Below are positions 1 to 64,000 of a stretch of 64,000 nucleotides of DNA, one piece after another. Every line of letters begins with the position of its first letter. Position 1 is the first letter of the stretch. Origin of the DNA: a bacterium (GTDB lineage: Bacteria > Verrucomicrobiota > Kiritimatiellia > RFP12 > UBA1067); NCBI GenBank assembly GCA_025360845.1, contig JANYBJ010000303.1:1545-65544 (forward strand), read 5' to 3'. The translations under genes were made by a program, and so were the position numbers. The notes under the pieces were generated by a model, which did not search any database, had not been told where the DNA came from, and was given only the letters and a program-made list of their open reading frames with translations.

Positions 1-198
1 CTATTCAGACCTGGCACTTAGTTTTGCTCGGAAAGTAGCATCTCATCCCTTTGTCCAATCATCACGAGCGCAGCGGCGTCACGCGAACTCGTGCAGGATT
101 GTCCATTCTATTTTGCAGGTATGTCTATTCTCACTTGCTCGCGAATGTGGTGTAATGAAACTCAATGGATGAACAGTCACCGGGAGCGCCAATTAACG

Positions 199-622
199 AT
201 GAATGCACGTCAACGGTTTCGTGAGAACTGCGACTTCAACCCTGATGTGCGCTCGCTGAAGTGGGAGTTCGGTTACGGGCGAGACGATCAAGAACTGGTA
301 CGCCCAGGGGCTGCCGCAGAAGAACTATCCGAAGTTGAGGACGGAGATCACCTCACCGGCCTCCTCGCTGTACGTGCCGGCCTGGACGTGCCGCGGCGAC
401 GGCGTGCTGCCCAACGGCATCGCCGTCTTCGGCGGTGCCGGCTACTGGCCTACGCAGGGCTTCCCGCTCGATGCGGACGTGAAAGCCCGCTTCGGGATGG
501 ATGCGTCGCGCCGGCTGGTCGACGTGAACCTGCTGTTTGACCCGATGTTTGACTTCACTTATTATCGCGAAAGGCTGAACGCCTTGATAGACTTCACGTC
601 GAATGGGGGAATAAGAAGATGA
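199..622 (+). pseudogene. Small ORF of unknown function, apparently split by a 1-nt frameshift near 277-281
   Basis: Frame 1 reads MNARQRFRENCDFNPDVRSLKWEFGYG, then turns into Arg/Ala-rich nonsense. Frame 2 opens after a stop at 257-259 and continues with protein-like sequence GETIKNWYAQGLPQKNYPKLRTEITSPASSLYVPAWTCRGDG...YRERLNALIDF up to the stop at 620-622. Skipping base 280 joins the two frames. Confidence 0.35.
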
Positions 623-2013
623 CCAGCCAACACAGCCAGCGGTTTCTGTGGAGAATTTGCCTGATCGCCTGCATGGGCGGGCTGCTCTTCGGTTACGACT
701 GGGTGGTCATCGGCGGCGCGAAGCCTTTCTTCGTCCGCTACTTCGGGCTGGAGAACAGCCCGGACCTGGTGGGCTGGGGAATGAGCAGCGCCCTGGTCGG
801 CTGCATGGCCGGGGCGATCATGTCCGGCCTGATGAGCGACCGGTTCGGGCGCAAGCGCCTGCTGATCCTGTCGGCCTTGCTGTTCACGGTTTCCGCAGTG
901 GGCACAGGGCTAGCGAACACCTTCAGCGTGTTTGTCTGGATGCGTCTGCTGGGCGGCTTGGGCATCGGCCTCGCGTCGAACCTCTCCCCGATGTACATCA
1001 GCGAAGTGTCGCCCGCCAAGACGCGCGGCGCTTTCGTTTCGCTCAATCAGTTGAACATCAACATCGGCGTCGTGGCCGCGCAGGCCGTGAACTGGGTGAT
1101 TGCCCGCAACATGCCTGCGGACTTCACCAGCGAGCAGATCCTGAACTCCTGGTACGGCCAGGTGGGGTGGCGCTGGATGTTCGGCGCGGGCGCCATTCCC
1201 GCCGTCGTCTTTTTTGTCCTGATGTTCTTTGTGCCGGAGAGCCCGCGCTGGCTGGTCAAGGCGGGAAAAGAGAAGAAGGCGTATGACGCGCTGGTCCGGC
1301 TGGGGGGCGAGGCGTACGCCCGCGCGGAAGTGAAGGATATCCGCCGGACGCTCTCGCAGGACGAGATCGCGAACGTGCGCTTCCGCGACCTGCTTGAGCC
1401 CAAGCTGATGCTGGTCATCTTTATCGGCATGGCGCTCGCCACGCTCCAGCAGTGGAGCGGGCTGAACGCGATCTTCTACTATGCCGAGGACATCTTTAAG
1501 GCGGCGGGCTACTCGATCAGCGGGACAATGCTCAACATCGTCTACACCGGCATCACGGTACTGGTGTTCACGGTCGCGGCGATTCTGACGGTGGACCGGC
1601 TGGGGCGCCGCCCGCTGATGCTGCTGGGCGCGGGCGGGATCGCGGTGCTGCATGCGCTGCTGGGCGCGGGTTTCTACTTCGGCTACAAAGGGTGGCCGAT
1701 GCTGGCGCTCGTGCTGCTCACCATGGCGTTCTACGCGCTGACGCTTGCGCCGGTGATCTGGGTGCTGCTGGCCGAGCTGTTCCCAAACCGCATCCGCGGG
1801 GCGGCGCTGTCCATTTCCGTGCTGACGCTGTGGATCACCTGCTGGGCGCTGGCGCAGTTCTTCCCGCGGATCAACGCGGCGCTGGGCGATGCCGGAAGCT
1901 TCTGGCTCTTCAGCCTGCTCTGCCTGGCCGGCTTCGCCTTTGTGTGGATATTCGTTCCGGAAACCAAGGGCAAGAGTCTGGAAGCGATCGAGCGGAATCT
2001 GTTTGGGGAATGA
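619..2013 (+). CDS. MFS sugar porter (sugar:H+ symporter family)
   Basis: 464 aa, about 12 TM segments. Sugar-porter signatures LFGYD, SDRFGRKRLL, PESPRWL, PETKGKSLEAIE. First gene of the sugar operon. Confidence 0.9.
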   Translation: MTSQHSQRFLWRICLIACMGGLLFGYDWVVIGGAKPFFVRYFGLENSPDLVGWGMSSALVGCMAGAIMSGLMSDRFGRKRLLILSALLFTVSAVGTGLANTFSVFVWMRLLGGLGIGLASNLSPMYISEVSPAKTRGAFVSLNQLNINIGVVAAQAVNWVIARNMPADFTSEQILNSWYGQVGWRWMFGAGAIPAVVFFVLMFFVPESPRWLVKAGKEKKAYDALVRLGGEAYARAEVKDIRRTLSQDEIANVRFRDLLEPKLMLVIFIGMALATLQQWSGLNAIFYYAEDIFKAAGYSISGTMLNIVYTGITVLVFTVAAILTVDRLGRRPLMLLGAGGIAVLHALLGAGFYFGYKGWPMLALVLLTMAFYALTLAPVIWVLLAELFPNRIRGAALSISVLTLWITCWALAQFFPRINAALGDAGSFWLFSLLCLAGFAFVWIFVPETKGKSLEAIERNLFGE

Positions 2014-2071
2014 ATCAAAAGGTCAATAGGCTGAAGGCTGTGAGACTGTTAGGTTTGGAGATCAACACGTA

Positions 2072-3058
2072 ATGAAATTCAGGCAACTGGGTAAGACAGG
2101 CATGCAGGTGTCGGTCGTGGCGTACGGCGTGTCGCCTTTGGGTGATGTGTTCGGAACCACGGATGAGGCCGAGGGTCAGCGGGCCGTTCACACGGCCATC
2201 GAGCAGGGCATCAACTATTTCGACGTGGCGCCGCTCTACGGGCTGACGCTGGCAGAGACGCGGCTGGGCAAGGCGCTGAAGGGCAAGCGCGACCGCGTGT
2301 TTGTGGCCACCAAATGCTGCCGCGACAATTTCCAGTTCTGTGATTTTTCGGGCAAGCGGGTGCTGGCCAGCATCGACGAGTCGCTCAAGCGGCTACAGAC
2401 GGACCATGTGGACGTGCTGCAGCTCCACGATGTCGAGTTTGGGGATATGCGGCAGATTATTGAAGAGACCCTGCCTGCGGCACGCAAGGTCCAGCAGTCC
2501 GGCAAGGCGCGCTTCATCGGCATCACGGGCTTGCCGGTCCGCTATCTGCGGAAGGTGCTCGAGCAGATCGAGATCGACACGGTCCTGACCTGGGGCCACT
2601 ATAATCTGGTCGAGGACGAAATGGACGAGGAACTGACGCCGCTCTGCCGCGAACGCGGCATCGGTCTGATCAACGCCTCGCCCTTGCACCAGCGGCTGCT
2701 GACCGAGAGGGGCGCGCCGGAATGGCACCGCAGCCCGCCGCCGGTGATGGAGGCGGCTCCGAAACTGGCGGCCTTGTGCCGGTCCTACGGCGTGGACGTG
2801 GCCGACGTGGCTATGAAGGTTTGCCTCGATCATCCGTACGTGGCCACGACGATCGTGGGCATGAGCAAGGTCCGCCACGTGGAGGCGAACCTGCGGGCCT
2901 TGGAGTTCGCGATGCCGGAGGGGCTGATGCCGGCCATTGAGGCGCTCGTGAAGCCGGTGAAGAACATGATGTGGTTCGAGGGGCGTCCCGAGAACAACAT
3001 CCCGCCGCGCGACCCGAGCCGTTGGGTGCCGCTGATGCCGGCGCATACGCATGTGTGA
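2072..3058 (+). CDS. Aldo/keto reductase; candidate L-galactose (or L-fucose) 1-dehydrogenase
   Basis: 328 aa. AKR-family pattern: MKFRQLGKTGMQVSVVAYG, INYFDVAPLYG, LQTDHVDVLQLHD. The specific function is inferred from operon context only. Confidence 0.85.
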   Translation: MKFRQLGKTGMQVSVVAYGVSPLGDVFGTTDEAEGQRAVHTAIEQGINYFDVAPLYGLTLAETRLGKALKGKRDRVFVATKCCRDNFQFCDFSGKRVLASIDESLKRLQTDHVDVLQLHDVEFGDMRQIIEETLPAARKVQQSGKARFIGITGLPVRYLRKVLEQIEIDTVLTWGHYNLVEDEMDEELTPLCRERGIGLINASPLHQRLLTERGAPEWHRSPPPVMEAAPKLAALCRSYGVDVADVAMKVCLDHPYVATTIVGMSKVRHVEANLRALEFAMPEGLMPAIEALVKPVKNMMWFEGRPENNIPPRDPSRWVPLMPAHTHV

Positions 3059-3068
3059 GGAGGATGTC

Positions 3069-4097
3069 ATGAAAGCCTTATTGTTGACGGAGCCGGGGAA
3101 GACCGAAGTTCGAGAGATCGCGCCGCCTGTTCCCAAACCCGGCGAGGTGCTGTTGCGCGTGGGCGTGGTCGGCTTCTGCGGCGGTGATCTGAACGGGTTC
3201 CGCGGCACGTTCGCCCTGCAGGAGTACCCCAACGTGCTGGGACACGAGATCGGGGCTGCCGTTGAGGCCGTGACGCCGGGCGTGCCCGAGCGGTTCAGGC
3301 CAGGGCAGCGCGTCACGGTCTTCCCATACAAGAACTGCGGGCAGTGCATCTCCTGCCGGCGGGGACGGCCCAATGCCTGCATCGACAACCGCACGATGGG
3401 AGTGCGCAGGCCGGGCGCCATGACCCCGCTGGTGGCCGTGCCGTGGCAGACGCTTTACGCCTCGGCTTCGCTGTCCTTGGAAACGCTGGCGCTGGTGGAG
3501 CCGCTCTCGGTCGGCTTCCACGCCGCTGACCGCGGCCGGATCGCCGCCGCCGACACGGTGGCTGTCATCGGCTGCGGGATCGTAGGCATGGGGGCGCTGT
3601 ACGCGGCCGTGCGGCGCGGCGCCCGCGTGATCGCCGTGGACATCGACGACAAGAAACTCGAACTGGCCCGCCAGGCCGGGGCGGTTCACGGAATCAACAC
3701 CACGAAGACCGATCTCCACACGGCGCTCGCCGAATTCACCGACGGGATCGGGCCGGACGTGATAGTCGAGGCCGTGGGGAATCCGGCGACCTTCCGGGCC
3801 GCGGTGGACGAGGTGGCCTTCACCGGACGCGTGGTCTACATCGGCTACGCGAAGAAGCTCGTGGAGTACGACTCCCGGATGTTCGTGCAGAAGGAGCTGG
3901 ACGTGCTCGGCTCGCGCAACTGCCAAGGCGATTTCCCGGCGGTGATTGAGGCTTTGGAGGCGGGCGGGTTTCCGGTGAATGGCGTCATCAGCCGGGTGGT
4001 GACTCTCGATGATGCGGGGGCGGCGCTGGCCGCGTGGAGTGAGAACCCCGGCGGCTACACCAAAATTCTGGTTGACCTCAGCGGGGAGAAGACCTGA
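3069..4097 (+). CDS. Zinc-dependent alcohol/polyol dehydrogenase (MDR family); candidate L-galactonate 5-dehydrogenase
   Basis: GHEIGAAVEAV catalytic-Zn motif, structural-Zn cluster CGQCISCRRGRPNAC, Rossmann GCGIVGMG. Start moved from 3051 to ATG 3069 (MKALLL), which sits behind GAGGAGGA. Confidence 0.85.
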   Translation: MKALLLTEPGKTEVREIAPPVPKPGEVLLRVGVVGFCGGDLNGFRGTFALQEYPNVLGHEIGAAVEAVTPGVPERFRPGQRVTVFPYKNCGQCISCRRGRPNACIDNRTMGVRRPGAMTPLVAVPWQTLYASASLSLETLALVEPLSVGFHAADRGRIAAADTVAVIGCGIVGMGALYAAVRRGARVIAVDIDDKKLELARQAGAVHGINTTKTDLHTALAEFTDGIGPDVIVEAVGNPATFRAAVDEVAFTGRVVYIGYAKKLVEYDSRMFVQKELDVLGSRNCQGDFPAVIEALEAGGFPVNGVISRVVTLDDAGAALAAWSENPGGYTKILVDLSGEKT

Positions 4098-4909
4098 TGC
4101 GCTCCAGCGTTACGATTTCGTTGGTGCCCTCGCTGGCAGGCGGACCGTGGATCTATTGGGACGGACTGGCTGAAAGCATCGCCAAGGCCGGTGCCGCCGG
4201 TTTCGACGGCGTGGAGCTGTTCTTCGATGATCCCGGCTCGGTCGATCCCGTCGCGCTGCATGACTTGCTGCAGGCCAACCGGCTGAAACTGGCGGCGGTC
4301 GGCACGGGGGCCGGCAAGGTGCTGCACGGTTGGACCCTGACCGACCCGGATGCGGGCGTCAGGGAAAACGCCAAGGCGTACATCCGGCGGATGATCGGTT
4401 TCGGCGCGCGGTTCGGCGCCCCGGCGATCATCGGCTCCATGCAGGGCTGGGTGCATAAAGGCATGGAGCGCGCTCGCGGCCTCGACTGGCTGGCGGAGGG
4501 GCTGACGTCCCTTGGTAAGGCCGCCGGCGATCAGGGAACTGTTTTGATCTACGAGCCATTGAACCGCTACGAGACCAATGTGTTCAATCGCCTGGTCGAC
4601 GCGGCCGCGTTTCTCGCGGAGCGGCGACTTGGCGGGGTGAGAGTCTTGGCCGACCTGTTCCACATGAACATCGAAGAGGCCTCGATGGCGCAGGCCATCC
4701 GCGTGGCGGGGGCGGCCATCGGGCACGTCCATTTCGCCGACAGCAACCGTCGGCCCGTCGGGCTCGGGCATACCGATGTGGCGCCTGTGGCTGAGGCGCT
4801 GAAGGGAATCGGTTATCAGGGATTCATATCCGCCGAGGCTCTGCCGTACCCCGACCCCGACGCCGCGGCCGCCATGACGGTCCAATCGTTTCGCACGTTT
4901 TTCAACTGA
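4097..4909 (+). CDS. Sugar phosphate isomerase/epimerase family protein (xylose-isomerase-like TIM barrel)
   Basis: 270 aa. Family-typical AGFDGVELF, LIYEPLNRYETN, GHVHFADSNR. ATGA start/stop overlap with the upstream gene. Confidence 0.75.
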   Translation: MRSSVTISLVPSLAGGPWIYWDGLAESIAKAGAAGFDGVELFFDDPGSVDPVALHDLLQANRLKLAAVGTGAGKVLHGWTLTDPDAGVRENAKAYIRRMIGFGARFGAPAIIGSMQGWVHKGMERARGLDWLAEGLTSLGKAAGDQGTVLIYEPLNRYETNVFNRLVDAAAFLAERRLGGVRVLADLFHMNIEEASMAQAIRVAGAAIGHVHFADSNRRPVGLGHTDVAPVAEALKGIGYQGFISAEALPYPDPDAAAAMTVQSFRTFFN

Positions 4910-4924
4910 ATAAAGGAGCATCCC

Positions 4925-5365
4925 ATGTTGCTGACCCCGTGCCTTCATCCTGAAATCCTCTGCGCGTTAGGTAAGATGGGACACTTCTCGCGCATCCTGA
5001 TCGCCGACGGGGGCTACCCCGTGATAACGGCCAGCCCTGCCTCTGCCGCCAAGGTCTGGCTCAATCTCAGGCCCGGCACCGTGCTCGTGACGGATGTGCT
5101 GGAGACGCTGGTCTCAACCATCCCTCTGGAGGCGGCCCATGTCATGACCCCGCCTGACGGCACGGACCAGCCTGTGTTCGAGGCGTTCCGCAAGCGGCTG
5201 CCCGGCGGCCTGGACGTCGTTAAAGTGGAGCAGCACGCGTTCTACAAGATGGCGCTGGAGCCGGATGTGGCGCTGGTGATCGCCACCGGCGACACCCGGA
5301 ACTACGCCAACCTGCTCCTCACCATGGGCTTCGTCCGCCACCCGGAAGGCCACGGCGCCTATTGA
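4925..5365 (+). CDS. fucU: RbsD/FucU family sugar mutarotase (L-fucose/L-galactose mutarotase-like)
   Basis: 146 aa. HPEILCALGKMGHFSRILIADGGYP and TGDTRNYANLLLTMGFV align by eye with E. coli FucU (SPELLKVLAEMGHGDEI..., TGERAKYGNILLKKGV). Confidence 0.8.
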   Translation: MLLTPCLHPEILCALGKMGHFSRILIADGGYPVITASPASAAKVWLNLRPGTVLVTDVLETLVSTIPLEAAHVMTPPDGTDQPVFEAFRKRLPGGLDVVKVEQHAFYKMALEPDVALVIATGDTRNYANLLLTMGFVRHPEGHGAY

Positions 5366-5366
5366 T

Positions 5367-6218
5367 ATGAAGATCGACACGCATCAGCATTTTTGGAAGT
5401 ACACCCCGGCAGACTATCCGTGGATCGGACCTGGGATGGAGGTGCTGGCGCGGGACCGGATGCCGGCGAATCTTGCGCCCCTCCTTGCCGGGATGGGAGT
5501 GGGTGGGACTGTGGCGGTGCAGGCCCGCCAGTGCGTCGCAGAGACGGAGTGGCTGCTGAGCCTGGCGGAGGCGTATCCGTTCATTTTGGGCGTGGTCGGC
5601 TGGGTCGATCTTCAAAGCCCCGAGGTGGAACATCAGCTCGAACGGTTCGGTTCGCACCCCAAGCTGGTCGGCGTGCGCCACGTCGTGCAGGACGAACCTG
5701 ATGACCGGTTCGTGCTGGGCGAGGCGTTCTTGCGCGGCATGGAAAAGCTGGCGAACCGCCATCTGGCCTATGACCTTCTCGTCTATCCCCGTCAGCTTCC
5801 GGCCTGCGTTGAACTGGTGCGCCGCTTTCCCGAGCAGGTGTTTGTGCTCGATCATATCGCCAAGCCGTTTATCCGAAGCGGGCAGCGCTCACCCTGGGAT
5901 CAGGATATCGCGCGGCTGGCAACCTTCAAGAACGTCTACTGTAAACTCTCCGGCATGGTGACCGAGGCGGATTGGGAGAATTGGCGTCCGTCAGACTTCG
6001 AGCCCTACTTGGATGCCGTGGTCGAGGCCTTCGGTCCGGACCGGCTGATGGTCGGCTCCGACTGGCCGGTCTGCACCCTCGCGGGAAGTTACGCGTCGGT
6101 TCTCACACTGGTTTCGGACACCATCGGCAGACTGACACAAGCGGAGCAGAAAACCATTTGGGAAGATACGCCCGTCAGGGCCTACGGCGCCAAACTCACT
6201 ATGAAAGCATATGAATGA
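5367..6218 (+). CDS. Amidohydrolase-2 family lactonase (L-fucono/L-galactono-1,5-lactonase-like)
   Basis: 283 aa. N-terminal MKIDTHQHFW metal-binding motif, DHIAKP and GSDWPV motifs typical of the COG3618 lactonase group. Confidence 0.75.
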   Translation: MKIDTHQHFWKYTPADYPWIGPGMEVLARDRMPANLAPLLAGMGVGGTVAVQARQCVAETEWLLSLAEAYPFILGVVGWVDLQSPEVEHQLERFGSHPKLVGVRHVVQDEPDDRFVLGEAFLRGMEKLANRHLAYDLLVYPRQLPACVELVRRFPEQVFVLDHIAKPFIRSGQRSPWDQDIARLATFKNVYCKLSGMVTEADWENWRPSDFEPYLDAVVEAFGPDRLMVGSDWPVCTLAGSYASVLTLVSDTIGRLTQAEQKTIWEDTPVRAYGAKLTMKAYE

Positions 6219-7498
6219 AAAGATTAATGACCTATTCGATGGGTATTGGGGATCGGTTCGGACACCAGGGCCGCGCTCAACTGGAGGCCTTCCGGTTATT
6301 GGCGCAGACCAAAGGCGTGACGGTGTCGCCGGTTTGGAACAAGTCCAACCGCGAGCACACGATCATCGGCACGTGGCCCGAGTCGGTGCGGCGCGAAGCG
6401 GACGAGGCCGTGGCGCAGGCGCACTGGACGCAGCCCTATCATGTGGATGCCGACCACATCGGCCTCAAGAACGTGGATGGCTTTTTGGCGGCGGCGGATT
6501 TCTTCACGCTGGATGTGGCGGACTTCATGGGCGAGGCCGCTGGCGGGGCCGAGGTTGACGATTTCGTGGCGCGGCATGCGGAGTTGATCGGCACGCATGA
6601 GATCGAAGGGCTCGCCGAGCCGGTGGTGCTGACTCGGCCTGCGCTCGCTGAAATCGTGCGTGGCACACTGTTCGCTGTTCGGCAGGCGGGCCGGCTCTAC
6701 CGGCACATCGTTGAGAAGAAAGGTTCGGCGGATTTCGTCACCGAGGTCTCCATGGACGAGACGCTGCTGCCGCAGACGCCGGAGAAGCTGCTGGTGATTC
6801 TTGCGGCGATCGCGGAAGAGCGCATTCCGGCGCAGACGATCGCTCCGAAATTTACCGGACGCTTCAACAAAGGCGTGGATTATGCGGGAGACCCGGCGGT
6901 GTTCGGCCGCGAGTTCGACGCCGACGCGTGTGTGGTGCGGCACGCGGTCAGGCGCTTCGGCTTGCCGGAGAGCCTCAAGCTCAGCATCCACTCCGGCAGC
7001 GACAAGTTCTCGCTCTACCCGTATGTGGCGCAGACGCTGAAGTCGAGGGGCGTCGGCGTGCATCTCAAGACGGCGGGTACCACCTGGCTGGAGGAGGTGG
7101 TGGGCTTGGCGGCTGCGGGCGGCGAAGGGTTGCAGGTCGCCAAAGAAATCTATGTCCGCGCGCGGCCCCGGCTCGAGGAGCTGTGCGCGCCGTACGCGAC
7201 GGTGATCGACATCCGGACGGAACGGCTGCCACGCATCAGTGACGTCGAGGCGTGGGAGGCCGAACGTTATGTCCGCGAGCTACGCCATGTGCAGGGTGAC
7301 CGGTTCTTCAATCCCGATTTCCGGCAGTTCATCCATGTCGCTTTCAAGGTGGCTGCGGAACTGGGTAGCCGTTATCAGGACGCACTGACAGCGAACGAGG
7401 CGGTCGTTTCGCGCCATGTGACGGAAAATATCTACGAGCGCCACCTGCTGCCGATTTTCGGCGACCTGTGTGAGTTCATTCAGCTTGACGGATTCTGA
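6215..7498 (+). CDS. uxaE: Tagaturonate/fructuronate epimerase UxaE-like protein
   Basis: 427 aa. GIGDRFGHQG, VDADHIG, EVSMDET..PQTP, SIHSGSDKFSLYP, HLKTAGTTWLEEV match my recollection of Thermotoga UxaE-family motifs. ATGA overlap with the upstream lactonase gene. Confidence 0.65.
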   Translation: MKRLMTYSMGIGDRFGHQGRAQLEAFRLLAQTKGVTVSPVWNKSNREHTIIGTWPESVRREADEAVAQAHWTQPYHVDADHIGLKNVDGFLAAADFFTLDVADFMGEAAGGAEVDDFVARHAELIGTHEIEGLAEPVVLTRPALAEIVRGTLFAVRQAGRLYRHIVEKKGSADFVTEVSMDETLLPQTPEKLLVILAAIAEERIPAQTIAPKFTGRFNKGVDYAGDPAVFGREFDADACVVRHAVRRFGLPESLKLSIHSGSDKFSLYPYVAQTLKSRGVGVHLKTAGTTWLEEVVGLAAAGGEGLQVAKEIYVRARPRLEELCAPYATVIDIRTERLPRISDVEAWEAERYVRELRHVQGDRFFNPDFRQFIHVAFKVAAELGSRYQDALTANEAVVSRHVTENIYERHLLPIFGDLCEFIQLDGF

Positions 7499-7623
7499 GA
7501 GACTTGTCACAGTCCTGCTTGAACATTCGTATAAGCCAAGGTTACACGGATTACGCGGCGGCTCCGGTGGTTGAATAGCCTGAGATGAGTTGTCGATAAA
7601 CCTCGACGAAAGGAGAAGAGACC

Positions 7624-10600
7624 ATGGCACTGACGTGGCGGCGATTGCCAGTCTTATTTGTCGTTCTAACGGCTCTGCTGTCGGCTGAATCTGTTTTGTC
7701 TGGCACAACCCTGTCAACACGCGGGTTTCCTTCGATGAAGTTGCGTGGTTACGGGGAGGTGTCGGCCAAGCGCACGGGCACTGACGCGTTCACACGACTG
7801 GAGGTCGCGTGCGAAAGCGCCGAGAAAGCCGGGATCGTGCATGCCAAGTTCGTGAGCGACCTTCACGCGTTGGGCGGGGTAAAGGACGAGACCCTGCCTG
7901 TCGGAGGAGTCGCCGTGCCGAGGATCGTTGTGCCGGGACAGGGTTCTGTGTCAGCCTTCCGCAGCGGCAAGGTGGTTTACGTCGTGGCAAGTCCGACGGA
8001 GGCCGGATGGCTGGAGGGCCTGACCGCCCTCAAGCGCAAGCTGACGGGGGCTGAACTCGTGCCGCAAGGCAAGGTCCCGATGTATCTGGACGCGTGGGAT
8101 CAACACGGTTTCCGCTTCTACTACCGCCCTTGGGAAACGCCTGACAACGGGTCGTGGAAAGATTATCCGGTGTTGGGCGAATTCGATTTCGCGAAGAAAG
8201 AGAACGGGCGAGGCTTTGTTTATTGGGCGGAGACCGCCAACGTCGACAGTGCGGTGGGGCTCGACAATGACCTGTGGTGGGACTGGGCCGCAAGGGCTGC
8301 GGCGCGGCGCGCTCTGCCGGTGGTCATCAACACGATGAACGTGGAGCCGACCTGGCTGCTCAACGGCCACCGCGACGAAGTCATGTCGCTGATGCCCCAG
8401 TTCTGCGGTTCGTATCACAGCGTCGCGGACCCGTCGAGCGCAGGCATGCGCAGCCTCTCGTGGTGCGCGGGAGAGGCGAAGGACGAACAGCTCGCGCCGA
8501 TCCGGCGGATCGTCGAACGGTATGCGACGAAGCCGAACACCTTGGAGTACCTCGAGCCTCACGGCGAACTGCGGCATGGCGATTACGATATCTTTCTCGA
8601 ATACGGCCCTGTGGCCGATATCAGTTTCCGCGCGTTTCTGAAGGAAAAGTACGGACGGATCTCCCGTGTCGCTAGCCGATGGGGGCGGTCCGCTGTTATT
8701 AAATCGTGGTCGGATGTGCGCGTGCCGGATCTGGCGACCTTCCTTGGCTTCGACGACAAAGCCGTCGATCTGACCGGCGCGTGGCGGATCGGATATGAGC
8801 CGCAGACAGGGGCGCCTGCCGAGTGGCTAGGGGCAGCGTTCGATGACAGGGCTTGGCCGACGATCACTGCTCCCGGCAATGATCGCATGATGTTTCTCGA
8901 CAAGAAACCGGCGGTCTTCAGGCGCTCGTTCGAACTGCCCGCCGCGTGGCTGGGCGAGGGCGGCCAGGCCTGGCTCTACGTGTGGGATCTGAACTCTGGC
9001 GAGCATTTGAAAGAAACGATAACCGCGTCTTTGAACGGTGTGGTGGTCGGCGAGGACAAAACGCGTCACGCCACCTCGCATTGGGCGGCATACGAGACCG
9101 GGACAGCTCTGCACGCGGGCACCAATACGGTCGCGATCCGCGTGCCTAAAGGGTTTTTGGGGTATCACGTTTACCTGTCGAAACATGCGCCCAAGCAATA
9201 TCCCGACCTGTCGGAAGGCGAGAATGCGCGCTGGGTCGACTTCGCCGATTGGCGTCAATGGACCCGGCTCGAAGCCGCGCGTCGAGGCATGGAGGCGATC
9301 CGCAGCGTCGATCCCGACCGCTCGCTCATCTGCATGTCGCCCGACTCCAGCATCGCGGGCATCAAGAAACTGTGTGAGCAGTACGGAGCGCACTTCCACA
9401 ACACCGGGCACATGGGCGCGTTCTGGAACGAGTTTCTGCCGATGCTGATGCGCGGTGCGGACCTGCCGTTCTCGCTGGAGCCCGGCGGTCCGGCTGATAG
9501 CCTCGTGGGATTCAAGCGCATGATGGGCTACTATTTCACCGAGGGCATCCAGGCGATCCACTACTTCATCCACGTCGGTGACATCTACTGGCCGGCCGAT
9601 ATCCGCGCACACTTTGAACGCATCCGCCCACTGATCGACACGATCGGCAAGGTTCATCCGCCCAAAGCCGAGATCGCCATGCTCTTCAGCGACCGCATCG
9701 ATGACCTGACCGGATTTCCGTGGGGACAGAACCCCGACGTCAATCTCTCCTCCGGCTACTTCTCTTGGCCTCTCAACGGCCAGTTCACGGGCGATTATGA
9801 TTTCGACGGCGTGACCGATCTCGACTTCGCCGACGGTAAAGCCGATCCCTATAAACTCATCATCGGCGCGAACACCTCGGTGATGGATGAGAAGCTTGTC
9901 AAAGCGGTCGAGGCGTGGGTCCGCAAGGGCGGCATCTTCGTGGCTTTTGTCCAGACAGGCCGGCACACTCCTGAACAGAAAGACGCGTGGCCGATCTCCC
10001 GGCTTTCGGGGTACAAGGTCACGGGGATCAGCCGGACAGCCGCGACGCCGGACGATCCGTTCGAAGTGGCCGACTGGTGGCGCTTCACTTTCGCGCCCGG
10101 TCAGAGTGTCTTCAAGCCGGGCGAGTGGGATCTTAAGGACATCAAGGCCAACGGGCTAAAACTCAAGGCGGTCGCCCCCGACTGTCAAGACCTCGCGCTG
10201 TGGGAGGACGGTTCGACCGCCATCGGTCTGCGTCCTCTCGGCAAAGGCTATGTGGTCCACATGGGACTTAAGTTCTGTCGACAGCCGCTCTGGCACGGGT
10301 GGTCTGACCGCACCGAGAAACTCTTCCGGCAACTTTTCGTATGGGCGGGGATGCGCCGCGTGCCCGCCGCCGCTGCGGGCGTGAAGTTCCGCCACTACGT
10401 CAGCAACAACGGCCTGTTCGACACCTGGACGCTGTGGAACGAGAAGTCCGATAAGGATGTCGAAACGAGCCTCGTCTTTCGGGATGGCCTGAAGCCCGCC
10501 TTCTGCCGCGAGGTCGGGAGCGATACGGCCGTCGAACCGGTCGCAGGCCCGGACGGTCTGCCCGCCGTTCGCGGCATCCGTCTGGAGCCGCTGGAGACCA

Positions 10601-11529
10601 AGATCTTCATGACGCCGCGGAATCATCTTGCTGACGCGCCGACGCAGTGGTTCGAGCTGCAGCGCAACTGGTGGCGCGGCGCGTCGGAGGTGAAACGTGC
10701 GGCGGCACCTGTGGTGACGGGTCAGCCCGCGACCGCCGAGTCGGGCGAACAGGCCTCGCTGGACCTCACGGACGGCTGGCGCTACAAGGCCTTGGACGAG
10801 GCGGCGACGGATGATGCGGCACCGCTCGCCGCTGTCGGGCTGGACGATGCCTCATGGCCGCTGCGCCGCCTCGACTGCTGGTCCGTCCCGGAGGAGTTGC
10901 CCTCGCGCCGCGTGCTGTTCCGCAAGTCGTTCCAGGTTCCAAAGACGTGGCAGAAAGGCGATGTGGAACTGTGGCTGAAGTCCTGGTTCTCCTGGACGTC
11001 GTCGGGCAAGGCACGCTACTGGCTCGACGGGAAGGAGGTCACGCAAGGCGACGGCAGGGACGGGCTCATCTTGCCTTCGGGCCTCGAAGCCGGCTCCACG
11101 CACACGCTGGCCGTTGAGATTCGGGGCGAGGGCCAAGTCTGCGGCATCCGCGGCAACACGTGGCTCGCCTTCACCAAGCGTCCCGAACGCGCCCTTGATC
11201 TCGCTGGCGAGTGGACGCCGTCGAAAGACTATCTGACCTCAGAGCCCGCCGTGAAACTGCCCGGCACCTTCAACGCCAAACTGCTGTCGCGCCTGTTTGA
11301 CGTGCCCGCTGACCTCGCCGGCAAACAGGTGTACCTGCGGCTCGAGACGACGCATGGCACCACCGGCTGTATTGTCAACGGCCGCTACGTGCGCCGCCAT
11401 CATCACGTCCTCGGCGAGACGACCTTCCTCAACATCACCCCGTGGCTCACGCCCGGTTCTTCCAACCGCATCGAGATCCTCGCCGGCGGCCGCGGCGAGG
11501 TCAAGGAACTGGCGCTGTGGGTCTATTAA
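7624..11529 (+). CDS. Secreted large glycoside-hydrolase-like protein (GH42-type trimerisation/GATase-like middle domain plus three galactose-binding-like beta-sandwich modules)
   Basis: 1301 aa. N-terminal signal peptide (LPVLFVVLTALLSAESV). AVEAWVRKGGIFVAFVQTG resembles the beta-galactosidase trimerisation domain. Three reiterated 'DLTG/DLTD/DLAG-W...' jelly-roll-like segments. Confidence 0.55.
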   Translation: MALTWRRLPVLFVVLTALLSAESVLSGTTLSTRGFPSMKLRGYGEVSAKRTGTDAFTRLEVACESAEKAGIVHAKFVSDLHALGGVKDETLPVGGVAVPRIVVPGQGSVSAFRSGKVVYVVASPTEAGWLEGLTALKRKLTGAELVPQGKVPMYLDAWDQHGFRFYYRPWETPDNGSWKDYPVLGEFDFAKKENGRGFVYWAETANVDSAVGLDNDLWWDWAARAAARRALPVVINTMNVEPTWLLNGHRDEVMSLMPQFCGSYHSVADPSSAGMRSLSWCAGEAKDEQLAPIRRIVERYATKPNTLEYLEPHGELRHGDYDIFLEYGPVADISFRAFLKEKYGRISRVASRWGRSAVIKSWSDVRVPDLATFLGFDDKAVDLTGAWRIGYEPQTGAPAEWLGAAFDDRAWPTITAPGNDRMMFLDKKPAVFRRSFELPAAWLGEGGQAWLYVWDLNSGEHLKETITASLNGVVVGEDKTRHATSHWAAYETGTALHAGTNTVAIRVPKGFLGYHVYLSKHAPKQYPDLSEGENARWVDFADWRQWTRLEAARRGMEAIRSVDPDRSLICMSPDSSIAGIKKLCEQYGAHFHNTGHMGAFWNEFLPMLMRGADLPFSLEPGGPADSLVGFKRMMGYYFTEGIQAIHYFIHVGDIYWPADIRAHFERIRPLIDTIGKVHPPKAEIAMLFSDRIDDLTGFPWGQNPDVNLSSGYFSWPLNGQFTGDYDFDGVTDLDFADGKADPYKLIIGANTSVMDEKLVKAVEAWVRKGGIFVAFVQTGRHTPEQKDAWPISRLSGYKVTGISRTAATPDDPFEVADWWRFTFAPGQSVFKPGEWDLKDIKANGLKLKAVAPDCQDLALWEDGSTAIGLRPLGKGYVVHMGLKFCRQPLWHGWSDRTEKLFRQLFVWAGMRRVPAAAAGVKFRHYVSNNGLFDTWTLWNEKSDKDVETSLVFRDGLKPAFCREVGSDTAVEPVAGPDGLPAVRGIRLEPLETKIFMTPRNHLADAPTQWFELQRNWWRGASEVKRAAAPVVTGQPATAESGEQASLDLTDGWRYKALDEAATDDAAPLAAVGLDDASWPLRRLDCWSVPEELPSRRVLFRKSFQVPKTWQKGDVELWLKSWFSWTSSGKARYWLDGKEVTQGDGRDGLILPSGLEAGSTHTLAVEIRGEGQVCGIRGNTWLAFTKRPERALDLAGEWTPSKDYLTSEPAVKLPGTFNAKLLSRLFDVPADLAGKQVYLRLETTHGTTGCIVNGRYVRRHHHVLGETTFLNITPWLTPGSSNRIEILAGGRGEVKELALWVY

Positions 11530-11661
11530 CCGTATATGGCGTTTGACACGCTCCATCATTCATTCTATTCTCTCAACATGATCGTGTTAAACGTCAGAAC
11601 GGATACTGTTGATGAGCAAAGCTGACAGGATTAGCGGGATTGGTTTTGGAACAGGGACGGT

Positions 11662-12855
11662 ATGACGGACCGAAAACGGAATAGGCCTCACGCAAAGACG
11701 AAAGAAGGGGCAACGGAGAACGGGCTTTCCAGCCCGTCGCGGAAGCTTTATGACAAACGCGTTGCAAAAGGTCCAGTGCGTTTGGGGTTCTATCGAGAGA
11801 TCACCGAAATCCTTCGGACAGCGCGCACCAAGGCGTATCGGGCTTCAAACTTCCTCATGGTCGAGGCTTATTGGAACATCGGCCGGATGATCGTGGACGA
11901 GGAGCAGTCAGGGAAAAGACGGGCGGACTACGGCGATGGGTTGATCGATGGACTTTCCCGGAGGCTGATGACCGAATTTGGGAAGGGGTACAACAAGTCA
12001 AATCTATGGTGTATGCGGCAGTTCTTTGTGTGTTACCCAATTCTCCGCGCAGTGCGTGGAGAATTTGCAAAAGTCTCCGATACGGCTTGTTGCGACATTC
12101 CGGCACATCTCCGTCCGGAGTTGTCTTGGACGCATTACCGGCTGTTGCTGCGCGTAGAGAACCCCGGTGCGCGCACCTGGTACATGAACGAGGCGGCGGA
12201 TCAGAACTGGAGCACCCGCGCCTTGGAGCGGCAGATCGGGTCGCTGTACTACGAGCGGCTGCTGATGAGCCGGGGCAAGCGCAGAGAGGTGAAAAAAAAG
12301 GCGCAGCAAAAAACGGCGGAAGTCTCGGCGTCCCCCGAGAATTTCATCAAAGATCCCTATGTTCTGGAGTTCCTGGGCATTTCCGACGCGCACGCGTTCC
12401 GAGAGTCCGAATTGGAACAGGCGATCATCGGCAAGCTGCAGGCGTTCCTGCTGGAGATGGGTAAGGGTTTCGCCTTCGTGGCGCGGCAGCAACGCGTCTC
12501 AACGGAAACCAAGGACTTTTTCATTGACCTCGTGTTTTACAATTACCTCCTCAAGTGCTTCGTGCTGATCGACCTCAAGACCGGCGAGCTTACGCATCAG
12601 GACATCGGGCAGATGGACATGTACGTGCGCCTGTATGAAGACCGGCATAAGAATCCGGGGGACAATCCGACCATCGGCCTCATTCTCTGCACCGGTAAAG
12701 ACGCGACCGTGGTCAAATACTCGGTGCTCAACGAGAGCAAACAGCTCTTCGCCTCCCAATACCGGTTGGTGCTGCCGACCGAAGAGGAGCTGCGCCGCGA
12801 AATCGAGCGCGAACGCGACCTCGCCGTCCGGGAACAGGAGGCGCGGTATGGGTGA
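11662..12855 (+). CDS. DUF1016 / YhcG-type PD-(D/E)XK nuclease family protein
   Basis: 397 aa. Family-typical EAYWNIGRMIVDEEQ, WTHYRLLL, DPYVLEFLG, FAFVARQQRV...FFIDLVFYNYLLKCFVLIDLKTGELTHQDIGQMDMYV. The first ~40 codons overlap the hairpin repeat, so the true start may be downstream (e.g. the GTG of VRLGFY). Confidence 0.85.
   Translation: MTDRKRNRPHAKTKEGATENGLSSPSRKLYDKRVAKGPVRLGFYREITEILRTARTKAYRASNFLMVEAYWNIGRMIVDEEQSGKRRADYGDGLIDGLSRRLMTEFGKGYNKSNLWCMRQFFVCYPILRAVRGEFAKVSDTACCDIPAHLRPELSWTHYRLLLRVENPGARTWYMNEAADQNWSTRALERQIGSLYYERLLMSRGKRREVKKKAQQKTAEVSASPENFIKDPYVLEFLGISDAHAFRESELEQAIIGKLQAFLLEMGKGFAFVARQQRVSTETKDFFIDLVFYNYLLKCFVLIDLKTGELTHQDIGQMDMYVRLYEDRHKNPGDNPTIGLILCTGKDATVVKYSVLNESKQLFASQYRLVLPTEEELRREIERERDLAVREQEARYG
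11684..11738. repeat. 55-nt repeat copy A with 7-bp hairpin (ACGGGCT-TTCC-AGCCCGT)
   Basis: The last 35 nt match copy B (12874-12928) at 32/35 positions. Two of the three differences are compensatory in the stem. Confidence 0.7.
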
Positions 12856-13943
12856 GAGAAAAGAGAGAAAAGAGGCTCACGCGAAGGCGCGAAGAAGAGG
12901 CAACGGAGAACGGACTTTCCAGTCCGTCCACTGACGGTTTGAAAAGTCCGTCCCTCGTTTGGTCTAACGTATTGATACCAGACGTTCTTGAAAAAGTACG
13001 GATTGGCAAGAATAACCAGATCCAGTCCTCGGAAATGTTGCCGCAGGGACGATTGCCTGTGATCGATCAGGGGCAAGATTACATCGCCGGATACTGTAAT
13101 GATGAAAGCCGCGTGATCCGTGACGAGTTGCCGCTTGTCATCTTTGGTGACCATACGCGATGTGTGAAGTATGTTGATTTTACAGTTCTCAAGGAGAAGT
13201 TCATTCCTGCCCCGCCTCTTACGACGCAGTGCGAGATTGCGGCGGTCTTGGGGCAGGTGCAGAAGGCGATTGAGGAGCAGGAGCGGCTGTTGGCGCTGAC
13301 CGAGGAACTCAAGCGGACGTTGCTTTACCGCCTTTTCGCGCAGGGCTTGCGCAGTGAACTCCAGAAGCAGACCGAAATCGGCCCGGTGCCGGAGAGTTGG
13401 GATGTGGTGCCGCTGGGCTCGATTGCCAAGGTCGGAAATGGCTCAACGCCGAAACGCGACAATCAGGCGTATTGGCAGGATGGACACATCCCTTGGCTGA
13501 ACAGCGCGCGTATCCATGACCGCTTTATCAGAGAGTCGGATCAATTCGTGACCGATCTTGCCGTCAAGGAGTGCCACTTGCCGCGTGTGAAAGCCAACAG
13601 CCTGCTCATTGCAATCACGGGACAGGGCAAGACACTCGGTAATTCCGCATTGGTTGAGTTCGAGACCTGCATCAATCAGCACTTGGCTTATGCGCAGTTC
13701 ACGTCTCCGAAAGTCCTGCCCGCTTTTGTTCTGTGGTACATGCAAACACGCTATGAGCACCTGCGTTCGATCAGTCGGGCCGGTGGCAGCACCAAGGGTG
13801 CCTTGACCTGCGGTTACTTGAAGACCTACCCCATCCCCGTTCCGTCACTCAACGAACAGAAAGATATCGTCGCAGTCTTCTCCGCTCTCGAAGCCCGAGA
13901 AAAATATCGTCTTTCTGGATCGACCATGGCGGATATTTTGTGA
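12852..13943 (+). CDS. hsdS: Type I R-M specificity subunit HsdS, degenerate (TRD1 internally deleted, C-terminal conserved helix truncated, N-terminus replaced by repeat sequence)
   Basis: LPVIDQGQDYIAGY...VIFGDHTRCVKYVDF jumps directly to FIPAPPLTTQCEIAAVL. The central conserved region and TRD2 are intact (VPLGSIAKVGNGSTP...YPIPVPSLNEQKDIV). The ORF ends ~10 aa into the distal conserved region. No hsdM is present in the window. Confidence 0.8.
   Translation: MREKREKRLTRRREEEATENGLSSPSTDGLKSPSLVWSNVLIPDVLEKVRIGKNNQIQSSEMLPQGRLPVIDQGQDYIAGYCNDESRVIRDELPLVIFGDHTRCVKYVDFTVLKEKFIPAPPLTTQCEIAAVLGQVQKAIEEQERLLALTEELKRTLLYRLFAQGLRSELQKQTEIGPVPESWDVVPLGSIAKVGNGSTPKRDNQAYWQDGHIPWLNSARIHDRFIRESDQFVTDLAVKECHLPRVKANSLLIAITGQGKTLGNSALVEFETCINQHLAYAQFTSPKVLPAFVLWYMQTRYEHLRSISRAGGSTKGALTCGYLKTYPIPVPSLNEQKDIVAVFSALEAREKYRLSGSTMADIL
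12874..12928. repeat. 55-nt repeat copy B with 7-bp hairpin (ACGGACT-TTCC-AGTCCGT)
   Basis: Direct repeat of 11684-11738. It is followed by further small hairpins and a second AGTCCGTCC. Confidence 0.7.
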
Positions 13944-13995
13944 TATTATTGCCAAGTTTTGAACAAAATTTGCAAATCACAACAATGGTGAAGTC

Positions 13996-15255
13996 ATGTT
14001 AATCCAGTTTAGAGTTGCCAATTATCGTTCCTTCGGTTCCGAGGTCACACTTTCGCTTGAGGCGGTTAAGGCATTCAAGGAGCATGAGGAGAACGTCTTT
14101 GAAGCCAATGACTATCGGCTTCTACGGAGTGCTGTTATCTATGGTGCGAATGCCAGTGGGAAGTCGAACCTTGTTCAAGCAATTTCCTTTATGCGGCATG
14201 TCGTGCTCGAGTCGGCTAATAAGAACTCAGTGGCTGAGATTCCAACAGATCCGTTTCGGCTCGACAAGAAATATCTCACGGCTCCCAGCCTCTTTGAGGT
14301 AACGTTCATATTGGAGTCTTTAACGTATCGTTATGGTTTTGAAGTTACTAAGAGTATGGTTTGCTCGGAGTGGTTGTTCAGGTCCACTGGTTCGAGAAAT
14401 AAGGAGTTCCGCCTCTTTGCGCGTGAATTTGATGAAATAGACGTTGCTGACGAGTATGTGGAGGGTCGAGGGCGTGAAGCCGACACTCGGAACAATGCAT
14501 TGTTTCTTTCAACAATCGATCAAAAGAATGGTGCTGTTGCGCATAAAATTGTTAAATGGTTTAACGATTTTGCAGTGCTTTCTGGCGTGTTTGACGAGTT
14601 CTATCAAGAGTATACATTAAAGCAATTGGAAGATTCCACAACGCGAGAACGTATTGTAGACTTTGTTCGGCAAGTTGACGGCACAATTCTTGATATCGTT
14701 AGCAGAAAAATCAGGTTTCCGGAAGAAATGCTCAATAGCATTCCTTCTGATATGGCTAAAAAGCTGAGAGATGAGAAACGCTCTGTCTTGGCTTTGACCA
14801 GGGTTCAAACTGAAGATGGGAAACCATGTGGTGAAATTGAGTTTGATCTTGATGATGATGAGTCAGCTGGCACAGGTAAGATTCTTAGACTTGCCGGACC
14901 TTGGCTCAACGTTCTTGATAAGGGACGTATTGCCTTTGTTGATGAATTAGAAGCTAAGTTGCATCCGCATTTGACGCGGCGGCTTGTGCGGCTCTTCAAT
15001 TCGCCGAAGACGAATCCAAAAAATGCACAACTTGTCTTCGTAACGCACGACACCAATCTGCTGACCTATGGTGGCCTGCGCCGGGATCAGGTTTGGTTTT
15101 GCGAAAAGAACCGCAAGGGAGCGACCGACCTCTACTCTTTGGCTGAGATCAAAGTGCGAAAAGGGGCTCGTTTTGAAAACGACTATATAGCCGGTAAATA
15201 TGGTGCTATTCCTTACTTTGGCAACGTGACAAAAATAGGAGGGGAGGTGAAATAA
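13996..15255 (+). CDS. AAA_15/AAA_21 ABC-type ATPase (AbiLi/RloA-like)
   Basis: 419 aa. MLIQFRVANYRSF, Walker A GANASGKS, Walker B IAFVDELEAKLHP, VFVTHD. Visibly lower GC than the flanks. Confidence 0.85.
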   Translation: MLIQFRVANYRSFGSEVTLSLEAVKAFKEHEENVFEANDYRLLRSAVIYGANASGKSNLVQAISFMRHVVLESANKNSVAEIPTDPFRLDKKYLTAPSLFEVTFILESLTYRYGFEVTKSMVCSEWLFRSTGSRNKEFRLFAREFDEIDVADEYVEGRGREADTRNNALFLSTIDQKNGAVAHKIVKWFNDFAVLSGVFDEFYQEYTLKQLEDSTTRERIVDFVRQVDGTILDIVSRKIRFPEEMLNSIPSDMAKKLRDEKRSVLALTRVQTEDGKPCGEIEFDLDDDESAGTGKILRLAGPWLNVLDKGRIAFVDELEAKLHPHLTRRLVRLFNSPKTNPKNAQLVFVTHDTNLLTYGGLRRDQVWFCEKNRKGATDLYSLAEIKVRKGARFENDYIAGKYGAIPYFGNVTKIGGEVK

Positions 15256-15256
15256 T

Positions 15257-15952
15257 ATGGGTAAGCCCGTCAAGATAACCGATCAGAACAAAGTGTGGAG
15301 TCGAATGCGGCGAGAACGTCGTGTTCGTGTGTTGCATGTTCGGAAAAGGTTTTTGATTGTCAGTGAAGGCAAGAAAACTGAGCCATTTTACTTTAAAGCA
15401 TTTGAAAAAGGTCTACCACGGGGAACCCTTCAGGTTGAGACTCGCGGTGTGGGAAGGAGCACTCAATCTTTGGTTGATGTGATTCGACAAATACGTGACG
15501 AATTACAGGCGGAATATGCTGTAAACTTCAATGAGGTCTGGGCTGTATTTGATAAGGACGATTTCAAGAACGACTCGTTTGACAACGCAATCCATTCACG
15601 TTCTGGCAAGCAATATGAAGTAGCGTGGTCAAATGAGTGCTTCGAGTTGTGGTATTTGCTTCATTTCAAAGATCAGACGACCCACATCAATCGCAAGGCC
15701 GTCTTCAAAGCATTAGAACGTGAACTTGGTGTCCATAACTACGAGGGTTTGAAGGGTGATGCTGGGCGTGGCTTTCACGAGAAAATGGCTATTCACTCGA
15801 ATCAGGCTACGGCTATCGAAAGAGCGAAGAAACTGTTTGAAAACTGGAGCGATCCTCAAGCGAAGCGTACACCTCCCTCGCAGCAGAATCCGTGTACGAC
15901 TGTGTTCCTGTTGGTCGAAAAGTTGCTCGCCTGCCGACAACCGGAGCAATGA
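15257..15952 (+). CDS. RloB-like (Toprim-like) protein, partner of the AAA ATPase (AbiLii-like)
   Basis: 231 aa. FLIVSEGKKTEPFYF, VWAVFDKDDF, VAWSNECFELWYLLHF are RloB-family hallmarks. 1-nt gap to the upstream ATPase gene. Confidence 0.85.
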   Translation: MGKPVKITDQNKVWSRMRRERRVRVLHVRKRFLIVSEGKKTEPFYFKAFEKGLPRGTLQVETRGVGRSTQSLVDVIRQIRDELQAEYAVNFNEVWAVFDKDDFKNDSFDNAIHSRSGKQYEVAWSNECFELWYLLHFKDQTTHINRKAVFKALERELGVHNYEGLKGDAGRGFHEKMAIHSNQATAIERAKKLFENWSDPQAKRTPPSQQNPCTTVFLLVEKLLACRQPEQ

Positions 15953-16524
15953 CCATGCCCAAACCCACCGAACATAAGACCGTGCAAGCCCGGCTTCTGG
16001 CGTACGCGCAGGAGATAGGGTGGACGTATGTTCCGAGGGCGGATGCCGAGGCTAGGAGCGGGTTCGATCCCGAGGGTGCGACGCAGGAGGAGCGGGCGCG
16101 GTCGGCGTCGCTTTTCTTCGGTGACCTGTTGTATGCGCGGGTATGCGCGTTCAACCCGCAGTACCGCGAGGCCGAGGGGGCGCTGGTCGGCGAGTTTCAG
16201 CGGCTGCGCGCGGACAGAGAGCGTTTCAAGGCGCGCGTTCTGGCGTGGGCCGCCAAGCTGGATGTGAAGGCCAGCGTTGTCTATGTGCGGCCCATGCGGC
16301 GCAAGTGGGCCTCCTGCTCCACGGCGGGAACCCTAAGTTTCAACGACGAGTTGCTTGGAATGGATGCCGCGCTTGGAGACTATGTGATCGTCCACGAACT
16401 TCTTCACTTCTCGGTGCCCAACCACGGCAAACTCTGGAGGAGCCTGATGCGGGTGCATCTGGGCGATTACGAGGTGATCGAAAAGGAACTCAAGAAAACA
16501 GTTATGGGGAGGAACGAGCGATGA
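15949..16524 (+). pseudogene. In-frame fusion remnant: HsdR N-terminus (~85 aa) joined to the C-terminal ~120 aa of a DUF45/YgjP (M48-like, HExxH) metallopeptidase
   Basis: MTMPKPTEHKTVQARLLAYAQEIGWTYVPR...AFNPQYREAEGALVGEF is a typical HsdR N-terminus. This is followed by RVLAWAAKLDV...VRPMRRKWASCSTAGTLSFN...DYVIVHELLHFSVPNHGKLW (DUF45). No helicase or nuclease core is present. ATGA overlap with the rloB-like stop. Confidence 0.7.
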
Positions 16525-17870
16525 ATCGGGTCAACGTGTCAAGAAGGGGTTTTCTGGCAACGGGGGCAACGGCCGCCTTTAGCTTTTCGATTCTTCCGAG
16601 CCACGTGCTGGGCGCGGCGGATCAGCCGCCGCCTTCGCGGAAACTGAACATTGGCTGCATCGGCATCGGCGGGCAGGGCGGCGGCGTCACCAAAGAGCTG
16701 GCCTCGTTCGCGAACGTGAACATCGCGGCGCTGTGCGATGTCGACGAGAACTACGCGGCTCACACGATCAAAGAGTATCCGGGCCGTCCGGTCTACAAAG
16801 ACTATCGCGTGATGCTGGAGAAAGAAAAGGGGCTCGACGCGGTGATGGTCGCGACGCCGGATCACTGGCACGTGCCGATCTCGCTGGCGGCGATGCGGCT
16901 CGGCAAGCACGTCTACTGCGAGAAGCCGCTCGCGCACACGGTTGAGGAGGCGCGGCTGATGGGCAAGGTCGCGGCCGACATGAAGGCCGTGACGCAGATG
17001 GGCAACGGCGGGCACGGCGGCGAGGGGCTGCGGCTGACGAAAGAGTGGATCGACGCCGGCGTGATCGGCGCGGTGAAGGAGGTCCACGTGTGGTCGGACC
17101 GCCCCGGCACCTTCTGGAACACGCAGGGGCGTCGCCGCCCGGCGGACACGCCGCCGGTGCCGTCGACGCTCGACTGGAACCTGTGGCAGGGTGCCGCGCC
17201 GGAGCATGCCTACCATCCCGATTATGTGCCGGTCAAGTGGCGCGGCTGGTACGACTACGGCTGCGGCGCGCTCGGCGACATGATGGTCCACAACGCCGAC
17301 CCCGCGTGGTACGCGCTCGAACTTGGAGCGCCGGACTCGGTTGAGGCGGTCACCTCCGAAACCAATCCCGACAGCTTCCCGCTCTGGAGCATCGTCACCT
17401 GGAATTTCGCGGCGAAGGGCAAGCGCGGGCCGGTCAAATTGATCTGGTACGACGGCGGTAAAATGCCGCCTCCGCCGCCCGGCATGGAGGCCGACCGCAA
17501 GCTGGACGACAACGGCATCTATTTCGTCGGCGACAAGGGCGTGATGCTGTGCGGCGGCTGGTCCGGCGCGCCGCGCCTCGTGCCCGAGCGCGCGATGTCG
17601 ACGTTCGTGCGCCCCGCGAAGACGATCCCGCGCAGCATCGGTCACCGCAAGGAGTGGGTCGAGGCCTGCATCGCCGGGAAACCCGAGGATGCCAAGGCCG
17701 GCTTCTGGTACTCGGCGCCCTACACCGAGTCGCTGCTGGTGGGCGTGCTGCCGATCCGGCTCGGCAAGAAGATCGAGTGGGATGCGGCGGCGATGAAGGC
17801 CAAGAACGCGCCCGAGGCCGACGCGCTTATCCGCAAGGCCTACCGCGCGGGGTTTGCGCTGCCGACGTAA
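16521..17870 (+). CDS. Gfo/Idh/MocA family oxidoreductase with Tat-type signal peptide
   Basis: Start taken at MNRVNVSRRGFLATGATAAF (twin-Arg motif). NIGCIGIGGQGG Rossmann and EKPLAHT motifs. The 575-aa ORF-track version is an in-frame upstream extension. Confidence 0.9.
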   Translation: MNRVNVSRRGFLATGATAAFSFSILPSHVLGAADQPPPSRKLNIGCIGIGGQGGGVTKELASFANVNIAALCDVDENYAAHTIKEYPGRPVYKDYRVMLEKEKGLDAVMVATPDHWHVPISLAAMRLGKHVYCEKPLAHTVEEARLMGKVAADMKAVTQMGNGGHGGEGLRLTKEWIDAGVIGAVKEVHVWSDRPGTFWNTQGRRRPADTPPVPSTLDWNLWQGAAPEHAYHPDYVPVKWRGWYDYGCGALGDMMVHNADPAWYALELGAPDSVEAVTSETNPDSFPLWSIVTWNFAAKGKRGPVKLIWYDGGKMPPPPPGMEADRKLDDNGIYFVGDKGVMLCGGWSGAPRLVPERAMSTFVRPAKTIPRSIGHRKEWVEACIAGKPEDAKAGFWYSAPYTESLLVGVLPIRLGKKIEWDAAAMKAKNAPEADALIRKAYRAGFALPT

Positions 17871-17895
17871 GCGGCTCAGATAGGACAATGAGACG

Positions 17896-18639
17896 ATGCG
17901 GCACTTGAAAAAAGACTTCAGATTGGTGATTGCCCTTTCGGCGTTATCGATTATCTTCTTTGTGTTGAACTATGTGATCTTTGGCCGTGGCGAAGACATC
18001 CTGTTTTATCTGGTCGAAGACATCGCGTTTCTGTTTGTTCAGGTGCTGCTGGTCACGCTGATCATCCAGAGCATCCTTGACCGGCGCGACAAATCGGCGC
18101 GGATGGAAAAGATGAACATGGTGATCGGCGCATTCTTCTCCGAGGTGGGCACGTCGATGTTGGCCCTTTTCTCCGAATGGGGGCCGAACCGGACCACGAT
18201 GGCGGCGGAACTCAAGGTGGGCCAGGCTTGGACGGCAGATGACTTCACGAAAGTCCTGCGCTGGCTGGACGGATATGCGTATGAGTTGGATCAGAGGAAG
18301 GTGGACTGGACGCAACTGAAGTTGCTACTGCTGTCGCATCGAGAGTTCATGCTGCGGCTTATGGAGAGCCCGAACCTGCTGGAACACGAGGATTTCACGG
18401 GCCTGTTGCAGGCCGTCTTCCATTTGACCGAGGAGATGGCCGCGCGGAGTGATTTGACGGGTCTGCCAGATTCCGATCTGCGCCATCTGGCGGGCGACGT
18501 CAAGCGCGTCTACACGCCGCTGGTGCGGCAGTGGCTCCACTACATGCGCCATCTGCAACTGCAGTATCCTTATCTGTTCTCACTGGCGGCGCGGACAAAC
18601 CCCTTTGACAAAAACGCCTCGGCCATCGTCCGTAAGTAA
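17896..18639 (+). CDS. Hypothetical membrane-anchored protein (two N-terminal TM segments)
   Basis: 247 aa with protein-like composition and no recognisable family. Confidence 0.5.
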   Translation: MRHLKKDFRLVIALSALSIIFFVLNYVIFGRGEDILFYLVEDIAFLFVQVLLVTLIIQSILDRRDKSARMEKMNMVIGAFFSEVGTSMLALFSEWGPNRTTMAAELKVGQAWTADDFTKVLRWLDGYAYELDQRKVDWTQLKLLLLSHREFMLRLMESPNLLEHEDFTGLLQAVFHLTEEMAARSDLTGLPDSDLRHLAGDVKRVYTPLVRQWLHYMRHLQLQYPYLFSLAARTNPFDKNASAIVRK

Positions 18640-18648
18640 GGAGCGATA

Positions 18649-18677
18649 GAGGCCCGCCCGGCGGTCGGGCCCTACCT
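18649..18677. repeat. GC-rich palindromic REP-like element, copy 1 (AGGCCCGCCCGGCGGTCGGGCCCTACCT)
   Basis: Stem GGCCCG/CGGGCC. Near-identical copy at 23455-23482. Lies between convergent genes. Confidence 0.6.
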
Positions 18678-18701
18678 GGTGAACTGCGTGAGATGCGACT
18701 A

Positions 18702-18883
18702 TTAACCCGGTTCAGCCCATTGTCTGAGGTAATCGGCGGGCGGCAGGATGCGGATGGCGCTCCAGCAGCCAAGGGCAAGAAGATGCTGGTCGCCGGAGAC
18801 GATATGCGATCCCATACCTGGCCGGGAGTGCCGCCCCAGATCGGGCCTGATATCAGAACGTTCGTGTCGCAGACGATTCTCAT
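18702..18883 (-). pseudogene. PIN-domain toxin remnant (frameshifted and internally deleted)
   Basis: N-terminus MRIVCDTNVLISGPIWGGTPGQVWDRI in one frame, C-terminus HIVSGDQHLLALGCWSAIRILPPADYLRQW in another. Only ~60 codons remain in total, versus ~130-140 for intact PIN toxins. Confidence 0.6.
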
Positions 18884-19174
18884 GGCCGGGCAGGAGCGTT
18901 CGGACGGGTGCGCACCTCGCGGATGATGGCGTCCAACTCGTCAGCGGCCAGTTCATCCTTTGCAACGGGATAGGCCGCAAGACGTTCGCGGACCTCGCTC
19001 ACGCTCGGCGGTCGGCGCGTCGGCTTTTTGCGGCGCGTCGGCGTCAGACAGCGGGGCAATACGGAATGCGGGAGGGGAGTTCCGAACCACGATGAATGAT
19101 TCGCCACCCTCGGCGCGGTCGGCAATCGAGGCGAGGCTGTTTCGTATGTCCTGCATGGCAATCAGTGTATCCAT
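18880..19174 (-). pseudogene. Phd/YefM-type antitoxin, apparently frameshifted
   Basis: MDTLIAMQDIRNSLASIADRAEGGESFIVVRNSPPAFRIAPL (frame of 18953-19174) continues sensibly only in the other frame (SVSEVRERLAAYPVAKDELAADELDAIIREVR), which ends immediately before the PIN start codon. The shift lies near an A5 run and a 12-bp duplication (GCCGACGCGCCG). Confidence 0.5.
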
Positions 19175-19263
19175 GGAGTGTCTCCAAAGAAGGGTTCCGT
19201 ATGGTTTAACGATGGTTTAAGCGCATGGTTTGCCGGATGTCAATTGGCAAATAATTACAACAC

Positions 19264-19352
19264 CCAATATCCAACAAGGAATATCCAATGATCAAGTGAA
19301 GAGCGGTGATGCCGTTGGATATTGGACATTCCCTGTCCGTTATTGGATATTC
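19264..19352. repeat. Four copies of a 9-bp AT-rich box AATATCCAA (two direct, two inverted)
   Basis: Boxes at 19264-19275, 19279-19289 (+ orientation) and 19314-19325, 19342-19352 (inverted). Located just 3' of the parC stop and ~90-180 bp upstream of the antitoxin remnant. Confidence 0.6.
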
Positions 19353-19364
19353 AGCCGCTTTTAC

Positions 19365-21542
19365 TCACGTCAGGACGCCTTTGGGCGTGGTCTCGTTGTC
19401 GTCCCACCAGCCGGGCTTCTTGGTGGCGATTTTGGCGATGTCCTTGGAGGTCATCTGGATGCCCTTGGCGGAAACGCCCTTGACGAGAACCTCGCCGGGG
19501 CTGAACATCTGCTGGTGGATGCGCTGGGCCTTGGCGGGCTTGTACTTGACATACACCAGTTCGGGCACGCCCTCTTCGAACAGGAGCAACTTGCTCTTCT
19601 CCGGCGCGAGACGGTACTCTTTGTTCTGGATCGCTCCGCCGAAGGCGAAGCGCTTGATGTAGGTGAAGCCGTAGTGCGGTTCGGTGTAGACTGCGGTGAA
19701 TTCCTTGTCGCGGTCGAAGAGCTTGATGCACTCGTAGTTCTTATCCACGAAAAACTTGTCGGGCGGCGGCATCATCTTGTAGCGGCCGTCCGGCCACACC
19801 ACGAGGATCTTGTCGAGCGAGGAGCACTTGAAGAGTTCCTCGCCGCCGCGGATGTCGGTGCCGATGTAACCGTTCTCCGCGTCGATCTTGAGCGTCAGTT
19901 CCGTGGCGGTGAGCGCGCGCATTTCGATCTGCGCGAAGGGCTTGTCGGCGATGTGCGTCAGGCGCGGGTAGCGGTCTTTGTACTTCTTGACGAGGGCCTT
20001 GAGGTAGCGGACCGCGTAGGCGCGCAGGCCTTTGATGTTCTCGGCGACCTCGGACTCTTCCTTGAGAATGTTCTCGATCTCTTCGCGGTTTTTGTTGATG
20101 TCGTAGCGCGAGATGCGGCGGATCTTGATCTGGAGCAGGCCCTCCACGTCTTCGAGCGTGACGTCGCGGCGCAGCTTCTTGCGGAAGGGCTTGAAGCCGT
20201 CGAGCACGGCCTGCTGCACGGCCTCGTAGGTGACCTGCTCTTCGATGCGCTTGTAGATGCGCTCCTCGATGAAGATCTGCTCCAGCGTCTTGTAGTGGAA
20301 GAGGTCGTCGAGCTCGCGCTTGCGGAGTTCGAGTTCGCGGCTGAGGATGTCGAGGAGCTGGTCGGTGCAGGCCACGAGGATCTCGGCTACGGTCATCTCG
20401 CGCGGCCGGTTGCGGAAAAGCACGACCGGGCGGCTGGAGAGGGTCGATTCGCAGGAGGTGAAGGCGAAGAGCGCGGCGGTGGCCTGCTCCTGGGTGGCGC
20501 CGACGGTGAGGGTCAGTTCGATCTCGACTTTCTCGGCGGTGAAGTCGTTGATCTGGCGGACCGGCACCTTCTTGCGTGTGATGGCATCCTCGATGTCGGC
20601 GATGAGCGACTCGGTGGTCTGGCCCCAGGGCAGGGCGGTGATGACCAGCTTGTTGGGCTGGCGGTGCTCGATGGTGGCGCGGAGCTTGATGCGGCCGGCG
20701 CCGTCGGCGTACTCCGCGACATCCATCGAGCCGCCGGTCATGAAGTCCGGCAGCACCCGGAAGGGCTTCTTCTGGATGATCGCGATCTGGGCTTCGAGCA
20801 GCTCGATGAAATTGTGCGGCAGGATGGCGGTGGAGAGTCCCACGGCGATGCCGTCCGCGCCGAGCATCAGCAAGAGCGGCAACTTGGAGGGCAGGAGCAC
20901 AGGCTCCTTGTTGCGTCCGTCGTAACTGGGGATAAAGGTGGTCAGCTTGGGGTTGTAGATCTCGTTGCGGGCGAGTTCGGTGAGGCGGCACTCGATGTAA
21001 CGCGTGGCGGCCGCGGGGTCGCCGGTGAAGATGTTGCCGTAGTTTCCCTGGCCTTCGATCAGGTAGCGCTTGTTGGTGAGGTGGACGAGCGCGTCGCCGA
21101 TGGAGGCGTCGCCATGCGGATGGTACTGCATGGTGTGGCCGACCACGTTGGCGACCTTGATGAAGCGGCCGTCGTCCTTCTCCCAGAGCGCGTGCATGAT
21201 ACGGCGCTGCACGGGCTTGAGGCCGTCTTCGACGGTGGGGATGGCGCGGTTGCAGATGGTGTAGGAGGCGAACTGGAGAAAGTTCCCGTCCATGAGATCG
21301 CGCAGGGGGCCGGTGCCGCCGTGCGTGTTGGCGGCGAGCTGGCGCTCGGCGGCGGAGAGGTTAAGGCCTCCTTGCGTCTTGACGGGCGGCTCGCGGGGAC
21401 GCTCGCCCTCCAACTCCACATCCTTGTTCTGCGGCGCGGGGACGCCTTCAAAGAGCGGCAAATTGTCAAAGGCGAAGCTTGGCGGCTCGTTGGCGGGGTC
21501 GGGGTGTTGGCCCTTGGGGGGCTTTCCTGAAGGTTTGCTCAC
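19365..21542 (-). CDS. parC: Type IIA DNA topoisomerase subunit A (topoisomerase IV ParC-like)
   Basis: 725 aa. LKPVQRRIMHAL, YHPHGDASI, AAATRYIECRL (catalytic Tyr region), LLPSKLPLLLMLGADGIAVG. 4-nt overlap with the upstream B subunit gene. Confidence 0.85.
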   Translation of the reverse strand: MSKPSGKPPKGQHPDPANEPPSFAFDNLPLFEGVPAPQNKDVELEGERPREPPVKTQGGLNLSAAERQLAANTHGGTGPLRDLMDGNFLQFASYTICNRAIPTVEDGLKPVQRRIMHALWEKDDGRFIKVANVVGHTMQYHPHGDASIGDALVHLTNKRYLIEGQGNYGNIFTGDPAAATRYIECRLTELARNEIYNPKLTTFIPSYDGRNKEPVLLPSKLPLLLMLGADGIAVGLSTAILPHNFIELLEAQIAIIQKKPFRVLPDFMTGGSMDVAEYADGAGRIKLRATIEHRQPNKLVITALPWGQTTESLIADIEDAITRKKVPVRQINDFTAEKVEIELTLTVGATQEQATAALFAFTSCESTLSSRPVVLFRNRPREMTVAEILVACTDQLLDILSRELELRKRELDDLFHYKTLEQIFIEERIYKRIEEQVTYEAVQQAVLDGFKPFRKKLRRDVTLEDVEGLLQIKIRRISRYDINKNREEIENILKEESEVAENIKGLRAYAVRYLKALVKKYKDRYPRLTHIADKPFAQIEMRALTATELTLKIDAENGYIGTDIRGGEELFKCSSLDKILVVWPDGRYKMMPPPDKFFVDKNYECIKLFDRDKEFTAVYTEPHYGFTYIKRFAFGGAIQNKEYRLAPEKSKLLLFEEGVPELVYVKYKPAKAQRIHQQMFSPGEVLVKGVSAKGIQMTSKDIAKIATKKPGWWDDNETTPKGVLT

Positions 21543-23365
21543 GATAACGATTCCTCGGTGATCACCAGATGGTCCATGATGTACGATCGCCGCTCCTGGG
21601 TGTTGCGGCCCATGTAGAATTCGATGGTGTCGGTCAGCGCGTGGTCGTTGGTGCAGTCCACAGGCGTCAGGCGCATGCCTTTGCCGATGAAGGCCTTGAA
21701 CTCGCCGGGCGAGATTTCGCCGAGGCCTTTGAAGCGGGTGATCTCGGGGCTCTTACCGCACTTCTCGATGGCGCTGACGCGCTCCTCTTCGCTGTAACAG
21801 TAGAAGGTGTCTTTCTTGTTGCGCACGCGGAAAAGGGGCGTCTCAAGGATATAGAGGTGGCCCTCCTTGATGACGCGGTCGAAGAAGCGCAGGAAGATGG
21901 TGATCATCAGGTTGCGGATGTGGAGGCCGTCCACATCCGCGTCGGTGGCGAGGATGACCTTCTGGTAGCGGAGGTGGTCGACGGTCTCCTCGATGTCGAG
22001 GGTCTGCATGAGGTTGTAGATCTCGACGTTCTTGTAGAGCGCGTCCCGCTTGAGGTCGCAGACGTTGAGCGGCTTGCCCTTGAGGGTGAAGATGGCCTGG
22101 GTGTTGACGTCGCGGCAGCTTACGATGGAGCCGCCCGCGGACTGGCCCTCGACGACGAAGACCATGGTGTCGAGGCCGGTGCCCTTCTGCTTGTGCAGGT
22201 GGTGCTTGCAGTCCTTGAGCTGGGGCACGCGCACGGAGACGGCTCGGGCGCGGTCGCGGGAGAGTTTCTTGACGGCGTTGAGTTCGGCCCGCAGCTTGCC
22301 GGTCTCCTCGATTTTGCCGATGAGCTTGGCGGCCTCGGCAGGTTCGCGGTGCAACATCTCCTCGATGGCGCGTTTGATCTCCGCGACGAGGTCGGCGCGG
22401 ATCTCCTGGTTGCCGAGCTTGTTCTTGGTCTGCGACTCGAAGATCGGGTCCTTGAGGCGGATGGCGATGGCGCCGATGATGCCCTCGCGCACGTCGTCGC
22501 CGTCGAACTTCTTTTTGCTGAACTCGTTGACGGCTTTGAGGATGCCCTCTTTGAAAGCCGAGAGGTGGGTGCCTCCGTCATTGGTGAACTGGCCGTTGAC
22601 GAACGAGTAGTAGTCCTCGCTGAAGCGGTTGGTGTGGGTGAAGACCAGCTCGAGCGTCTTGGACCGGTAATGGAAAGGCTGGTAAAGTTTTTCGAACTGG
22701 GCTTCGTCGTGGATCAGGTCGAGCAGTCCGTTCTCGGAGACGAACTTGGTGCCGTTGACCTCGAGCGTGAGCCCGGCGTTGAGGTAGGCGTACATGCGCA
22801 TGCGGCGCGCGACGTGCTCCTCCCGGAACTGGTATTTTTTGAAGATCTCGGGGTCGGGCGTGAAACGCACGTAGGTGCCGTTGCGCTGGGACGTGGCGCA
22901 CTTGCCGCGTTTCTGCGAGACGAGGTCGCCCTGCTTGAAATAGGCCTCCGAGAAATCCCCGTCGCGGAAGGCGCGGACCTCGAAGGTCGTGGAGAGCGCG
23001 TTGACGGCCTTGGTGCCGACGCCGTTCATGCCGACGGAGAATTGGAAAGAGTCATCGTTGAACTTGCCGCCGGTGTTGATCTGGGAGACGCATTCGACCA
23101 CTTTGCCGAGCGGGATGCCGCGGCCGTAATCGCGCACGGAGACCTCGCCGGTGTTGTAGTTGATGGCGATTTCGATGCGCTTGCCGCAGCCCATGATGAA
23201 CTCGTCCACGGCGTTGTCGAGCACCTCTTTGAGGAGGACGTAGATGCCGTCTTCGTATTGGCTGCCGTCGCTGGTGCGGCCGATGTACATGCCGGTGCGT
23301 TTACGGATATGCTCAATCGCCGAGAGGGTCTGAATATGCTTGTCGTCGTACGTGTTTGCTGACAT
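21539..23365 (-). CDS. parE: Type IIA DNA topoisomerase subunit B (topoisomerase IV ParE-like)
   Basis: 608 aa. GHKL ATPase LKEVLDNAVDE, GRGIP, Toprim VEGQSAGGS, ILATDADVDGLHI. Confidence 0.88.
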   Translation of the reverse strand: MSANTYDDKHIQTLSAIEHIRKRTGMYIGRTSDGSQYEDGIYVLLKEVLDNAVDEFIMGCGKRIEIAINYNTGEVSVRDYGRGIPLGKVVECVSQINTGGKFNDDSFQFSVGMNGVGTKAVNALSTTFEVRAFRDGDFSEAYFKQGDLVSQKRGKCATSQRNGTYVRFTPDPEIFKKYQFREEHVARRMRMYAYLNAGLTLEVNGTKFVSENGLLDLIHDEAQFEKLYQPFHYRSKTLELVFTHTNRFSEDYYSFVNGQFTNDGGTHLSAFKEGILKAVNEFSKKKFDGDDVREGIIGAIAIRLKDPIFESQTKNKLGNQEIRADLVAEIKRAIEEMLHREPAEAAKLIGKIEETGKLRAELNAVKKLSRDRARAVSVRVPQLKDCKHHLHKQKGTGLDTMVFVVEGQSAGGSIVSCRDVNTQAIFTLKGKPLNVCDLKRDALYKNVEIYNLMQTLDIEETVDHLRYQKVILATDADVDGLHIRNLMITIFLRFFDRVIKEGHLYILETPLFRVRNKKDTFYCYSEEERVSAIEKCGKSPEITRFKGLGEISPGEFKAFIGKGMRLTPVDCTNDHALTDTIEFYMGRNTQERRSYIMDHLVITEESLS

Positions 23366-23454
23366 GGGAATGCTAAAAGAGTGGGTGGGAATTAAAGAAA
23401 AGCGCTCACAAAATTAGATAGGTCTCAACCGCTGGGCGAGCCCCAGGTCACGCG

Positions 23455-23482
23455 AGGCCCGCCCGGCGGTCGGGCACTACCT
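23455..23482. repeat. GC-rich palindromic REP-like element, copy 2 (AGGCCCGCCCGGCGGTCGGGCACTACCT)
   Basis: 27/28 identical to 18650-18677, same orientation. Lies between the PPIase 3' end and the parE 5' end. Confidence 0.6.
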
Positions 23483-23552
23483 TCATGCAGCCGCCCAGCG
23501 GCCAGGCACTGCCTGAAGCGTGCGGCGGAGTGATCTTGCCGGTAAGCCAAGC

Positions 23553-24188
23553 TTACTTGGTCGCTTCGGGCGCGGCGGCGTCGGCTTTGCGGCGGACGCT
23601 GTTGATGACGACCGGCTCGATTGGCACGTTCTGAAAGCGTCCCGAGGGATCGGTGCGGACTTTGGCGATCTTGTCGACCACCTCCATGCCATCGACGACT
23701 TTGCCGAACACGCAATACCCCCAGCCCGCATCGGTTTTCGCCTTGAAATCGAGGTGGCTGGAGTTGTCGACCAAATTGATGAAGAACTGGCTGGAGGCGC
23801 TGTCCACGATCATCGTGCGTGCCATGGCGAGCGTCCCGCGCTCGTTATGCAAACCGTTGTCCGCCTCATTCTTGATCGGCGCCTGGGTCTTCTTCTGGAT
23901 CATGTCGCGCGTGAAGCCGCCGCCCTGGATCATGAAACCGTCGATCACGCGGTGGAAGATCGTGGCATCGTAAAACTTGGCGTCGATGTAGGACAGCAGG
24001 TTGCTGACCGTACCGGGCGCCTTTGCGGTATAGAGTTCCGCCGTGATGGCGCCCATGCTGGTGTCGATGATAATCTGCACGTTCTTTAGCTCCTTAGGGG
24101 CTGACGCCTGCAAAGGAATGATTCCTTGAGAGACGTCGGCCTGTACAAACCCCGAACTCAAAAGCAATGCTGCTAATATCCCCTTCAT
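23553..24188 (-). CDS. ppiA: Cyclophilin-type peptidyl-prolyl cis-trans isomerase, secreted
   Basis: 211 aa. Signal peptide [39 protein letters not shown] motifs. Confidence 0.9.
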
Positions 24189-24365
24189 ATTCTAGCCCCT
24201 CTTAGCTGTATAACAGGACATAGAATACGACGGTTGCGCTAGAAAATCCAGCCCAAAGTGTTGTTCGGCAATTTCAAAACCGGTTTCAAAAATCGCACCC
24301 GTCTTCTCTGGACTGGAGACTGTCAGGTGTTCTATTATACGCTTTTCAAATCAGAGGAGGGCGGC

Positions 24366-25694
24366 GTGTTCTGGGTCAGCAAAAGTCTGCATGTGATTGG
24401 CAATTGGCGGCGTCGCCTGCTGCTCTTTTTTGCCGTGTTGGGGCCGGGCATCATCACCATGGTGGCCGACAACGATGCCGGCGGCATCTCCACCTATTCC
24501 CAGACGGGGGCCAAAACCGGCTTCAATCTGCTGTGGGCGTTCATCATCCTGGTCCCCATGGCCTACTACGTGCAGGAAATGACGGTGCGTCTCGGCGCGG
24601 TGACCAAGCGCGGCCATGCCGAAGCCATTTTTGACGGGTTCGGCAAATTCTGGGGCTGGTTCTCCATTTTCGACCTGGCTTTGATCAACTGGCTGACGCT
24701 GGTCACGGAATACATCGGCATGACGCAGGCCATGGCCATGTTCAATATTCCGCCGCTGGTCACCTTTTTCGGCGTCACCTTTCTGCTGACGGGGATTGTC
24801 ATCACCGGCCGGTACTGGACGTTCGAGAAGATCACACTGATTTTCTGCCTGTTCAACCTGGTCTACATACCCGCCGCCATCTGGGCGATGAAGACCGGCA
24901 ACGTGGCGGACGGCTGGGGCGCCGTCGGGCGCGGGTTTTATGCGCCGCAGTTTCCGGGCGGTCTGACCGTGACCCTGATCACGCTGATTATGGCCAACAT
25001 CGGCACCACCATCACCCCCTGGCAGATTTTCTTCCAGCAGTCGGCGGTGGTGGACAAGGGAATGGACATACGCGACATCAAGCTGGGCAAGCTGGACACG
25101 TTCGCGGGCGCGCTCACCACCTGCATCGTGGCGGCGTTCATCATCATCGCCACGGCGGGCGTGTTCTACTATCACCCCGGCGGTCCGATCATGATCGAAT
25201 CGGCGGCGCAAGCGGCCGACAAGATGCCGGAGGTGATGGGTAACCACCATTGGGGAATCTGGGCGCGCGGCCTGTTTGCCATCGGCCTTTTCGATGCCGG
25301 ACTGCTGGGTGCGTTGTGCATTTCTCTGTCAACCTCATGGGCCATGGGGGAGGTCTTCGGCTGGGCGCACTCGCTCAACAAGAGCGTCCGCGAGGCCCCG
25401 TGGTTTTACGTGGCCTACACGCTCATGCTGCTGTCCGCCGGCGTGATCTCTCTGGTTGCCACAACGGCGGTGCAGGACGTGATCACCATCTTCGTCCAGG
25501 TGGTCGCCGTCACCCTCCTGCCGGCGGCGTTGTTCTTCCTGATCCTGATCCTGAACGACAGGCGGACGATGGGCGAGCACGTCAACACCCGCTGGCAGAA
25601 TATCGCCAACTGGTCCATCGCCCTCTTTGTGGTGGCCGTCTCGACCGTGTATGGCGTCTCAACGATCTTCCCCGAATGGTTTGGGGGGAAATAG
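24366..25694 (+). CDS. NRAMP-family (SLC11-like) transporter with non-canonical metal-site residues
   Basis: Multi-TM. TM1 GPGIITMVADNDAGGISTYSQTGA (canonical ..DPGN..) and TM6 IGTTITPWQIFFQQS (canonical GA.VMPHN.YLHS). Start placed at GTG 24366, 5 nt after AGGAGG. The ORF track starts at 24258. Confidence 0.8.
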   Translation: MFWVSKSLHVIGNWRRRLLLFFAVLGPGIITMVADNDAGGISTYSQTGAKTGFNLLWAFIILVPMAYYVQEMTVRLGAVTKRGHAEAIFDGFGKFWGWFSIFDLALINWLTLVTEYIGMTQAMAMFNIPPLVTFFGVTFLLTGIVITGRYWTFEKITLIFCLFNLVYIPAAIWAMKTGNVADGWGAVGRGFYAPQFPGGLTVTLITLIMANIGTTITPWQIFFQQSAVVDKGMDIRDIKLGKLDTFAGALTTCIVAAFIIIATAGVFYYHPGGPIMIESAAQAADKMPEVMGNHHWGIWARGLFAIGLFDAGLLGALCISLSTSWAMGEVFGWAHSLNKSVREAPWFYVAYTLMLLSAGVISLVATTAVQDVITIFVQVVAVTLLPAALFFLILILNDRRTMGEHVNTRWQNIANWSIALFVVAVSTVYGVSTIFPEWFGGK

Positions 25695-25704
25695 GATACA
25701 CACC

Positions 25705-26988
25705 ATGAACGCTCAACCCCATACGGTTGCCAAGCCCCCCGCCGCCGCGGGAGCGTCCCCGGAGTTCCGGTTTCATTACTTCACTGAACTGATGAAGCTG
25801 CCGGTTTGCGCAGGCAAGATCCGGGACCGGATCGGGCAGGTCAGCGACCTGGTGTTCAAGCTGTCCGAACCCTATCCGGAAGCGGTCGGCATCTATCTTT
25901 TCCATGGCTGGGGCAAGCCCACGGAGTTCATCCCCTGGGACAAGGTCGTGCGGATCGAGGACGACGCCATCTTTGTCACCCCTCCGCCGGAGGGCGGAAA
26001 ATATCCGCCGTTTGTCGAGCAGCCCGGCTGGCTGCAGGTCTTCGAGCACCTCATCGGGCGCACCATCCTGGACATGGACGGGCGGCGGGTCGAGGTGGTC
26101 AATGACGTGCAGCTGTTGGAGTCTGGCGGCCGCATGTTGCTGGTGCATGTGGACATCTCCTTCAACGGGTTTCTGCGCAAGTTCGGCCTGGGCAAGCTGG
26201 GCTGGCTGAAAGACGAGTTCATCTCCTGGCGCTACGTGCAGCCTCTTTCCGTTCAGGAGTCCGCGGGCGACGAGGCGGTGTCGCTGACCGTCACGCGTAA
26301 ACAGATGAAGGAGCTGCCCAGCGAGGACTTGGCCGACGCGTTGGAGGAGCTTTCGGACCGGGAGCAGCAGGCCATCATCTCCGTGCTCGACGACGAAAAG
26401 GCGGCCGACACGCTGATGGATGCCGAGCCGCGGGCGCAGCGGCAGATCATCGCCAGTCTGCGAAAGGAGCGGATGCGCACGTTGCTCACCCAGATGTCGG
26501 TGCCGCAACTGGCGGATCTGTTCACCGTGCTGCCGTACGATGAGAGCAAGAGGCTCATGGAAATGCTGCCGGCCGACGAGGCGGTCCGCATCCGGGCGAT
26601 TCTGTCCAGCCGCGAGGTGACCGCCCAGGCCTTGAGCACGGCCGAATACGTCACGACACCCAAGAATTCCACCGTGGGCGAGCTGTTGCAGAGGTTGCGT
26701 GCGACGGGACTTTCCCGGGACAGCATGACCTATGTCTATGTGGTCAACGAGGAGAAGGTCCTGCTGGGGGTGCTGGATCTTCGCGATCTGCTGCTGAGCC
26801 CCAACTCCGCCTCGCTGGAGAGCGTGATGATTTCACCGGTGGTCTCCGCGCAGGCGACGGATTTGCGGGACGATCTGATGGAGCTGTTAACCAAATACCA
26901 CTTCCGCGTGATCCCTGTCGTCGATGCGAAGGATCACCTGCTGGGCGTGGTTCATCATCGGGATATCATGGGTTCCGACAACCGTTGA
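25705..26988 (+). CDS. Soluble PRC-barrel + MgtE N-terminal domain + tandem CBS domain protein (no transmembrane domain)
   Basis: Start at MNAQPH (25705). Two PRC-barrel-like segments, an MgtE_N-like acidic helical region (LADALEELSDREQQAIISVLDDEKAADTLMDAEP...VPQLADLFTVLP), then two CBS repeats (VLLGVLDLRDLL, HLLGVVHHRDIM). Confidence 0.75.
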   Translation: MNAQPHTVAKPPAAAGASPEFRFHYFTELMKLPVCAGKIRDRIGQVSDLVFKLSEPYPEAVGIYLFHGWGKPTEFIPWDKVVRIEDDAIFVTPPPEGGKYPPFVEQPGWLQVFEHLIGRTILDMDGRRVEVVNDVQLLESGGRMLLVHVDISFNGFLRKFGLGKLGWLKDEFISWRYVQPLSVQESAGDEAVSLTVTRKQMKELPSEDLADALEELSDREQQAIISVLDDEKAADTLMDAEPRAQRQIIASLRKERMRTLLTQMSVPQLADLFTVLPYDESKRLMEMLPADEAVRIRAILSSREVTAQALSTAEYVTTPKNSTVGELLQRLRATGLSRDSMTYVYVVNEEKVLLGVLDLRDLLLSPNSASLESVMISPVVSAQATDLRDDLMELLTKYHFRVIPVVDAKDHLLGVVHHRDIMGSDNR

Positions 26989-26995
26989 GGTGCTT

Positions 26996-27175
26996 ATGCC
27001 GCGCATTCAAATGACGCCGATGGTCAAGATCGCACTGGTGGTTCTCCGCCTCTACCTGCTGGTTCTGTTGACCCTGATCGGCATCAGTTTCTACCGCATG
27101 TTTTCCAAGAGCCGCTCGCCGGCAGAAGCGACGGGCGCCGCGCAGGTTCCGGCCGCTACGGCTCCGGCCCGGTAA
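26996..27175 (+). CDS. Small single-TM membrane protein (59 aa), hypothetical
   Basis: GAGGTG Shine-Dalgarno 5 nt upstream. Hydrophobic core VKIALVVLRLYLLVLLTLIGISF. Last gene of the NRAMP cluster. Confidence 0.4.
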   Translation: MPRIQMTPMVKIALVVLRLYLLVLLTLIGISFYRMFSKSRSPAEATGAAQVPAATAPAR

Positions 27176-27225
27176 CGCCGCGGGGACGCCCCGCCCTTGA
27201 ATGGACGGGAATTTTAAACCGTGCC

Positions 27226-28041
27226 TTATGAGGCTTGGGGTGCGGCCCGGCGGGCATAGGCGAGGCAGAAAGCCCCGAGGACCAAGATGCCCAGGCTGAT
27301 CGTCTGGCTGATCGAAAAAGGTCCGACGGCCAGACGCGGGTCGCCGCGCAGGTATTCGATGCCGAAGCGCAGCGCGGCGTAGCTGACGAGGTAGCAGCCG
27401 GTGATGAGGCCTCGCTGTGAGTGACGGCGCGGGTAGAGCCGGTAGAGGACGATGAAAAGGACAAGGTTGGCGGCCGCTTCGATCAACTGGGTCGGAATCA
27501 CAGGCAGGCTTTTGAGCGCGGTCTGCGCGATCAGCGGCGGGGTGGCCGAGACCTGTTCCCACCAGGCGGGCGACTTTGCGGGGAAGGCGACGCCGATCCA
27601 GGAGTGCGTGATCTTGCCGTAGCAGCACCCGTGCATGAAGCAGCCCAGCCGTCCGAACGCGTGACCGATCGGCACAACGGCGAGCACCAGATCTGTGATT
27701 TGGAACAGGTGCTTGCGGTAAACGCGCGCATAAAGCGCAAGAACAAAGGCGGCGGCGATGAGCCCGCCGTAAAACATCAGGCCGCCTTGGTCGATCCTGA
27801 GGATGTCGAGCGGGTGGTCTGCGAATTCCGCGGTCCAGTGTTCCAGAACATAGGCGGTGCGCGCGCCGAAGACCGCCGAGAGCATCAGCCAAGTTAACAG
27901 CGAGGTGAGCTGTTCGGCATCTTGGCTCGTGCGCTTGCAGAGCCAGACGGCGGCCTGCCAGCCGAAAAGGAAACCCAGCGCCATGCAGAGTCCGAACGCG
28001 CGGAGAGTGAGGGGGCCGATCTGAAAGAGTTCCGAATGCAT
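27226..28041 (-). CDS. lgt: Prolipoprotein diacylglyceryl transferase
   Basis: 271 aa. GPLTLRAFGLCMALGFLFGW, GGLMFYGGLI, GRLGCFMHGCCYG motifs. Confidence 0.92.
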   Translation of the reverse strand: MHSELFQIGPLTLRAFGLCMALGFLFGWQAAVWLCKRTSQDAEQLTSLLTWLMLSAVFGARTAYVLEHWTAEFADHPLDILRIDQGGLMFYGGLIAAAFVLALYARVYRKHLFQITDLVLAVVPIGHAFGRLGCFMHGCCYGKITHSWIGVAFPAKSPAWWEQVSATPPLIAQTALKSLPVIPTQLIEAAANLVLFIVLYRLYPRRHSQRGLITGCYLVSYAALRFGIEYLRGDPRLAVGPFSISQTISLGILVLGAFCLAYARRAAPQAS

Positions 28042-28334
28042 AAGAGGGGTTTGGTATACGAAACATATATCATAGGGACTCGCCCAACGGGCGGCAACCC
28101 AAATATCACGGCTTTTTCAGATGTGTTTCCTGCGTGGCTCAGGGAGCCCGTACAAATCCAAGGTCTTTGCTTGACGATTGGCTTTATTCGCTGTTATTCT
28201 CATTCACGTTCTTAGAGGTTGGTAACGTATCGACCGCCAGAGACCGGCGGGGTATCGTATGCGGATGTCCGAAGCGGAATCCATGTGCGCTGGTCGTGAG
28301 TTGTTTTTAAAGGGTTTAGGAGAGAAGAAGACGT

Positions 28335-29015
28335 ATGAACACTGCGATTTTAGTGGCTGCCGGAAAAAGCGAGCGGATGGGCTCGAACACCGACAAGGCC
28401 TTTTTGAATTTGGGTGCCAAGCCGGTGATCGCCTGGTCGCTGTTGGCTTTTGAACAATGTGTCGAGATTGACCAGATCATTCTGGTGGTGCGCAAGGACC
28501 AAGTGTTGGCCGCCAAGAGTGTGGCCCAGATGTTCGGCATCTCGAAGATCCGTTCGATTGTGGCGGGCGGCGGACGCCGTCAGGATTCGGTCATCAACGG
28601 CATGAAGGAGCTGGACCCGGAAACGCGGGTGGTGATCGTGCACGACGGCGCCCGCCCGTGCGTCACGCCGGAGCTGATCATCGAAACCATCAAGTGCGCC
28701 AAGCGCAACGGCTGCGGCATTGCGGCCTCGCGCCTGTGGGACACCATCAAGTATGTCGAGCGCGGTTCGACGGTCGACCACACGGTCGACCGCACGAAAC
28801 TCTGGGCGGTGCAGACGCCGCAGGCGTTCAGCACCGAGTTGTTGCGCCGGGCCTACCGGACCGTGGAGGAGCAAAAGGTGACGGTGACCGACGAGGCGGG
28901 GGCCTTGGAGCTGATCGGAGAGCCGGTGCGCCTGGTCGAGTGGCCGCGTCACAACATCAAGATCACTACGGCCGAAGATCTGCCTCTGGCGGCCGCCACA
29001 ATGAAAATCACTTAA
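28335..29015 (+). CDS. ispD: 2-C-methyl-D-erythritol 4-phosphate cytidylyltransferase
   Basis: 226 aa. AILVAAGKSERMG...KAFL, VHDGARPC, VQTPQAF motifs. Confidence 0.92.
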   Translation: MNTAILVAAGKSERMGSNTDKAFLNLGAKPVIAWSLLAFEQCVEIDQIILVVRKDQVLAAKSVAQMFGISKIRSIVAGGGRRQDSVINGMKELDPETRVVIVHDGARPCVTPELIIETIKCAKRNGCGIAASRLWDTIKYVERGSTVDHTVDRTKLWAVQTPQAFSTELLRRAYRTVEEQKVTVTDEAGALELIGEPVRLVEWPRHNIKITTAEDLPLAAATMKIT

Positions 29016-29027
29016 TGTCTTTTTGCC

Positions 29028-29756
29028 ATGGATCGAAAATACGCGATATTGGGGGATGTTCACTCAAATCTTGAGGCACTGAATGCCGTGGTCGAAGACG
29101 CCCGCAGCCGCGGCGTGACCGATTTCGTGTCCGTGGGCGATGTGGTGGGGTATAACGCCAGTCCGTCACAGTGCATCAAGATCATGCGCGACATCGGCTG
29201 CGTGACGGTGCGCGGCAACCATGACCACTACTGTTCCTACGACGAGAGCCTCGACGACTTTCAGCCCTTGGCGGCAAGTGTGATCGCGTGGACGAGGCGG
29301 CAGTTGACGGAAGACGATGTCAAATGGTTGCACGACCTGCCCTACCAGAGGTCGTGCGGCGGCTTTATGCTGGTACACAGCACGCTCGACATGCCGGACC
29401 GCTGGGGCTATGTGTTCGACACCTTGGCGGCGGAGGCGAACTTCAGCTATCAGATGACGTCGCTCTGCTTTCACGGGCACACGCATGTTCCGATGATCTA
29501 CGAGAAGCAGCGCGAGATCATGCGCGTTGAGCCCTGCAAGATCAAGATCACCTTCGGGCCGAAGTTTTTCATCAACGTGGGGAGCGTCGGGCAGCCGCGC
29601 GACAGTGATCCCCGCAGCATCTATGTGCTGTACTGCGCGAAGACCAAGGAACTGGACTTCATCCGGGTGCCGTACGATATCGAGACCGCGATGGAGAAGA
29701 ACATGAAAGCCGGGCTTCCCGAGCGTCTCGCGCTGCGCCTGGCCCAAGGCCGCTGA
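29028..29756 (+). CDS. Metallophosphoesterase family protein
   Basis: 242 aa. ILGDVHSN, VSVGDVVGY, RGNHD, GHTH motifs. Confidence 0.85.
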   Translation: MDRKYAILGDVHSNLEALNAVVEDARSRGVTDFVSVGDVVGYNASPSQCIKIMRDIGCVTVRGNHDHYCSYDESLDDFQPLAASVIAWTRRQLTEDDVKWLHDLPYQRSCGGFMLVHSTLDMPDRWGYVFDTLAAEANFSYQMTSLCFHGHTHVPMIYEKQREIMRVEPCKIKITFGPKFFINVGSVGQPRDSDPRSIYVLYCAKTKELDFIRVPYDIETAMEKNMKAGLPERLALRLAQGR

Positions 29757-29765
29757 GCCGCGGGT

Positions 29766-30629
29766 TCAGACCCGCCGCCGGAACTCGTTCGGAGAGACGC
29801 CGAACGAGTGGCGGAACGTGCGCGAGAAGTTGAACGCGTCGGAGAAGCACAGCGACGCGGCGATGTCTTTCACGAGGGTGTCGGTGGTCTGCAGCAGTTC
29901 GGCCGCGCGGTTGAGGCGGAGGTGGAGCAGATACTGGAACGGACTCTCACGTCCGAAACGGCGGAACAGCCGGCAGATGTACGCCTCGTCAACCTCGCAG
30001 GCCGTCGCGATCTCGGCGAGACTGGTGAGGGTCACAAAGCGCTCCGCAATATGGCTTCGCACCCGCTCGTAAGTCGCGAAAGCTTTCGCGCCGGTGTCAT
30101 CCGCAGGCCGGTACAGCTCGCCTATTTTCAGAACCAGATACCGCAGGATTGTCGCGCACTGCCGGTCGCGGTCCGCATGGTCGCCCAGCCCTTGGCTGAT
30201 CAGGTCATCGAAGACCGATTGGACGCGTTCCGGTTGGGCGATATGCCCGACGCTGCCGGACCCCATGCCGCAACACGCCAGCAGCCTCAGGCTCTTGACG
30301 CCGGTGAAGACCACGAAATACTTCCAGAGGGGCGAGTCGGGCGCGGAGGTGATGCGGTGGCCGAGACGCGGTCCATAGGCGAAAACCGTGCCCGGCATGA
30401 GAGGGTGCGACACCTCGCCGAAACGCACCGTGCCGCTGCCGCGGATCACAAACTCGATGCAGGGATGGGCAAAACTCGTACGTTCGTTGTCGTAATCGGG
30501 CGAACACTTCTCAAGTCCGCCGCTCATGACGGCGAGATCGTCCACGACATCTTTGCGCAGGTTGAGATAGAACCGTTGCGCATCGATCACTTGGCGGCTG
30601 AAGTAACGGGGCTGGCGGTTAGGAATCAT
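29766..30629 (-). CDS. AraC family transcriptional regulator (cupin-type N-terminal sensor)
   Basis: 287 aa. C-terminal HTH_18 pattern (LAEIATACEVDEAYICRLFRR..., FSDAFNFSRTFRHSFGVSPNEFRR). Confidence 0.88.
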   Translation of the reverse strand: MIPNRQPRYFSRQVIDAQRFYLNLRKDVVDDLAVMSGGLEKCSPDYDNERTSFAHPCIEFVIRGSGTVRFGEVSHPLMPGTVFAYGPRLGHRITSAPDSPLWKYFVVFTGVKSLRLLACCGMGSGSVGHIAQPERVQSVFDDLISQGLGDHADRDRQCATILRYLVLKIGELYRPADDTGAKAFATYERVRSHIAERFVTLTSLAEIATACEVDEAYICRLFRRFGRESPFQYLLHLRLNRAAELLQTTDTLVKDIAASLCFSDAFNFSRTFRHSFGVSPNEFRRRV

Positions 30630-30770
30630 AAGACGAACGATAAGTGAATTGATTTTATATTAGCGAAAAGGTAGAACGGTGCAAAGCCGGAAGTGCAGTG
30701 CCCAGCGGTTCCAAATCAAAGGGGGGCGGGATGCTGGGAGGCGCGAGGGAGGTGGCGGAGCGGCATAAAT

Positions 30771-30848
30771 GGGAGCGAATAGGGGTCGTAGTTATGGGAG
30801 CGAATAGGGGTCGGAGCGAATAGGGGTCGTAGTTAAATATTCTACAAT
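30771..30848. repeat. Left flanking repeat block (3 partial tandem copies of GAGCGAATAGGGGTCG; the last carries the full 23-bp inverted-repeat arm)
   Basis: Read directly: units at 30771-30795, 30796-30813 and 30814-30846. Confidence 0.8.
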
Positions 30849-30872
30849 TGAGAGTGCGGCGGCCTGTCGGAT

Positions 30873-31744
30873 TTGCTAAATTACAGACATTTGAGACATC
30901 ATGTGCCGGGCGGTTGGTACCACATCACAACCCGTGGGCTGGGACGCCGAACGCTGTTTCACACGGACCGCGACCGTGAGCACTTCATCGAGTTGCTGGA
31001 CGTGATGGTCGAGCGTTACCGCATCGTCCTGCATGCTTATGTGCTGATGGGAAACCACTATCATTTGCTGATCGAATCGCCTGAAGGGAATGTCAGCCGG
31101 GCGCTGCAGTGGCTGAACACCAGTTACAGCGTATGGTACAACATTAAGCACGACTGCGTTGGGGCGCTCTTCCAGTCGCGCTTCAAAAGCGTCCCCGTGG
31201 ACAATGAGGGTTCATGGGCTCTTGAGTGCTCGCTGTATGTCCACTTGAACCCCGTGCGGTTAAAGATGCTCGGGCAGGGCAAGGATGACCTGAGGCGCGA
31301 GAAACAGGGGATGCTCCCTGAAGAGCCAAGCGAAAAGCAGATTATAAAGAGGCTAAAATTTCGACGGCGGTGGCCGTCGGCAGTTCGGTGTTCATTGCGA
31401 ACCTGCGCAAGCGGGTATTGAAAATGAAGGGTGCGAACACAAACGAACGGGACTGGCGACGGCTACTTCCGTTCCCTGATGTGATCGCCGCCGTCGAAAA
31501 GATCAAGAATGAGCCTTGGGATGATTTTGCCAGCCGGCACGGGGATTGGGGCAGGGACCTGGCACTCTATGTCGGACGGCTGCGCTGCGGCCTGACCCTG
31601 AAAGAACTTGGCGCCTATTCTGGCATGAACGTCCAGGCTGTGTCGCAGGCCGTAATGCGCATCGGGAAGCGTCTGAAAAGGGAAAAGGAACTGAGCATGG
31701 CGTACAGAAACACCCTCATAATCCTTGGAGAAAACAAAGCATGA
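30873..31744 (+). pseudogene. IS200/RAYT-like HUH tyrosine transposase with DnaA-C-like HTH tail, frameshifted or internally deleted near 31365-31375
   Basis: The N-terminal domain is intact, with HUH (GNHYHLLIESP) and the Tyr motif (SLYVHLNPVR). The reading frame ends at 31421. The C-terminal HTH part (HGDWGRDLALYVGRLRCGLTLKELGAYSGMNVQAVSQAV) is in another frame (open from 31322). Confidence 0.65.
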
Positions 31745-31752
31745 TTTCTATT

Positions 31753-31814
31753 TGTAGAATATTTAACTACGACCCATAGGATCTGTAGAATATTTAACTA
31801 CGACCCATAGGATC
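31753..31814. repeat. Right flanking repeat block (2 x 31 bp perfect tandem: TGTAGAATATTTAACTACGACCCATAGGATC)
   Basis: Read directly: copies at 31753-31783 and 31784-31814. Confidence 0.85.
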
Positions 31815-31865
31815 TGCTATCCTTTTGCGCTCACGTCGCTGAAGTTTGCAATTGATGCAGAGTCC

Positions 31866-32084
31866 ATGTTTCCCGCGCAGATTCGGCTAACCGTGGTAAA
31901 TCAGTCGCTTCTGATAACGGGCGACTCCAAGGCGCTACGGAACCTTGGGTGTTCTCTGATCAACGTGTTCACGGGCGCAACATCCGATGAACACATGCAC
32001 CTAGAGCATTATGCTGGGAATCAACTGGTTGCCCCTTCTGGGTGTACCGTGGTCTTTACTTGTGCCGAGGTTGCTGAGAAATGA
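31866..32084 (+). CDS. Hypothetical small protein (72 aa), lower GC than surroundings
   Basis: ORF only. No Shine-Dalgarno and no recognised family. Confidence 0.3.
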   Translation: MFPAQIRLTVVNQSLLITGDSKALRNLGCSLINVFTGATSDEHMHLEHYAGNQLVAPSGCTVVFTCAEVAEK

Positions 32085-32273
32085 TTATATGTTGCCGACC
32101 AAATTGACACCGTACGCCGTTGCCGAAATATTCCTGTGCAAAGCGGGGTGGATTCGTGCAGGCGCTGGGGCTGGGGAAAGAGGACCGTGAGCGCGAGAAG
32201 TCCGGGTTCTTGCCGAAGGAGCCGACGGGAGGATTGGATTGAAACGCGAGAGGGAAGGTGCGACAATCAACAC

Positions 32274-33497
32274 ATGTTTTTTCGAAGGATAATATTCTTA
32301 CGTGAGCGAGGCCTGTTCCTTTTGAGCGGGTGTGTCGTGCTGGCTTTGGCCTGTGCGGCCGCCGCGCAGCAGGAGGGTCCGAGGGTGTCGCGTGCCGGGG
32401 GGCCTTCCACGCCGGTTTACTCGAAGGACGGCACGATCGTGGTGTATGCTCCCGGGGCGAAGTCGGCTTACCGCGCGCCGGTGCTGGTGTTCGTCGACCG
32501 CACGCGCGAGGAGCTGCGGCGGACGACGCGCCTGAAACTGGGCTCGCATGCGTGCCTGCTGGAGATCGCCATCGGCGGGCAGAGCGACGGCGACACGCGC
32601 GTGTTGACGGCGCGGCTGCGCGACCGCGAGGGCGGGGTCCGCGAGCGGATCGAGCTGCCCGACCCGGAAAAGGCGGATCTGACGAAATTCCGCCGGGCGA
32701 TCTGCGCGGCGCTGCTGCGGGCGTGGATGGTCGATGCGGGCGGGACAGACGCGACGATGCGGGAATTGCCCGCCTGGCTGATCGACGGCGTGGTGCGCTA
32801 TACGGATCACGAGGTGCGGCAGACCGATGTGGACCGGATGTTGCTTTTGTGGTCGCACGCCTGTCTGCCCTCCGCGGTGGAGCTTTTCGCTATCGACAGC
32901 CTGGCCGCGACGCGCGAGCCGTCGGTGGCGGCGATGCTGGCGAGCTGGTTTCTCGATAAGCGTCAGAACGTCGTCCCCTTCGAAGCCCTGTTGCGCGGCG
33001 CGGCAACCGGCACGGCGTGGCGTCCCGAGGGCGCCGGGCTCTTGCTGGCCGGGACGGATGATCCTGCGGCGTTCGATCAGGCGCTGGACATGTGGCTGTT
33101 GTCGGAAGGGCGCGTCGTCATCAAGCCCGGCATGACGACCTCGGGAATCATGCGGCGTTTCCGCGCCCATCTGTTGCTCTACCCGGCCGATTATGGTAAA
33201 ACGTTGGACGCAAGCAGGGCGTGGCGGACGTTTCAGGAGGCGGTTGCGTCGGCGGATGACCCGGTGATCCGTTTGGCCGCTGCCGACAAGGCGGTGAAGA
33301 TGCGGATGGCGGCGTTCGGTCGCGATGGCATGCTTCTTGCTTTATCAGAATCGTATGCGGCCTTTTTGGAGGCGCTCGCGCGTGGTGCGAAGCCGGGTGA
33401 TCTCACGCGGCTTCTGATGGAGGCGGAAGGGATGCGCCGGGAGCTGGAGAGCAGAACGGCGAAAGGCGCGGTCCTGCAGCGGACGGTGCAAGAGTAG
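32274..33497 (+). CDS. Hypothetical secreted protein
   Basis: Start taken at MFFRRIIFLRERGLFLLSGCVVLALACAAAAQQ (signal peptide). The 453-aa ORF-track version is an upstream extension. Confidence 0.55.
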   Translation: MFFRRIIFLRERGLFLLSGCVVLALACAAAAQQEGPRVSRAGGPSTPVYSKDGTIVVYAPGAKSAYRAPVLVFVDRTREELRRTTRLKLGSHACLLEIAIGGQSDGDTRVLTARLRDREGGVRERIELPDPEKADLTKFRRAICAALLRAWMVDAGGTDATMRELPAWLIDGVVRYTDHEVRQTDVDRMLLLWSHACLPSAVELFAIDSLAATREPSVAAMLASWFLDKRQNVVPFEALLRGAATGTAWRPEGAGLLLAGTDDPAAFDQALDMWLLSEGRVVIKPGMTTSGIMRRFRAHLLLYPADYGKTLDASRAWRTFQEAVASADDPVIRLAAADKAVKMRMAAFGRDGMLLALSESYAAFLEALARGAKPGDLTRLLMEAEGMRRELESRTAKGAVLQRTVQE

Positions 33498-33546
33498 CGC
33501 GGCGCCGGAAACGGGCGTGTCTCGGGCGTGGAGTTAAAAGGTACAC

Positions 33547-34935
33547 ATGAAGAAAACGGTGAACGGGCAAAAGACGATCATAGGCAAGATCCATCCGGAT
33601 GTCTTGTCGTTCACGGTCGGCAAGGACCCGGTTCTCGATCTCGACTTGACGGTGTGGGACTGTCTGGGAACGGCGGCCCATGTGACCATGCTTTCTAAAA
33701 TGCGCGTGAAACCGCCGATACTGGGGACTGAAGAACGCAACCGCGTGGTGGCGGCGCTGGTGGAGGTCATGCGCGAGGCGCGGGCTGGCGGCTTCGCGAT
33801 TACCGAAGCGGACCAAGACGTCCATCTGGCTGTGGAGCGTCGGCTGACCGAGCGGCTGGGCGAACTCGGGCGCAAAGTACACACGGGCCGGAGCCGCAAC
33901 GATCAGGTGGCCGTGGACCTCCGGTTGCACGCGCGTGACCAGTTGCTGGGGCTGACCGAGGAGGTCGCGGCGCTGGCCGACGGGCTGGTGGCGTTCGGCA
34001 AGCGTCACGAGAAAGTCCCGATGGTGGGGCGCACGCACCTGCAGCCGGCGATGCCCAGTTCGGTCGGGTTGTGGGCCACGGCGTACGCGGAGACGCTCTT
34101 GGACGACCTGCTGATGGTTGAGGCGGCCTACACGTACAACGACCGTTGTCCGCTCGGTTCCGCGGCGGGCTACGGCGTGCCGCTGCCGGTCGACCGCGAA
34201 CTGACCGCCAGGCTCCTCGGTTTTTCCGGTCCGCACCACAACGTGTTTCACGCCAGCAATGCGCGCGGCAAGAACGAGGCGGTGATGCTGGCTGCCTGCG
34301 GCCAGATCATGCTGAGTCTCTCGCGCCTGGCCGAGGACCTGATTCTCTTCTCGATGCCGGAGTTCGGCTATTTCGTGCTGCCGCCCGAGCTGTGTACGGG
34401 GAGCAGCATCATGCCGCAGAAGTACAACCCCGATGTGCTGGAGCTGATCCGCGCCAAGGCGGCCGTGGTGTTGGGGTACGGGACTGCGGCGAACACGATT
34501 CTCAAGGCGATGCCGGGCGGCTACAACCGCGACCTGCAGGAGACCAAGGAGCTTTACATGGAGGGGCTGCGGGTGACGCGGGCCTCGCTGCGGATCATGG
34601 CGCTGATGGCTCAGTCGCTGACGGTGTGCCCGGAGCGCTTGCGCGCGGGGTTCACGCCCGGCGTGTTCGCGACCGACCGCGCGCTGGAGCTGGTGGCCGG
34701 CGGCCTGCCGTTCCGAGACGCCTATCAGCATGTCCGCACGCACCTCGACGAATTGGGGTCGGCAGACCCGGATCAGGCGTTGGCGGCAAAGACGCATCTG
34801 GGAGGAACGGCGGGTTTGGATTTCGCGTGGTACAAGGCGCGTGTCGGCGACGTGCGGCGGTGGGTCCGTGCGCGGCGCAAACAATCACAGGCGGCTTTCG
34901 GCAGGTTGCTGGGGGTTGCGTTTCCGGTGGCGTGA
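33547..34935 (+). CDS. argH: Argininosuccinate lyase
   Basis: 462 aa. HTGRSRNDQVAVDLRL, GSSIMPQKYNPDVLE fumarate-lyase signature. Confidence 0.95.
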   Translation: MKKTVNGQKTIIGKIHPDVLSFTVGKDPVLDLDLTVWDCLGTAAHVTMLSKMRVKPPILGTEERNRVVAALVEVMREARAGGFAITEADQDVHLAVERRLTERLGELGRKVHTGRSRNDQVAVDLRLHARDQLLGLTEEVAALADGLVAFGKRHEKVPMVGRTHLQPAMPSSVGLWATAYAETLLDDLLMVEAAYTYNDRCPLGSAAGYGVPLPVDRELTARLLGFSGPHHNVFHASNARGKNEAVMLAACGQIMLSLSRLAEDLILFSMPEFGYFVLPPELCTGSSIMPQKYNPDVLELIRAKAAVVLGYGTAANTILKAMPGGYNRDLQETKELYMEGLRVTRASLRIMALMAQSLTVCPERLRAGFTPGVFATDRALELVAGGLPFRDAYQHVRTHLDELGSADPDQALAAKTHLGGTAGLDFAWYKARVGDVRRWVRARRKQSQAAFGRLLGVAFPVA

Positions 34936-34955
34936 GCTTTTTCAAACGTGGAAGC

Positions 34956-35771
34956 ATGGGAGAAATGATGAAAAGCAGGATGAATAAGAAAATGTTTGCG
35001 GGCGTCATGGCCTGCATGGGTTTCCTGACGTGTGCGATCGCGCAGGAGGCGGTGAGTGCCGCGGCCGGGGCTCCGGCAGCGGTTGCGGCGGTCAACTCCT
35101 ACGGGATGTCTTTCAAGCAGGCGTGGATGTACGGCGGCGTCATCATGTGGGTGCTCGCCGCGGTGTCAGTCTTCGCGCTGGCGCTGGTTTTCTATTTTCT
35201 GACGGTGTTGCGCGTCGGGGCGGTGGCTCCGCATGCGCTGCTGAGCGATATCCTCGGGCGAGTGCGTGCGAACGACCTGAACGAGGTGCGGCGGCTGTGC
35301 GACCGCCACCCGTGCCCGTTGTCGGCGGTGGTGCTGGCGTCGTTGGAGTGCTTGCGCAACGTGCCGCAGTGCGACGCGTCGCTGTTGCGCAGCGCGACGG
35401 AAGCGGAGGGGGCGCGGCAGGCGGACGCGATTCAAGGGCAGACCGAGTTTCTGCTGGACGTCTCGACGATCGCGCCGCTGCTGGGGCTGTTGGGAACGGT
35501 GCTGGGCATGATGGCGGCCTTCGGCTCAGTGGCGAGCGGCGACGTCGCGAGCGCCAAGCCGGTCGTGCTGGCGGCCGGCGTGTCGAAGGCGATCGTGACC
35601 ACGGTCTTCGGACTGATCGTCGCGATTCCGAGCATGGCGTTTTACGCGTGTTTCCGGCGGCGGGCGAGCCGGCAGATCGCGAATCTGGAGACGGCTTCTG
35701 TGGAGGTGCTGACCGCGATTATCGGCGTGGGCGCCAAAGCGGGTTTTATTGACAGGATCGACAAAGCATGA
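34956..35771 (+). CDS. exbB: MotA/TolQ/ExbB family proton-channel protein
   Basis: Start at MGEMMKS (34956). APLLGLLGTVLGMMAAF and VFGLIVAIPSMAFY motifs. The ORF-track 541-aa version reads through argH. Confidence 0.88.
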   Translation: MGEMMKSRMNKKMFAGVMACMGFLTCAIAQEAVSAAAGAPAAVAAVNSYGMSFKQAWMYGGVIMWVLAAVSVFALALVFYFLTVLRVGAVAPHALLSDILGRVRANDLNEVRRLCDRHPCPLSAVVLASLECLRNVPQCDASLLRSATEAEGARQADAIQGQTEFLLDVSTIAPLLGLLGTVLGMMAAFGSVASGDVASAKPVVLAAGVSKAIVTTVFGLIVAIPSMAFYACFRRRASRQIANLETASVEVLTAIIGVGAKAGFIDRIDKA

Positions 35772-36202
35772 ACTTCAGGAAGAAATCTCGAAGCGTACTT
35801 CCGACCTTTCAGATGACGACGATGATGGACGTCGTTTTCCTGTTGCTTTTCTTCTTCATCTCGACGTCGATCTTTTCCCAGTGGGAGTACGAGGTCAAAA
35901 TCAGCCTTCCGTCGGCCAAGAGCGGCAAGGTGCCGGACCGTCTGCCGGGCGAGATCATCATCAACATCGCCAAGGACGGGCGCGTGTCGGTCAACCAGCA
36001 GGATCTGACGCTGGACGCGCTGAGGGGACGCTTGGACCGCCTGGCGCGTTATTTCCCTGGGCAACCGGTGGTGTTGCGCGCGGACAAGGAGACGCGGTAT
36101 GAGGCCCTCATCAAGGTGGTCGACACCTGCCGCATGGCAGACATCTGGAACTTCTCGATGGCCACGAGCGAAGACAAGAGCGTCGCGACGGAGAGCAAAT
36201 GA
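35768..36202 (+). CDS. exbD: ExbD/TolR family protein
   Basis: 144 aa. TTMMDVVFLLLFFFI TM segment, then GEIIINIAKDGRVSVNQQ and VVLRADKETRYEALIKVVD. ATGA overlap with exbB. Confidence 0.88.
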   Translation: MNFRKKSRSVLPTFQMTTMMDVVFLLLFFFISTSIFSQWEYEVKISLPSAKSGKVPDRLPGEIIINIAKDGRVSVNQQDLTLDALRGRLDRLARYFPGQPVVLRADKETRYEALIKVVDTCRMADIWNFSMATSEDKSVATESK

Positions 36203-38556
36203 GGCTACGGCTACACGTTCTATGCGCGGGAGTGCTGTGTGCGGGGCTGTCGGGCATGGCCGACCCCGTGGAGTTGCAGGACCGTCTCCAGTTGGCGGAC
36301 GGGCTTTTCCGGCGCAGCATGTTCGACTTGGCGGCGCGCGAGTACACGGCGCTGGCGGACACGCCGGGGGTGCAGGGGCTCGACAACGTGCTGTTCCGGC
36401 TGGGCGAATGCTATCGGCGGACCAAGCATCCGGCCGAGGCCGAGGCCGCGTACAAGCGGCTGGTCGAGACCTGCCCGGCGAGCGCGAACGTGCATCGCGC
36501 CAATCTGCAGCGCGCGCTGATCCAGATGGATGCGGGCGGTGCGGCGCTGGAGCCGGCCGCCGCGTCCTTCGAGAAGCTGGCGGCGGCGGGTCTGCCGCCG
36601 GAGGTCCGTTCGGCCGCGTTGTATCACTGGGGCGAGACGCTGGAGCGGCTCAACCGGCTGCCCGACGCGTTGGCTCGGTACGAGCAATTGGGCAAGGAGT
36701 TTCCCGACACCGACTACGGCATGTACTCGGGGCTGCGGATCGCGTGGATTCTGACCAAGACCGATAAGCCGGAGGACCGTCGGCGGGCGATGGGGATTTA
36801 TCTGGATCTGGCGCACAAGTCCAAAGACCCGAAGGTGGCGGAAGAGGCCTTCTATTTTGCGGCGCAGGTGGCGTTGGTGGACACGCGCTACGAGGAGAGC
36901 GCCAATCTGTTTCAGACCCTGCGGACCAAATATCCGAACTCGCCGCGCGTGGTCGACAGCGCGCTGTCGGCCGGCTGGGCGAACTTCTACGCGGGCCGTT
37001 TCAAAGAGGCGTCGGAGGTTTTGAATCTGATCATCGACAACGCGCAGCATCCTTTGCGGGAAGAGGTGCTGTATGTCAAGGCCAACTGCCTGCGGCAGCT
37101 CGAGCAGCGGGCCGAGGCGGTGGTCCTGTATGATCAGCAGCTTGCGGCCTTCCCCGAAGGCCGGCTGTCGAAACAGGCCTGGTACGAGAAACTGACGACG
37201 CTCTATCGTGACGGCAAGTATCAGGAGGTGCTGAAGGTCTCTGCGCAGGGGAAGCAGCCGCCCGAGGCGTATGTCGACCACGTGTATTGGATGAATTCCG
37301 AAGCGGCGCTCGCGGTGAAACAGCCCGAGGTCGCGGTGCAGAACTGCCGCTTGCTGGTGGACAAGTGCCCGAAGAGCCCGTTTGTGAAAGACGCGCTTTA
37401 CCGGTTGGGGTGGATGTCGCAGAAGCAGGAGGCGTGGGAGTCGGCTTCCTCCTGGTTCTTGCAGGTGGCCGGGCGTTTTCCTGAAGATCCGCTTGCGGCC
37501 AAGGCGTTGTACGCGTCGGGTGTGTGCCTGGCGCGGCTGGGCCAGAGCGAGGCGGCGCTGCGCGACTGGACGGCGCTGCTGACCAAGTATCCGAACAGCG
37601 AGATGGCGTCCGAGACGCTTTATCAGAAGGCCATGGAAGAGCTGCGTGTTAAAAATACGCGGGCCGCCGGAGCGACGCTTGACGAGCGGATGCGGCGCTT
37701 CCCGGAAGATCCGCGCAAGGCCGAGGTGCTGTATTGGCGGGGGTCGATTTGCCGTCAGGCAAACGATGCCGCCGAGGCGGAGAAGCAGTTTCTGGCGTGT
37801 CTCGCGGCGACGCCTTCCAAAGAATTTGAGCGTGAGGCGATGTTGGAGCTGGGCATGCTGCTGCAGCAGGCCGGACGCAAGCCCGAGGCGGCGGCGCTTT
37901 TTCAGAAGCTGCTCGACGCGCCGATCGCAGAGAAGCTGGGCGTGGACCGGTTGGCGTGGCTGTCGGAGTTTCAGCTCGAGCAGAAGCAGTACGAGGCGGC
38001 GGCGCAGGCGGCCAACGTGATGATCGCGCTCAAGCCCGACAAAGGTTGGCTGCAGACGGCGTGGACCTTGCTGGGACGGGTTCACCGCGCCAAGGCCGAG
38101 CGTGATCCGGCTATCCATGCCTTCACTGAGGCGCTTGGCACCGGGGCGACGACGGCGTATGGAGCCGAGGCCGCGCTGCGCCTGGGAGAATTGCTCACCG
38201 ACGCCGGACGGTTCGACGAGGCCTTCAAGCATTTGAACGATGCGGCGGCGCGTGCGGCAGCGCCCGAGCTGTTGGGATTGCGGGCCAACGCGTATGCGGG
38301 ACTTGCGCGCAACGCCGAGCAGAAGGGCGACACCGAGGGCGCGTTGCGCTTTTACATGAGCGTGGGGATCTTGTTCGACGATCCTGTGCTGGTGCCGGAT
38401 GCCCTGACCAAGGCGGCCGCGCTGCTCGATAAGTTGGGTCGCAAGGATGAGGCCAAAGCCATGCGTGACGAGTTGCGCACCCGGTATCCGGCCTCGCCGT
38501 TGGCGAATCCGGGACAAGCCGGTACGGCGGCGTCGGAGAGAAAGGTCGGCTCATGA
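36199..38556 (+). CDS. Secreted tetratricopeptide-repeat protein
   Basis: 785 aa. Signal peptide, then repeated A..Y..G...Y....Y..A...F TPR-like units throughout. Translationally coupled on both sides. Confidence 0.8.
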   Translation: MRLRLHVLCAGVLCAGLSGMADPVELQDRLQLADGLFRRSMFDLAAREYTALADTPGVQGLDNVLFRLGECYRRTKHPAEAEAAYKRLVETCPASANVHRANLQRALIQMDAGGAALEPAAASFEKLAAAGLPPEVRSAALYHWGETLERLNRLPDALARYEQLGKEFPDTDYGMYSGLRIAWILTKTDKPEDRRRAMGIYLDLAHKSKDPKVAEEAFYFAAQVALVDTRYEESANLFQTLRTKYPNSPRVVDSALSAGWANFYAGRFKEASEVLNLIIDNAQHPLREEVLYVKANCLRQLEQRAEAVVLYDQQLAAFPEGRLSKQAWYEKLTTLYRDGKYQEVLKVSAQGKQPPEAYVDHVYWMNSEAALAVKQPEVAVQNCRLLVDKCPKSPFVKDALYRLGWMSQKQEAWESASSWFLQVAGRFPEDPLAAKALYASGVCLARLGQSEAALRDWTALLTKYPNSEMASETLYQKAMEELRVKNTRAAGATLDERMRRFPEDPRKAEVLYWRGSICRQANDAAEAEKQFLACLAATPSKEFEREAMLELGMLLQQAGRKPEAAALFQKLLDAPIAEKLGVDRLAWLSEFQLEQKQYEAAAQAANVMIALKPDKGWLQTAWTLLGRVHRAKAERDPAIHAFTEALGTGATTAYGAEAALRLGELLTDAGRFDEAFKHLNDAAARAAAPELLGLRANAYAGLARNAEQKGDTEGALRFYMSVGILFDDPVLVPDALTKAAALLDKLGRKDEAKAMRDELRTRYPASPLANPGQAGTAASERKVGS

Positions 38557-40526
38557 TACCTCACGGTTTCGGACAACATCAGAGACAGAGCGACCATCAC
38601 TGGATGGTGGCGTGCGTGGCGGTCTTGCTGTCGGCGGTCATTCATCTGATCCTCATGTATTTTTTTGCCGACTGGACGCTCAACGGTTATTCGCGACTGG
38701 CGGATAAGGGGCGGGACTGGTTTGCGGGCGACCGGGTGCCGCCGATGAGGGTGGAGACCATGCGTGCCGACCCGATGCGCGCGTCTGAGAAAGTCGCCGG
38801 AGAGCGCGATGCGCCCAGCCGGGGACCGATCGAGGTCGGGGAACGCGTGGAGGCCTTGAGCCAGGTCGCAAGTCCCGCCCTGACCGCACCTCCGCCGATC
38901 CCGCGCGAGGCGCTCGCGCCCGGCGTGCCGGCGCTGAAGGATACGGCGGTGGCTCAGGTGGACACGACGCCGTGGATGCCGCGTCAAGAGATCGCGCAAA
39001 TCTTTGACCGCACCGTGCAGGACGAGGTTGCCGCGCTTCCCCGCCGCGAGATCCCCATGATTGAGCGTGTGCCCAAGGCTCCTGACATTGTGCCGTCGAT
39101 TGACCTTGCCGGGCGCAGGTTCGGCAAGGATCCGGAGCCGCCCAAACCGCTCGATGCGGCCGAGGTGTTCGACACCGAAATCAGCAAGGGCACCTTGAAA
39201 ACGCCGTCTGCCGAGGCCCCGGGAACGCCGTCGCAGGTTTCGAAGGGCGCGACCGAGGCGCGCTTCGGGATGCAGCCCGGCGATAAGAGCGGCGTGCCCG
39301 GCGGCTTTGGGGTGCCGGAAGGCCGTGTGAAGCCAGACGCGACAGAGATCACGAAGGCGCAGCAGGAACTGGTTCAGAAGCAGTTGGACACCGCTAACAA
39401 GCAGGTGGCCGAAAGCGCGCTCAGTGATGAAGAGCGCAAGGCGCGTGACGCGCAAGCGCAGATCGCGGCGATACAGGAGACGGTCGACTACGTCCCCATC
39501 GACGATCTTTTGGCCGTCGCGTTGGAGACGTATCGCGATCCCCAAGAGCCCGGCCGCGTCTATTTCCGCATCGGCATCCAGCCGCGGGCGGACAAGAACG
39601 TGCCTGTGATTCCCAAGGACATCGTTTTTGTTCAGGATGTTTCCGCGTCGATTTCGGAAGAGCGACTGAACTTCTGTCGCCGGGCTTTTGCCGCGGCGTT
39701 GGACACGTTGAATCCGGGCGACCGGTTCAATGTGGTGGCCTTCCGCGAGAGTTTCGCGAACTGTTTTCCCGCGTGGATGCCGGCGACGCCTGAAAACAAG
39801 AAGGCCGCGGCCGCTTTTGTTTCAACACTGCGCTCCTTCGGACAGACGGACGTGTTCGGCTCGCTGCGTTCGCTGATGAAACTTCCGCGTGATCCGAAAC
39901 GCCCGATGGTCGCGTTCCTGGTTACGGACGGCAAGCCGACCTTCGGGATGACGGAGAGCGCCAAGATCATCGGCGAGTTCTCGAAGCTCAACAACGGCAT
40001 GATGTCGATCTACATGTACGGCACCCAGAGCAGTGCCAACATCTACCTGCTCGACATGTTGACCTACTGTAATCGGGGCACGACCAAAGTGCTGTCGGGC
40101 AACCGCTGGGATATTCCCGCCTCGATGGCCGTTGAATATGAGAGCATCCGCAATCCGGTGATGGGGGATGTGTCCGTCGTCTTCGACTCCGCCTCTAAGA
40201 GCGAGGTCTACCCCAAGCGTACGGCCAACCTGTACAAGGATCGTCCGCTGGAGATGTCCGGCGTCTGCCCCGAGGGCACGGATGAGCTGGTCTTTCAGGT
40301 TCGCGGGTTGGCGGCGGACAAGGGGTATGATTCGATCTTCCGGTTGAGTCTGACACGGCACGCCAAATTGGGGACACCGGACGTGAAGACGCGCTGGGCG
40401 CAGCAGAAGATGTTTCATCTGGTCGGCGCCTACTCGCGCGACGCGCAGCAGCAGTTCTTCGCCGAGATGCTGAAGGTGAACAAGCAGTACGGCGTGCCGA
40501 TTCCTTACGAGTCCGAACTGAAGTAG
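38553..40526 (+). CDS. TonB/TolA-like N-terminally anchored protein with Pro/Glu/Lys-rich linker and C-terminal VIT-like + von Willebrand factor A domain
   Basis: 657 aa. TM LLSAVIHLILMYFFADWT resembles the TonB/TolA S-x3-H-x6-L-x3-S anchor. VWA MIDAS DVSASIS and VTDGKPT. Confidence 0.7.
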   Translation: MIPHGFGQHQRQSDHHWMVACVAVLLSAVIHLILMYFFADWTLNGYSRLADKGRDWFAGDRVPPMRVETMRADPMRASEKVAGERDAPSRGPIEVGERVEALSQVASPALTAPPPIPREALAPGVPALKDTAVAQVDTTPWMPRQEIAQIFDRTVQDEVAALPRREIPMIERVPKAPDIVPSIDLAGRRFGKDPEPPKPLDAAEVFDTEISKGTLKTPSAEAPGTPSQVSKGATEARFGMQPGDKSGVPGGFGVPEGRVKPDATEITKAQQELVQKQLDTANKQVAESALSDEERKARDAQAQIAAIQETVDYVPIDDLLAVALETYRDPQEPGRVYFRIGIQPRADKNVPVIPKDIVFVQDVSASISEERLNFCRRAFAAALDTLNPGDRFNVVAFRESFANCFPAWMPATPENKKAAAAFVSTLRSFGQTDVFGSLRSLMKLPRDPKRPMVAFLVTDGKPTFGMTESAKIIGEFSKLNNGMMSIYMYGTQSSANIYLLDMLTYCNRGTTKVLSGNRWDIPASMAVEYESIRNPVMGDVSVVFDSASKSEVYPKRTANLYKDRPLEMSGVCPEGTDELVFQVRGLAADKGYDSIFRLSLTRHAKLGTPDVKTRWAQQKMFHLVGAYSRDAQQQFFAEMLKVNKQYGVPIPYESELK

Positions 40527-40561
40527 GAGTAAGAGGGGTCAGGGTTCGGGGGTTCACCCTT

Positions 40562-41317
40562 CTACAGGGTCTTCAGCAGTTCGCGTTCCGCGTGGCAGAG
40601 GATGTGGCACATCTCTTCCCTCGCCGTTGCCGCCCGCAGGTCCGACAGCAGCATCGTCCCGTGCGCCAACATGCAGAGCCGGGCCAGCGTGTGCAGGTGC
40701 AACGCATCGTCCGTGCAGCAGATGAGGAAAAAGATGTCGGTCTCCTCGCCGTCTTGCGCGCCGAAAAAGATGTGCTGGATCGTCTTGCCGAGCACCACGA
40801 ACGACTCGGATGACTGGTAGGGGTCGTGGTAGCGCGCGTGCAGAAACGCCGCTCCGCCGCCGATGGCCGTCGAGCTGACACTTTCGCGTTCCTCAATCTC
40901 GCGCTGCAAGGCCGCGTCGTCGTAGAGCAGCCCGGTGGATACGGCGAGCGCGACCATGTCGCGGACCACGCCCGGCTTGGTGCGCGAAGTGAGCGCGGGA
41001 TTGATCCAGTCGGGGCGAAACAGTTTCTCCACGAGAATGTCTTCGGATGCTTGCGGCGTGCGGTCGGCGACGGCTTCACGGTGGTGCGTGGTCAGCGATT
41101 GGGTGGGCAGGCCGAGGATGCGGCGCTGCGCCCAGTCGTCGAGCAGGCGGTGTTCGAAGAGCATCTCCTCTCCGCGACGCTGACAGGGGATTTCATTGCG
41201 TTGCACCAGATGGAAAAGTTCCCGTTCAGGTATCCGTATGTGCCGTGCGGCTTGCTGGAGTGAGAGGATTTTGTGGGGCATGTTGCGCCTATGGGATTGA
41301 GACGTTCCGCGCTCCAC
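40562..41317 (-). CDS. HTH (excisionase/MerR-type) + PTS EIIA-type-2 (PtsN-like) domain protein
   Basis: N-terminal LSLQQAARHIRIPERELFHLVQRNEIPCQRRG. C-terminal EIIA_2-like region (AIGGGAAFLHARY... IFFLICCTDDALHLHTLARL). Alternative start is ATG at 41281. Confidence 0.7.
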   Translation of the reverse strand: MERGTSQSHRRNMPHKILSLQQAARHIRIPERELFHLVQRNEIPCQRRGEEMLFEHRLLDDWAQRRILGLPTQSLTTHHREAVADRTPQASEDILVEKLFRPDWINPALTSRTKPGVVRDMVALAVSTGLLYDDAALQREIEERESVSSTAIGGGAAFLHARYHDPYQSSESFVVLGKTIQHIFFGAQDGEETDIFFLICCTDDALHLHTLARLCMLAHGTMLLSDLRAATAREEMCHILCHAERELLKTL

Positions 41318-41536
41318 TCGAAGCGCGTTTCGCGCGTCCCTTTTCGCAACAATGCGTTAGAACAAACGCGACATACATTTTTTGTGCGATAAAGTCTACT
41401 GCATTTGGGGAGAGGAGTCAAAGAGGAAGGACCAGACAGAAACTATTTTCAAAATCCTTAGCTGGCGGGCGCTTTTTCGGTTTCTTCGGTGGACAGGAAA
41501 AGGAGGCCGCGATATAATCGCGACAAGAAAGCGGTA

Positions 41537-41559
41537 CCGCACCATGTGCGGGCTTTTTT
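41537..41559 (+). terminator. Candidate intrinsic terminator inside the divergent intergenic region (CCGCAC-CAT-GTGCGG + GC + T6)
   Basis: 6-bp GC-rich stem, 3-nt loop and a T6 tract, 85 nt upstream of the ATG at 41644. Confidence 0.4.
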
Positions 41560-41643
41560 CCGTCTGATTTCCGACACCGTTCGGTGGTGTCGGGTGTCCG
41601 GCGGGCCTGTTAGGCGAAGTGTAAAAGGAAGGGAGTGTTCGGT

Positions 41644-42906
41644 ATGAATGATCATGATCAACCGGGCTATGTGGCGTTGGATACGCATGTCGCAGACCTG
41701 ACCATCACCCAATCGGAGCGCGAGGTTTTGCGCCGGCTGGGCGAACGGGTCATGGCGTTATCCACACGTCAAATCGAGGCGGAAAAGAAGGTGCTCTGGA
41801 CGCGTCAGAACGCATTGCAGGCGTCGCGTCCGCTGATTCTCTGCGACCCTGAATTCAGTTGGCGGGAAATCATTCCCGAGACATCGCTGGAATGTACCCA
41901 TGCCCTCGCCCGGCGTTGGGAGCACCGTCTGCGCAAAGAGATCTTCTGGGGCGAGAAGATGGGCGACGACCGGGTCGTGGAAAGCCGGTTCGCGGTGGGT
42001 TGGGTTTATAAGCGGACGTTCTGGGGGCCGGACACCTCGTCGGTGAACCCGCAGCCGACCCTGACGGATCTGAATGATTTGAGCGGTCTCCAGTTCCAAA
42101 CGATCAATGTGGACCGGGATGCGACGACTGAGATTGTCCATCTGGCGCGCGAGGTTTTCGACCGGGTGTTGCCGGTCAAGTTGAGGGAGAAGTGGTATTG
42201 GTCTTTAGGGTTGACGCGCGAACTGATCAAACTTCGCGGGCTTGACCAGTTCATGAAAGACATCAAGGAGAATCCTCAGGGCGTTCACAATCTGATGGCG
42301 TTCTTGCGCGACGGCACGTTGGATCTGATCACCTTCCTCGAGAATGCGGGGCTCTACAGCCTCAACAACGAAGGCGACTACATCGGTTCCGGCGGTTTCG
42401 GCTGGACCACGCAGTTGCCGGCAAAAGATTATCAGGGAACGGCACGCGCCAAGGACTTGTGGGCGCTGTTCGAGAGTCAGGACACCAAAGGGATTTCTCC
42501 GGAGCTGTTTAATGAGTTCGTCTTGCAGTATCAGAAACCCGTGATCGCGCGTTTCGGGTTGGTCTGCTATGGCTGCTGCGAGCCGATGTCGGACCGGTGG
42601 GGGTACCTCAAGAACATCCCGAATGTCCGGCGCGTCAGCGTGTCGCCCTCCTGCGACCGCGCCAAAATGGCCGCCGCATTGCAGGACAAGTATGTGTATT
42701 CCTGCCGTCCGAATCCGGATGTCCTTTCCGCGAGCGTCTTCGACGAGGCCGCCGCACGCAAAGACCTCCGTGATATCATCGAGAAGGCCAAGGGGTGCCA
42801 CCTCGAGATTATCATGAAGGATCACGATACGATCCACAACGATCCGTCACGAGCGATCGCCTGGTGTAAGATCGCCAAGGAGGAGATCGCCCGCTACTAC
42901 AAATAG
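41644..42906 (+). CDS. Hypothetical protein (possibly URO-D/MtaA-like TIM-barrel fold)
   Basis: ATG 41644 sits behind AAGGAAGGGAG. 420 aa. C-terminal VCYGCCEPMSDRW...VSVSPSCD...CRPNP is reminiscent of uroporphyrinogen-decarboxylase-like proteins. Weak call. Confidence 0.6.
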   Translation: MNDHDQPGYVALDTHVADLTITQSEREVLRRLGERVMALSTRQIEAEKKVLWTRQNALQASRPLILCDPEFSWREIIPETSLECTHALARRWEHRLRKEIFWGEKMGDDRVVESRFAVGWVYKRTFWGPDTSSVNPQPTLTDLNDLSGLQFQTINVDRDATTEIVHLAREVFDRVLPVKLREKWYWSLGLTRELIKLRGLDQFMKDIKENPQGVHNLMAFLRDGTLDLITFLENAGLYSLNNEGDYIGSGGFGWTTQLPAKDYQGTARAKDLWALFESQDTKGISPELFNEFVLQYQKPVIARFGLVCYGCCEPMSDRWGYLKNIPNVRRVSVSPSCDRAKMAAALQDKYVYSCRPNPDVLSASVFDEAAARKDLRDIIEKAKGCHLEIIMKDHDTIHNDPSRAIAWCKIAKEEIARYYK

Positions 42907-42929
42907 GCGGGAACGACATGCCAGAGAGA

Positions 42930-42957
42930 GGGGGCCTGGGAACCCCGGCCCCCTTTT
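42930..42957 (+). terminator. Rho-independent terminator
   Basis: GGGGGCC(T)GG-GAAC-CC(C)GGCCCCC followed by TTTT, 24 nt after the stop codon. Confidence 0.7.
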
Positions 42958-43042
42958 GCCGCCGGGCAGGAAACGTTTCGAAGTTTAGACTTGTTGCGGC
43001 ACGCGTTTTTTTGCACCATGAGGAACTTCTAAAGGAGCACTC

Positions 43043-44992
43043 ATGGCACAGAATATCGTCGAAAAAATCCTTTCCGCTCATCGTGTTTCCGGTGAGCTTA
43101 TCCCGGGCAAAGAGTTGGCCCTCCGCATCGACCAAACGCTGACGCAGGACGCCACCGGCACCATGGCTTATCTCCAGTTCGAGAGCATGGGCCTTGACCG
43201 CGTGAAGGCCGATCTGGCCGTGAGCTATGTGGACCACAACACCATTCAGGTGGGCTTTGAGAACGCCGACGACCACGCGTATCTTAAAAGTGTGGCACAG
43301 CGTTACGGCGTGGTCTTCTCGCGTCCCGGCAACGGCATCTGCCATCAGCTCCATCTCGAGCGGTTCGGCAAGCCGGGCGCGACGCTGCTCGGCAGCGATT
43401 CGCATACGCCCACCGGCGGCGGCATCGGCATGATCGCGATCGGCGCGGGCGGTATCGATGTGGCGGTGGCCATGGGTGGCGGGCCATTTTTCCTGACGTG
43501 CCCGAAGGTCACGCTGGTACGGCTGACGGGCTCGCTCAAACCCGGCGTGTCGGCCAAGGACGTGATCCTGAACGTGCTTTCGGTATACGGCACCAACGGC
43601 AACGTGGGTCGCGTGTTGGAATACGGCGGTCCCGGTGTGGCAGACCTCGGCGTGCCCGCGCGTGCGACCATCACCAACATGGGTGCGGAGCTGGGTGTGA
43701 CCACTTCGGTCTTCCCGAGTGACGCGACGACGCGTTCTTTCCTCAAGGCCCAAGGCCGGGAGCGGGATTGGGTTGAACTGGCCGCCGATGCGGGCGCGTC
43801 GTATGACACGACGTTGGAGATCGATCTGTGCGCGTTGGAGCCCCTGGCCGCGTGTCCGCACTCGCCGGGTGTGATTGCGACCGTGGCGTCGTTGGCCGGC
43901 AAGAAGGTCCAGCAGGTGTTGATCGGCTCCTGCACCAACTCTTCGTACCGTGACCTCAAGACGGCGGCGCTCATGTTGCGCGGCAAGAAGATCCATCCGG
44001 ATGTGGAGGTGGGCGTGGCGCCGGGTTCGCGCCAGGTGGTGGAGATGCTGGCGAAAGAGGGGTTGCTCACCGATCTCGTGTCGGCGGGCGTGCGCATGCT
44101 CGAGAACGCCTGCGGGTTCTGCATCGGCAACCACATGTCGCCCGGTACGGATGCGATCAGCCTGCGCACCAGCAACCGCAATTTCGAGGGACGGACGGGC
44201 ACGCAGTCGGCGCAGGTTTATCTGGTGAGCCCAGAGACGGCGGTGGCGGCGGCGCTGACCGGCGTGTTCACCGATCCGCGCACGCTGGGCGCGTTGCCGA
44301 CGGAAGTGGCCGAGCCTGCGGCGTTCGATGTGGATGACAGCCTCTTCCTGTTCTGCGAGACTGCGGGCAAGGGTGTGCCGGGCACGGCGATCGTGCGCGG
44401 GCCGAACATCGGCCAGGTGCCTTCGGGTAAACCGCTTCCCGAAAAGCTGGACGGCGTAGCCGTGATCAAGGTCGGCGACAAGATCACGACCGACCACATC
44501 ATGCCGGCGGGTGCGCGGCTGAAGTACCGCTCCAACGTGCCGCAGTATGCGAAATACGTGTTCGAGCATGTGGACCCGGCTTTCCACGCCAACGCTTCGG
44601 CGAACCGCGATGCGGGGTTGTATAACGTCATTGTGGCGGGCGAGAGTTACGGGCAGGGGTCGAGCCGCGAGCACGCGGCGATGTGTCCGATGTATCTGGG
44701 TGTGAAGGCGCTGATCGCGAAGAGCATCGAGCGCATCCACCTCGCCAACCTCATCAACTTCGGCATCGTGCCGTTCATCTTCGACAATCCTGCGGATTAC
44801 GGTGCGATAAAGCAGGGAGACAAGCTGGTGATCGACGGGTTGCGCGAGGCGGTTTCCGGTGATGGCAAGGCGGTCGTTAAGAATGTGACCAGGGGCGCTT
44901 CGCTCCCCGTTTCGACGGCGCTGAGCACGCGGCAGAAAACGATCCTTGTCAACGGCGGCCTTTTGGCGGCCGTGGCAACCGGGGCAGTGTGA
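43043..44992 (+). CDS. acn: Aconitate hydratase (aconitase family, ~650-aa type)
   Basis: 649 aa. IDQTLTQDATG, GSDSHTPTGGG, GSCTNSSY, NRNFEGR Fe-S cluster/substrate motifs. Confidence 0.85.
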   Translation: MAQNIVEKILSAHRVSGELIPGKELALRIDQTLTQDATGTMAYLQFESMGLDRVKADLAVSYVDHNTIQVGFENADDHAYLKSVAQRYGVVFSRPGNGICHQLHLERFGKPGATLLGSDSHTPTGGGIGMIAIGAGGIDVAVAMGGGPFFLTCPKVTLVRLTGSLKPGVSAKDVILNVLSVYGTNGNVGRVLEYGGPGVADLGVPARATITNMGAELGVTTSVFPSDATTRSFLKAQGRERDWVELAADAGASYDTTLEIDLCALEPLAACPHSPGVIATVASLAGKKVQQVLIGSCTNSSYRDLKTAALMLRGKKIHPDVEVGVAPGSRQVVEMLAKEGLLTDLVSAGVRMLENACGFCIGNHMSPGTDAISLRTSNRNFEGRTGTQSAQVYLVSPETAVAAALTGVFTDPRTLGALPTEVAEPAAFDVDDSLFLFCETAGKGVPGTAIVRGPNIGQVPSGKPLPEKLDGVAVIKVGDKITTDHIMPAGARLKYRSNVPQYAKYVFEHVDPAFHANASANRDAGLYNVIVAGESYGQGSSREHAAMCPMYLGVKALIAKSIERIHLANLINFGIVPFIFDNPADYGAIKQGDKLVIDGLREAVSGDGKAVVKNVTRGASLPVSTALSTRQKTILVNGGLLAAVATGAV

Positions 44993-45040
44993 TAAATCAC
45001 ATTGACCGCACGGTCATACAAAAGGTAACATATCTAAACC

Positions 45041-46813
45041 ATGAGCGAGAACGAAGAGGCGAAACCTGCAGAGCAGGAAAACGGCGGGATTGTGTTGGAC
45101 CTGAGCTTTGCTCCGAGTTGGGCGCGTACGTCCCCGGATGCGAACATCCAGCGCTATCGGGATGATCGGTTTGACGGAAGCGAAGATGGCGAAGGCCGGC
45201 ATGGCGGACGCGACGGAGGTCGAGACCGGCGTCCCCAGCGCAGTTTCGACGACCGCGACCGCAGGAAACCGGACCGGAGTAAGCCGCGCCGTGAGTTTGA
45301 CGGAGCCCCGCCTCGCCCTGCCGGAACGGATATGCCGCGCCCGGAATCCCGCGCCGCCGTGGCCGATCTTCGTGTGCCTCGTCCGGACAGCGGCTTCCGC
45401 CCGCAAAGCGGACCGCGTCAGGACCGCGGCGATTTTCGTCCGCCGCGTCCCGAGTACCCGCCGTTGCCGATCGAGATCCGTGTTCTGCCCGAGCAGAAGG
45501 CGCTCGGCGCGGTGATCCGCCGCATTCAGACTTCGCATCGCGCGTTTCCGCTGCGCGATATCGCGTGGCTGTTCCTCGATAATCCGGCTTCGTGTCTGAT
45601 CCGCATTGAACCGCTTAAAGATCAGCAGCTCCCGCTGTTCCAGTGCAAGGTGTGCGGCGTGCCTGCGCTTTCCGAAGAGGAGATCCGCGCGCATCTCGTC
45701 AACCGTCACATGGACGATTTCTTCGACGTGGAAGACATCGACTGCGATCCGCCTGCGGGCGCGTTTGTGGTCGTGGCGCGGTGCGGGTTGAGCGGCGAGT
45801 TGCTCGGGCCGCCGAACCACCACAGCTTCAATTCCAAGGTTCACGAGATGCTCCGGACGAAGTTCCCGAGCATGACCGAGGAGGCCTATCGGTCGCGGAT
45901 CGAGACCGTGCGTGAAACCGAGGTGATCGAGAAGTGGCGGCAGCAGTGTACCCGCAAAAAGATTTATCGCCGTAAGGGCGCGGCGCCGACCGTTGCCGAG
46001 CCGCTGTCCGAGGCGGCCGAGGGTGTTGCCGGAACTGCCGCCGAAGTGGGCGAGCAGGAACCTGCGCCTAAAGCGCCGCCCATGGAGCGTGATGTCGCGG
46101 AGTTGGTCTTCATGCGGGAGATCCTGCCTGAGCAGGTCGCCAGTGCGCGTCATCTGATCTGTACGGCGGCGGTGGCGATGCAGACCACCAGCCGTCCGCT
46201 CTATTTCGCGCTGAAGGACACGCTGAACCGCGAACGCCGTTTCCCGGCCTCTCTGTTTTTCGCCTTGCGCGGAGCGTTCCGCCACCGCAGTCTGCACCTC
46301 TTCCGGGTGAACGATCCGAAAGGGCAGGATTTCGTGATGCTCAAGCAGCCGGTGGTGCTTGACCCCACGCATGCCGTGCAGGCGTTGCGTGATGTGTTGA
46401 CGTTTGTGAACGAGCACTCGGCTTGCACGAAGCTCGAACTGGTCACCGCGCTGGCGGGAGGCGATGAGGCCAAGGTTAAAGAGACGCTGGTGCAGCTCGC
46501 ATGGCTGGTCGAGAAGGGTCATGTCATCGAGTACTACAACGACGTGTTGAGCGGGCCGCTCGAATATCCCGCGTTCCGTTTCCTGCCGGGTGAAAAGCAA
46601 CTGCAGGGCGGAGGTCAGCCGCCGCAGCAGGCACGCCGTCCCCAGGCTGTCAGCGTGCCCGTGGCCGCCGCCGCCGCGGCTGCTTCGCGGGAGGAAGTGC
46701 CCGTGGAGGCTCCTGCCCCTGGTGTGGCGGCGGAGGAGAACGCCGCGCCTGTGACCGAGGAGCCGCCCGTGACGGAGACTCCGGTTGTGGAAACGCCTGT
46801 GGCGACGGAATAA
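45041..46813 (+). CDS. Hypothetical protein with Arg/Asp-rich disordered N-terminus, a C2H2-like zinc-finger motif and a Pro/Glu/Thr/Val-rich C-terminus
   Basis: 590 aa. FQCKVCGVPALSEEEIRAHLVNRH. The tail is PVTEEPPVTETPVVETPVATE. Confidence 0.6.
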   Translation: MSENEEAKPAEQENGGIVLDLSFAPSWARTSPDANIQRYRDDRFDGSEDGEGRHGGRDGGRDRRPQRSFDDRDRRKPDRSKPRREFDGAPPRPAGTDMPRPESRAAVADLRVPRPDSGFRPQSGPRQDRGDFRPPRPEYPPLPIEIRVLPEQKALGAVIRRIQTSHRAFPLRDIAWLFLDNPASCLIRIEPLKDQQLPLFQCKVCGVPALSEEEIRAHLVNRHMDDFFDVEDIDCDPPAGAFVVVARCGLSGELLGPPNHHSFNSKVHEMLRTKFPSMTEEAYRSRIETVRETEVIEKWRQQCTRKKIYRRKGAAPTVAEPLSEAAEGVAGTAAEVGEQEPAPKAPPMERDVAELVFMREILPEQVASARHLICTAAVAMQTTSRPLYFALKDTLNRERRFPASLFFALRGAFRHRSLHLFRVNDPKGQDFVMLKQPVVLDPTHAVQALRDVLTFVNEHSACTKLELVTALAGGDEAKVKETLVQLAWLVEKGHVIEYYNDVLSGPLEYPAFRFLPGEKQLQGGGQPPQQARRPQAVSVPVAAAAAAASREEVPVEAPAPGVAAEENAAPVTEEPPVTETPVVETPVATE

Positions 46814-46841
46814 CGCGGGTTGGCTTGCAGCCTGAGAGGCG

Positions 46842-46877
46842 AAAAAGAGGCGGGAGAAATCCCGTCTCTTTTTGTTT
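46842..46877. terminator. Bidirectional Rho-independent terminator
   Basis: A5-AGAGGCGGGA-GAAA-TCCCGTCTCT-T4GT3: 10-bp stem (one G-U), GNRA loop. Sits between convergent genes. Confidence 0.8.
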
Positions 46878-46895
46878 CTGGCGCGTGCGTTGCGG

Positions 46896-47522
46896 TCAGA
46901 GAATGTCGACGCGGCGCCCGCTGAGGCGCAGCCGACCTTCTGAAAGCAAACGCAGGGCTTCGGGATAGGCGATATGCTCTTCGGCCTGGATCCGGGCATG
47001 CAGCGTTTCGGGTGTGTCGCCTGTGAGCACGGGCACGGCCCGCTGGATGATGAGGGGGCCGGTGTCGGTGCCAGCGTCCACGAAGTGTACGGTACACCCG
47101 GCAACCTTCGCGCCGTACTCAAGAGCCTGCTGCCAGCCGTGCAGGCCCGGGAAGGCGGGAAGCAGGGCCGGATGGATGTTCAGGACCCGCAAGGGGAAGG
47201 CCTTCAGCAGGCCGGGTTTCACGATACGCATGAAGCCCGCGAGGACCACCGTGTCGACCCCCTGCTTTTTGAGCATCTCGATGCAACGCTGTTCGGCCGC
47301 GCCGTCGAGCTTGGTTTTAAACGGGGCGCAATCGAGCCAGGCGCATGGGATGTTATGGGTTCGGGCTCGGTCGAGGATCTTAGCGTTCGGCACGTCTGAA
47401 AGAACCAGACGCATTTCGGCGTTCAGGGTGCCGGCCTTAATGGCATCGACCACCGACTGCATGTTGGAGCCGGAACCTGAACCCAGCACGCCGATTTTCA
47501 AAGCGGTTGAAGGTGTACTCAT
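46896..47522 (-). CDS. purN: Phosphoribosylglycinamide formyltransferase
   Basis: Start at MSTPSTALKIGVLGSGSGSN. NIHPALLPAF, GCTVHFVDAGTDTGPLIIQ. The longer ORF-track start would run through a terminator hairpin. Confidence 0.92.
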   Translation of the reverse strand: MSTPSTALKIGVLGSGSGSNMQSVVDAIKAGTLNAEMRLVLSDVPNAKILDRARTHNIPCAWLDCAPFKTKLDGAAEQRCIEMLKKQGVDTVVLAGFMRIVKPGLLKAFPLRVLNIHPALLPAFPGLHGWQQALEYGAKVAGCTVHFVDAGTDTGPLIIQRAVPVLTGDTPETLHARIQAEEHIAYPEALRLLSEGRLRLSGRRVDIL

Positions 47523-47561
47523 AGGGGTAAGGGTAAATGATGGGCGCGGAACAACCAAGCG

Positions 47562-47600
47562 GAAAATTGAAAGACCGACGGCGTCGGAGCCGTCGGTCTT
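47562..47600 (-). terminator. Rho-independent terminator of the small lipoprotein gene
   Basis: Perfect 11-bp stem AAGACCGACGG/CCGTCGGTCTT (47571-47581 / 47590-47600). On the minus strand it is followed by TTTCAATTTT. Confidence 0.65.
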
Positions 47601-47627
47601 TAAGCACAACCGCGCATGAATAGCGCG

Positions 47628-47858
47628 TTACTTCTTGAGCGCTCCATCGAGCTTCTTCTGCAGGTCGACGGCGGCCTTGTCGGTATCCTTGGCGGCGGCG
47701 TCAGTGGCCTTCTTCGCGTCCTTGGTGGCCTTGTCAGCCGACTGTCCGGCGGATTTGAGGGCCTTGTCAATCTTGGCGCCCGGGGTCTCTTCCTTCTTGC
47801 ACCCCACAAACGCGAACGTGACAGCGGCCATCATAGCGACCATAATCAGACTCTTCAT
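47628..47858 (-). CDS. Small Lys/Ala/Asp-rich lipoprotein
   Basis: MKSLIMVAMMAAVTFAFVGC lipobox, AAGGAGA Shine-Dalgarno upstream. 76 aa. Confidence 0.65.
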   Translation of the reverse strand: MKSLIMVAMMAAVTFAFVGCKKEETPGAKIDKALKSAGQSADKATKDAKKATDAAAKDTDKAAVDLQKKLDGALKK

Positions 47859-48023
47859 TATCGTTCTCCTTTCATCGTGCTTCATGCACAAGGTGTCACA
47901 CATATTTAGGTGACAGGGTCAGAGTAACAAAAATGCAGACCGTGTGCAAGAGTGGGCAACAACTCCATTTTTCCGCACGCGGCGTTGCCGTGTGGTTTGC
48001 CCACTCGATGTCGTCATCGGCGA

Positions 48024-49445
48024 TCAGGATTCGTGCCGTCTCCGGTCCCTCTGCTCCCCCACCGGAATGTACACCTGGAAGGTCGTGCCTTTGCCCTGCT
48101 CGCTCGCCACGTCGACAGCCAGTCGAAGGTTGCGGGCGATCTGCCTGACGATGGCCAACCCGAAGCCCATCGAATTCGGGTTAAAGGCGGCCGCCTCCTG
48201 TGTCCGGTAAAAATCCTCGAAAATGTGAGGCAGCGCCTGATCGCTGATGCCGATGCCGTGATCGGCTATGCGGACCGTCACCTGTGTCGCTTCTTCCTCA
48301 ATTCCGACTTCCACGCTTCCCTTAGTATGAGAATAGATAATGGCGTTCGAGATCAGGTTCGACAAGAGAATGCGCAACTGATTGGGGTCGCTGAGCACGG
48401 TCACTTCGCAAGCGGAGAGAGCCGCGGAAACCTGTTTTCCCGCCGCCAGTCCCTGAACATCCTGAAGGATCGTCTCCAACAAACCATGCAAATTCACCGG
48501 CTTGACGACGCGCTCCCCTGACGGCGCGGAGCGCAGGCTTCCGAGCAGCAGGATGTCGCCGATTCGGGAACGCAGAGACATTGACCGCACGTCGATCTTG
48601 TCGACGAGTTGGCGCACGCCTTCGGGCATTTCTTGCCAGTGCAGGTGCTTCAGGAGTTGGATGTTACTTTCAATGCCTGAGAAGGGCGCTTTGAGGTCGT
48701 GCGTCACGCGCAGCATTTGCAGGTTGATTTCCTGATCCGCCCGCATGATCCTTCCGTTGGCTTCTTCGAGATCGCGGTCGCACTGGCGCACGGCTTCCGA
48801 AATGGATGAAACCAGGTACCACACGATCACCCAGACAAACACGGCCGGAACGGCAAAGGTGGCTTTCGACAGGATGGCCGCCGTATCCGCCGCGCCGGAT
48901 GATGCCGCGGGGAGCCCCGCGCACTCCAGGGCAACCACGCCGAGAAACAGCCCTGAACTCAGCACTGTCACCACGAAACTGTCGCGGCGGCCGAAGAAGA
49001 TACAGGCCAATGTGATGTGGAAGAGATACGCAAACCCGATGACGGTGGTGGTGGGCCCGAACTGGTAAACCACGACGCTCAGAACAGCCAGGTCAGTGAC
49101 GATCTGGAACCAGATGTTGGTGGCCACGGCGTTCCAGGAACAGGGGGTGCGGGAGGCGAGATGGCGTATCCAGCGGCCAGAAACCTGGTTTAACAAAACC
49201 AGCAGACCGGCCAGAATTATCGGCCACCGTCCGGGCGGAGGAAACCCGAGGCGCTCAAGCAGGAACGGGTGCAGGAGGTAACTCGCCCCGCCGAAAACCG
49301 CCAGGAGGGCGATCACGATCCAACGGATGCGCGTGAACCAACTCGCGTTTTTCAGCAGAATCGGCCCCGTCAGACCACTGACAGTGCCGTGACGCAGGGC
49401 GGTCTCTTCCAGCCGGGATTCAGGATCGAGTCTGAAGCAGCCCAT
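48024..49445 (-). CDS. Membrane sensor histidine kinase
   Basis: 473 aa. ~6 N-terminal TM segments, H-box RVTHDLKAPF, HATPase N/G boxes (LLSNLISNAIIYS, DHGIGI, GFGLAIV). Confidence 0.9.
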   Translation of the reverse strand: MGCFRLDPESRLEETALRHGTVSGLTGPILLKNASWFTRIRWIVIALLAVFGGASYLLHPFLLERLGFPPPGRWPIILAGLLVLLNQVSGRWIRHLASRTPCSWNAVATNIWFQIVTDLAVLSVVVYQFGPTTTVIGFAYLFHITLACIFFGRRDSFVVTVLSSGLFLGVVALECAGLPAASSGAADTAAILSKATFAVPAVFVWVIVWYLVSSISEAVRQCDRDLEEANGRIMRADQEINLQMLRVTHDLKAPFSGIESNIQLLKHLHWQEMPEGVRQLVDKIDVRSMSLRSRIGDILLLGSLRSAPSGERVVKPVNLHGLLETILQDVQGLAAGKQVSAALSACEVTVLSDPNQLRILLSNLISNAIIYSHTKGSVEVGIEEEATQVTVRIADHGIGISDQALPHIFEDFYRTQEAAAFNPNSMGFGLAIVRQIARNLRLAVDVASEQGKGTTFQVYIPVGEQRDRRRHES

Positions 49446-49451
49446 ACGTTC

Positions 49452-50012
49452 TCACTTATCGAAATAGTGCATCGCTTGCATTTTCTTCATCAGGCCAATG
49501 TCGCGCTCTTTCACTTGAATCAGCGCGGCCAGAACAGCCCGCACATTCTCATCGGAGGAGTGTGTGAGAATGAACCGGTACCGGGACGCCAGTTTGCCTT
49601 GCCGGCGGATGGCGTCTTCCAACAATTCGGTGCCTTTGACTGTGGCGGGGTTGGACGTGGGCAGACCGTGCTCGACCTGCGGGTCGAAAGGCTCATCGCA
49701 GATGAACGCGGTTTTCCGGGCGTGCTCAAGCGTTTTTTTGGGCAGGTCATCAAGCGCGACGGGAAGACGGCCCCGATCGCGGGCGAGATGGTAGGTCAGC
49801 AACCGGATGCCGTTGTCCGGCGTGTGGTCCCGGACCTCGGCATAATACTTGTTCAGCCGTTTCTTAAAAGCCAGTTCCAGATCCAAAAAAGCGCCAAGCG
49901 TGAGGGTTGCCATGCCGTTCTGCTGCCCGTTAGCTTTAGACTGTTTTCGCCGTGATTCCGTCTCTTCCGGCAGACCGGAAATTTTCGGCAGATAGCCTCG
50001 CTGCAACTTCAT
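49452..50012 (-). CDS. Hypothetical protein co-transcribed with the histidine kinase
   Basis: 186 aa. 6-nt gap to the kinase gene. No family recognised. Confidence 0.55.
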   Translation of the reverse strand: MKLQRGYLPKISGLPEETESRRKQSKANGQQNGMATLTLGAFLDLELAFKKRLNKYYAEVRDHTPDNGIRLLTYHLARDRGRLPVALDDLPKKTLEHARKTAFICDEPFDPQVEHGLPTSNPATVKGTELLEDAIRRQGKLASRYRFILTHSSDENVRAVLAALIQVKERDIGLMKKMQAMHYFDK

Positions 50013-50103
50013 GGCCGATACTCCATCAGGGTGGTGTATGTCTTTCTATTTGATATAATCATGTCATTGTCGGGAGGTTAAGAGAAACAGGACTGAACTA
50101 CGA

Positions 50104-51207
50104 TTAGTCGGACTGGGCTTCGAGCCCTGCTTTTCGGTTCCTCCATTCGCGGGGAGAGAGCCGGGTCTCCTGATGAAACCGGCGCGTGAAATACCCCGGG
50201 TCGTCGTAGCCCGTCAAGCGCGCGATTTCATTGATGCTCAACGTGGGATTGAGCAGCAGCTTCTGGGCGCGTGCGATGCGTTGTTTCGTCAGGTATTCGT
50301 TGAACGAAGCCCCCGCATGCTTACGGAAAAGCGTGGAAAAATGATTCGGGGTCAAGCCCGCGGCGGCGGCCAGTTCCTTGACGGTAAGCGGCAGGTCCGG
50401 GCGTTGTTGCACCAATTCGCTGACGACGCGCACCAGCAGGGAGTTCCCTTGTCCGTCGGACGAAAGGTGGTTGGAACGTTTAGCCCACAGGGTGTTGTTG
50501 AGAAATTTCGTCAGGCTCCCGGCGGGCTCTTGGCTCCGGTTCGCCTCGCTGAGCCGGGTGTTTAAGAGCCGGTTCTGATGCACTTCACGAAGCGCGCAAC
50601 TCATGGTTTGCAACGCCAACTTCAAGACGCGCAAACGGCCTTCGTCCAGTTGTGGCAGATTCAGGAAAGTTTTGCGCAGACGCCGCAGGTCAACCCCTAG
50701 TTTCTCTCCCCGCTGCCGCACCATGTCCCATGTCCCGTCCGAAGAAAAGATGCAGCAGCTAAGCACGGCCATGGATTCGGTGGAAGGGTCGGCGGCAGGA
50801 CACACCAGCACGGACGCGCCGGCATGGCAGATCTGCTCGGACGGTCCGCCGCTGCAGGCGGCGACGGTCATCATGATATGGCACATGTGGCAATGCTTGG
50901 CCCCCTCCGGCGAACTCTGGATCAAACTGCAGAAAACGGGCTGATGCTTCGTGTGCGTGTCGCCGTGCGCTTGCGCCCAGCCGGAGTCCACGGGATAGAC
51001 GATCAACAGACGCGACCCGGTTGCAGCGACGGTCAACTCCGCCACCTGCCGGATCAGGGGATGCCGGCCATAGTCGGTTTTATCGGTCGCCTGCTGTTTG
51101 TTGTTCATCGGTCGTTTTTTCCCGCCGCAAGGCGAAAGGTCAGCGAAGGAACCCGCCCCATTGTCTTTCATTTCGTAGAAAAATCCAGTATCGCATGTTC
51201 CCCGCAT
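50104..51207 (-). CDS. PocR-sensor domain + AraC-type HTH transcriptional regulator
   Basis: PocR-like FCSLIQSSPEGAKHC..CH......ICHAGASVLVCP. C-terminal AraC HTH (VKELAAAAGLTPNHFSTLFRK..., INEIARLTGYDDPGYFTRRFHQETRLSPREWR). The start is uncertain (alternatives at 51171 and 51108). Confidence 0.85.
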   Translation of the reverse strand: MRGTCDTGFFYEMKDNGAGSFADLSPCGGKKRPMNNKQQATDKTDYGRHPLIRQVAELTVAATGSRLLIVYPVDSGWAQAHGDTHTKHQPVFCSLIQSSPEGAKHCHMCHIMMTVAACSGGPSEQICHAGASVLVCPAADPSTESMAVLSCCIFSSDGTWDMVRQRGEKLGVDLRRLRKTFLNLPQLDEGRLRVLKLALQTMSCALREVHQNRLLNTRLSEANRSQEPAGSLTKFLNNTLWAKRSNHLSSDGQGNSLLVRVVSELVQQRPDLPLTVKELAAAAGLTPNHFSTLFRKHAGASFNEYLTKQRIARAQKLLLNPTLSINEIARLTGYDDPGYFTRRFHQETRLSPREWRNRKAGLEAQSD

Positions 51208-51239
51208 GATGTAAATTTATAACGTATAGGTAATTGGTT

Positions 51240-51656
51240 ATGAAAATGCCCGATCAAATTCGCGCCATTCTTGTCGTGGATGACGAGCCCGAAGAACTGA
51301 AAGCGACCTGTCAGGCGTTGGGCACGCAACGCCCAGTGCTGACGGCGGCTTCGGGGCAGGAAGCGCTGCGTATGGCCCGCGAGATGTTGCCTTGCGCGAT
51401 CGTGCTGGACGTCATGATGTCTGGAGGTATGGACGGGTTCGCCGTTTTCAACGAGCTGCAGCATGATCCTGCCACACGGCACATTCCGGTCATCTTTCTG
51501 ACCCACGTCAATCAGGTTACCGGGTTGTCGTTCGGGTCCGGCGATCTGAGGCGTTACCTTGGCTCTGAACCGGCCGCTTTTCTGGAAAAGCCGGTTTCCT
51601 CCGAGACGCTGCGCCGTGAAGTGGAGCGGATTCTCAACGACGGGCGCTGCGCCTGA
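51240..51656 (+). CDS. Stand-alone response-regulator receiver (CheY-like)
   Basis: ILVVDDEPEEL, AIVLDVMMSGGMDGF (phospho-acceptor Asp), PVIFLT. No output domain. Confidence 0.88.
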   Translation: MKMPDQIRAILVVDDEPEELKATCQALGTQRPVLTAASGQEALRMAREMLPCAIVLDVMMSGGMDGFAVFNELQHDPATRHIPVIFLTHVNQVTGLSFGSGDLRRYLGSEPAAFLEKPVSSETLRREVERILNDGRCA

Positions 51657-51773
51657 GGGGCGTATTTATTGGCCTTGCTCGAACGAATCCGCTATTGTGT
51701 GGTTTAGCGCCGTTCAGAAGGCGACTGGAACAAAGCAGATGGCACCGAGAAACTGAAGGAACACGGATCGCAT

Positions 51774-53252
51774 ATGAGCATGCAGGGAAAGTTTAGCGGT
51801 TTACTGAAAAACTGGGTTAGTGTCGCCGGCATTTTTCTGGGAGCCACGGCTCTCACAACGGGCACGGTGCTCCTAATCATCGATGCTTCCCGCGAGAATC
51901 TGTCGCCGTATTTCGGCATCCTGATTTATCTCGTGGTTCCGGGCTTCCTAGCCGGTTCCGGCCTGCTGGTGGTGCTGGGCATGCTCTGGACCCGGCGCCG
52001 TATGCACCGTCAGGGTTACGTTCCCCGCTTGCCTGTGATTGACCTGAGCGACCGCCGAACCCTGTCGCGCATCGCGTTCCTCGGTCTGCTGCTGAGCGTG
52101 TTTTTCATCGTGTCCACCTTGGCGACGTACCGCATGTACCACTTCACCGAGTCCGTGCCTTTTTGCGGTATGATCTGCCATCAGGCGATGAATCCTGAAT
52201 ACACCGCCTTTCAGCAGTCGCCGCATGCCAACACCTCCTGTACGGAATGCCACATCGGCCCTGGCGCGAAGTGGTTCGTCAAAGCCAAGATCTCCGGCCT
52301 CTATCAGGTCTACTCGGTCCTGTTCAACAAGTATCATCGCCCCATTGAAACGCCCGTGGAGAATCTCCGGCCGGCCAAGGAAACCTGTCTGGCGTGCCAC
52401 TGGCCGACCAAGTTTTTCGGCGCCGTGCTGCGAACGTGGACCTACTACCGGACGGACGAGAAGAACTCGCCTTGGACCATCACGATGCTTCTCAATATCG
52501 GCGGCGGCAATCCGGCCCACGGACCGATCCGGGGTATCCACTGGCATATGGAGGGAGTCAATACAATCGATTATGTCGCGACAGACCGGAAGCGTCTGGT
52601 CATCCCGTGGGTCCGCGTGACCGACCAGGCGGGCAAAGTCACGGTCTACCGCACGACGGACGACAAAACCAAAATTTCCGACGGGCAGGCCGCCACGCTA
52701 CCCCAGCGCCGCATGGACTGTATCGACTGTCATAACCGGCCGACCCACCAGTATCGGGCTCCCAACGAGGTGCTCGACATGGCACTTTCTTCGGGCAGAA
52801 TCGACAGCTCCCTTCCCTCGGTCAAGGCACAGACCGCCAAGGTGCTGGCCGCCAAGTACAAAACACAGGCGGAGGCACTGACCGCCATCGACCGTGAACT
52901 CCGGGCGACGTACGCGGGCGACCCCCGGGTCGAGGCCACCATCCGTGAGGTCCAGTCCATTTACAGCGCCAATTTCTTCCCCGAGATGAACGTTCGCTGG
53001 ACTGAATACCCCAACCATGTCGGACACAAGATCACCCCAGGCTGCTTCCGTTGCCACGACGACAAGCACGTCAGCGAGTCCGGCAAACGGATATCGAAAG
53101 AGTGCAAGACGTGCCATACCATTCTGGCCCAAGGCCCCGGCAAGGACCTGCCCGCGTTCACGTCGTCAGGGCTGGATTTCCAACATCCTGAGGATGTCGG
53201 CGAAGACTGGAAGACCGAACGCTGCGACACCTGCCACACCGGCAGCCCGTAG
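51774..53252 (+). CDS. Inner-membrane NapC/NirT-related multihaem cytochrome c (ImcH-like; 3 TM, 7 haem motifs)
   Basis: 492 aa with three N-terminal TM segments. Motifs CGMICH (CX3CH), CTECH, CLACH, CIDCH, CFRCH, CKTCH, CDTCH. Confidence 0.8.
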   Translation: MSMQGKFSGLLKNWVSVAGIFLGATALTTGTVLLIIDASRENLSPYFGILIYLVVPGFLAGSGLLVVLGMLWTRRRMHRQGYVPRLPVIDLSDRRTLSRIAFLGLLLSVFFIVSTLATYRMYHFTESVPFCGMICHQAMNPEYTAFQQSPHANTSCTECHIGPGAKWFVKAKISGLYQVYSVLFNKYHRPIETPVENLRPAKETCLACHWPTKFFGAVLRTWTYYRTDEKNSPWTITMLLNIGGGNPAHGPIRGIHWHMEGVNTIDYVATDRKRLVIPWVRVTDQAGKVTVYRTTDDKTKISDGQAATLPQRRMDCIDCHNRPTHQYRAPNEVLDMALSSGRIDSSLPSVKAQTAKVLAAKYKTQAEALTAIDRELRATYAGDPRVEATIREVQSIYSANFFPEMNVRWTEYPNHVGHKITPGCFRCHDDKHVSESGKRISKECKTCHTILAQGPGKDLPAFTSSGLDFQHPEDVGEDWKTERCDTCHTGSP

Positions 53253-53322
53253 CACCGCTCGGGGGCGGGTGTGCCTCGATTCGAGGAACGCCCCGTTCCC
53301 GCCTGGCCGGAAAAGCTGAGCC

Positions 53323-55446
53323 TTACGGGTTCACGAGGTCATACTGCGTAGTGCGCTGCGCGGGAAGCCAGCCCGCTTCGCGGATGAGCGCCTGAACCTG
53401 GTCAGCGGTCACGGCATACGCGACGCCTGTCGCGCGGACAACCTGTTCCTCCATCAGCACGCCGCCGAAGTCGTCCGCTCCGAACTGGAGCGCCAACTGC
53501 GCCGCGTCGGGTCCTTCCGTAACCCACCCCGCCTGGATATGGGGCACATTGTCCAGAACCAGACGGGACAGCGCGATCATCCGCAGATAGTCGGCCCCGG
53601 TCTGTTCGGGAAGGTCGAGCGCCGTCCGGTTGGGCTGGAAACTCCAAGGGATGAAGGCCGTAAAGCCGCGGGTCCGGTCTTGAAGTTCACGCACCCGTAT
53701 CAAATGCTCGACGCGCTGCGCCGTGGTTTCGCCCAGGCCGTACACCATCGTGGCGGTCGTCTTCAGGCCCAGCGCATGGGCGGTCTCCATCACATTGAGC
53801 CATTCGCCGGCGGTGGTCTTGTGGGGGCTGACCCGCGCCCGCACCGCATCCACCAGAATCTCCGCGCCGCCTCCGGGCAGCGACTGCAAGCCCGCCGCGA
53901 TCAGCCGTTCCAGCACGCTGCGCACCGACAGGCGCTCCTGCTTTGCGAAGAAAACGATTTCAGTCGGCGAGAGCGAGTGAATCCAGAGCGGCGATTCCTG
54001 CCTGATACGGGCGAACACCTGCTCATAAAAAGCCAGCCCGCAGGCCGGGTTGATTCCGCCCTGTAACAAAATCTGCGTCGCTCCCGCCTGAGCCGCCGCC
54101 CGCACCTTGCTGACGATCTCATCGACGGACAGGGTAAACCCCTGACCCGATTCAGGCGCGACATGAAAGGCGCAGAACGTGCATTTCGCCTCACAGATGT
54201 TGGTGACGTTCAGATTGCGGTCGATCACAAAGGTGACCCGTCTTCCCGCCACGATCTCCCGCCGGCGTTGGAGCGCCGCAACTCCAAGGTGCCCCAGAGG
54301 GGCCGTGTCATGGAGCCATACCGCTTCCTCCGCCGTCAACCGTTTGCCGGCAGCGGCGGAGGACAGGAGGTCGCGGCATGACAATGACGAGGCTCCGGTC
54401 TCCGCCTTGCCGTACGCGTCCGTGCCCGCGTAAACGCTGTTGGTCAAGGCCGGGAGCAGTCTCAGGCTCCGGATGAACGCCTCCATTTCCTTAGGCGACG
54501 AGAACCGGTGGCAGTCCGGCGCTCCGGCGGCCTTGGCAATGCGCTCGTCCAAGCTGGTCCCGCCGATATCATCCACGCCGCCCTGCGTCAGTGCCCCCAG
54601 CAGCTTGCGGTCCACGTAATTCACGAGCATGCGCAGATGAGGCACGTTGTCGAGAAAAAGACGGGAGAGCGCCGCGACGCGCGCGATCCGGTCGCCGGAC
54701 GCTCCGCGCCTGATGTCAAGCTCGGTCCCGGCGGGATGAAAAGGCAGAGGAATGAAAGCTTTGAAGCCGCCGGCTTTGTCCTGCAGTGCGCGTATCCTGG
54801 AAAGATGATCGACGATGTCCGCATCCGTCTCGAGGTGGCCGAACAGCATCGTCGCATTGGTCGGGATACTCAACTGATGCGCCGTCTCGTGAACCGCGAG
54901 CCACTCCGATGCGGGTATTTTGCGGGTGCAGATGCGCTCCCGGACCTCCTCGGCGAAGATCTCCGCCCCGCCGCCGGACAGGGCTCCCAAGCCCGCCTCG
55001 CGCAAGCGGATCAGGACTTCGCGGACGGCAAGGCCGGCCTGATCCGCCAGCCAGCGGATTTCCACGGCGGTCATTCCCTGAATCAACGCGCCGGGAATGA
55101 TTTCCTTCGCGAGGCGCAGAAGCTTCTCATAGTACGCCAGATCCAGCTCCGGGATGATGCCTCCCACCACGTGCAGATCGGTCAGGTTCCAGTCGCGGAC
55201 GTGCATGAGAACATCGCGCGCCTCGTCGAGCGTCAGGACATAGGCGGTCTGCGCATCGCGCTCCCGCCAAAAAGCGCACAGTTTGCAGCGGTTCTCGCAG
55301 AGGTTCGTCGGATTCAGGTTGTAGCTGTGGACATAATAAGTGGCACACCCGTGCCGCGCCCGACGTTGCCCATCCGCCAGCGCCATCAGCTCCGCTGTGG
55401 AAGCGCTTTGCAACGCCTTCAAAGCCTGGTCGGGACTCCATCTCAT
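53323..55446 (-). CDS. Tandem radical-SAM fusion of MqnE/MqnC-type enzymes (aminofutalosine synthase + cyclic dehypoxanthinyl-futalosine synthase)
   Basis: 707 aa. Two CxxxCxxC clusters (CENRCKLCAF, CEAKCTFCAF), each followed by a full CofG/CofH/Mqn-like barrel (GGGAEI..., FIP.. motifs). Lies in the mqn operon. Confidence 0.75.
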   Translation of the reverse strand: MRWSPDQALKALQSASTAELMALADGQRRARHGCATYYVHSYNLNPTNLCENRCKLCAFWRERDAQTAYVLTLDEARDVLMHVRDWNLTDLHVVGGIIPELDLAYYEKLLRLAKEIIPGALIQGMTAVEIRWLADQAGLAVREVLIRLREAGLGALSGGGAEIFAEEVRERICTRKIPASEWLAVHETAHQLSIPTNATMLFGHLETDADIVDHLSRIRALQDKAGGFKAFIPLPFHPAGTELDIRRGASGDRIARVAALSRLFLDNVPHLRMLVNYVDRKLLGALTQGGVDDIGGTSLDERIAKAAGAPDCHRFSSPKEMEAFIRSLRLLPALTNSVYAGTDAYGKAETGASSLSCRDLLSSAAAGKRLTAEEAVWLHDTAPLGHLGVAALQRRREIVAGRRVTFVIDRNLNVTNICEAKCTFCAFHVAPESGQGFTLSVDEIVSKVRAAAQAGATQILLQGGINPACGLAFYEQVFARIRQESPLWIHSLSPTEIVFFAKQERLSVRSVLERLIAAGLQSLPGGGAEILVDAVRARVSPHKTTAGEWLNVMETAHALGLKTTATMVYGLGETTAQRVEHLIRVRELQDRTRGFTAFIPWSFQPNRTALDLPEQTGADYLRMIALSRLVLDNVPHIQAGWVTEGPDAAQLALQFGADDFGGVLMEEQVVRATGVAYAVTADQVQALIREAGWLPAQRTTQYDLVNP

Positions 55447-56198
55447 GCCACTCCCTCCGCCAGCATCCGCCTGAACAACTCCATCCCCTCGCGCTCACGG
55501 GCGCCGAGTTCATGGCGAAGACACCGTGTCAAATAATCATGGATGAACGCCTGCGGGCGGTGAAGCGTTTCAGCAAAGCGTGCGGTGAGGCGCGGAAGCG
55601 AGAGGAGTCCCGCCTGATATGCGGCATGCGCAATGCCGGAAAAGTCGGCCGCGGCCGGATGGTCGCGCCGATAGGCCCATACGGCAAACACAAACGGCAG
55701 ACCGGTCAATTCCTTCCAGGCCATGGCCAGATCGATGTCACCTCCAGGCGCAGGCGCGGAGCAGAGCGCACGGTCGCCGATGACGACAGCCGCGTCAACC
55801 GCGGCCTCCTTGCGGAAGGGCTCCATCACCACAGCACGCCGGAAATGCCGCTTCAGCAGCAATTCGGCCAGCGCGTTCGAGGTCGCCGAGGCAGGGTCTC
55901 TCATGACCGATCTCACCTGCGCCACAGGCACGTTGCACTTCAGCAACACGCTCTGCACCACTCCGTCGGCGGCAACGCCCAGCCCCTCGATCATCGCAAG
56001 GTCCGGATTGCGAAAACAATCCGCCACCGGAATCAGGGCGACGTCAACGCTCTTGTTCGTGAGTGCCCTTGCGAGCTGGGCGGGATGGTCGAACAGGAGG
56101 CGCACCCGGGGATCGACAGCCTGCAGGCAGTCGGCCAGCGGCGCGGCGTTACAGTAGGGGGATGCGGCGAAAACCAGTGTGGTCGCGGAGGGTTGCAT
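55443..56198 (-). CDS. mqnA: Chorismate dehydratase (futalosine pathway MqnA)
   Basis: 251 aa. VitK2_biosynth-family pattern (SPYCNAAPL, VDVALIPV). 4-nt overlap with the downstream gene. Confidence 0.75.
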   Translation of the reverse strand: MQPSATTLVFAASPYCNAAPLADCLQAVDPRVRLLFDHPAQLARALTNKSVDVALIPVADCFRNPDLAMIEGLGVAADGVVQSVLLKCNVPVAQVRSVMRDPASATSNALAELLLKRHFRRAVVMEPFRKEAAVDAAVVIGDRALCSAPAPGGDIDLAMAWKELTGLPFVFAVWAYRRDHPAAADFSGIAHAAYQAGLLSLPRLTARFAETLHRPQAFIHDYLTRCLRHELGAREREGMELFRRMLAEGVA

Positions 56199-56268
56199 CA
56201 GGCGACCTCCTTTCGAGTTGAGGCCTTCGGCCCGAAGCCGGAGAAACCCGTGGATTGACAGGTTGTCA

Positions 56269-58047
56269 TCATGTCAGCCTCGGCAGTCCATAGCGGTTCC
56301 AGTTGTCGGTCACGCGCTGTTCCTTCGCAGGATCGAAGGCCACCGGCAGGCGATACCCTTCCTTCCAGGTGGCGTCGAAGAGGATCGGCACATGCAGGAT
56401 CAACCGGTTGCCGGCCTGCTCGCGCCGCGCCGGGTGCAGGTCGGCAAGCGGGTCAAAACGCGTGAACCAGCCCCACAGGGCGAGCCGGTCATCGTGAAGG
56501 GGAACATCGTCCGATACCGCAGCCTGGAACACATACTGCCGGGTTACGGGATGCTCCCGCAGCGCCCGGATCACGGCCGTCTTGCGCCACGTCCGGCTGA
56601 CCTGCACCATGAGCACCCCTTCGCCTAAGGCGCGCAGCGCCAGAATGTCGGGATGGACATCGGCCGGCGGCGGCGGCGGCGGCGGGGCGGGGCGCAGGGG
56701 CGAGCGTTGCCCCCGGTGGGCCAGCAGAATCAGGCGGCTGCCCACATTCATGGACGGCCCGCTGAAATCGAGCGTGTCCTGCGCGGTCGGCGCCAGCAGG
56801 TGCAGACCGTCGGCCGGGTCGAAGTGTTGCCGCAACGCCCGGCTCACGGCGCGGAAATCGCGGATCTTCACATCGCTGTCCACCGCGATCAGGATCTTGG
56901 TGAGCGACAACTGGCCCTCGCCCATGACCCCAAGCGCGTATTTCAGCGACTCACGTTCGTAACGCGGCCCGACCGCCATCACAGCCAGAGGGTGGAACCC
57001 GGTCTCCGCATACGACCACAGGTCGCCGATGCCGGGCTTGATCATTTTCAGCAGGGGCACACACAGCTCCTGCAGGGCATTGCCGATGTAAAAATCTTCC
57101 TGCGGCGGCTTGCCCACCACCGTCGCCGGATAAATGGCATCCTTGCGCGCCAACAGGCGGTCCACACGATACACCGGAAAATCCGCGGAGTGGGAATAAT
57201 GGCCGAGGTGGTCGCCAAAGGGTCCTTCCCTCCGCACGTCTCCGGCAACCACACGGCCCTCCAGCACAAACTCGGCCGTGGCCGGAATCCGATGACCCGT
57301 TGTGGCGCGGGAAATCACATCCAGCGGACGGCCCATGAGCAGGGCCGCCAGCAGACGTTCGTCCATATCCTCCGGCAAAGGGGCGATCGCCGCGAGGGTC
57401 AGGGCGGGAGGCCCGCCCAGAAAGACGCTCACCGGCAGCGGTTGTCCCATTCGGCAGGCCTTCTGAAAATGAAACCCTCCACCCTTCTCGATTTGCCAGT
57501 GCATGCCGGTCGAGTCGTCGTCATAGCGTTGCATCCGGTAAATGCCCAAATTCCCGCTGCCCGTTTCCGGGTCAACCGTATGCACGAGCGGCAGCGTGAA
57601 GAAAGGTCCGCCGTCCAAGGGCCAGCAGGTCAGGCAGGGCAGGCGCGTCAACTGCGGCGGGGCGTGCAGCTCATCCAATACCGGCCCGGAGCGGCGATTC
57701 CGCATGCGGACGTCCAGAAAACGGAAAAGGGACTTGCGGTTTTTCCACACCGCGGAAACAGTCGGCGGCATCAGCGCTCCGGCCAGCGAGGCCAGTTCAC
57801 CGCCGATGTCTGCCGGCGGGCGGCCGAAGACCCGCTCGACCCGCTCTGCGGTTCCGAACAGGTTGCTGACCACGCGGTAGGGCGACCCCTTCACTCTCTC
57901 AAAAAGCAACGCGGGGCCGTTCGCCGCGAGCACGCGGTGTTGGATGATCGTGATGTCCTGGTCCGGGTCGACCTCCTCCTTGACGCGCACCAGCTCGCCA
58001 CTTTGCTCCAAGTTCTGGATGAAGCTGCGCAGATCCGGAAAACTCAT
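56269..58047 (-). CDS. UbiD-family (prenylated-FMN dependent) decarboxylase, menaquinone-associated
   Basis: 592 aa. UbiD-like throughout (MSFPDLRSFIQNLEQSGELVRVKEEVDP..., GIYRMQ). Lies between ubiX and mqnA. Confidence 0.85.
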   Translation of the reverse strand: MSFPDLRSFIQNLEQSGELVRVKEEVDPDQDITIIQHRVLAANGPALLFERVKGSPYRVVSNLFGTAERVERVFGRPPADIGGELASLAGALMPPTVSAVWKNRKSLFRFLDVRMRNRRSGPVLDELHAPPQLTRLPCLTCWPLDGGPFFTLPLVHTVDPETGSGNLGIYRMQRYDDDSTGMHWQIEKGGGFHFQKACRMGQPLPVSVFLGGPPALTLAAIAPLPEDMDERLLAALLMGRPLDVISRATTGHRIPATAEFVLEGRVVAGDVRREGPFGDHLGHYSHSADFPVYRVDRLLARKDAIYPATVVGKPPQEDFYIGNALQELCVPLLKMIKPGIGDLWSYAETGFHPLAVMAVGPRYERESLKYALGVMGEGQLSLTKILIAVDSDVKIRDFRAVSRALRQHFDPADGLHLLAPTAQDTLDFSGPSMNVGSRLILLAHRGQRSPLRPAPPPPPPPADVHPDILALRALGEGVLMVQVSRTWRKTAVIRALREHPVTRQYVFQAAVSDDVPLHDDRLALWGWFTRFDPLADLHPARREQAGNRLILHVPILFDATWKEGYRLPVAFDPAKEQRVTDNWNRYGLPRLT

Positions 58048-58604
58048 CGCACCGTTCCCCAGTTTTCAGCAGACTCGTGCCCCAGCATTGACAGGACGCG
58101 GTCAACATAGGCACCCAGCAGATCGTCCATCGTGACCGATCCAGGGTCACGGCCAGCCATCATGTAGAAGGGCGGTGAGAGCGGCATGATGATGCCGCCG
58201 GCGGCAGCCGTGTTCACGGCGCTCTGGAGGTTGATCAGCGACCACGGCGTTTCGCGGATGCAGAGGATGAGTTTGCGCTGCTCCTTCAGGTGACAGTGGG
58301 CCGCGCGGGTAATCAGGGTGTCACCGATGCCATGCGCGATCTTGCCCAGCGTATTGGCCGTACAAGGAAGAACGACCATGCCACGGGTAGGCACCGACCC
58401 CGAGGCGATCGGCGCCTTCAGGTCCGAGTCGGCGTAAACCTCGGCCGCGCGAGCCTCCAACGAAGCGAACGCGCCACACTCCTGCTCATAGACGGCCCGC
58501 CCCTGTTCGCTCGCGACCAGCGTCACTGGCCAAGGTGCCTTTTCGACCAAGATCCGGGTCGCATGCACCCCCGTCGCGCCTGTTAATGCCACTACCAAGT
58601 TCAC
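58044..58604 (-). CDS. ubiX: Flavin prenyltransferase UbiX
   Basis: 186 aa. VVALTGATG, VVLPCTANTLGKIAHGIGDTLITRAA. Confidence 0.9.
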   Translation of the reverse strand: MNLVVALTGATGVHATRILVEKAPWPVTLVASEQGRAVYEQECGAFASLEARAAEVYADSDLKAPIASGSVPTRGMVVLPCTANTLGKIAHGIGDTLITRAAHCHLKEQRKLILCIRETPWSLINLQSAVNTAAAGGIIMPLSPPFYMMAGRDPGSVTMDDLLGAYVDRVLSMLGHESAENWGTVR

Positions 58605-60040
58605 GGCAAACCTTCCATCAAAATCACCAGTGCCCCCGCGACCCCCGCGATGGCAGAGATAGGGAAAAACCGGATATGGACCGGAATCTTTTGCCAGTAG
58701 GCCAACGTCATCGCAGACAAGGCCACGAGCAGTGCGATACCCGACGTCACACCGCCCGCACTATACCAAAGACGGACTAAGGCCGCCGCAGAAATCAGAT
58801 GCGTAAGGGCCGCGATGACCTGAGCGCGCGCCGGACCCGCAGCGGCGGGCAGGCTGCGCACCCCATGCGCCCGGTCAAAGTCGATGTCCAGAAGCGCGTA
58901 GATGATATCGAACCCGCTCATCCAGCCGAAGGTGAAGAGCGCGAGGAGACACACCTCGGGCGTGAACGCTAGGCTGCCCGAGACAGCCACGAACGCGCCG
59001 AGCGGCGCGAGGGCCAGGCACAGGCCGATCCCGTAGTGGCACAGGCAGGTAAACCGCTTGAGAAACGAATAGAGCGCCAAGGGCACGAGCGGGACAAGGG
59101 CGAGCATGAACAGCGTGGGTATCAGGAGCGCGCAGCCCAGCAGATAGGCCGCGAGCCCCGTCGCCGCGATCACATAGCCATGGAACAACGACAGCCGTCT
59201 CGCAGGCAGTTCACGATTCGAGGTGCGCGGATTCTTGGCGTCGATGTCGCAGTCGGCGATGCGGTTGATCGCCATGCCGAAGGTGCGGGCCCCGGTTCCG
59301 ATCAGGGCGATGAGCGCCAGCGCCCGCAGCGGGGGACAGTGGCCGCCGGCACCGAGCCACGCGCCGGCAAAGAGCAGGGGCAGGCTGAAAACGGTGTGTT
59401 CCACGCGCGTGAAGCGAAGCAGCTTCGGCACAAAGGCGCCAGAGGCGCGTGCGTCAAGGTCGAGGGCCTGAAGCACGTGGCCGGCCACATGCTCAGAGAC
59501 GGAGTTCAGGTGTTTGCGGATATCCGATTTTCCGTCCCGGTCGCCAAAGTCGGTGACGCCCTTGATGAGACAGCAGGGGATGTGGCGCTCTTGGCATTCG
59601 GCGGCAACCGCAAAGCCCTCCATGTCCACCAGTTCGCCGACTTTCGCCAAGGCGGTTCGCCGACCGGAATCGAACACCGGTTCCCGTACCGTGACCAGCG
59701 TCCTGCGCTCCAGGCCGGGCGCACGGTCAAGGTGCAACGCGCAGACGCGCTCCGGCTGCTCTCCGTCGACCACGGAGCTGACCGTGAAAACGCCACCCCG
59801 GTCGATTCCGCCGGCAAGCGCGCCGCAGACGCCGGCATTGATGATTTGGCGGACGGAATGCCTCTCGACGAGTTCCCGGCAGGCCTCACGGGCTGCGGCC
59901 ATGCCCATGCCGGAGATGATCACGCAGGCGTGACCGTTGAAGCGGTAGGCGACAAACGGCGACGTGCTGAGCCGCTCGGCATGTCCTCTGTCCAAGAGCG
60001 GGCGGGCCTCCTCCGCCGTCGCAAACAGCACCCCGGTCAT
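58601..60040 (-). CDS. Fusion: futalosine hydrolase/nucleosidase (MqnB-like, PNP_UDP_1 fold) + UbiA-family polyprenyltransferase (MqnP-like)
   Basis: 479 aa. N-terminal ~200 aa are nucleosidase-like (VIISGMGMAAA, VDMEGFAVA). The C-terminal multi-TM part carries NRIADCDIDAKNPRT (NxxxDxxxD) and YALLDIDFD. Confidence 0.75.
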   Translation of the reverse strand: MTGVLFATAEEARPLLDRGHAERLSTSPFVAYRFNGHACVIISGMGMAAAREACRELVERHSVRQIINAGVCGALAGGIDRGGVFTVSSVVDGEQPERVCALHLDRAPGLERRTLVTVREPVFDSGRRTALAKVGELVDMEGFAVAAECQERHIPCCLIKGVTDFGDRDGKSDIRKHLNSVSEHVAGHVLQALDLDARASGAFVPKLLRFTRVEHTVFSLPLLFAGAWLGAGGHCPPLRALALIALIGTGARTFGMAINRIADCDIDAKNPRTSNRELPARRLSLFHGYVIAATGLAAYLLGCALLIPTLFMLALVPLVPLALYSFLKRFTCLCHYGIGLCLALAPLGAFVAVSGSLAFTPEVCLLALFTFGWMSGFDIIYALLDIDFDRAHGVRSLPAAAGPARAQVIAALTHLISAAALVRLWYSAGGVTSGIALLVALSAMTLAYWQKIPVHIRFFPISAIAGVAGALVILMEGLP

Positions 60041-60858
60041 AGTCCTCCTCCCACCTTTTGCACGAGGGTCTCCAGAGCGGCAACCGCCGCGCGTCCGGTC
60101 GCGCCGAGATCAAGACTGAATTCGTTCACATACGTTTTGATGTGCTTCCGGATGACCTCGTCATCGAGTTCCTGCGCGTACCGCTTGATATAGGCCTGCG
60201 GCGCCGCCGGGTTCTTCAAGGCGAAGCGCAGCGACCGCTCGATCAGCTCTTCGCAACCGGCGATGCCCTCTTCGCCGAGCGTTTTCCGCGCCGCGATACA
60301 GCCGAGCGGTATCGGCAGGCCGGTTTGCGATTCCCACCAGTCGCCCAGATCCGCGAGGCAGGCAAGGCCCCTCTGGCGATACACAAAGCGGCCTTCATGG
60401 ATGATCACGCCCGCATCGACCCCTCCGCTTGCCACCATCCCCATGATCCGGTCATAGGGGACGAAAACCCGGTTTCGTGCCTCCGGCGCCCACAGGCGAA
60501 AGAGCAGGTGGGCGGTCGTATGTTCACCCGGAATCGCGATTTTGGCGAGAGGTGGGAGGTGCGGGCCGAAGGAGTCCCGGACGACGACAAGCGGTCCGCA
60601 GCCGCGTCCCAGGGTCGCGCCAACCCGCAGAAGCTGATAGGCGTCGCGAACCTGCAGCCACGCGTGAAAGGAAAGCTTGGTCACGTCGTAGACGCTGTCA
60701 AAGGCCATTCGGTTGAGCGTCTCGACATCGTGAAGCCGGGTCTCGATTTCCAACTGTCCGCCGAAGCGGTCAAGGGGCAACTCGACACGGTCAGCCGCCA
60801 GGCCGTAAAAAGTAAAGGTGTCGTTCGGACACGGTGAATAGGCAACGCTTAATGTCAC
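60037..60858 (-). CDS. mqnD: 1,4-dihydroxy-6-naphthoate synthase
   Basis: 273 aa. MTLSVAYSPCPNDTFTFYGL, HDVETLN, DVTKLSFHAW. Confidence 0.85.
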   Translation of the reverse strand: MTLSVAYSPCPNDTFTFYGLAADRVELPLDRFGGQLEIETRLHDVETLNRMAFDSVYDVTKLSFHAWLQVRDAYQLLRVGATLGRGCGPLVVVRDSFGPHLPPLAKIAIPGEHTTAHLLFRLWAPEARNRVFVPYDRIMGMVASGGVDAGVIIHEGRFVYRQRGLACLADLGDWWESQTGLPIPLGCIAARKTLGEEGIAGCEELIERSLRFALKNPAAPQAYIKRYAQELDDEVIRKHIKTYVNEFSLDLGATGRAAVAALETLVQKVGGGL

Positions 60859-61120
60859 GAGGGGCTTGTCTCCGTTTAGCCGGTCACGCCGTAGGGGATT
60901 TCAGGCCGGCTGCGAACCACGGAATACCGGGGAAATCGATATCGTAGAAATGTCCTATTATGTCATTTAGTCGGCAATTGTAAAGACCCGACCGCGCGGG
61001 CCCTGTGAAACCGCTCATTCGGGCCAATTGGGTCTTGAACGGGAAAGTTATTCATGATAAATTTCAGAATTCGTCTTGACCTTATGGGTGGTTCCGATAC
61101 GTGAAGAAGGATGACTGCAA

Positions 61121-63253
61121 ATGAATGGAATCTCGACTGGGCGGGCTCTGGGCCGGGGATGGTTTGTGCTGGCGGCGATGTGCCTGTTCCCCAGCACTCG
61201 CACCCTGGGCGCGGCGATCACGAACAGCGACTGCATGGACTGCCATGAAGATGCGAAACTCACCCGTGTGGTTTCAGGGGTGACCAACTCGCTGCAGGTG
61301 GTTGAGAAGGTGCTGAAAAAGTCGGTTCATTCGCAACTCTCCTGCACGGACTGTCACGCGGGCATCAAGGAACTTCCGCACGCTGAAAAGTTGCCTGCCC
61401 CGCAGTGCGGGACTTGCCATGAAGACATCGCCAAGGCGTACACCGACAGCATCCACGGTGCGAGCGTGCGCATGGGGGCTTCGGGCGCGGCGACCTGTTC
61501 CTCCTGCCACGGAGCGCACAACATCGCGCCTGTCAAGCAGGGCGACTCGCCGGTGTTTAAGCTCAACCTGCCGTCGACCTGCGCGCGCTGCCACAGCAAC
61601 GCCAATCTGACATCCGAATACCGTTTGAAATTCCCGGAAGCCGCCTCGCAATACATGGAAAGCATCCACGGGCGCGCCTTGATCAAGCTGGGCCTGACGA
61701 TGGCCCCGTCCTGCAGCGACTGCCATGGCGTCCACAATATCCGCCGGAGCGTGGACCGCGATTCGCAGATCAACCATGCCCATATCGCCGACACCTGCGG
61801 CAAGTGTCACTTGGGTGTGGAGAAAACCTATCTGAAGAGCGTGCATGGCCAGCTCCTTGCCAAGGGCGACGCCCGCGGTCCCGTCTGCACGGACTGCCAT
61901 TCGGCGCACCAGATCGAAGCGCAAGAGGGCGGGCTTCGCAAGGCATCGAGCGACCAGCGCTGCGGCAAATGCCATCAGGATAGGCTGGAAAATTACATGG
62001 AGACCTATCACGGCAAAGCCATCGCCCTGGGGGCCTCGCACGCGGCCTCTGAGGTGGCGGCCTGCTACGACTGCCATGGCCACCACGACGTGCTTCCGCC
62101 TTCGAACCCGGAGTCCCGTCTGTCCGCGACCAACATCCTGCAGACCTGCCAGCAATGCCATAAGGGCGCCACAGCGAAGTTCACCGAGTATGTTCCCCAT
62201 GCCGACCCGACGGACCGCAAGCACTATCCTCTCCTCCACGCTGTCTTTCTCGCGATGACAGGCCTGCTGGTGGGCACGTTTGCCTTCTTCGGGCTGCACA
62301 CGGCCCTTTGGCTGTTCCGCTCCGTCTATCTGTTTCTCCACGATTCGAAAACCTTCCGCGAAGCCAAGGTAAAGACCCAGGTCGATGACCAGTGGTTTAC
62401 CCGTTTCTCACCGTTTGAACGGATGCTGCATATCATGGTCGTCACCAGTTTCCTTCTGCTGGTGGTAACTGGCATGCCGCTGAAATTCCACTACACCGAC
62501 TGGGGCAAGGCCATCTTCCACGTCCTTGGAGGGGCGCCGGTGGCCCGCTCGCTGCATCATTTCGCGGCCATCATCACGTTTCTGTATTTCGCCCTGCATC
62601 TGACGGACCGCATCCGCTCCTGCTGGCAGGGCCGGGGCAACCTGTTTGATCCCGAGACCGGGCGGTTCCAGATGAAGCGGCTCACCGATATCCTCGTGGG
62701 CCCCGATTCCATGGTTCCCAACAAGAAAGACTGGCAAGAATTTATAGCGCATCAAAAGTGGTTCTTCGGAAAGGGGCCGCGGCCCGAGTTCGATCGCTGG
62801 ACCTATTGGGAGAAGTTCGACTATCTCGCGGTCTTTTGGGGCGTCGCCATGATTGGCGCCTCCGGCCTGGTCATGTGGTTCCCGCTGTTCTTCACCCGGT
62901 TCATGCCGGGCTGGGCGATCAACATCGCGATGATCATTCATTCCGACGAGGCGCTGCTGGCGGCGGGCTTCATCTTCACCTTCCATTTCTTCAACACGCA
63001 CTTCCGGATTGAGAAGTTCCCGATGGACACCGTGATCTTCTCGGGGCGCATCTCAAAGGCCGAAATGCTGCATGAGCGCAAGCGCTGGTATGACCGGCTT
63101 GTGGCGACGGATAAACTGGAAAGCCACCGTGTTCAGGACGAATGGACGCGCTGGAGAAATATCGCCCGGACGTTCGGGTACCTGTTCTTCGGGACGGGGA
63201 TTATCCTGCTCTTCTTGATCGTGGTGGCGATGGCCGCACGCCTGTTGCACTAG
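61121..63253 (+). CDS. Fusion of an 11-haem periplasmic cytochrome c domain with a C-terminal ~6-TM b-type-cytochrome-like membrane domain (CbcL-like quinol:cytochrome oxidoreductase)
   Basis: 710 aa with a signal peptide and 11 CXXCH motifs: CMDCH, CTDCH, CGTCH, CSSCH, CARCH, CSDCH, CGKCH, CTDCH, CGKCH, CYDCH, CQQCH. The TM helices carry conserved-looking His ([31 protein letters not shown]). Confidence 0.8.
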
Positions 63254-63273
63254 TTTCTAAGGGAAACGACCTT

Positions 63274-64000
63274 ATGCGCTACTTCAACACATTTGTGATG
63301 CTGACAGGCCTGCTGGCTGCGCTGTTGCCGCGCAGTGCGCCGGCACTCGACAACAGCGACTGCTTCACCTGCCACGAGGACAAGAAGCTGACCAAGAAGA
63401 GCGCGGACGGGAAGGTGATCGCGCTGTTTGTGGATGTTAAGAAGTACGGCACCTCCGTGCATGCCACCAACACCTGTACGACTTGCCACTCCGACATCAC
63501 CGAAGTGCCGCATCCGGACAAATTCGCGGCCAAGCCGGTCAACTGTGCCTCGTGCCACGAGAAGGCGGTGAGTTCCTACACCGCCAGCATTCACGGCCGC
63601 TCACGCCACGCGGGCAATATGAGCGCCGCCACCTGCGCCGACTGCCACAGTACGCATGACATCCAGTCGCCCAGGACAGCGGCCTCGCCCCTCCACCGTG
63701 AGAATCAAGGCGCCGTTTGCGGCAAGTGCCATCAAGAGATCATGGTCGAGGTCAGGAACAGCATTCACGGCAAGGCCATGGCGCATGGGGCGCCGGATGC
63801 GCCCACCTGTACGGACTGCCACGCCGACCACCAGATCAGCGGCCTGAAGGCGGTCTCGCCGCTGGAAGCGGCCAAAGAAGTTTGCAGTCAATGCCATGCT
63901 TCGGAACGGTTCAACGCCCGGTATAATCTGCCGCGGGACCGCGTCACGACCTTCTTGTCCAGCTATCACGGCATGGCGTCAAAGTTCGGCTCGAGCCGCA
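63274..64000 (+). CDS. Multihaem cytochrome c, 5' partial (runs off the window end)
   Basis: Not in the supplied ORF track; translated by hand. MRYFNTFVMLTGLLAALLPRSAPALDNSDCFTCH... has 7 CXXCH in 242 codons and no stop before 64000. It has the same S-[IV]-H-G / CxxCH module as the upstream gene. Confidence 0.8.
   Translation, partial: MRYFNTFVMLTGLLAALLPRSAPALDNSDCFTCHEDKKLTKKSADGKVIALFVDVKKYGTSVHATNTCTTCHSDITEVPHPDKFAAKPVNCASCHEKAVSSYTASIHGRSRHAGNMSAATCADCHSTHDIQSPRTAASPLHRENQGAVCGKCHQEIMVEVRNSIHGKAMAHGAPDAPTCTDCHADHQISGLKAVSPLEAAKEVCSQCHASERFNARYNLPRDRVTTFLSSYHGMASKFGSSR

Follow-up and report, generated by a model that had tools for sequence, protein, structure and literature searches.

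ImcH- and CbcL-type multihaem cytochromes around a futalosine menaquinone operon in a Kiritimatiellia-type genome: a candidate electron-export locus

Organization of the locus

The analyzed window is a stretch of DNA of 64,000 nucleotides. Its positions 51240-64000 contain the four elements that a first-pass annotation had described there: a NapC/NirT-related cytochrome, a set of futalosine-pathway genes, an 11-haem cytochrome c-b fusion, and a further multihaem cytochrome. Searches for open reading frames, sequence motifs, and domains recovered all four at the following positions, together with adjacent regulatory genes and intergenic regions:

48024..49445, minus strand: membrane sensor histidine kinase, 473 aa (NCBIfam histidine-kinase core matches)
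49452..50012, minus strand: hypothetical conserved protein of 186 aa, encoded between the kinase and PocR-AraC genes
50104..51207, minus strand: transcription regulator of the PocR-sensor/AraC type, 367 aa, in which a CHMCH motif is conserved
51234..51656, plus strand: stand-alone receiver-domain response regulator, 140 aa (Pfam Response_reg, 51 bits)
51774..53252, plus strand: hepta-haem inner-membrane cytochrome c assigned to the ImcH family, 492 aa (transmembrane helices, haem motifs, conserved residues)
53253..53322, no strand: spacer of 70 nt with a GC-rich hairpin, between the convergent ImcH and MqnE::MqnC genes
53323..55446, minus strand: MqnE::MqnC fusion of aminofutalosine synthase and cyclic dehypoxanthinyl-futalosine synthase (two Radical_SAM + CofH_C units)
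55443..56198, minus strand: MqnA, chorismate dehydratase (Pfam VitK2_biosynth, 147 bits)
56269..58047, minus strand: UbiD-family decarboxylase, menaquinone (SCO4490) type, extended at the C-terminus (UbiD_N, UbiD, UbiD_C)
58044..58604, minus strand: UbiX-type flavin prenyltransferase, the cofactor supplier of the UbiD enzyme (Pfam Flavoprotein, 109 bits)
58601..60040, minus strand: futalosine/aminofutalosine nucleosidase-like domain (MqnB role) fused to a UbiA/MqnP-type membrane prenyltransferase (PNP_UDP_1 + UbiA)
60037..60858, minus strand: MqnD, 1,4-dihydroxy-6-naphthoate synthase, first gene of the operon (Pfam VitK2_biosynth, 244 bits)
60859..61120, no strand: divergent intergenic region of 262 bp between mqnD and the first CbcL-type gene
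61121..63253, plus strand: c-b fusion assigned to the CbcL/MtrH/MtoC family, 710 aa, 11 haems (motifs, helices, FdnI profile match)
63274..64000 (window end), plus strand: 5' part of a second, 9-haem CbcL-type gene, 242 codons with seven CXXCH motifs

The arrangement of the cytochrome and mqn genes recurs in L001, an independent assembly of the same species, and is therefore not an assembly artefact; the gene order is stable across three independent assemblies of the species. Neither flanking repeats nor a shift in composition that would mark a mobile unit were seen around the mqn/cytochrome region. No catalytic subunit of a reductase is encoded between 51774-53252, the mqn genes, 61121-63253, and 63274-64000, as the annotation had stated for terminal reductases, and the window lacks an outer-membrane conduit, a periplasmic shuttle, and a quinone reductase. 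The remainder of the window is a saccharolytic chromosome, and the closest named relatives are Kiritimatiellia MAGs, in agreement with the saccharolytic, PVC-like character that had been ascribed to the other genes. AlphaFold models from the locus, which are poor (pLDDT 69 and 58), gave no significant fold matches.

The kinase, PocR-AraC, and receiver genes beside the three cytochrome genes are a conserved regulatory set. The kinase gene is located upstream of the ImcH gene also in the close relatives L010 and L014 (62-65% identity), and this synteny, on which its role is based, makes it a probable regulator of the cytochrome cluster. The 186-residue protein has no match in Pfam and NCBIfam; its orthologues occupy the same position in L010 and L014 (41-44% identity) and in L004 and L005 (60%). 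The PocR, HTH_18, and HTH_AraC domains of the next gene were identified on the identical gene of L001, and NCBIfam recognizes its AraC-type C-terminus. The PocR-AraC gene adjoins the ImcH gene in L004-L006, L009, L010, L012, L014, and L015. The receiver gene, which has a terminator-like hairpin at its end (51648-51664), is directly upstream of ImcH in close relatives as well.

The ImcH-type cytochrome

The protein encoded by 51774-53252 contains three hydrophobic helices formed by residues 15-38, 46-73, and 95-121. The helices are followed by one CX3CH motif (CGMICH, residues 131-136) and six CXXCH motifs (positions 156, 205, 316, 424, 444, and 484), so that its seven haems correspond to six canonical motifs and one atypical one. 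In ImcH of Geobacter sulfurreducens (GSU3259), the haem motifs are at positions 132, 156, 205, 311, 428, 448, and 486 and the transmembrane helices at 13-35, 45-67, and 100-122 (Zhong & Shi 2018, PMC6295460). The haem motifs, including CX3CH, the number of transmembrane helices, and the length of the protein agree with Table S3 and the text of that paper. Residues E127, H137, K173, Q179, and Y188, which are singled out in the ImcH preprint, correspond to E126, H136, K172, Q178, and Y187 with an offset of -1. The haem-1 residues are invariant or conservatively replaced across 162 homologues that are 36-100% identical. The Pfam NapC/NirT domain is matched with 33.8 bits (cut-off 24.1), whereas the NCBIfam scores of 47 bits for NrfH and 16 bits for TorC are far under the cut-offs of 134 and 455. 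The sole specific relative of known structure is NrfH (E 3.9e-6). The comparison with published positions and residues assigns the protein to the ImcH family and bears out the ImcH-like architecture proposed at first pass. The protein is predicted to be a menaquinol dehydrogenase with its quinol site on the periplasmic side of the membrane.

The CbcL-type cytochromes

The protein encoded by 61121-63253 consists of a signal peptide, a region with 11 CXXCH motifs, and six helices. The spacing of its haem motifs is almost that of OQB93798.1 from Verrucomicrobia bacterium ADurb.Bin118, which was published as a CbcL homologue. The Pfam Ni_hydr_CYTB match (23.3 bits, cut-off 30.1) and the weak NCBIfam FdnI matches are under the curated cut-offs; however, a profile of the membrane domain compared with solved structures retrieved FdnI (1kqf_C, E 3.5e-9) and nothing else. 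Residues H437, H479, H607, and H622 align with the b-haem ligands His18, His57, His155, and His169 of FdnI, and are invariant or nearly so among paralogues that are 24-28% identical. The membrane domain thus has the histidine pairs that the first-pass reading called for. Through the extra first helix, the chain passes from the c domain in the periplasm to the cytoplasmic side, where the FdnI-like bundle begins, and this topology fits CbcL. The published positions and residues assign the protein to the CbcL/MtrH/MtoC family, as its architecture had indicated. The 11-haem form is unusually conserved, with 63-84% identity across Verrucomicrobiota classes.

The gene that runs off the window begins 20 nt past the stop codon of 61121-63253. 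Its product is 75% identical over all 242 residues to a 587-residue, 9-haem c-b fusion with a Ni_hydr_CYTB domain from L005, which identifies it as a second CbcL-type protein, and 78% identical to the product of the gene after the 11-haem CbcL in L054. Orthologues of this 9-haem paralogue lack the sixth helix. The expectation of a further multihaem cytochrome was therefore correct, and the gene is not a reductase. In close relatives, the second CbcL gene is followed by genes for a secreted protein without a Pfam match, CcsA, ResB, and a tetrahaem cytochrome; no reductase is encoded there.

The futalosine operon

Six contiguous minus-strand genes at 53323-60858 encode the futalosine set that had been annotated: MqnD, the nucleosidase::MqnP fusion, UbiX, UbiD, MqnA, and the MqnE::MqnC fusion. 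MqnD is closely related to TTHA1568 of T. thermophilus (PDB 2czl/3a3u, 'menaquinone biosynthetic enzyme', E 2e-72), and the best solved relatives of MqnA are the chorismate dehydratases 6o9a and 7ahr (E 1e-18 to 1e-21). The C-terminal half of the MqnE::MqnC fusion exceeds the MqnC cut-off (446 bits against 428), and the N-terminal half has its best match to MqnE (322 bits, under the cut-off). UbiX exceeds its cut-off (TIGR00421, 130 bits against 109), whereas the UbiD-type protein falls short of it (TIGR03701, 455 bits against 496). The N-terminal 200 residues of the nucleosidase::prenyltransferase fusion give weak nucleosidase matches of 68 and 49 bits, under the cut-offs; the C-terminal part scores 203 bits with TIGR01475 (cut-off 181) and about 160 bits with MqnP models, again under cut-offs. 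Pfam and NCBIfam searches detected neither a MenG/UbiE methyltransferase nor a polyprenyl-diphosphate synthase in the cluster.

The mqn genes run in the opposite direction to the cytochrome genes, have their own upstream region, and form separate transcription units. The hairpin in the spacer towards the ImcH gene is weak evidence of a terminator, as the minimum free energy of 53250-53325 is -35.5 kcal/mol but its z-score against shuffled sequences only -1.58. The divergent region upstream of mqnD contains a -35/-10-like pair on the minus strand (TTTACA, 16 nt, CATAAT; 60984-60957), although promoter-like sites are no more numerous there than in shuffled sequences.

Conservation of the cluster

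The conservation was surveyed in 80 species-level loci around CbcL homologues and 80 metagenome loci around ImcH homologues. In 47 of the 80 species loci, ImcH and CbcL are no more than 10 kb apart, and in 30 the distance is at most 600 bp. Two or more CbcL-type genes are present in 53/80 species loci, and half of the metagenome ImcH loci (40/80) have a CbcL-type neighbour. Conserved clusters of ImcH with one or two CbcL genes are widespread in Verrucomicrobiota.

The mqn genes are absent from all 160 surveyed loci. In the closest relative, the slot that holds mqn here is filled by a cytochrome-FeS-NrfD module, and in other close relatives it is empty, with ImcH directly adjoining CbcL. The placement of mqn is therefore lineage-specific, and of the linkage that had been put forward, relatives preserve the cytochrome cluster alone. 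In several Kiritimatiellia loci, ImcH is more loosely associated with quinone-related genes: mqn genes and ubiE are near ImcH in L007, a polyprenyl synthase in L009 and L170, and L170 also has NqrA-F beside ImcH. In L004, ImcH is beside Rnf.

Proposed function

The three cytochromes of the locus are probably inner-membrane menaquinol:periplasmic-cytochrome oxidoreductases of types known from G. sulfurreducens and would export electrons during fermentation; the position of mqn does not define the module. We infer the direction of electron flow, the sidedness of the quinol sites, and the final acceptor as follows. In the ImcH-type protein, menaquinol would be oxidized at an NrfH-like site adjacent to haem 1 on the periplasmic face, releasing protons outside and passing electrons down the protein's own haem chain. 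The two tandem CbcL-type proteins, with 11 and 9 c haems, would oxidize menaquinol at a cytoplasmic-side site of the b domain, and the electrons would traverse the membrane via two b haems to the periplasmic c-haem domain. This second route would spend membrane potential and may bring lower-potential acceptors within reach. A polysaccharide-fermenting Kiritimatiellia-type cell could thus shed reducing equivalents from its menaquinone pool to periplasmic cytochromes. From there, the electrons would most likely pass through a porin-cytochrome conduit, whose genes would be at another site in the genome, and reach extracellular or humic/metal acceptors. The operon of six genes would supply the naphthoquinone substrate, its position being presumably a lineage-specific accident of gene order or, at most, loose functional clustering.

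A candidate conduit is encoded in relatives. In L005 and L173/L174, the cluster is beside a triad consisting of a 12-14-haem lipoprotein cytochrome, a signal-peptide protein of 457-469 residues, and a multihaem cytochrome of about 765 residues. The middle protein has about 19 amphipathic strands and no Pfam match, and is a putative porin. The same loci hold genes for cytochrome c maturation and haem synthesis. Pontiella strains, which are cultured relatives, make MK-6 to MK-9 and encode periplasmic or extracellular c cytochromes; during fermentation they reduce Fe(III) citrate and MnO2/AQDS with H2 about 75% lower, by a mechanism left unexplained. In Kiritimatiella glycovorans, which has neither quinones nor cytochromes, AQDS and metals are reduced all the same, and such reduction therefore does not require this cytochrome system.

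It is conceivable, though doubtful, that the proteins are general quinol:cytochrome c oxidoreductases that do the job of bc1 or alternative complex III and feed a cbb3 oxidase, cytochrome c peroxidase, or NrfA, in micro-oxic respiration or detoxification instead of extracellular transfer. In Verrucomicrobiota of other classes (27 of the 80 loci), a class-I monohaem cytochrome c (Pfam Cytochrome_CBB3/Cytochrom_C) is encoded directly upstream of ImcH, and such carriers usually serve oxidases. The cluster is also present in MAGs titled Lacunisphaera and Oleiharenicola, genera with aerobes or facultative aerobes, and Pontiella genomes contain ccoNOP, cydAB, and nrfAH, strain F21 being oxidase-positive. 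However, neither the window nor the Kiritimatiellia loci closest to it encode the monohaem cytochrome; these loci instead carry large multihaem cytochromes, the putative porin triad, and c554-like tetrahaem proteins, and oxidase or reductase genes are not among the frequent neighbours in the 80 loci.

The annotation had regarded the region as a self-contained menaquinol-to-periplasm island. Both cytochrome families withstood the analysis, whereas the mqn linkage found in none of the 160 loci, the incomplete pathway, and the window without an outer-membrane conduit speak against self-containment. That mqn was selected to lie between the cytochromes so that quinone supply and quinol oxidation are regulated or inherited together is unlikely: the quinone-related genes adjoining ImcH in L007, L009, and L170, in differing arrangements, and the order stable in three assemblies are outweighed by the slot that is empty or differently filled in relatives, the opposite strand and separate transcription of the operon, and the lack of marks of a mobile unit.

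Electron export by the CbcL-type proteins could also be reversed, with electrons from reduced donors in the periplasm or outside the cell, such as Fe(II), reduced humics, or a partner organism, reducing menaquinone at the cytoplasmic side and generating proton-motive force. The CbcL family does not set the direction, because its members MtoC and MtrH are also found in iron oxidizers, where inward flow and menaquinone reduction were proposed for them. No sequence feature separates oxidizing from reducing members. The b domain holds the ligand set of FdnI. FdnI itself runs toward menaquinone reduction. Nevertheless, this direction is improbable here, as the organism resembles a sugar fermenter with surplus reductant, its cultured relatives reduce rather than oxidize metals, and the locus has no terminal reductase that would consume menaquinol. 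It is very improbable that 51774-53252 is an ordinary NrfH/NapC/TorC-type anchor of one dedicated soluble reductase nearby, since, despite its NapC/NirT domain and weak NrfH and TorC matches, the scores are far below the equivalog cut-offs, three helices and seven haems replace the one helix and 4-5 haems of such anchors, the catalytic subunit is neither in the window nor beside the gene in the relatives inspected, and the gene just downstream, where a soluble reductase would have spoken for this reading, is a CbcL paralogue.

Comparison with known systems

The locus adds a further member to the known ImcH and CbcL families. Like GSU3259, the ImcH-type protein has three N-terminal transmembrane helices, CX3CH right after the third, six CXXCH motifs at near-identical positions, a NapC/NirT/NrfH-like region around the third helix and haems 1-3, Glu, Lys, Gln, and Tyr residues conserved in the surroundings of haem 1, and a similar length (492 and 507 residues). 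It differs by small indels between haems 3-4 and 4-5. The Geobacter protein belongs to an acetate-oxidizing metal respirer, whereas the host here is a Kiritimatiellia-like sugar fermenter, and the gene here shares a cluster with CbcL-type genes and the PocR-AraC/receiver pair, whereas imcH (GSU3259) and cbcL (GSU0274) appear from their locus numbers to be unlinked in Geobacter. NrfH of Desulfovibrio vulgaris (2j7a chain C) aligns over its membrane helix and first haem motifs and shares a Met three residues past the haem-1 His that is invariant among homologues of the ImcH-type protein. However, NrfH has one transmembrane helix, four haems, and 159 residues and is in a fixed complex with NrfA, in contrast to the CX3CH first motif and lack of a partner reductase gene here.

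Like CbcL, MtrH, and MtoC, the 11-haem protein has at its N-terminus a periplasmic c domain with multiple haems, which is fused to a dihaem b domain of the HydC/FdnI type that has six helices and conserved histidines, and it lacks an FeS, flavin, or molybdopterin partner; OQB93798.1 is the closest published member by architecture. GSU0274 has nine haems and 619 residues, against 11 haems and 710 residues here, where a tandem 9-haem paralogue follows. FdnI, the cytochrome b556 subunit of E. coli formate dehydrogenase-N, has the same four-helix dihaem b bundle, but is a separate subunit that is fed by a molybdoenzyme/FeS pair and reduces menaquinone. In the 11-haem protein the bundle is fused to c haems via an extra N-terminal helix, has an extra C-terminal helix, and is expected to work in reverse.

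The mqn clusters of Streptomyces coelicolor (SCO4490-4494/4506/4550) also encode MqnA, MqnC, MqnD, MqnE, a UbiA-type prenyltransferase, and a UbiD/UbiX pair. Here, the pathway is contained in six genes through two fusions, MqnE::MqnC and nucleosidase::prenyltransferase, and the cluster has no methyltransferase or prenyl-diphosphate synthase.

Putative porin-multihaem cytochrome clusters were described in freshwater Verrucomicrobia, for which extracellular electron transfer to humic substances was hypothesized (He et al. 2017, PMC5615132). Phylum and habitats (humic lakes, peat) are shared with those clusters, and relatives of the present locus carry a comparable triad of cytochrome, barrel-like protein, and large cytochrome by ImcH-CbcL. 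The periplasmic cytochromes described there have 8 haems, unlike the 12-14-haem lipoprotein ones of the triads. The published scheme describes the outer-membrane part and leaves the inner-membrane step as an unnamed box ('ET in IM').

Organization of the cytochrome region

Three multihaem cytochrome genes and an operon for menaquinone synthesis by the futalosine pathway (mqn) lie at the end of the window. An ORF map, counts of haem motifs, and domain scanning confirmed the gene list of the first-pass annotation.

Features discussed in the text (window coordinates, strand, product, and basis of assignment)
11662-15952: low-GC islet genes: YhcG/DUF1016 PDDEXK nuclease, type I restriction specificity-subunit fragment, AAA_21 (AbiEii-like) ATPase, RloB-like protein
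51234-51656, + strand: receiver-only response regulator (ORF map, domain scans)
51774-53252, + strand: ImcH-type cytochrome, 492 aa (ORF map, haem-motif count, domain scans)
53323-60858, - strand: mqn operon, six tightly packed genes between the first two cytochrome genes
53323-55446, - strand, mqn operon: MqnE::MqnC double radical-SAM fusion; N-terminal half best on MqnE, C-terminal half 446 bits against an MqnC cut-off of 428
mqn operon, - strand: MqnA; closest solved relatives are chorismate dehydratases
mqn operon, - strand: UbiD, menaquinone type (domain scans)
mqn operon, - strand: UbiX (domain scans)
58601-60040, - strand, mqn operon: nucleosidase-like domain fused to a UbiA/MqnP-type prenyltransferase; nucleosidase match weak
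mqn operon, - strand: MqnD; E 2e-72 to T. thermophilus TTHA1568
61121-63253, + strand: CbcL-type c-b fusion cytochrome, 710 aa (ORF map, haem motifs, domain scans)
63274 onward, + strand: third cytochrome gene, running off the window end; begins 20 nt after the 710-aa gene

Elsewhere the window consists of ordinary chromosome, with genes for sugar transport, uronate genes, a restriction/defence islet, Nramp, ExbB, and aconitase. The Nramp-type Mn/Fe transporter and the ExbB-ExbD-TPR-VWA set are located at 24258-25694 and 34146-40526, respectively. The segment 11662-15952 has a GC content of 0.46-0.55, compared with ~0.62 elsewhere, and is probably a horizontally acquired defence islet. Two of its adjoining ORFs (11662-12855 and 12852-13943) have the N-terminal stretch 'ATENGLSSPS' in common and differ in their domains (nuclease versus HsdS); the common stretch may reflect a duplication or a frame artefact at the junction. 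The PocR-AraC regulator adjoining the ImcH-type gene (50104-51207) carries a CXXCH-like motif, CHMCH, in its sensor part, and the one orthologue inspected, from the closest relative, has one CXXCH motif. The regulator might be a redox, metal, or haem sensor.

The ImcH-type cytochrome

The product of 51774-53252 has three helices within its N-terminal ~130 residues (15-38, 46-73, and 95-121 by hydropathy; 14-39, 45-79, and 94-125 in the AlphaFold model) and seven haem motifs, a CGMICH at position 131 and CXXCH at 156, 205, 316, 424, 444, and 484. ImcH of Geobacter sulfurreducens (GSU3259, 507 aa) has transmembrane helices at 13-35, 45-67, and 100-122, and haem motifs at 132, 156, 205, 311, 428, 448, and 486 (Table S3, PMC6295460). 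The part of the window protein spanning the third helix and the first haems is NapC/NirT/NrfH-like, with 33.8 bits to Pfam PF03264 (cut-off 24.1) over residues 102-189. Its sole specific solved relative is NrfH (2j7a_C), which aligns to residues 113-222 with an E of 3.9e-6.

The first haem of ImcH is ligated by H137 (proximal) and Q179 (distal), and the conserved residues at the presumed quinol site are E127, K173, and Y188 (10.1101/2023.05.03.539133). The counterparts H136, Q178, E126, K172, and Y187 are all present in the window protein. An alignment of 162 homologues from protein matches and fetched loci, with 36-100% identity to the window protein, shows no variation in any of the seven haem motifs, in K172, or in Q178; position 126 is E or D and position 187 is Y or F. 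On the published motif, helix, and residue positions of GSU3259, rather than a direct alignment to it, the protein is assigned by sequence to the ImcH family. An identical protein is recorded solely on shorter Logan contigs, which end inside the CbcL gene; an exact look-up of the 61121-63253 product gave no record.

A dedicated membrane anchor of the NrfH, NapC, or TorC type was taken to have one transmembrane helix, four to five haems, a score above the curated cut-off of its family, and an adjoining gene for a catalytic reductase. The ImcH-type protein scored 47 bits against the NrfH equivalog model (cut-off 134.2) and 16.4 bits against that of TorC (cut-off 455), and it did not match the NapC/NirT model TIGR02161. 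The first-pass annotation had seen no terminal reductase among the cytochrome genes, and the searches agree: no catalytic reductase gene was found within the window or beside the ImcH orthologues of the inspected relatives (loci L004-L010 and L170-L174). With its three helices, seven haems, low scores, and a context free of reductase genes, the protein was rejected as a dedicated anchor.

The CbcL-type cytochromes

Proteins of the CbcL/MtrH/MtoC family combine a signal peptide and a periplasmic domain with 3-23 CX2CH motifs with a C-terminal membrane domain, mostly of six helices. The 710-aa protein begins with a signal peptide or hydrophobic N-terminus, followed by 11 CXXCH motifs at positions 38-343 and by six helices (370-406, 431-455, 472-503, 561-586, 597-627, and 673-709 from hydropathy and AlphaFold). 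Its haem-motif spacing is near-identical to that of OQB93798.1 from Verrucomicrobia, a listed homologue of this family with 723 aa, 11 haems, and six transmembrane helices (Table S2, PMC6295460). CbcL of G. sulfurreducens (GSU0274) likewise has six helices but nine haems instead of 11, as judged from published positions only.

When the single sequence was used, the matches of the membrane domain were below threshold (Pfam Ni_hydr_CYTB, 23.3 bits for a cut-off of 30.1; TIGR01583, 41.5 bits, also below its cut-off). A profile was built from 11 sequences, comprising eight 11-haem proteins and three tandem paralogues (one with 11 haems and two with nine) with 24-28% identity to the window protein. 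Against solved structures this profile gave one match only, to FdnI of E. coli formate dehydrogenase-N (1kqf_C, E 3.5e-9). H437, H479, H607, and H622 of the 710-aa protein pair with His18, His57, His155, and His169 of FdnI, which are the ligands of its two b haems in 1kqf. These four positions of the 710-aa protein are invariant or at least 90% conserved, also in the paralogues of 24-28% identity, and H493 is likewise conserved. The objection that b-haem histidine pairs might be missing, raised in the first-pass annotation, therefore fails, as the pairs are present and aligned to the FdnI ligands. The topology is coherent: the c domain is in the periplasm and the FdnI-like bundle starts on the cytoplasmic side, and the extra first helix takes the chain from one to the other. 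The 710-aa protein is thus classified as a CbcL/MtrH/MtoC-type c-b fusion with a predicted dihaem b domain.

Only the first 242 codons of the third cytochrome gene are in the window. All 242 residues of its product align, at 75% identity, with a 587-aa, 9-haem c-b fusion of a relative; identity to the product of the gene following the 11-haem gene in another relative is 78%. It is a second CbcL paralogue; a soluble periplasmic or outer-membrane cytochrome, or a reductase partner, was rejected because the sequence is the N-terminus of a c-b fusion.

AlphaFold2 models from 31-sequence alignments had pLDDT values of 68.6 for the ImcH-type and 57.8 for the CbcL-type protein, with haem-binding regions below 50, and are usable for helix boundaries only. 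Foldseek searches of the PDB with both models gave no match with E <0.5, and Hyd-1 cytochrome b appeared only at E ~4-5.

The menaquinone operon

The early futalosine steps are all encoded in the operon (MqnA, the MqnE or MqnB route, MqnC, and MqnD), as are the prenyltransferase, UbiD, and UbiX of the late steps. A C-methyltransferase and a polyprenyl-diphosphate synthase were found neither in the cluster nor among the scanned ORFs of the window, so the pathway is not complete by itself; the two genes may be elsewhere in the genome. The pathway is compacted by the MqnE::MqnC and nucleosidase::prenyltransferase fusions, and a related locus, L007, encodes another fusion (6167-8122, 651 aa) of VitK2_biosynth, Radical_SAM, and CofH_C domains.

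The operon is convergent with the ImcH gene and divergent from the CbcL gene, so the region contains at least three transcription units. Three promoter-like sites were detected (shuffled mean 3.3) and 18 terminator-like sites (shuffled 11.3, sd 3.9); with counts near the shuffled expectation, any single site is no more than suggestive. The hairpin that separates the convergent ImcH and MqnE::MqnC genes is not exceptional (z = -1.58). Searches for direct or inverted repeats flanking the operon gave only short matches at chance level, its GC content shows no marked shift, and the window contains no Rfam elements. A mobile insertion was rejected because flanking repeats and a composition shift are lacking. 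Independent assemblies of the same species (L001-L003) have the same mqn gene order between the cytochromes.

Conservation of the gene cluster in relatives

The closest named relatives are Kiritimatiellia MAGs, in which the CbcL-type protein is 81-84% identical to that of the window; the set of species representatives does not include the source genome. A scan with the 11-haem protein, using one genome per species, identified relatives in 272 species, and the best 80 loci were surveyed by tblastn. Among these best 80, 47 have an ImcH homologue inside the fetched 10-kb flanks, within 600 bp of a CbcL-type gene in 30 of the 47, and 53 have at least two CbcL-type genes; the six mqn genes were sought near CbcL and found at none of the 80. 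A metagenome scan with the ImcH protein yielded 80 loci with 41-75% identity, half of which (40/80) have a CbcL-type neighbour and none of which (0/80) has mqn genes. These counts indicate that the conserved unit is ImcH with one or two CbcL genes. At the loci L010-L089, which come from Kiritimatiellia, Opitutae, Verrucomicrobiia, and Lentisphaerae, identity is 63-84% for the 11-haem CbcL-type protein and 37-79% for the ImcH linked to it, a far stronger conservation of the former; a 'Candidatus Acidiferrales' MAG contains a 69% match to the CbcL-type protein. The high conservation could result from strong constraint or from lateral transfer.

In the closest relatives, the unit is preceded by genes for a kinase, a 186-aa protein without a family match, a PocR-AraC regulator, and a receiver protein, and is followed by those for a secreted protein without a Pfam match, CcsA, ResB, and a c554-like tetrahaem cytochrome. 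By analogy, the gene content past the window end would be the same. In the Kiritimatiellia loci, the gene after the CbcL genes always encodes a secreted protein of 236-262 aa with no Pfam family and the motif 'NASRYTYVQIDTG..KIWAAGP' (L009 9296-10084; L005 13603-14355; L008 14944-15732; L173 13368-14078); in the present genome this gene is probably located just past the window end.

The slot between the ImcH and 11-haem CbcL genes is occupied differently in the closest relative, L010. In place of the mqn operon, it contains a three-gene module (5961-8801) encoding a 312-aa membrane-anchored multihaem cytochrome, a Tat-exported 4Fe-4S protein, and an NrfD-type membrane protein. This module may likewise interact with quinones, and would then be the fourth such candidate in succession. 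In other relatives the ImcH and CbcL genes directly adjoin. Since mqn genes are absent from the surveyed loci and the slot is different or empty, the placement of the operon between the cytochromes is a lineage-specific gene order. The sandwich proposed in the first-pass annotation is thus not a conserved feature (0/160 surveyed loci).

In Kiritimatiellia, ImcH does repeatedly occur near quinone genes in looser arrangements. Genes mqn and ubiE are located upstream of a 71%-identical ImcH in L007, a polyprenyl synthase gene is close to ImcH in L009, and in L170 a polyprenyl synthase gene and then NqrA-F are near ImcH. The L170 locus (1242-18423), from another Kiritimatiellae lineage, has ImcH between the polyprenyl synthase and NqrA-F genes on one side and a maturation and haem-synthesis group on the other (two radical-SAM/SPASM proteins, GluTR, CcsA, and ResB). 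This single stretch thus combines genes for quinone reduction, for synthesis of the quinone side chain, and for quinol oxidation.

Proposed function and destination of electrons

By analogy with the Geobacter proteins, ImcH would oxidize menaquinol at an NrfH-like site on the periplasmic side, with protons released outside. The CbcL-type proteins would oxidize menaquinol at a cytoplasmic-side site of the FdnI-like bundle and conduct electrons outward via two b haems into the c-haem domain. This step would consume membrane potential and may suit lower-potential acceptors.

Genes for a possible onward path adjoin the ImcH-CbcL genes in two separate Kiritimatiellia lineages, together with haem-synthesis and cytochrome-maturation genes. 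They form a triad (L005 18137-21479; L173 2642-7313; L174 738-5409) of a lipoprotein cytochrome with 12-14 haems, a protein of 457-469 aa, and a multihaem cytochrome of ~765 aa that contains TSP3 repeats. The second of these proteins matches no Pfam family, carries signal peptides, is rich in Tyr, Gly, and Asp, and has ~19 amphipathic strands; its two copies are 47% identical. It looks like a beta-barrel, and the triad looks like a candidate porin-cytochrome conduit of the kind proposed by He et al. for freshwater Verrucomicrobia, a model in which the inner-membrane step is unnamed (PMC5615132).

Alternatively, the cluster may be a general quinol:cytochrome c oxidoreductase that feeds an oxidase or peroxidase. 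This is suggested by a gene for a class-I monohaem cytochrome c of 110-120 aa immediately upstream of ImcH at 27 of the 80 loci L010-L089, in the other classes Verrucomicrobiia and Opitutae (for example, L033 4439-4783), where an NrfD/FeS/tetrahaem module is often present too, and by the occurrence of the cluster in MAGs titled Lacunisphaera and Oleiharenicola. These genera include aerobes or facultative aerobes. However, the window and its closest relatives do not contain the monohaem gene, and the relatives carry large multihaem proteins instead; oxidase feeding is therefore ranked below electron export. Operation of the CbcL-type proteins in reverse, the mode suggested for MtoC and MtrH, is compatible with the sequence. 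It would suit a fermenter with surplus reductant poorly.

It is possible, although we consider it rather doubtful, that polysaccharide-fermenting Kiritimatiellia and many other Verrucomicrobiota, which metagenome studies usually score as obligate fermenters, have a dedicated export system tiered by potential, with a lineage-specific porin-cytochrome conduit and with the mqn operon drawn in here for co-regulation. In such a system ImcH would serve high-potential acceptors and the two CbcL types lower ones from one regulated cluster, while the cytochrome-FeS-NrfD module of some relatives would be an addition, also for lower potentials. Cultured Pontiella contain MK-6 to MK-9, encode periplasmic and extracellular cytochromes, and reduce Fe(III) citrate and MnO2/AQDS while fermenting, with ~75% less H2, by a mechanism that its authors call "unclear". 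Tiered export, if true, would explain the reduction of Fe(III), Mn(IV), and AQDS and the lowered H2 yield, and would fill the inner-membrane gap in the humic-substance respiration proposed for Verrucomicrobia.

Comparison with known systems

Anoxic lakes, peat, and sediments harbour abundant Kiritimatiellia and related Verrucomicrobiota that degrade complex polysaccharides, and guild assignments often class them as fermenters without electron-transport chains. The menaquinone pathway and three predicted Geobacter-type quinol oxidases suggest that in at least some of them the quinone pool can deliver electrons to the periplasm. Should these electrons go on to humics or metals, a smaller part of the carbon flow would end in H2 and methane.

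The families encoded at the locus are known, the host is ecologically interesting, and the most striking feature, the position of the mqn operon, is not conserved. Homologues of ImcH and CbcL from Verrucomicrobia and Lentisphaerae were already tabulated in 2018 (PMC6295460), and the Geobacter literature, including 10.1101/2023.05.03.539133, mentions related genes in uncultivated Verrucomicrobia. The accessible portions of the literature naming ImcH, CbcL, and Verrucomicrobia contain no description of the tight and widespread ImcH-CbcL-CbcL clustering in Verrucomicrobiota, of the Kiritimatiellia neighbourhood of the cluster, or of its link to Pontiella physiology. The cluster genes are candidates both for the inner-membrane step left unnamed in the Verrucomicrobia porin-cytochrome model and for the mechanism of metal and AQDS reduction by Pontiella.
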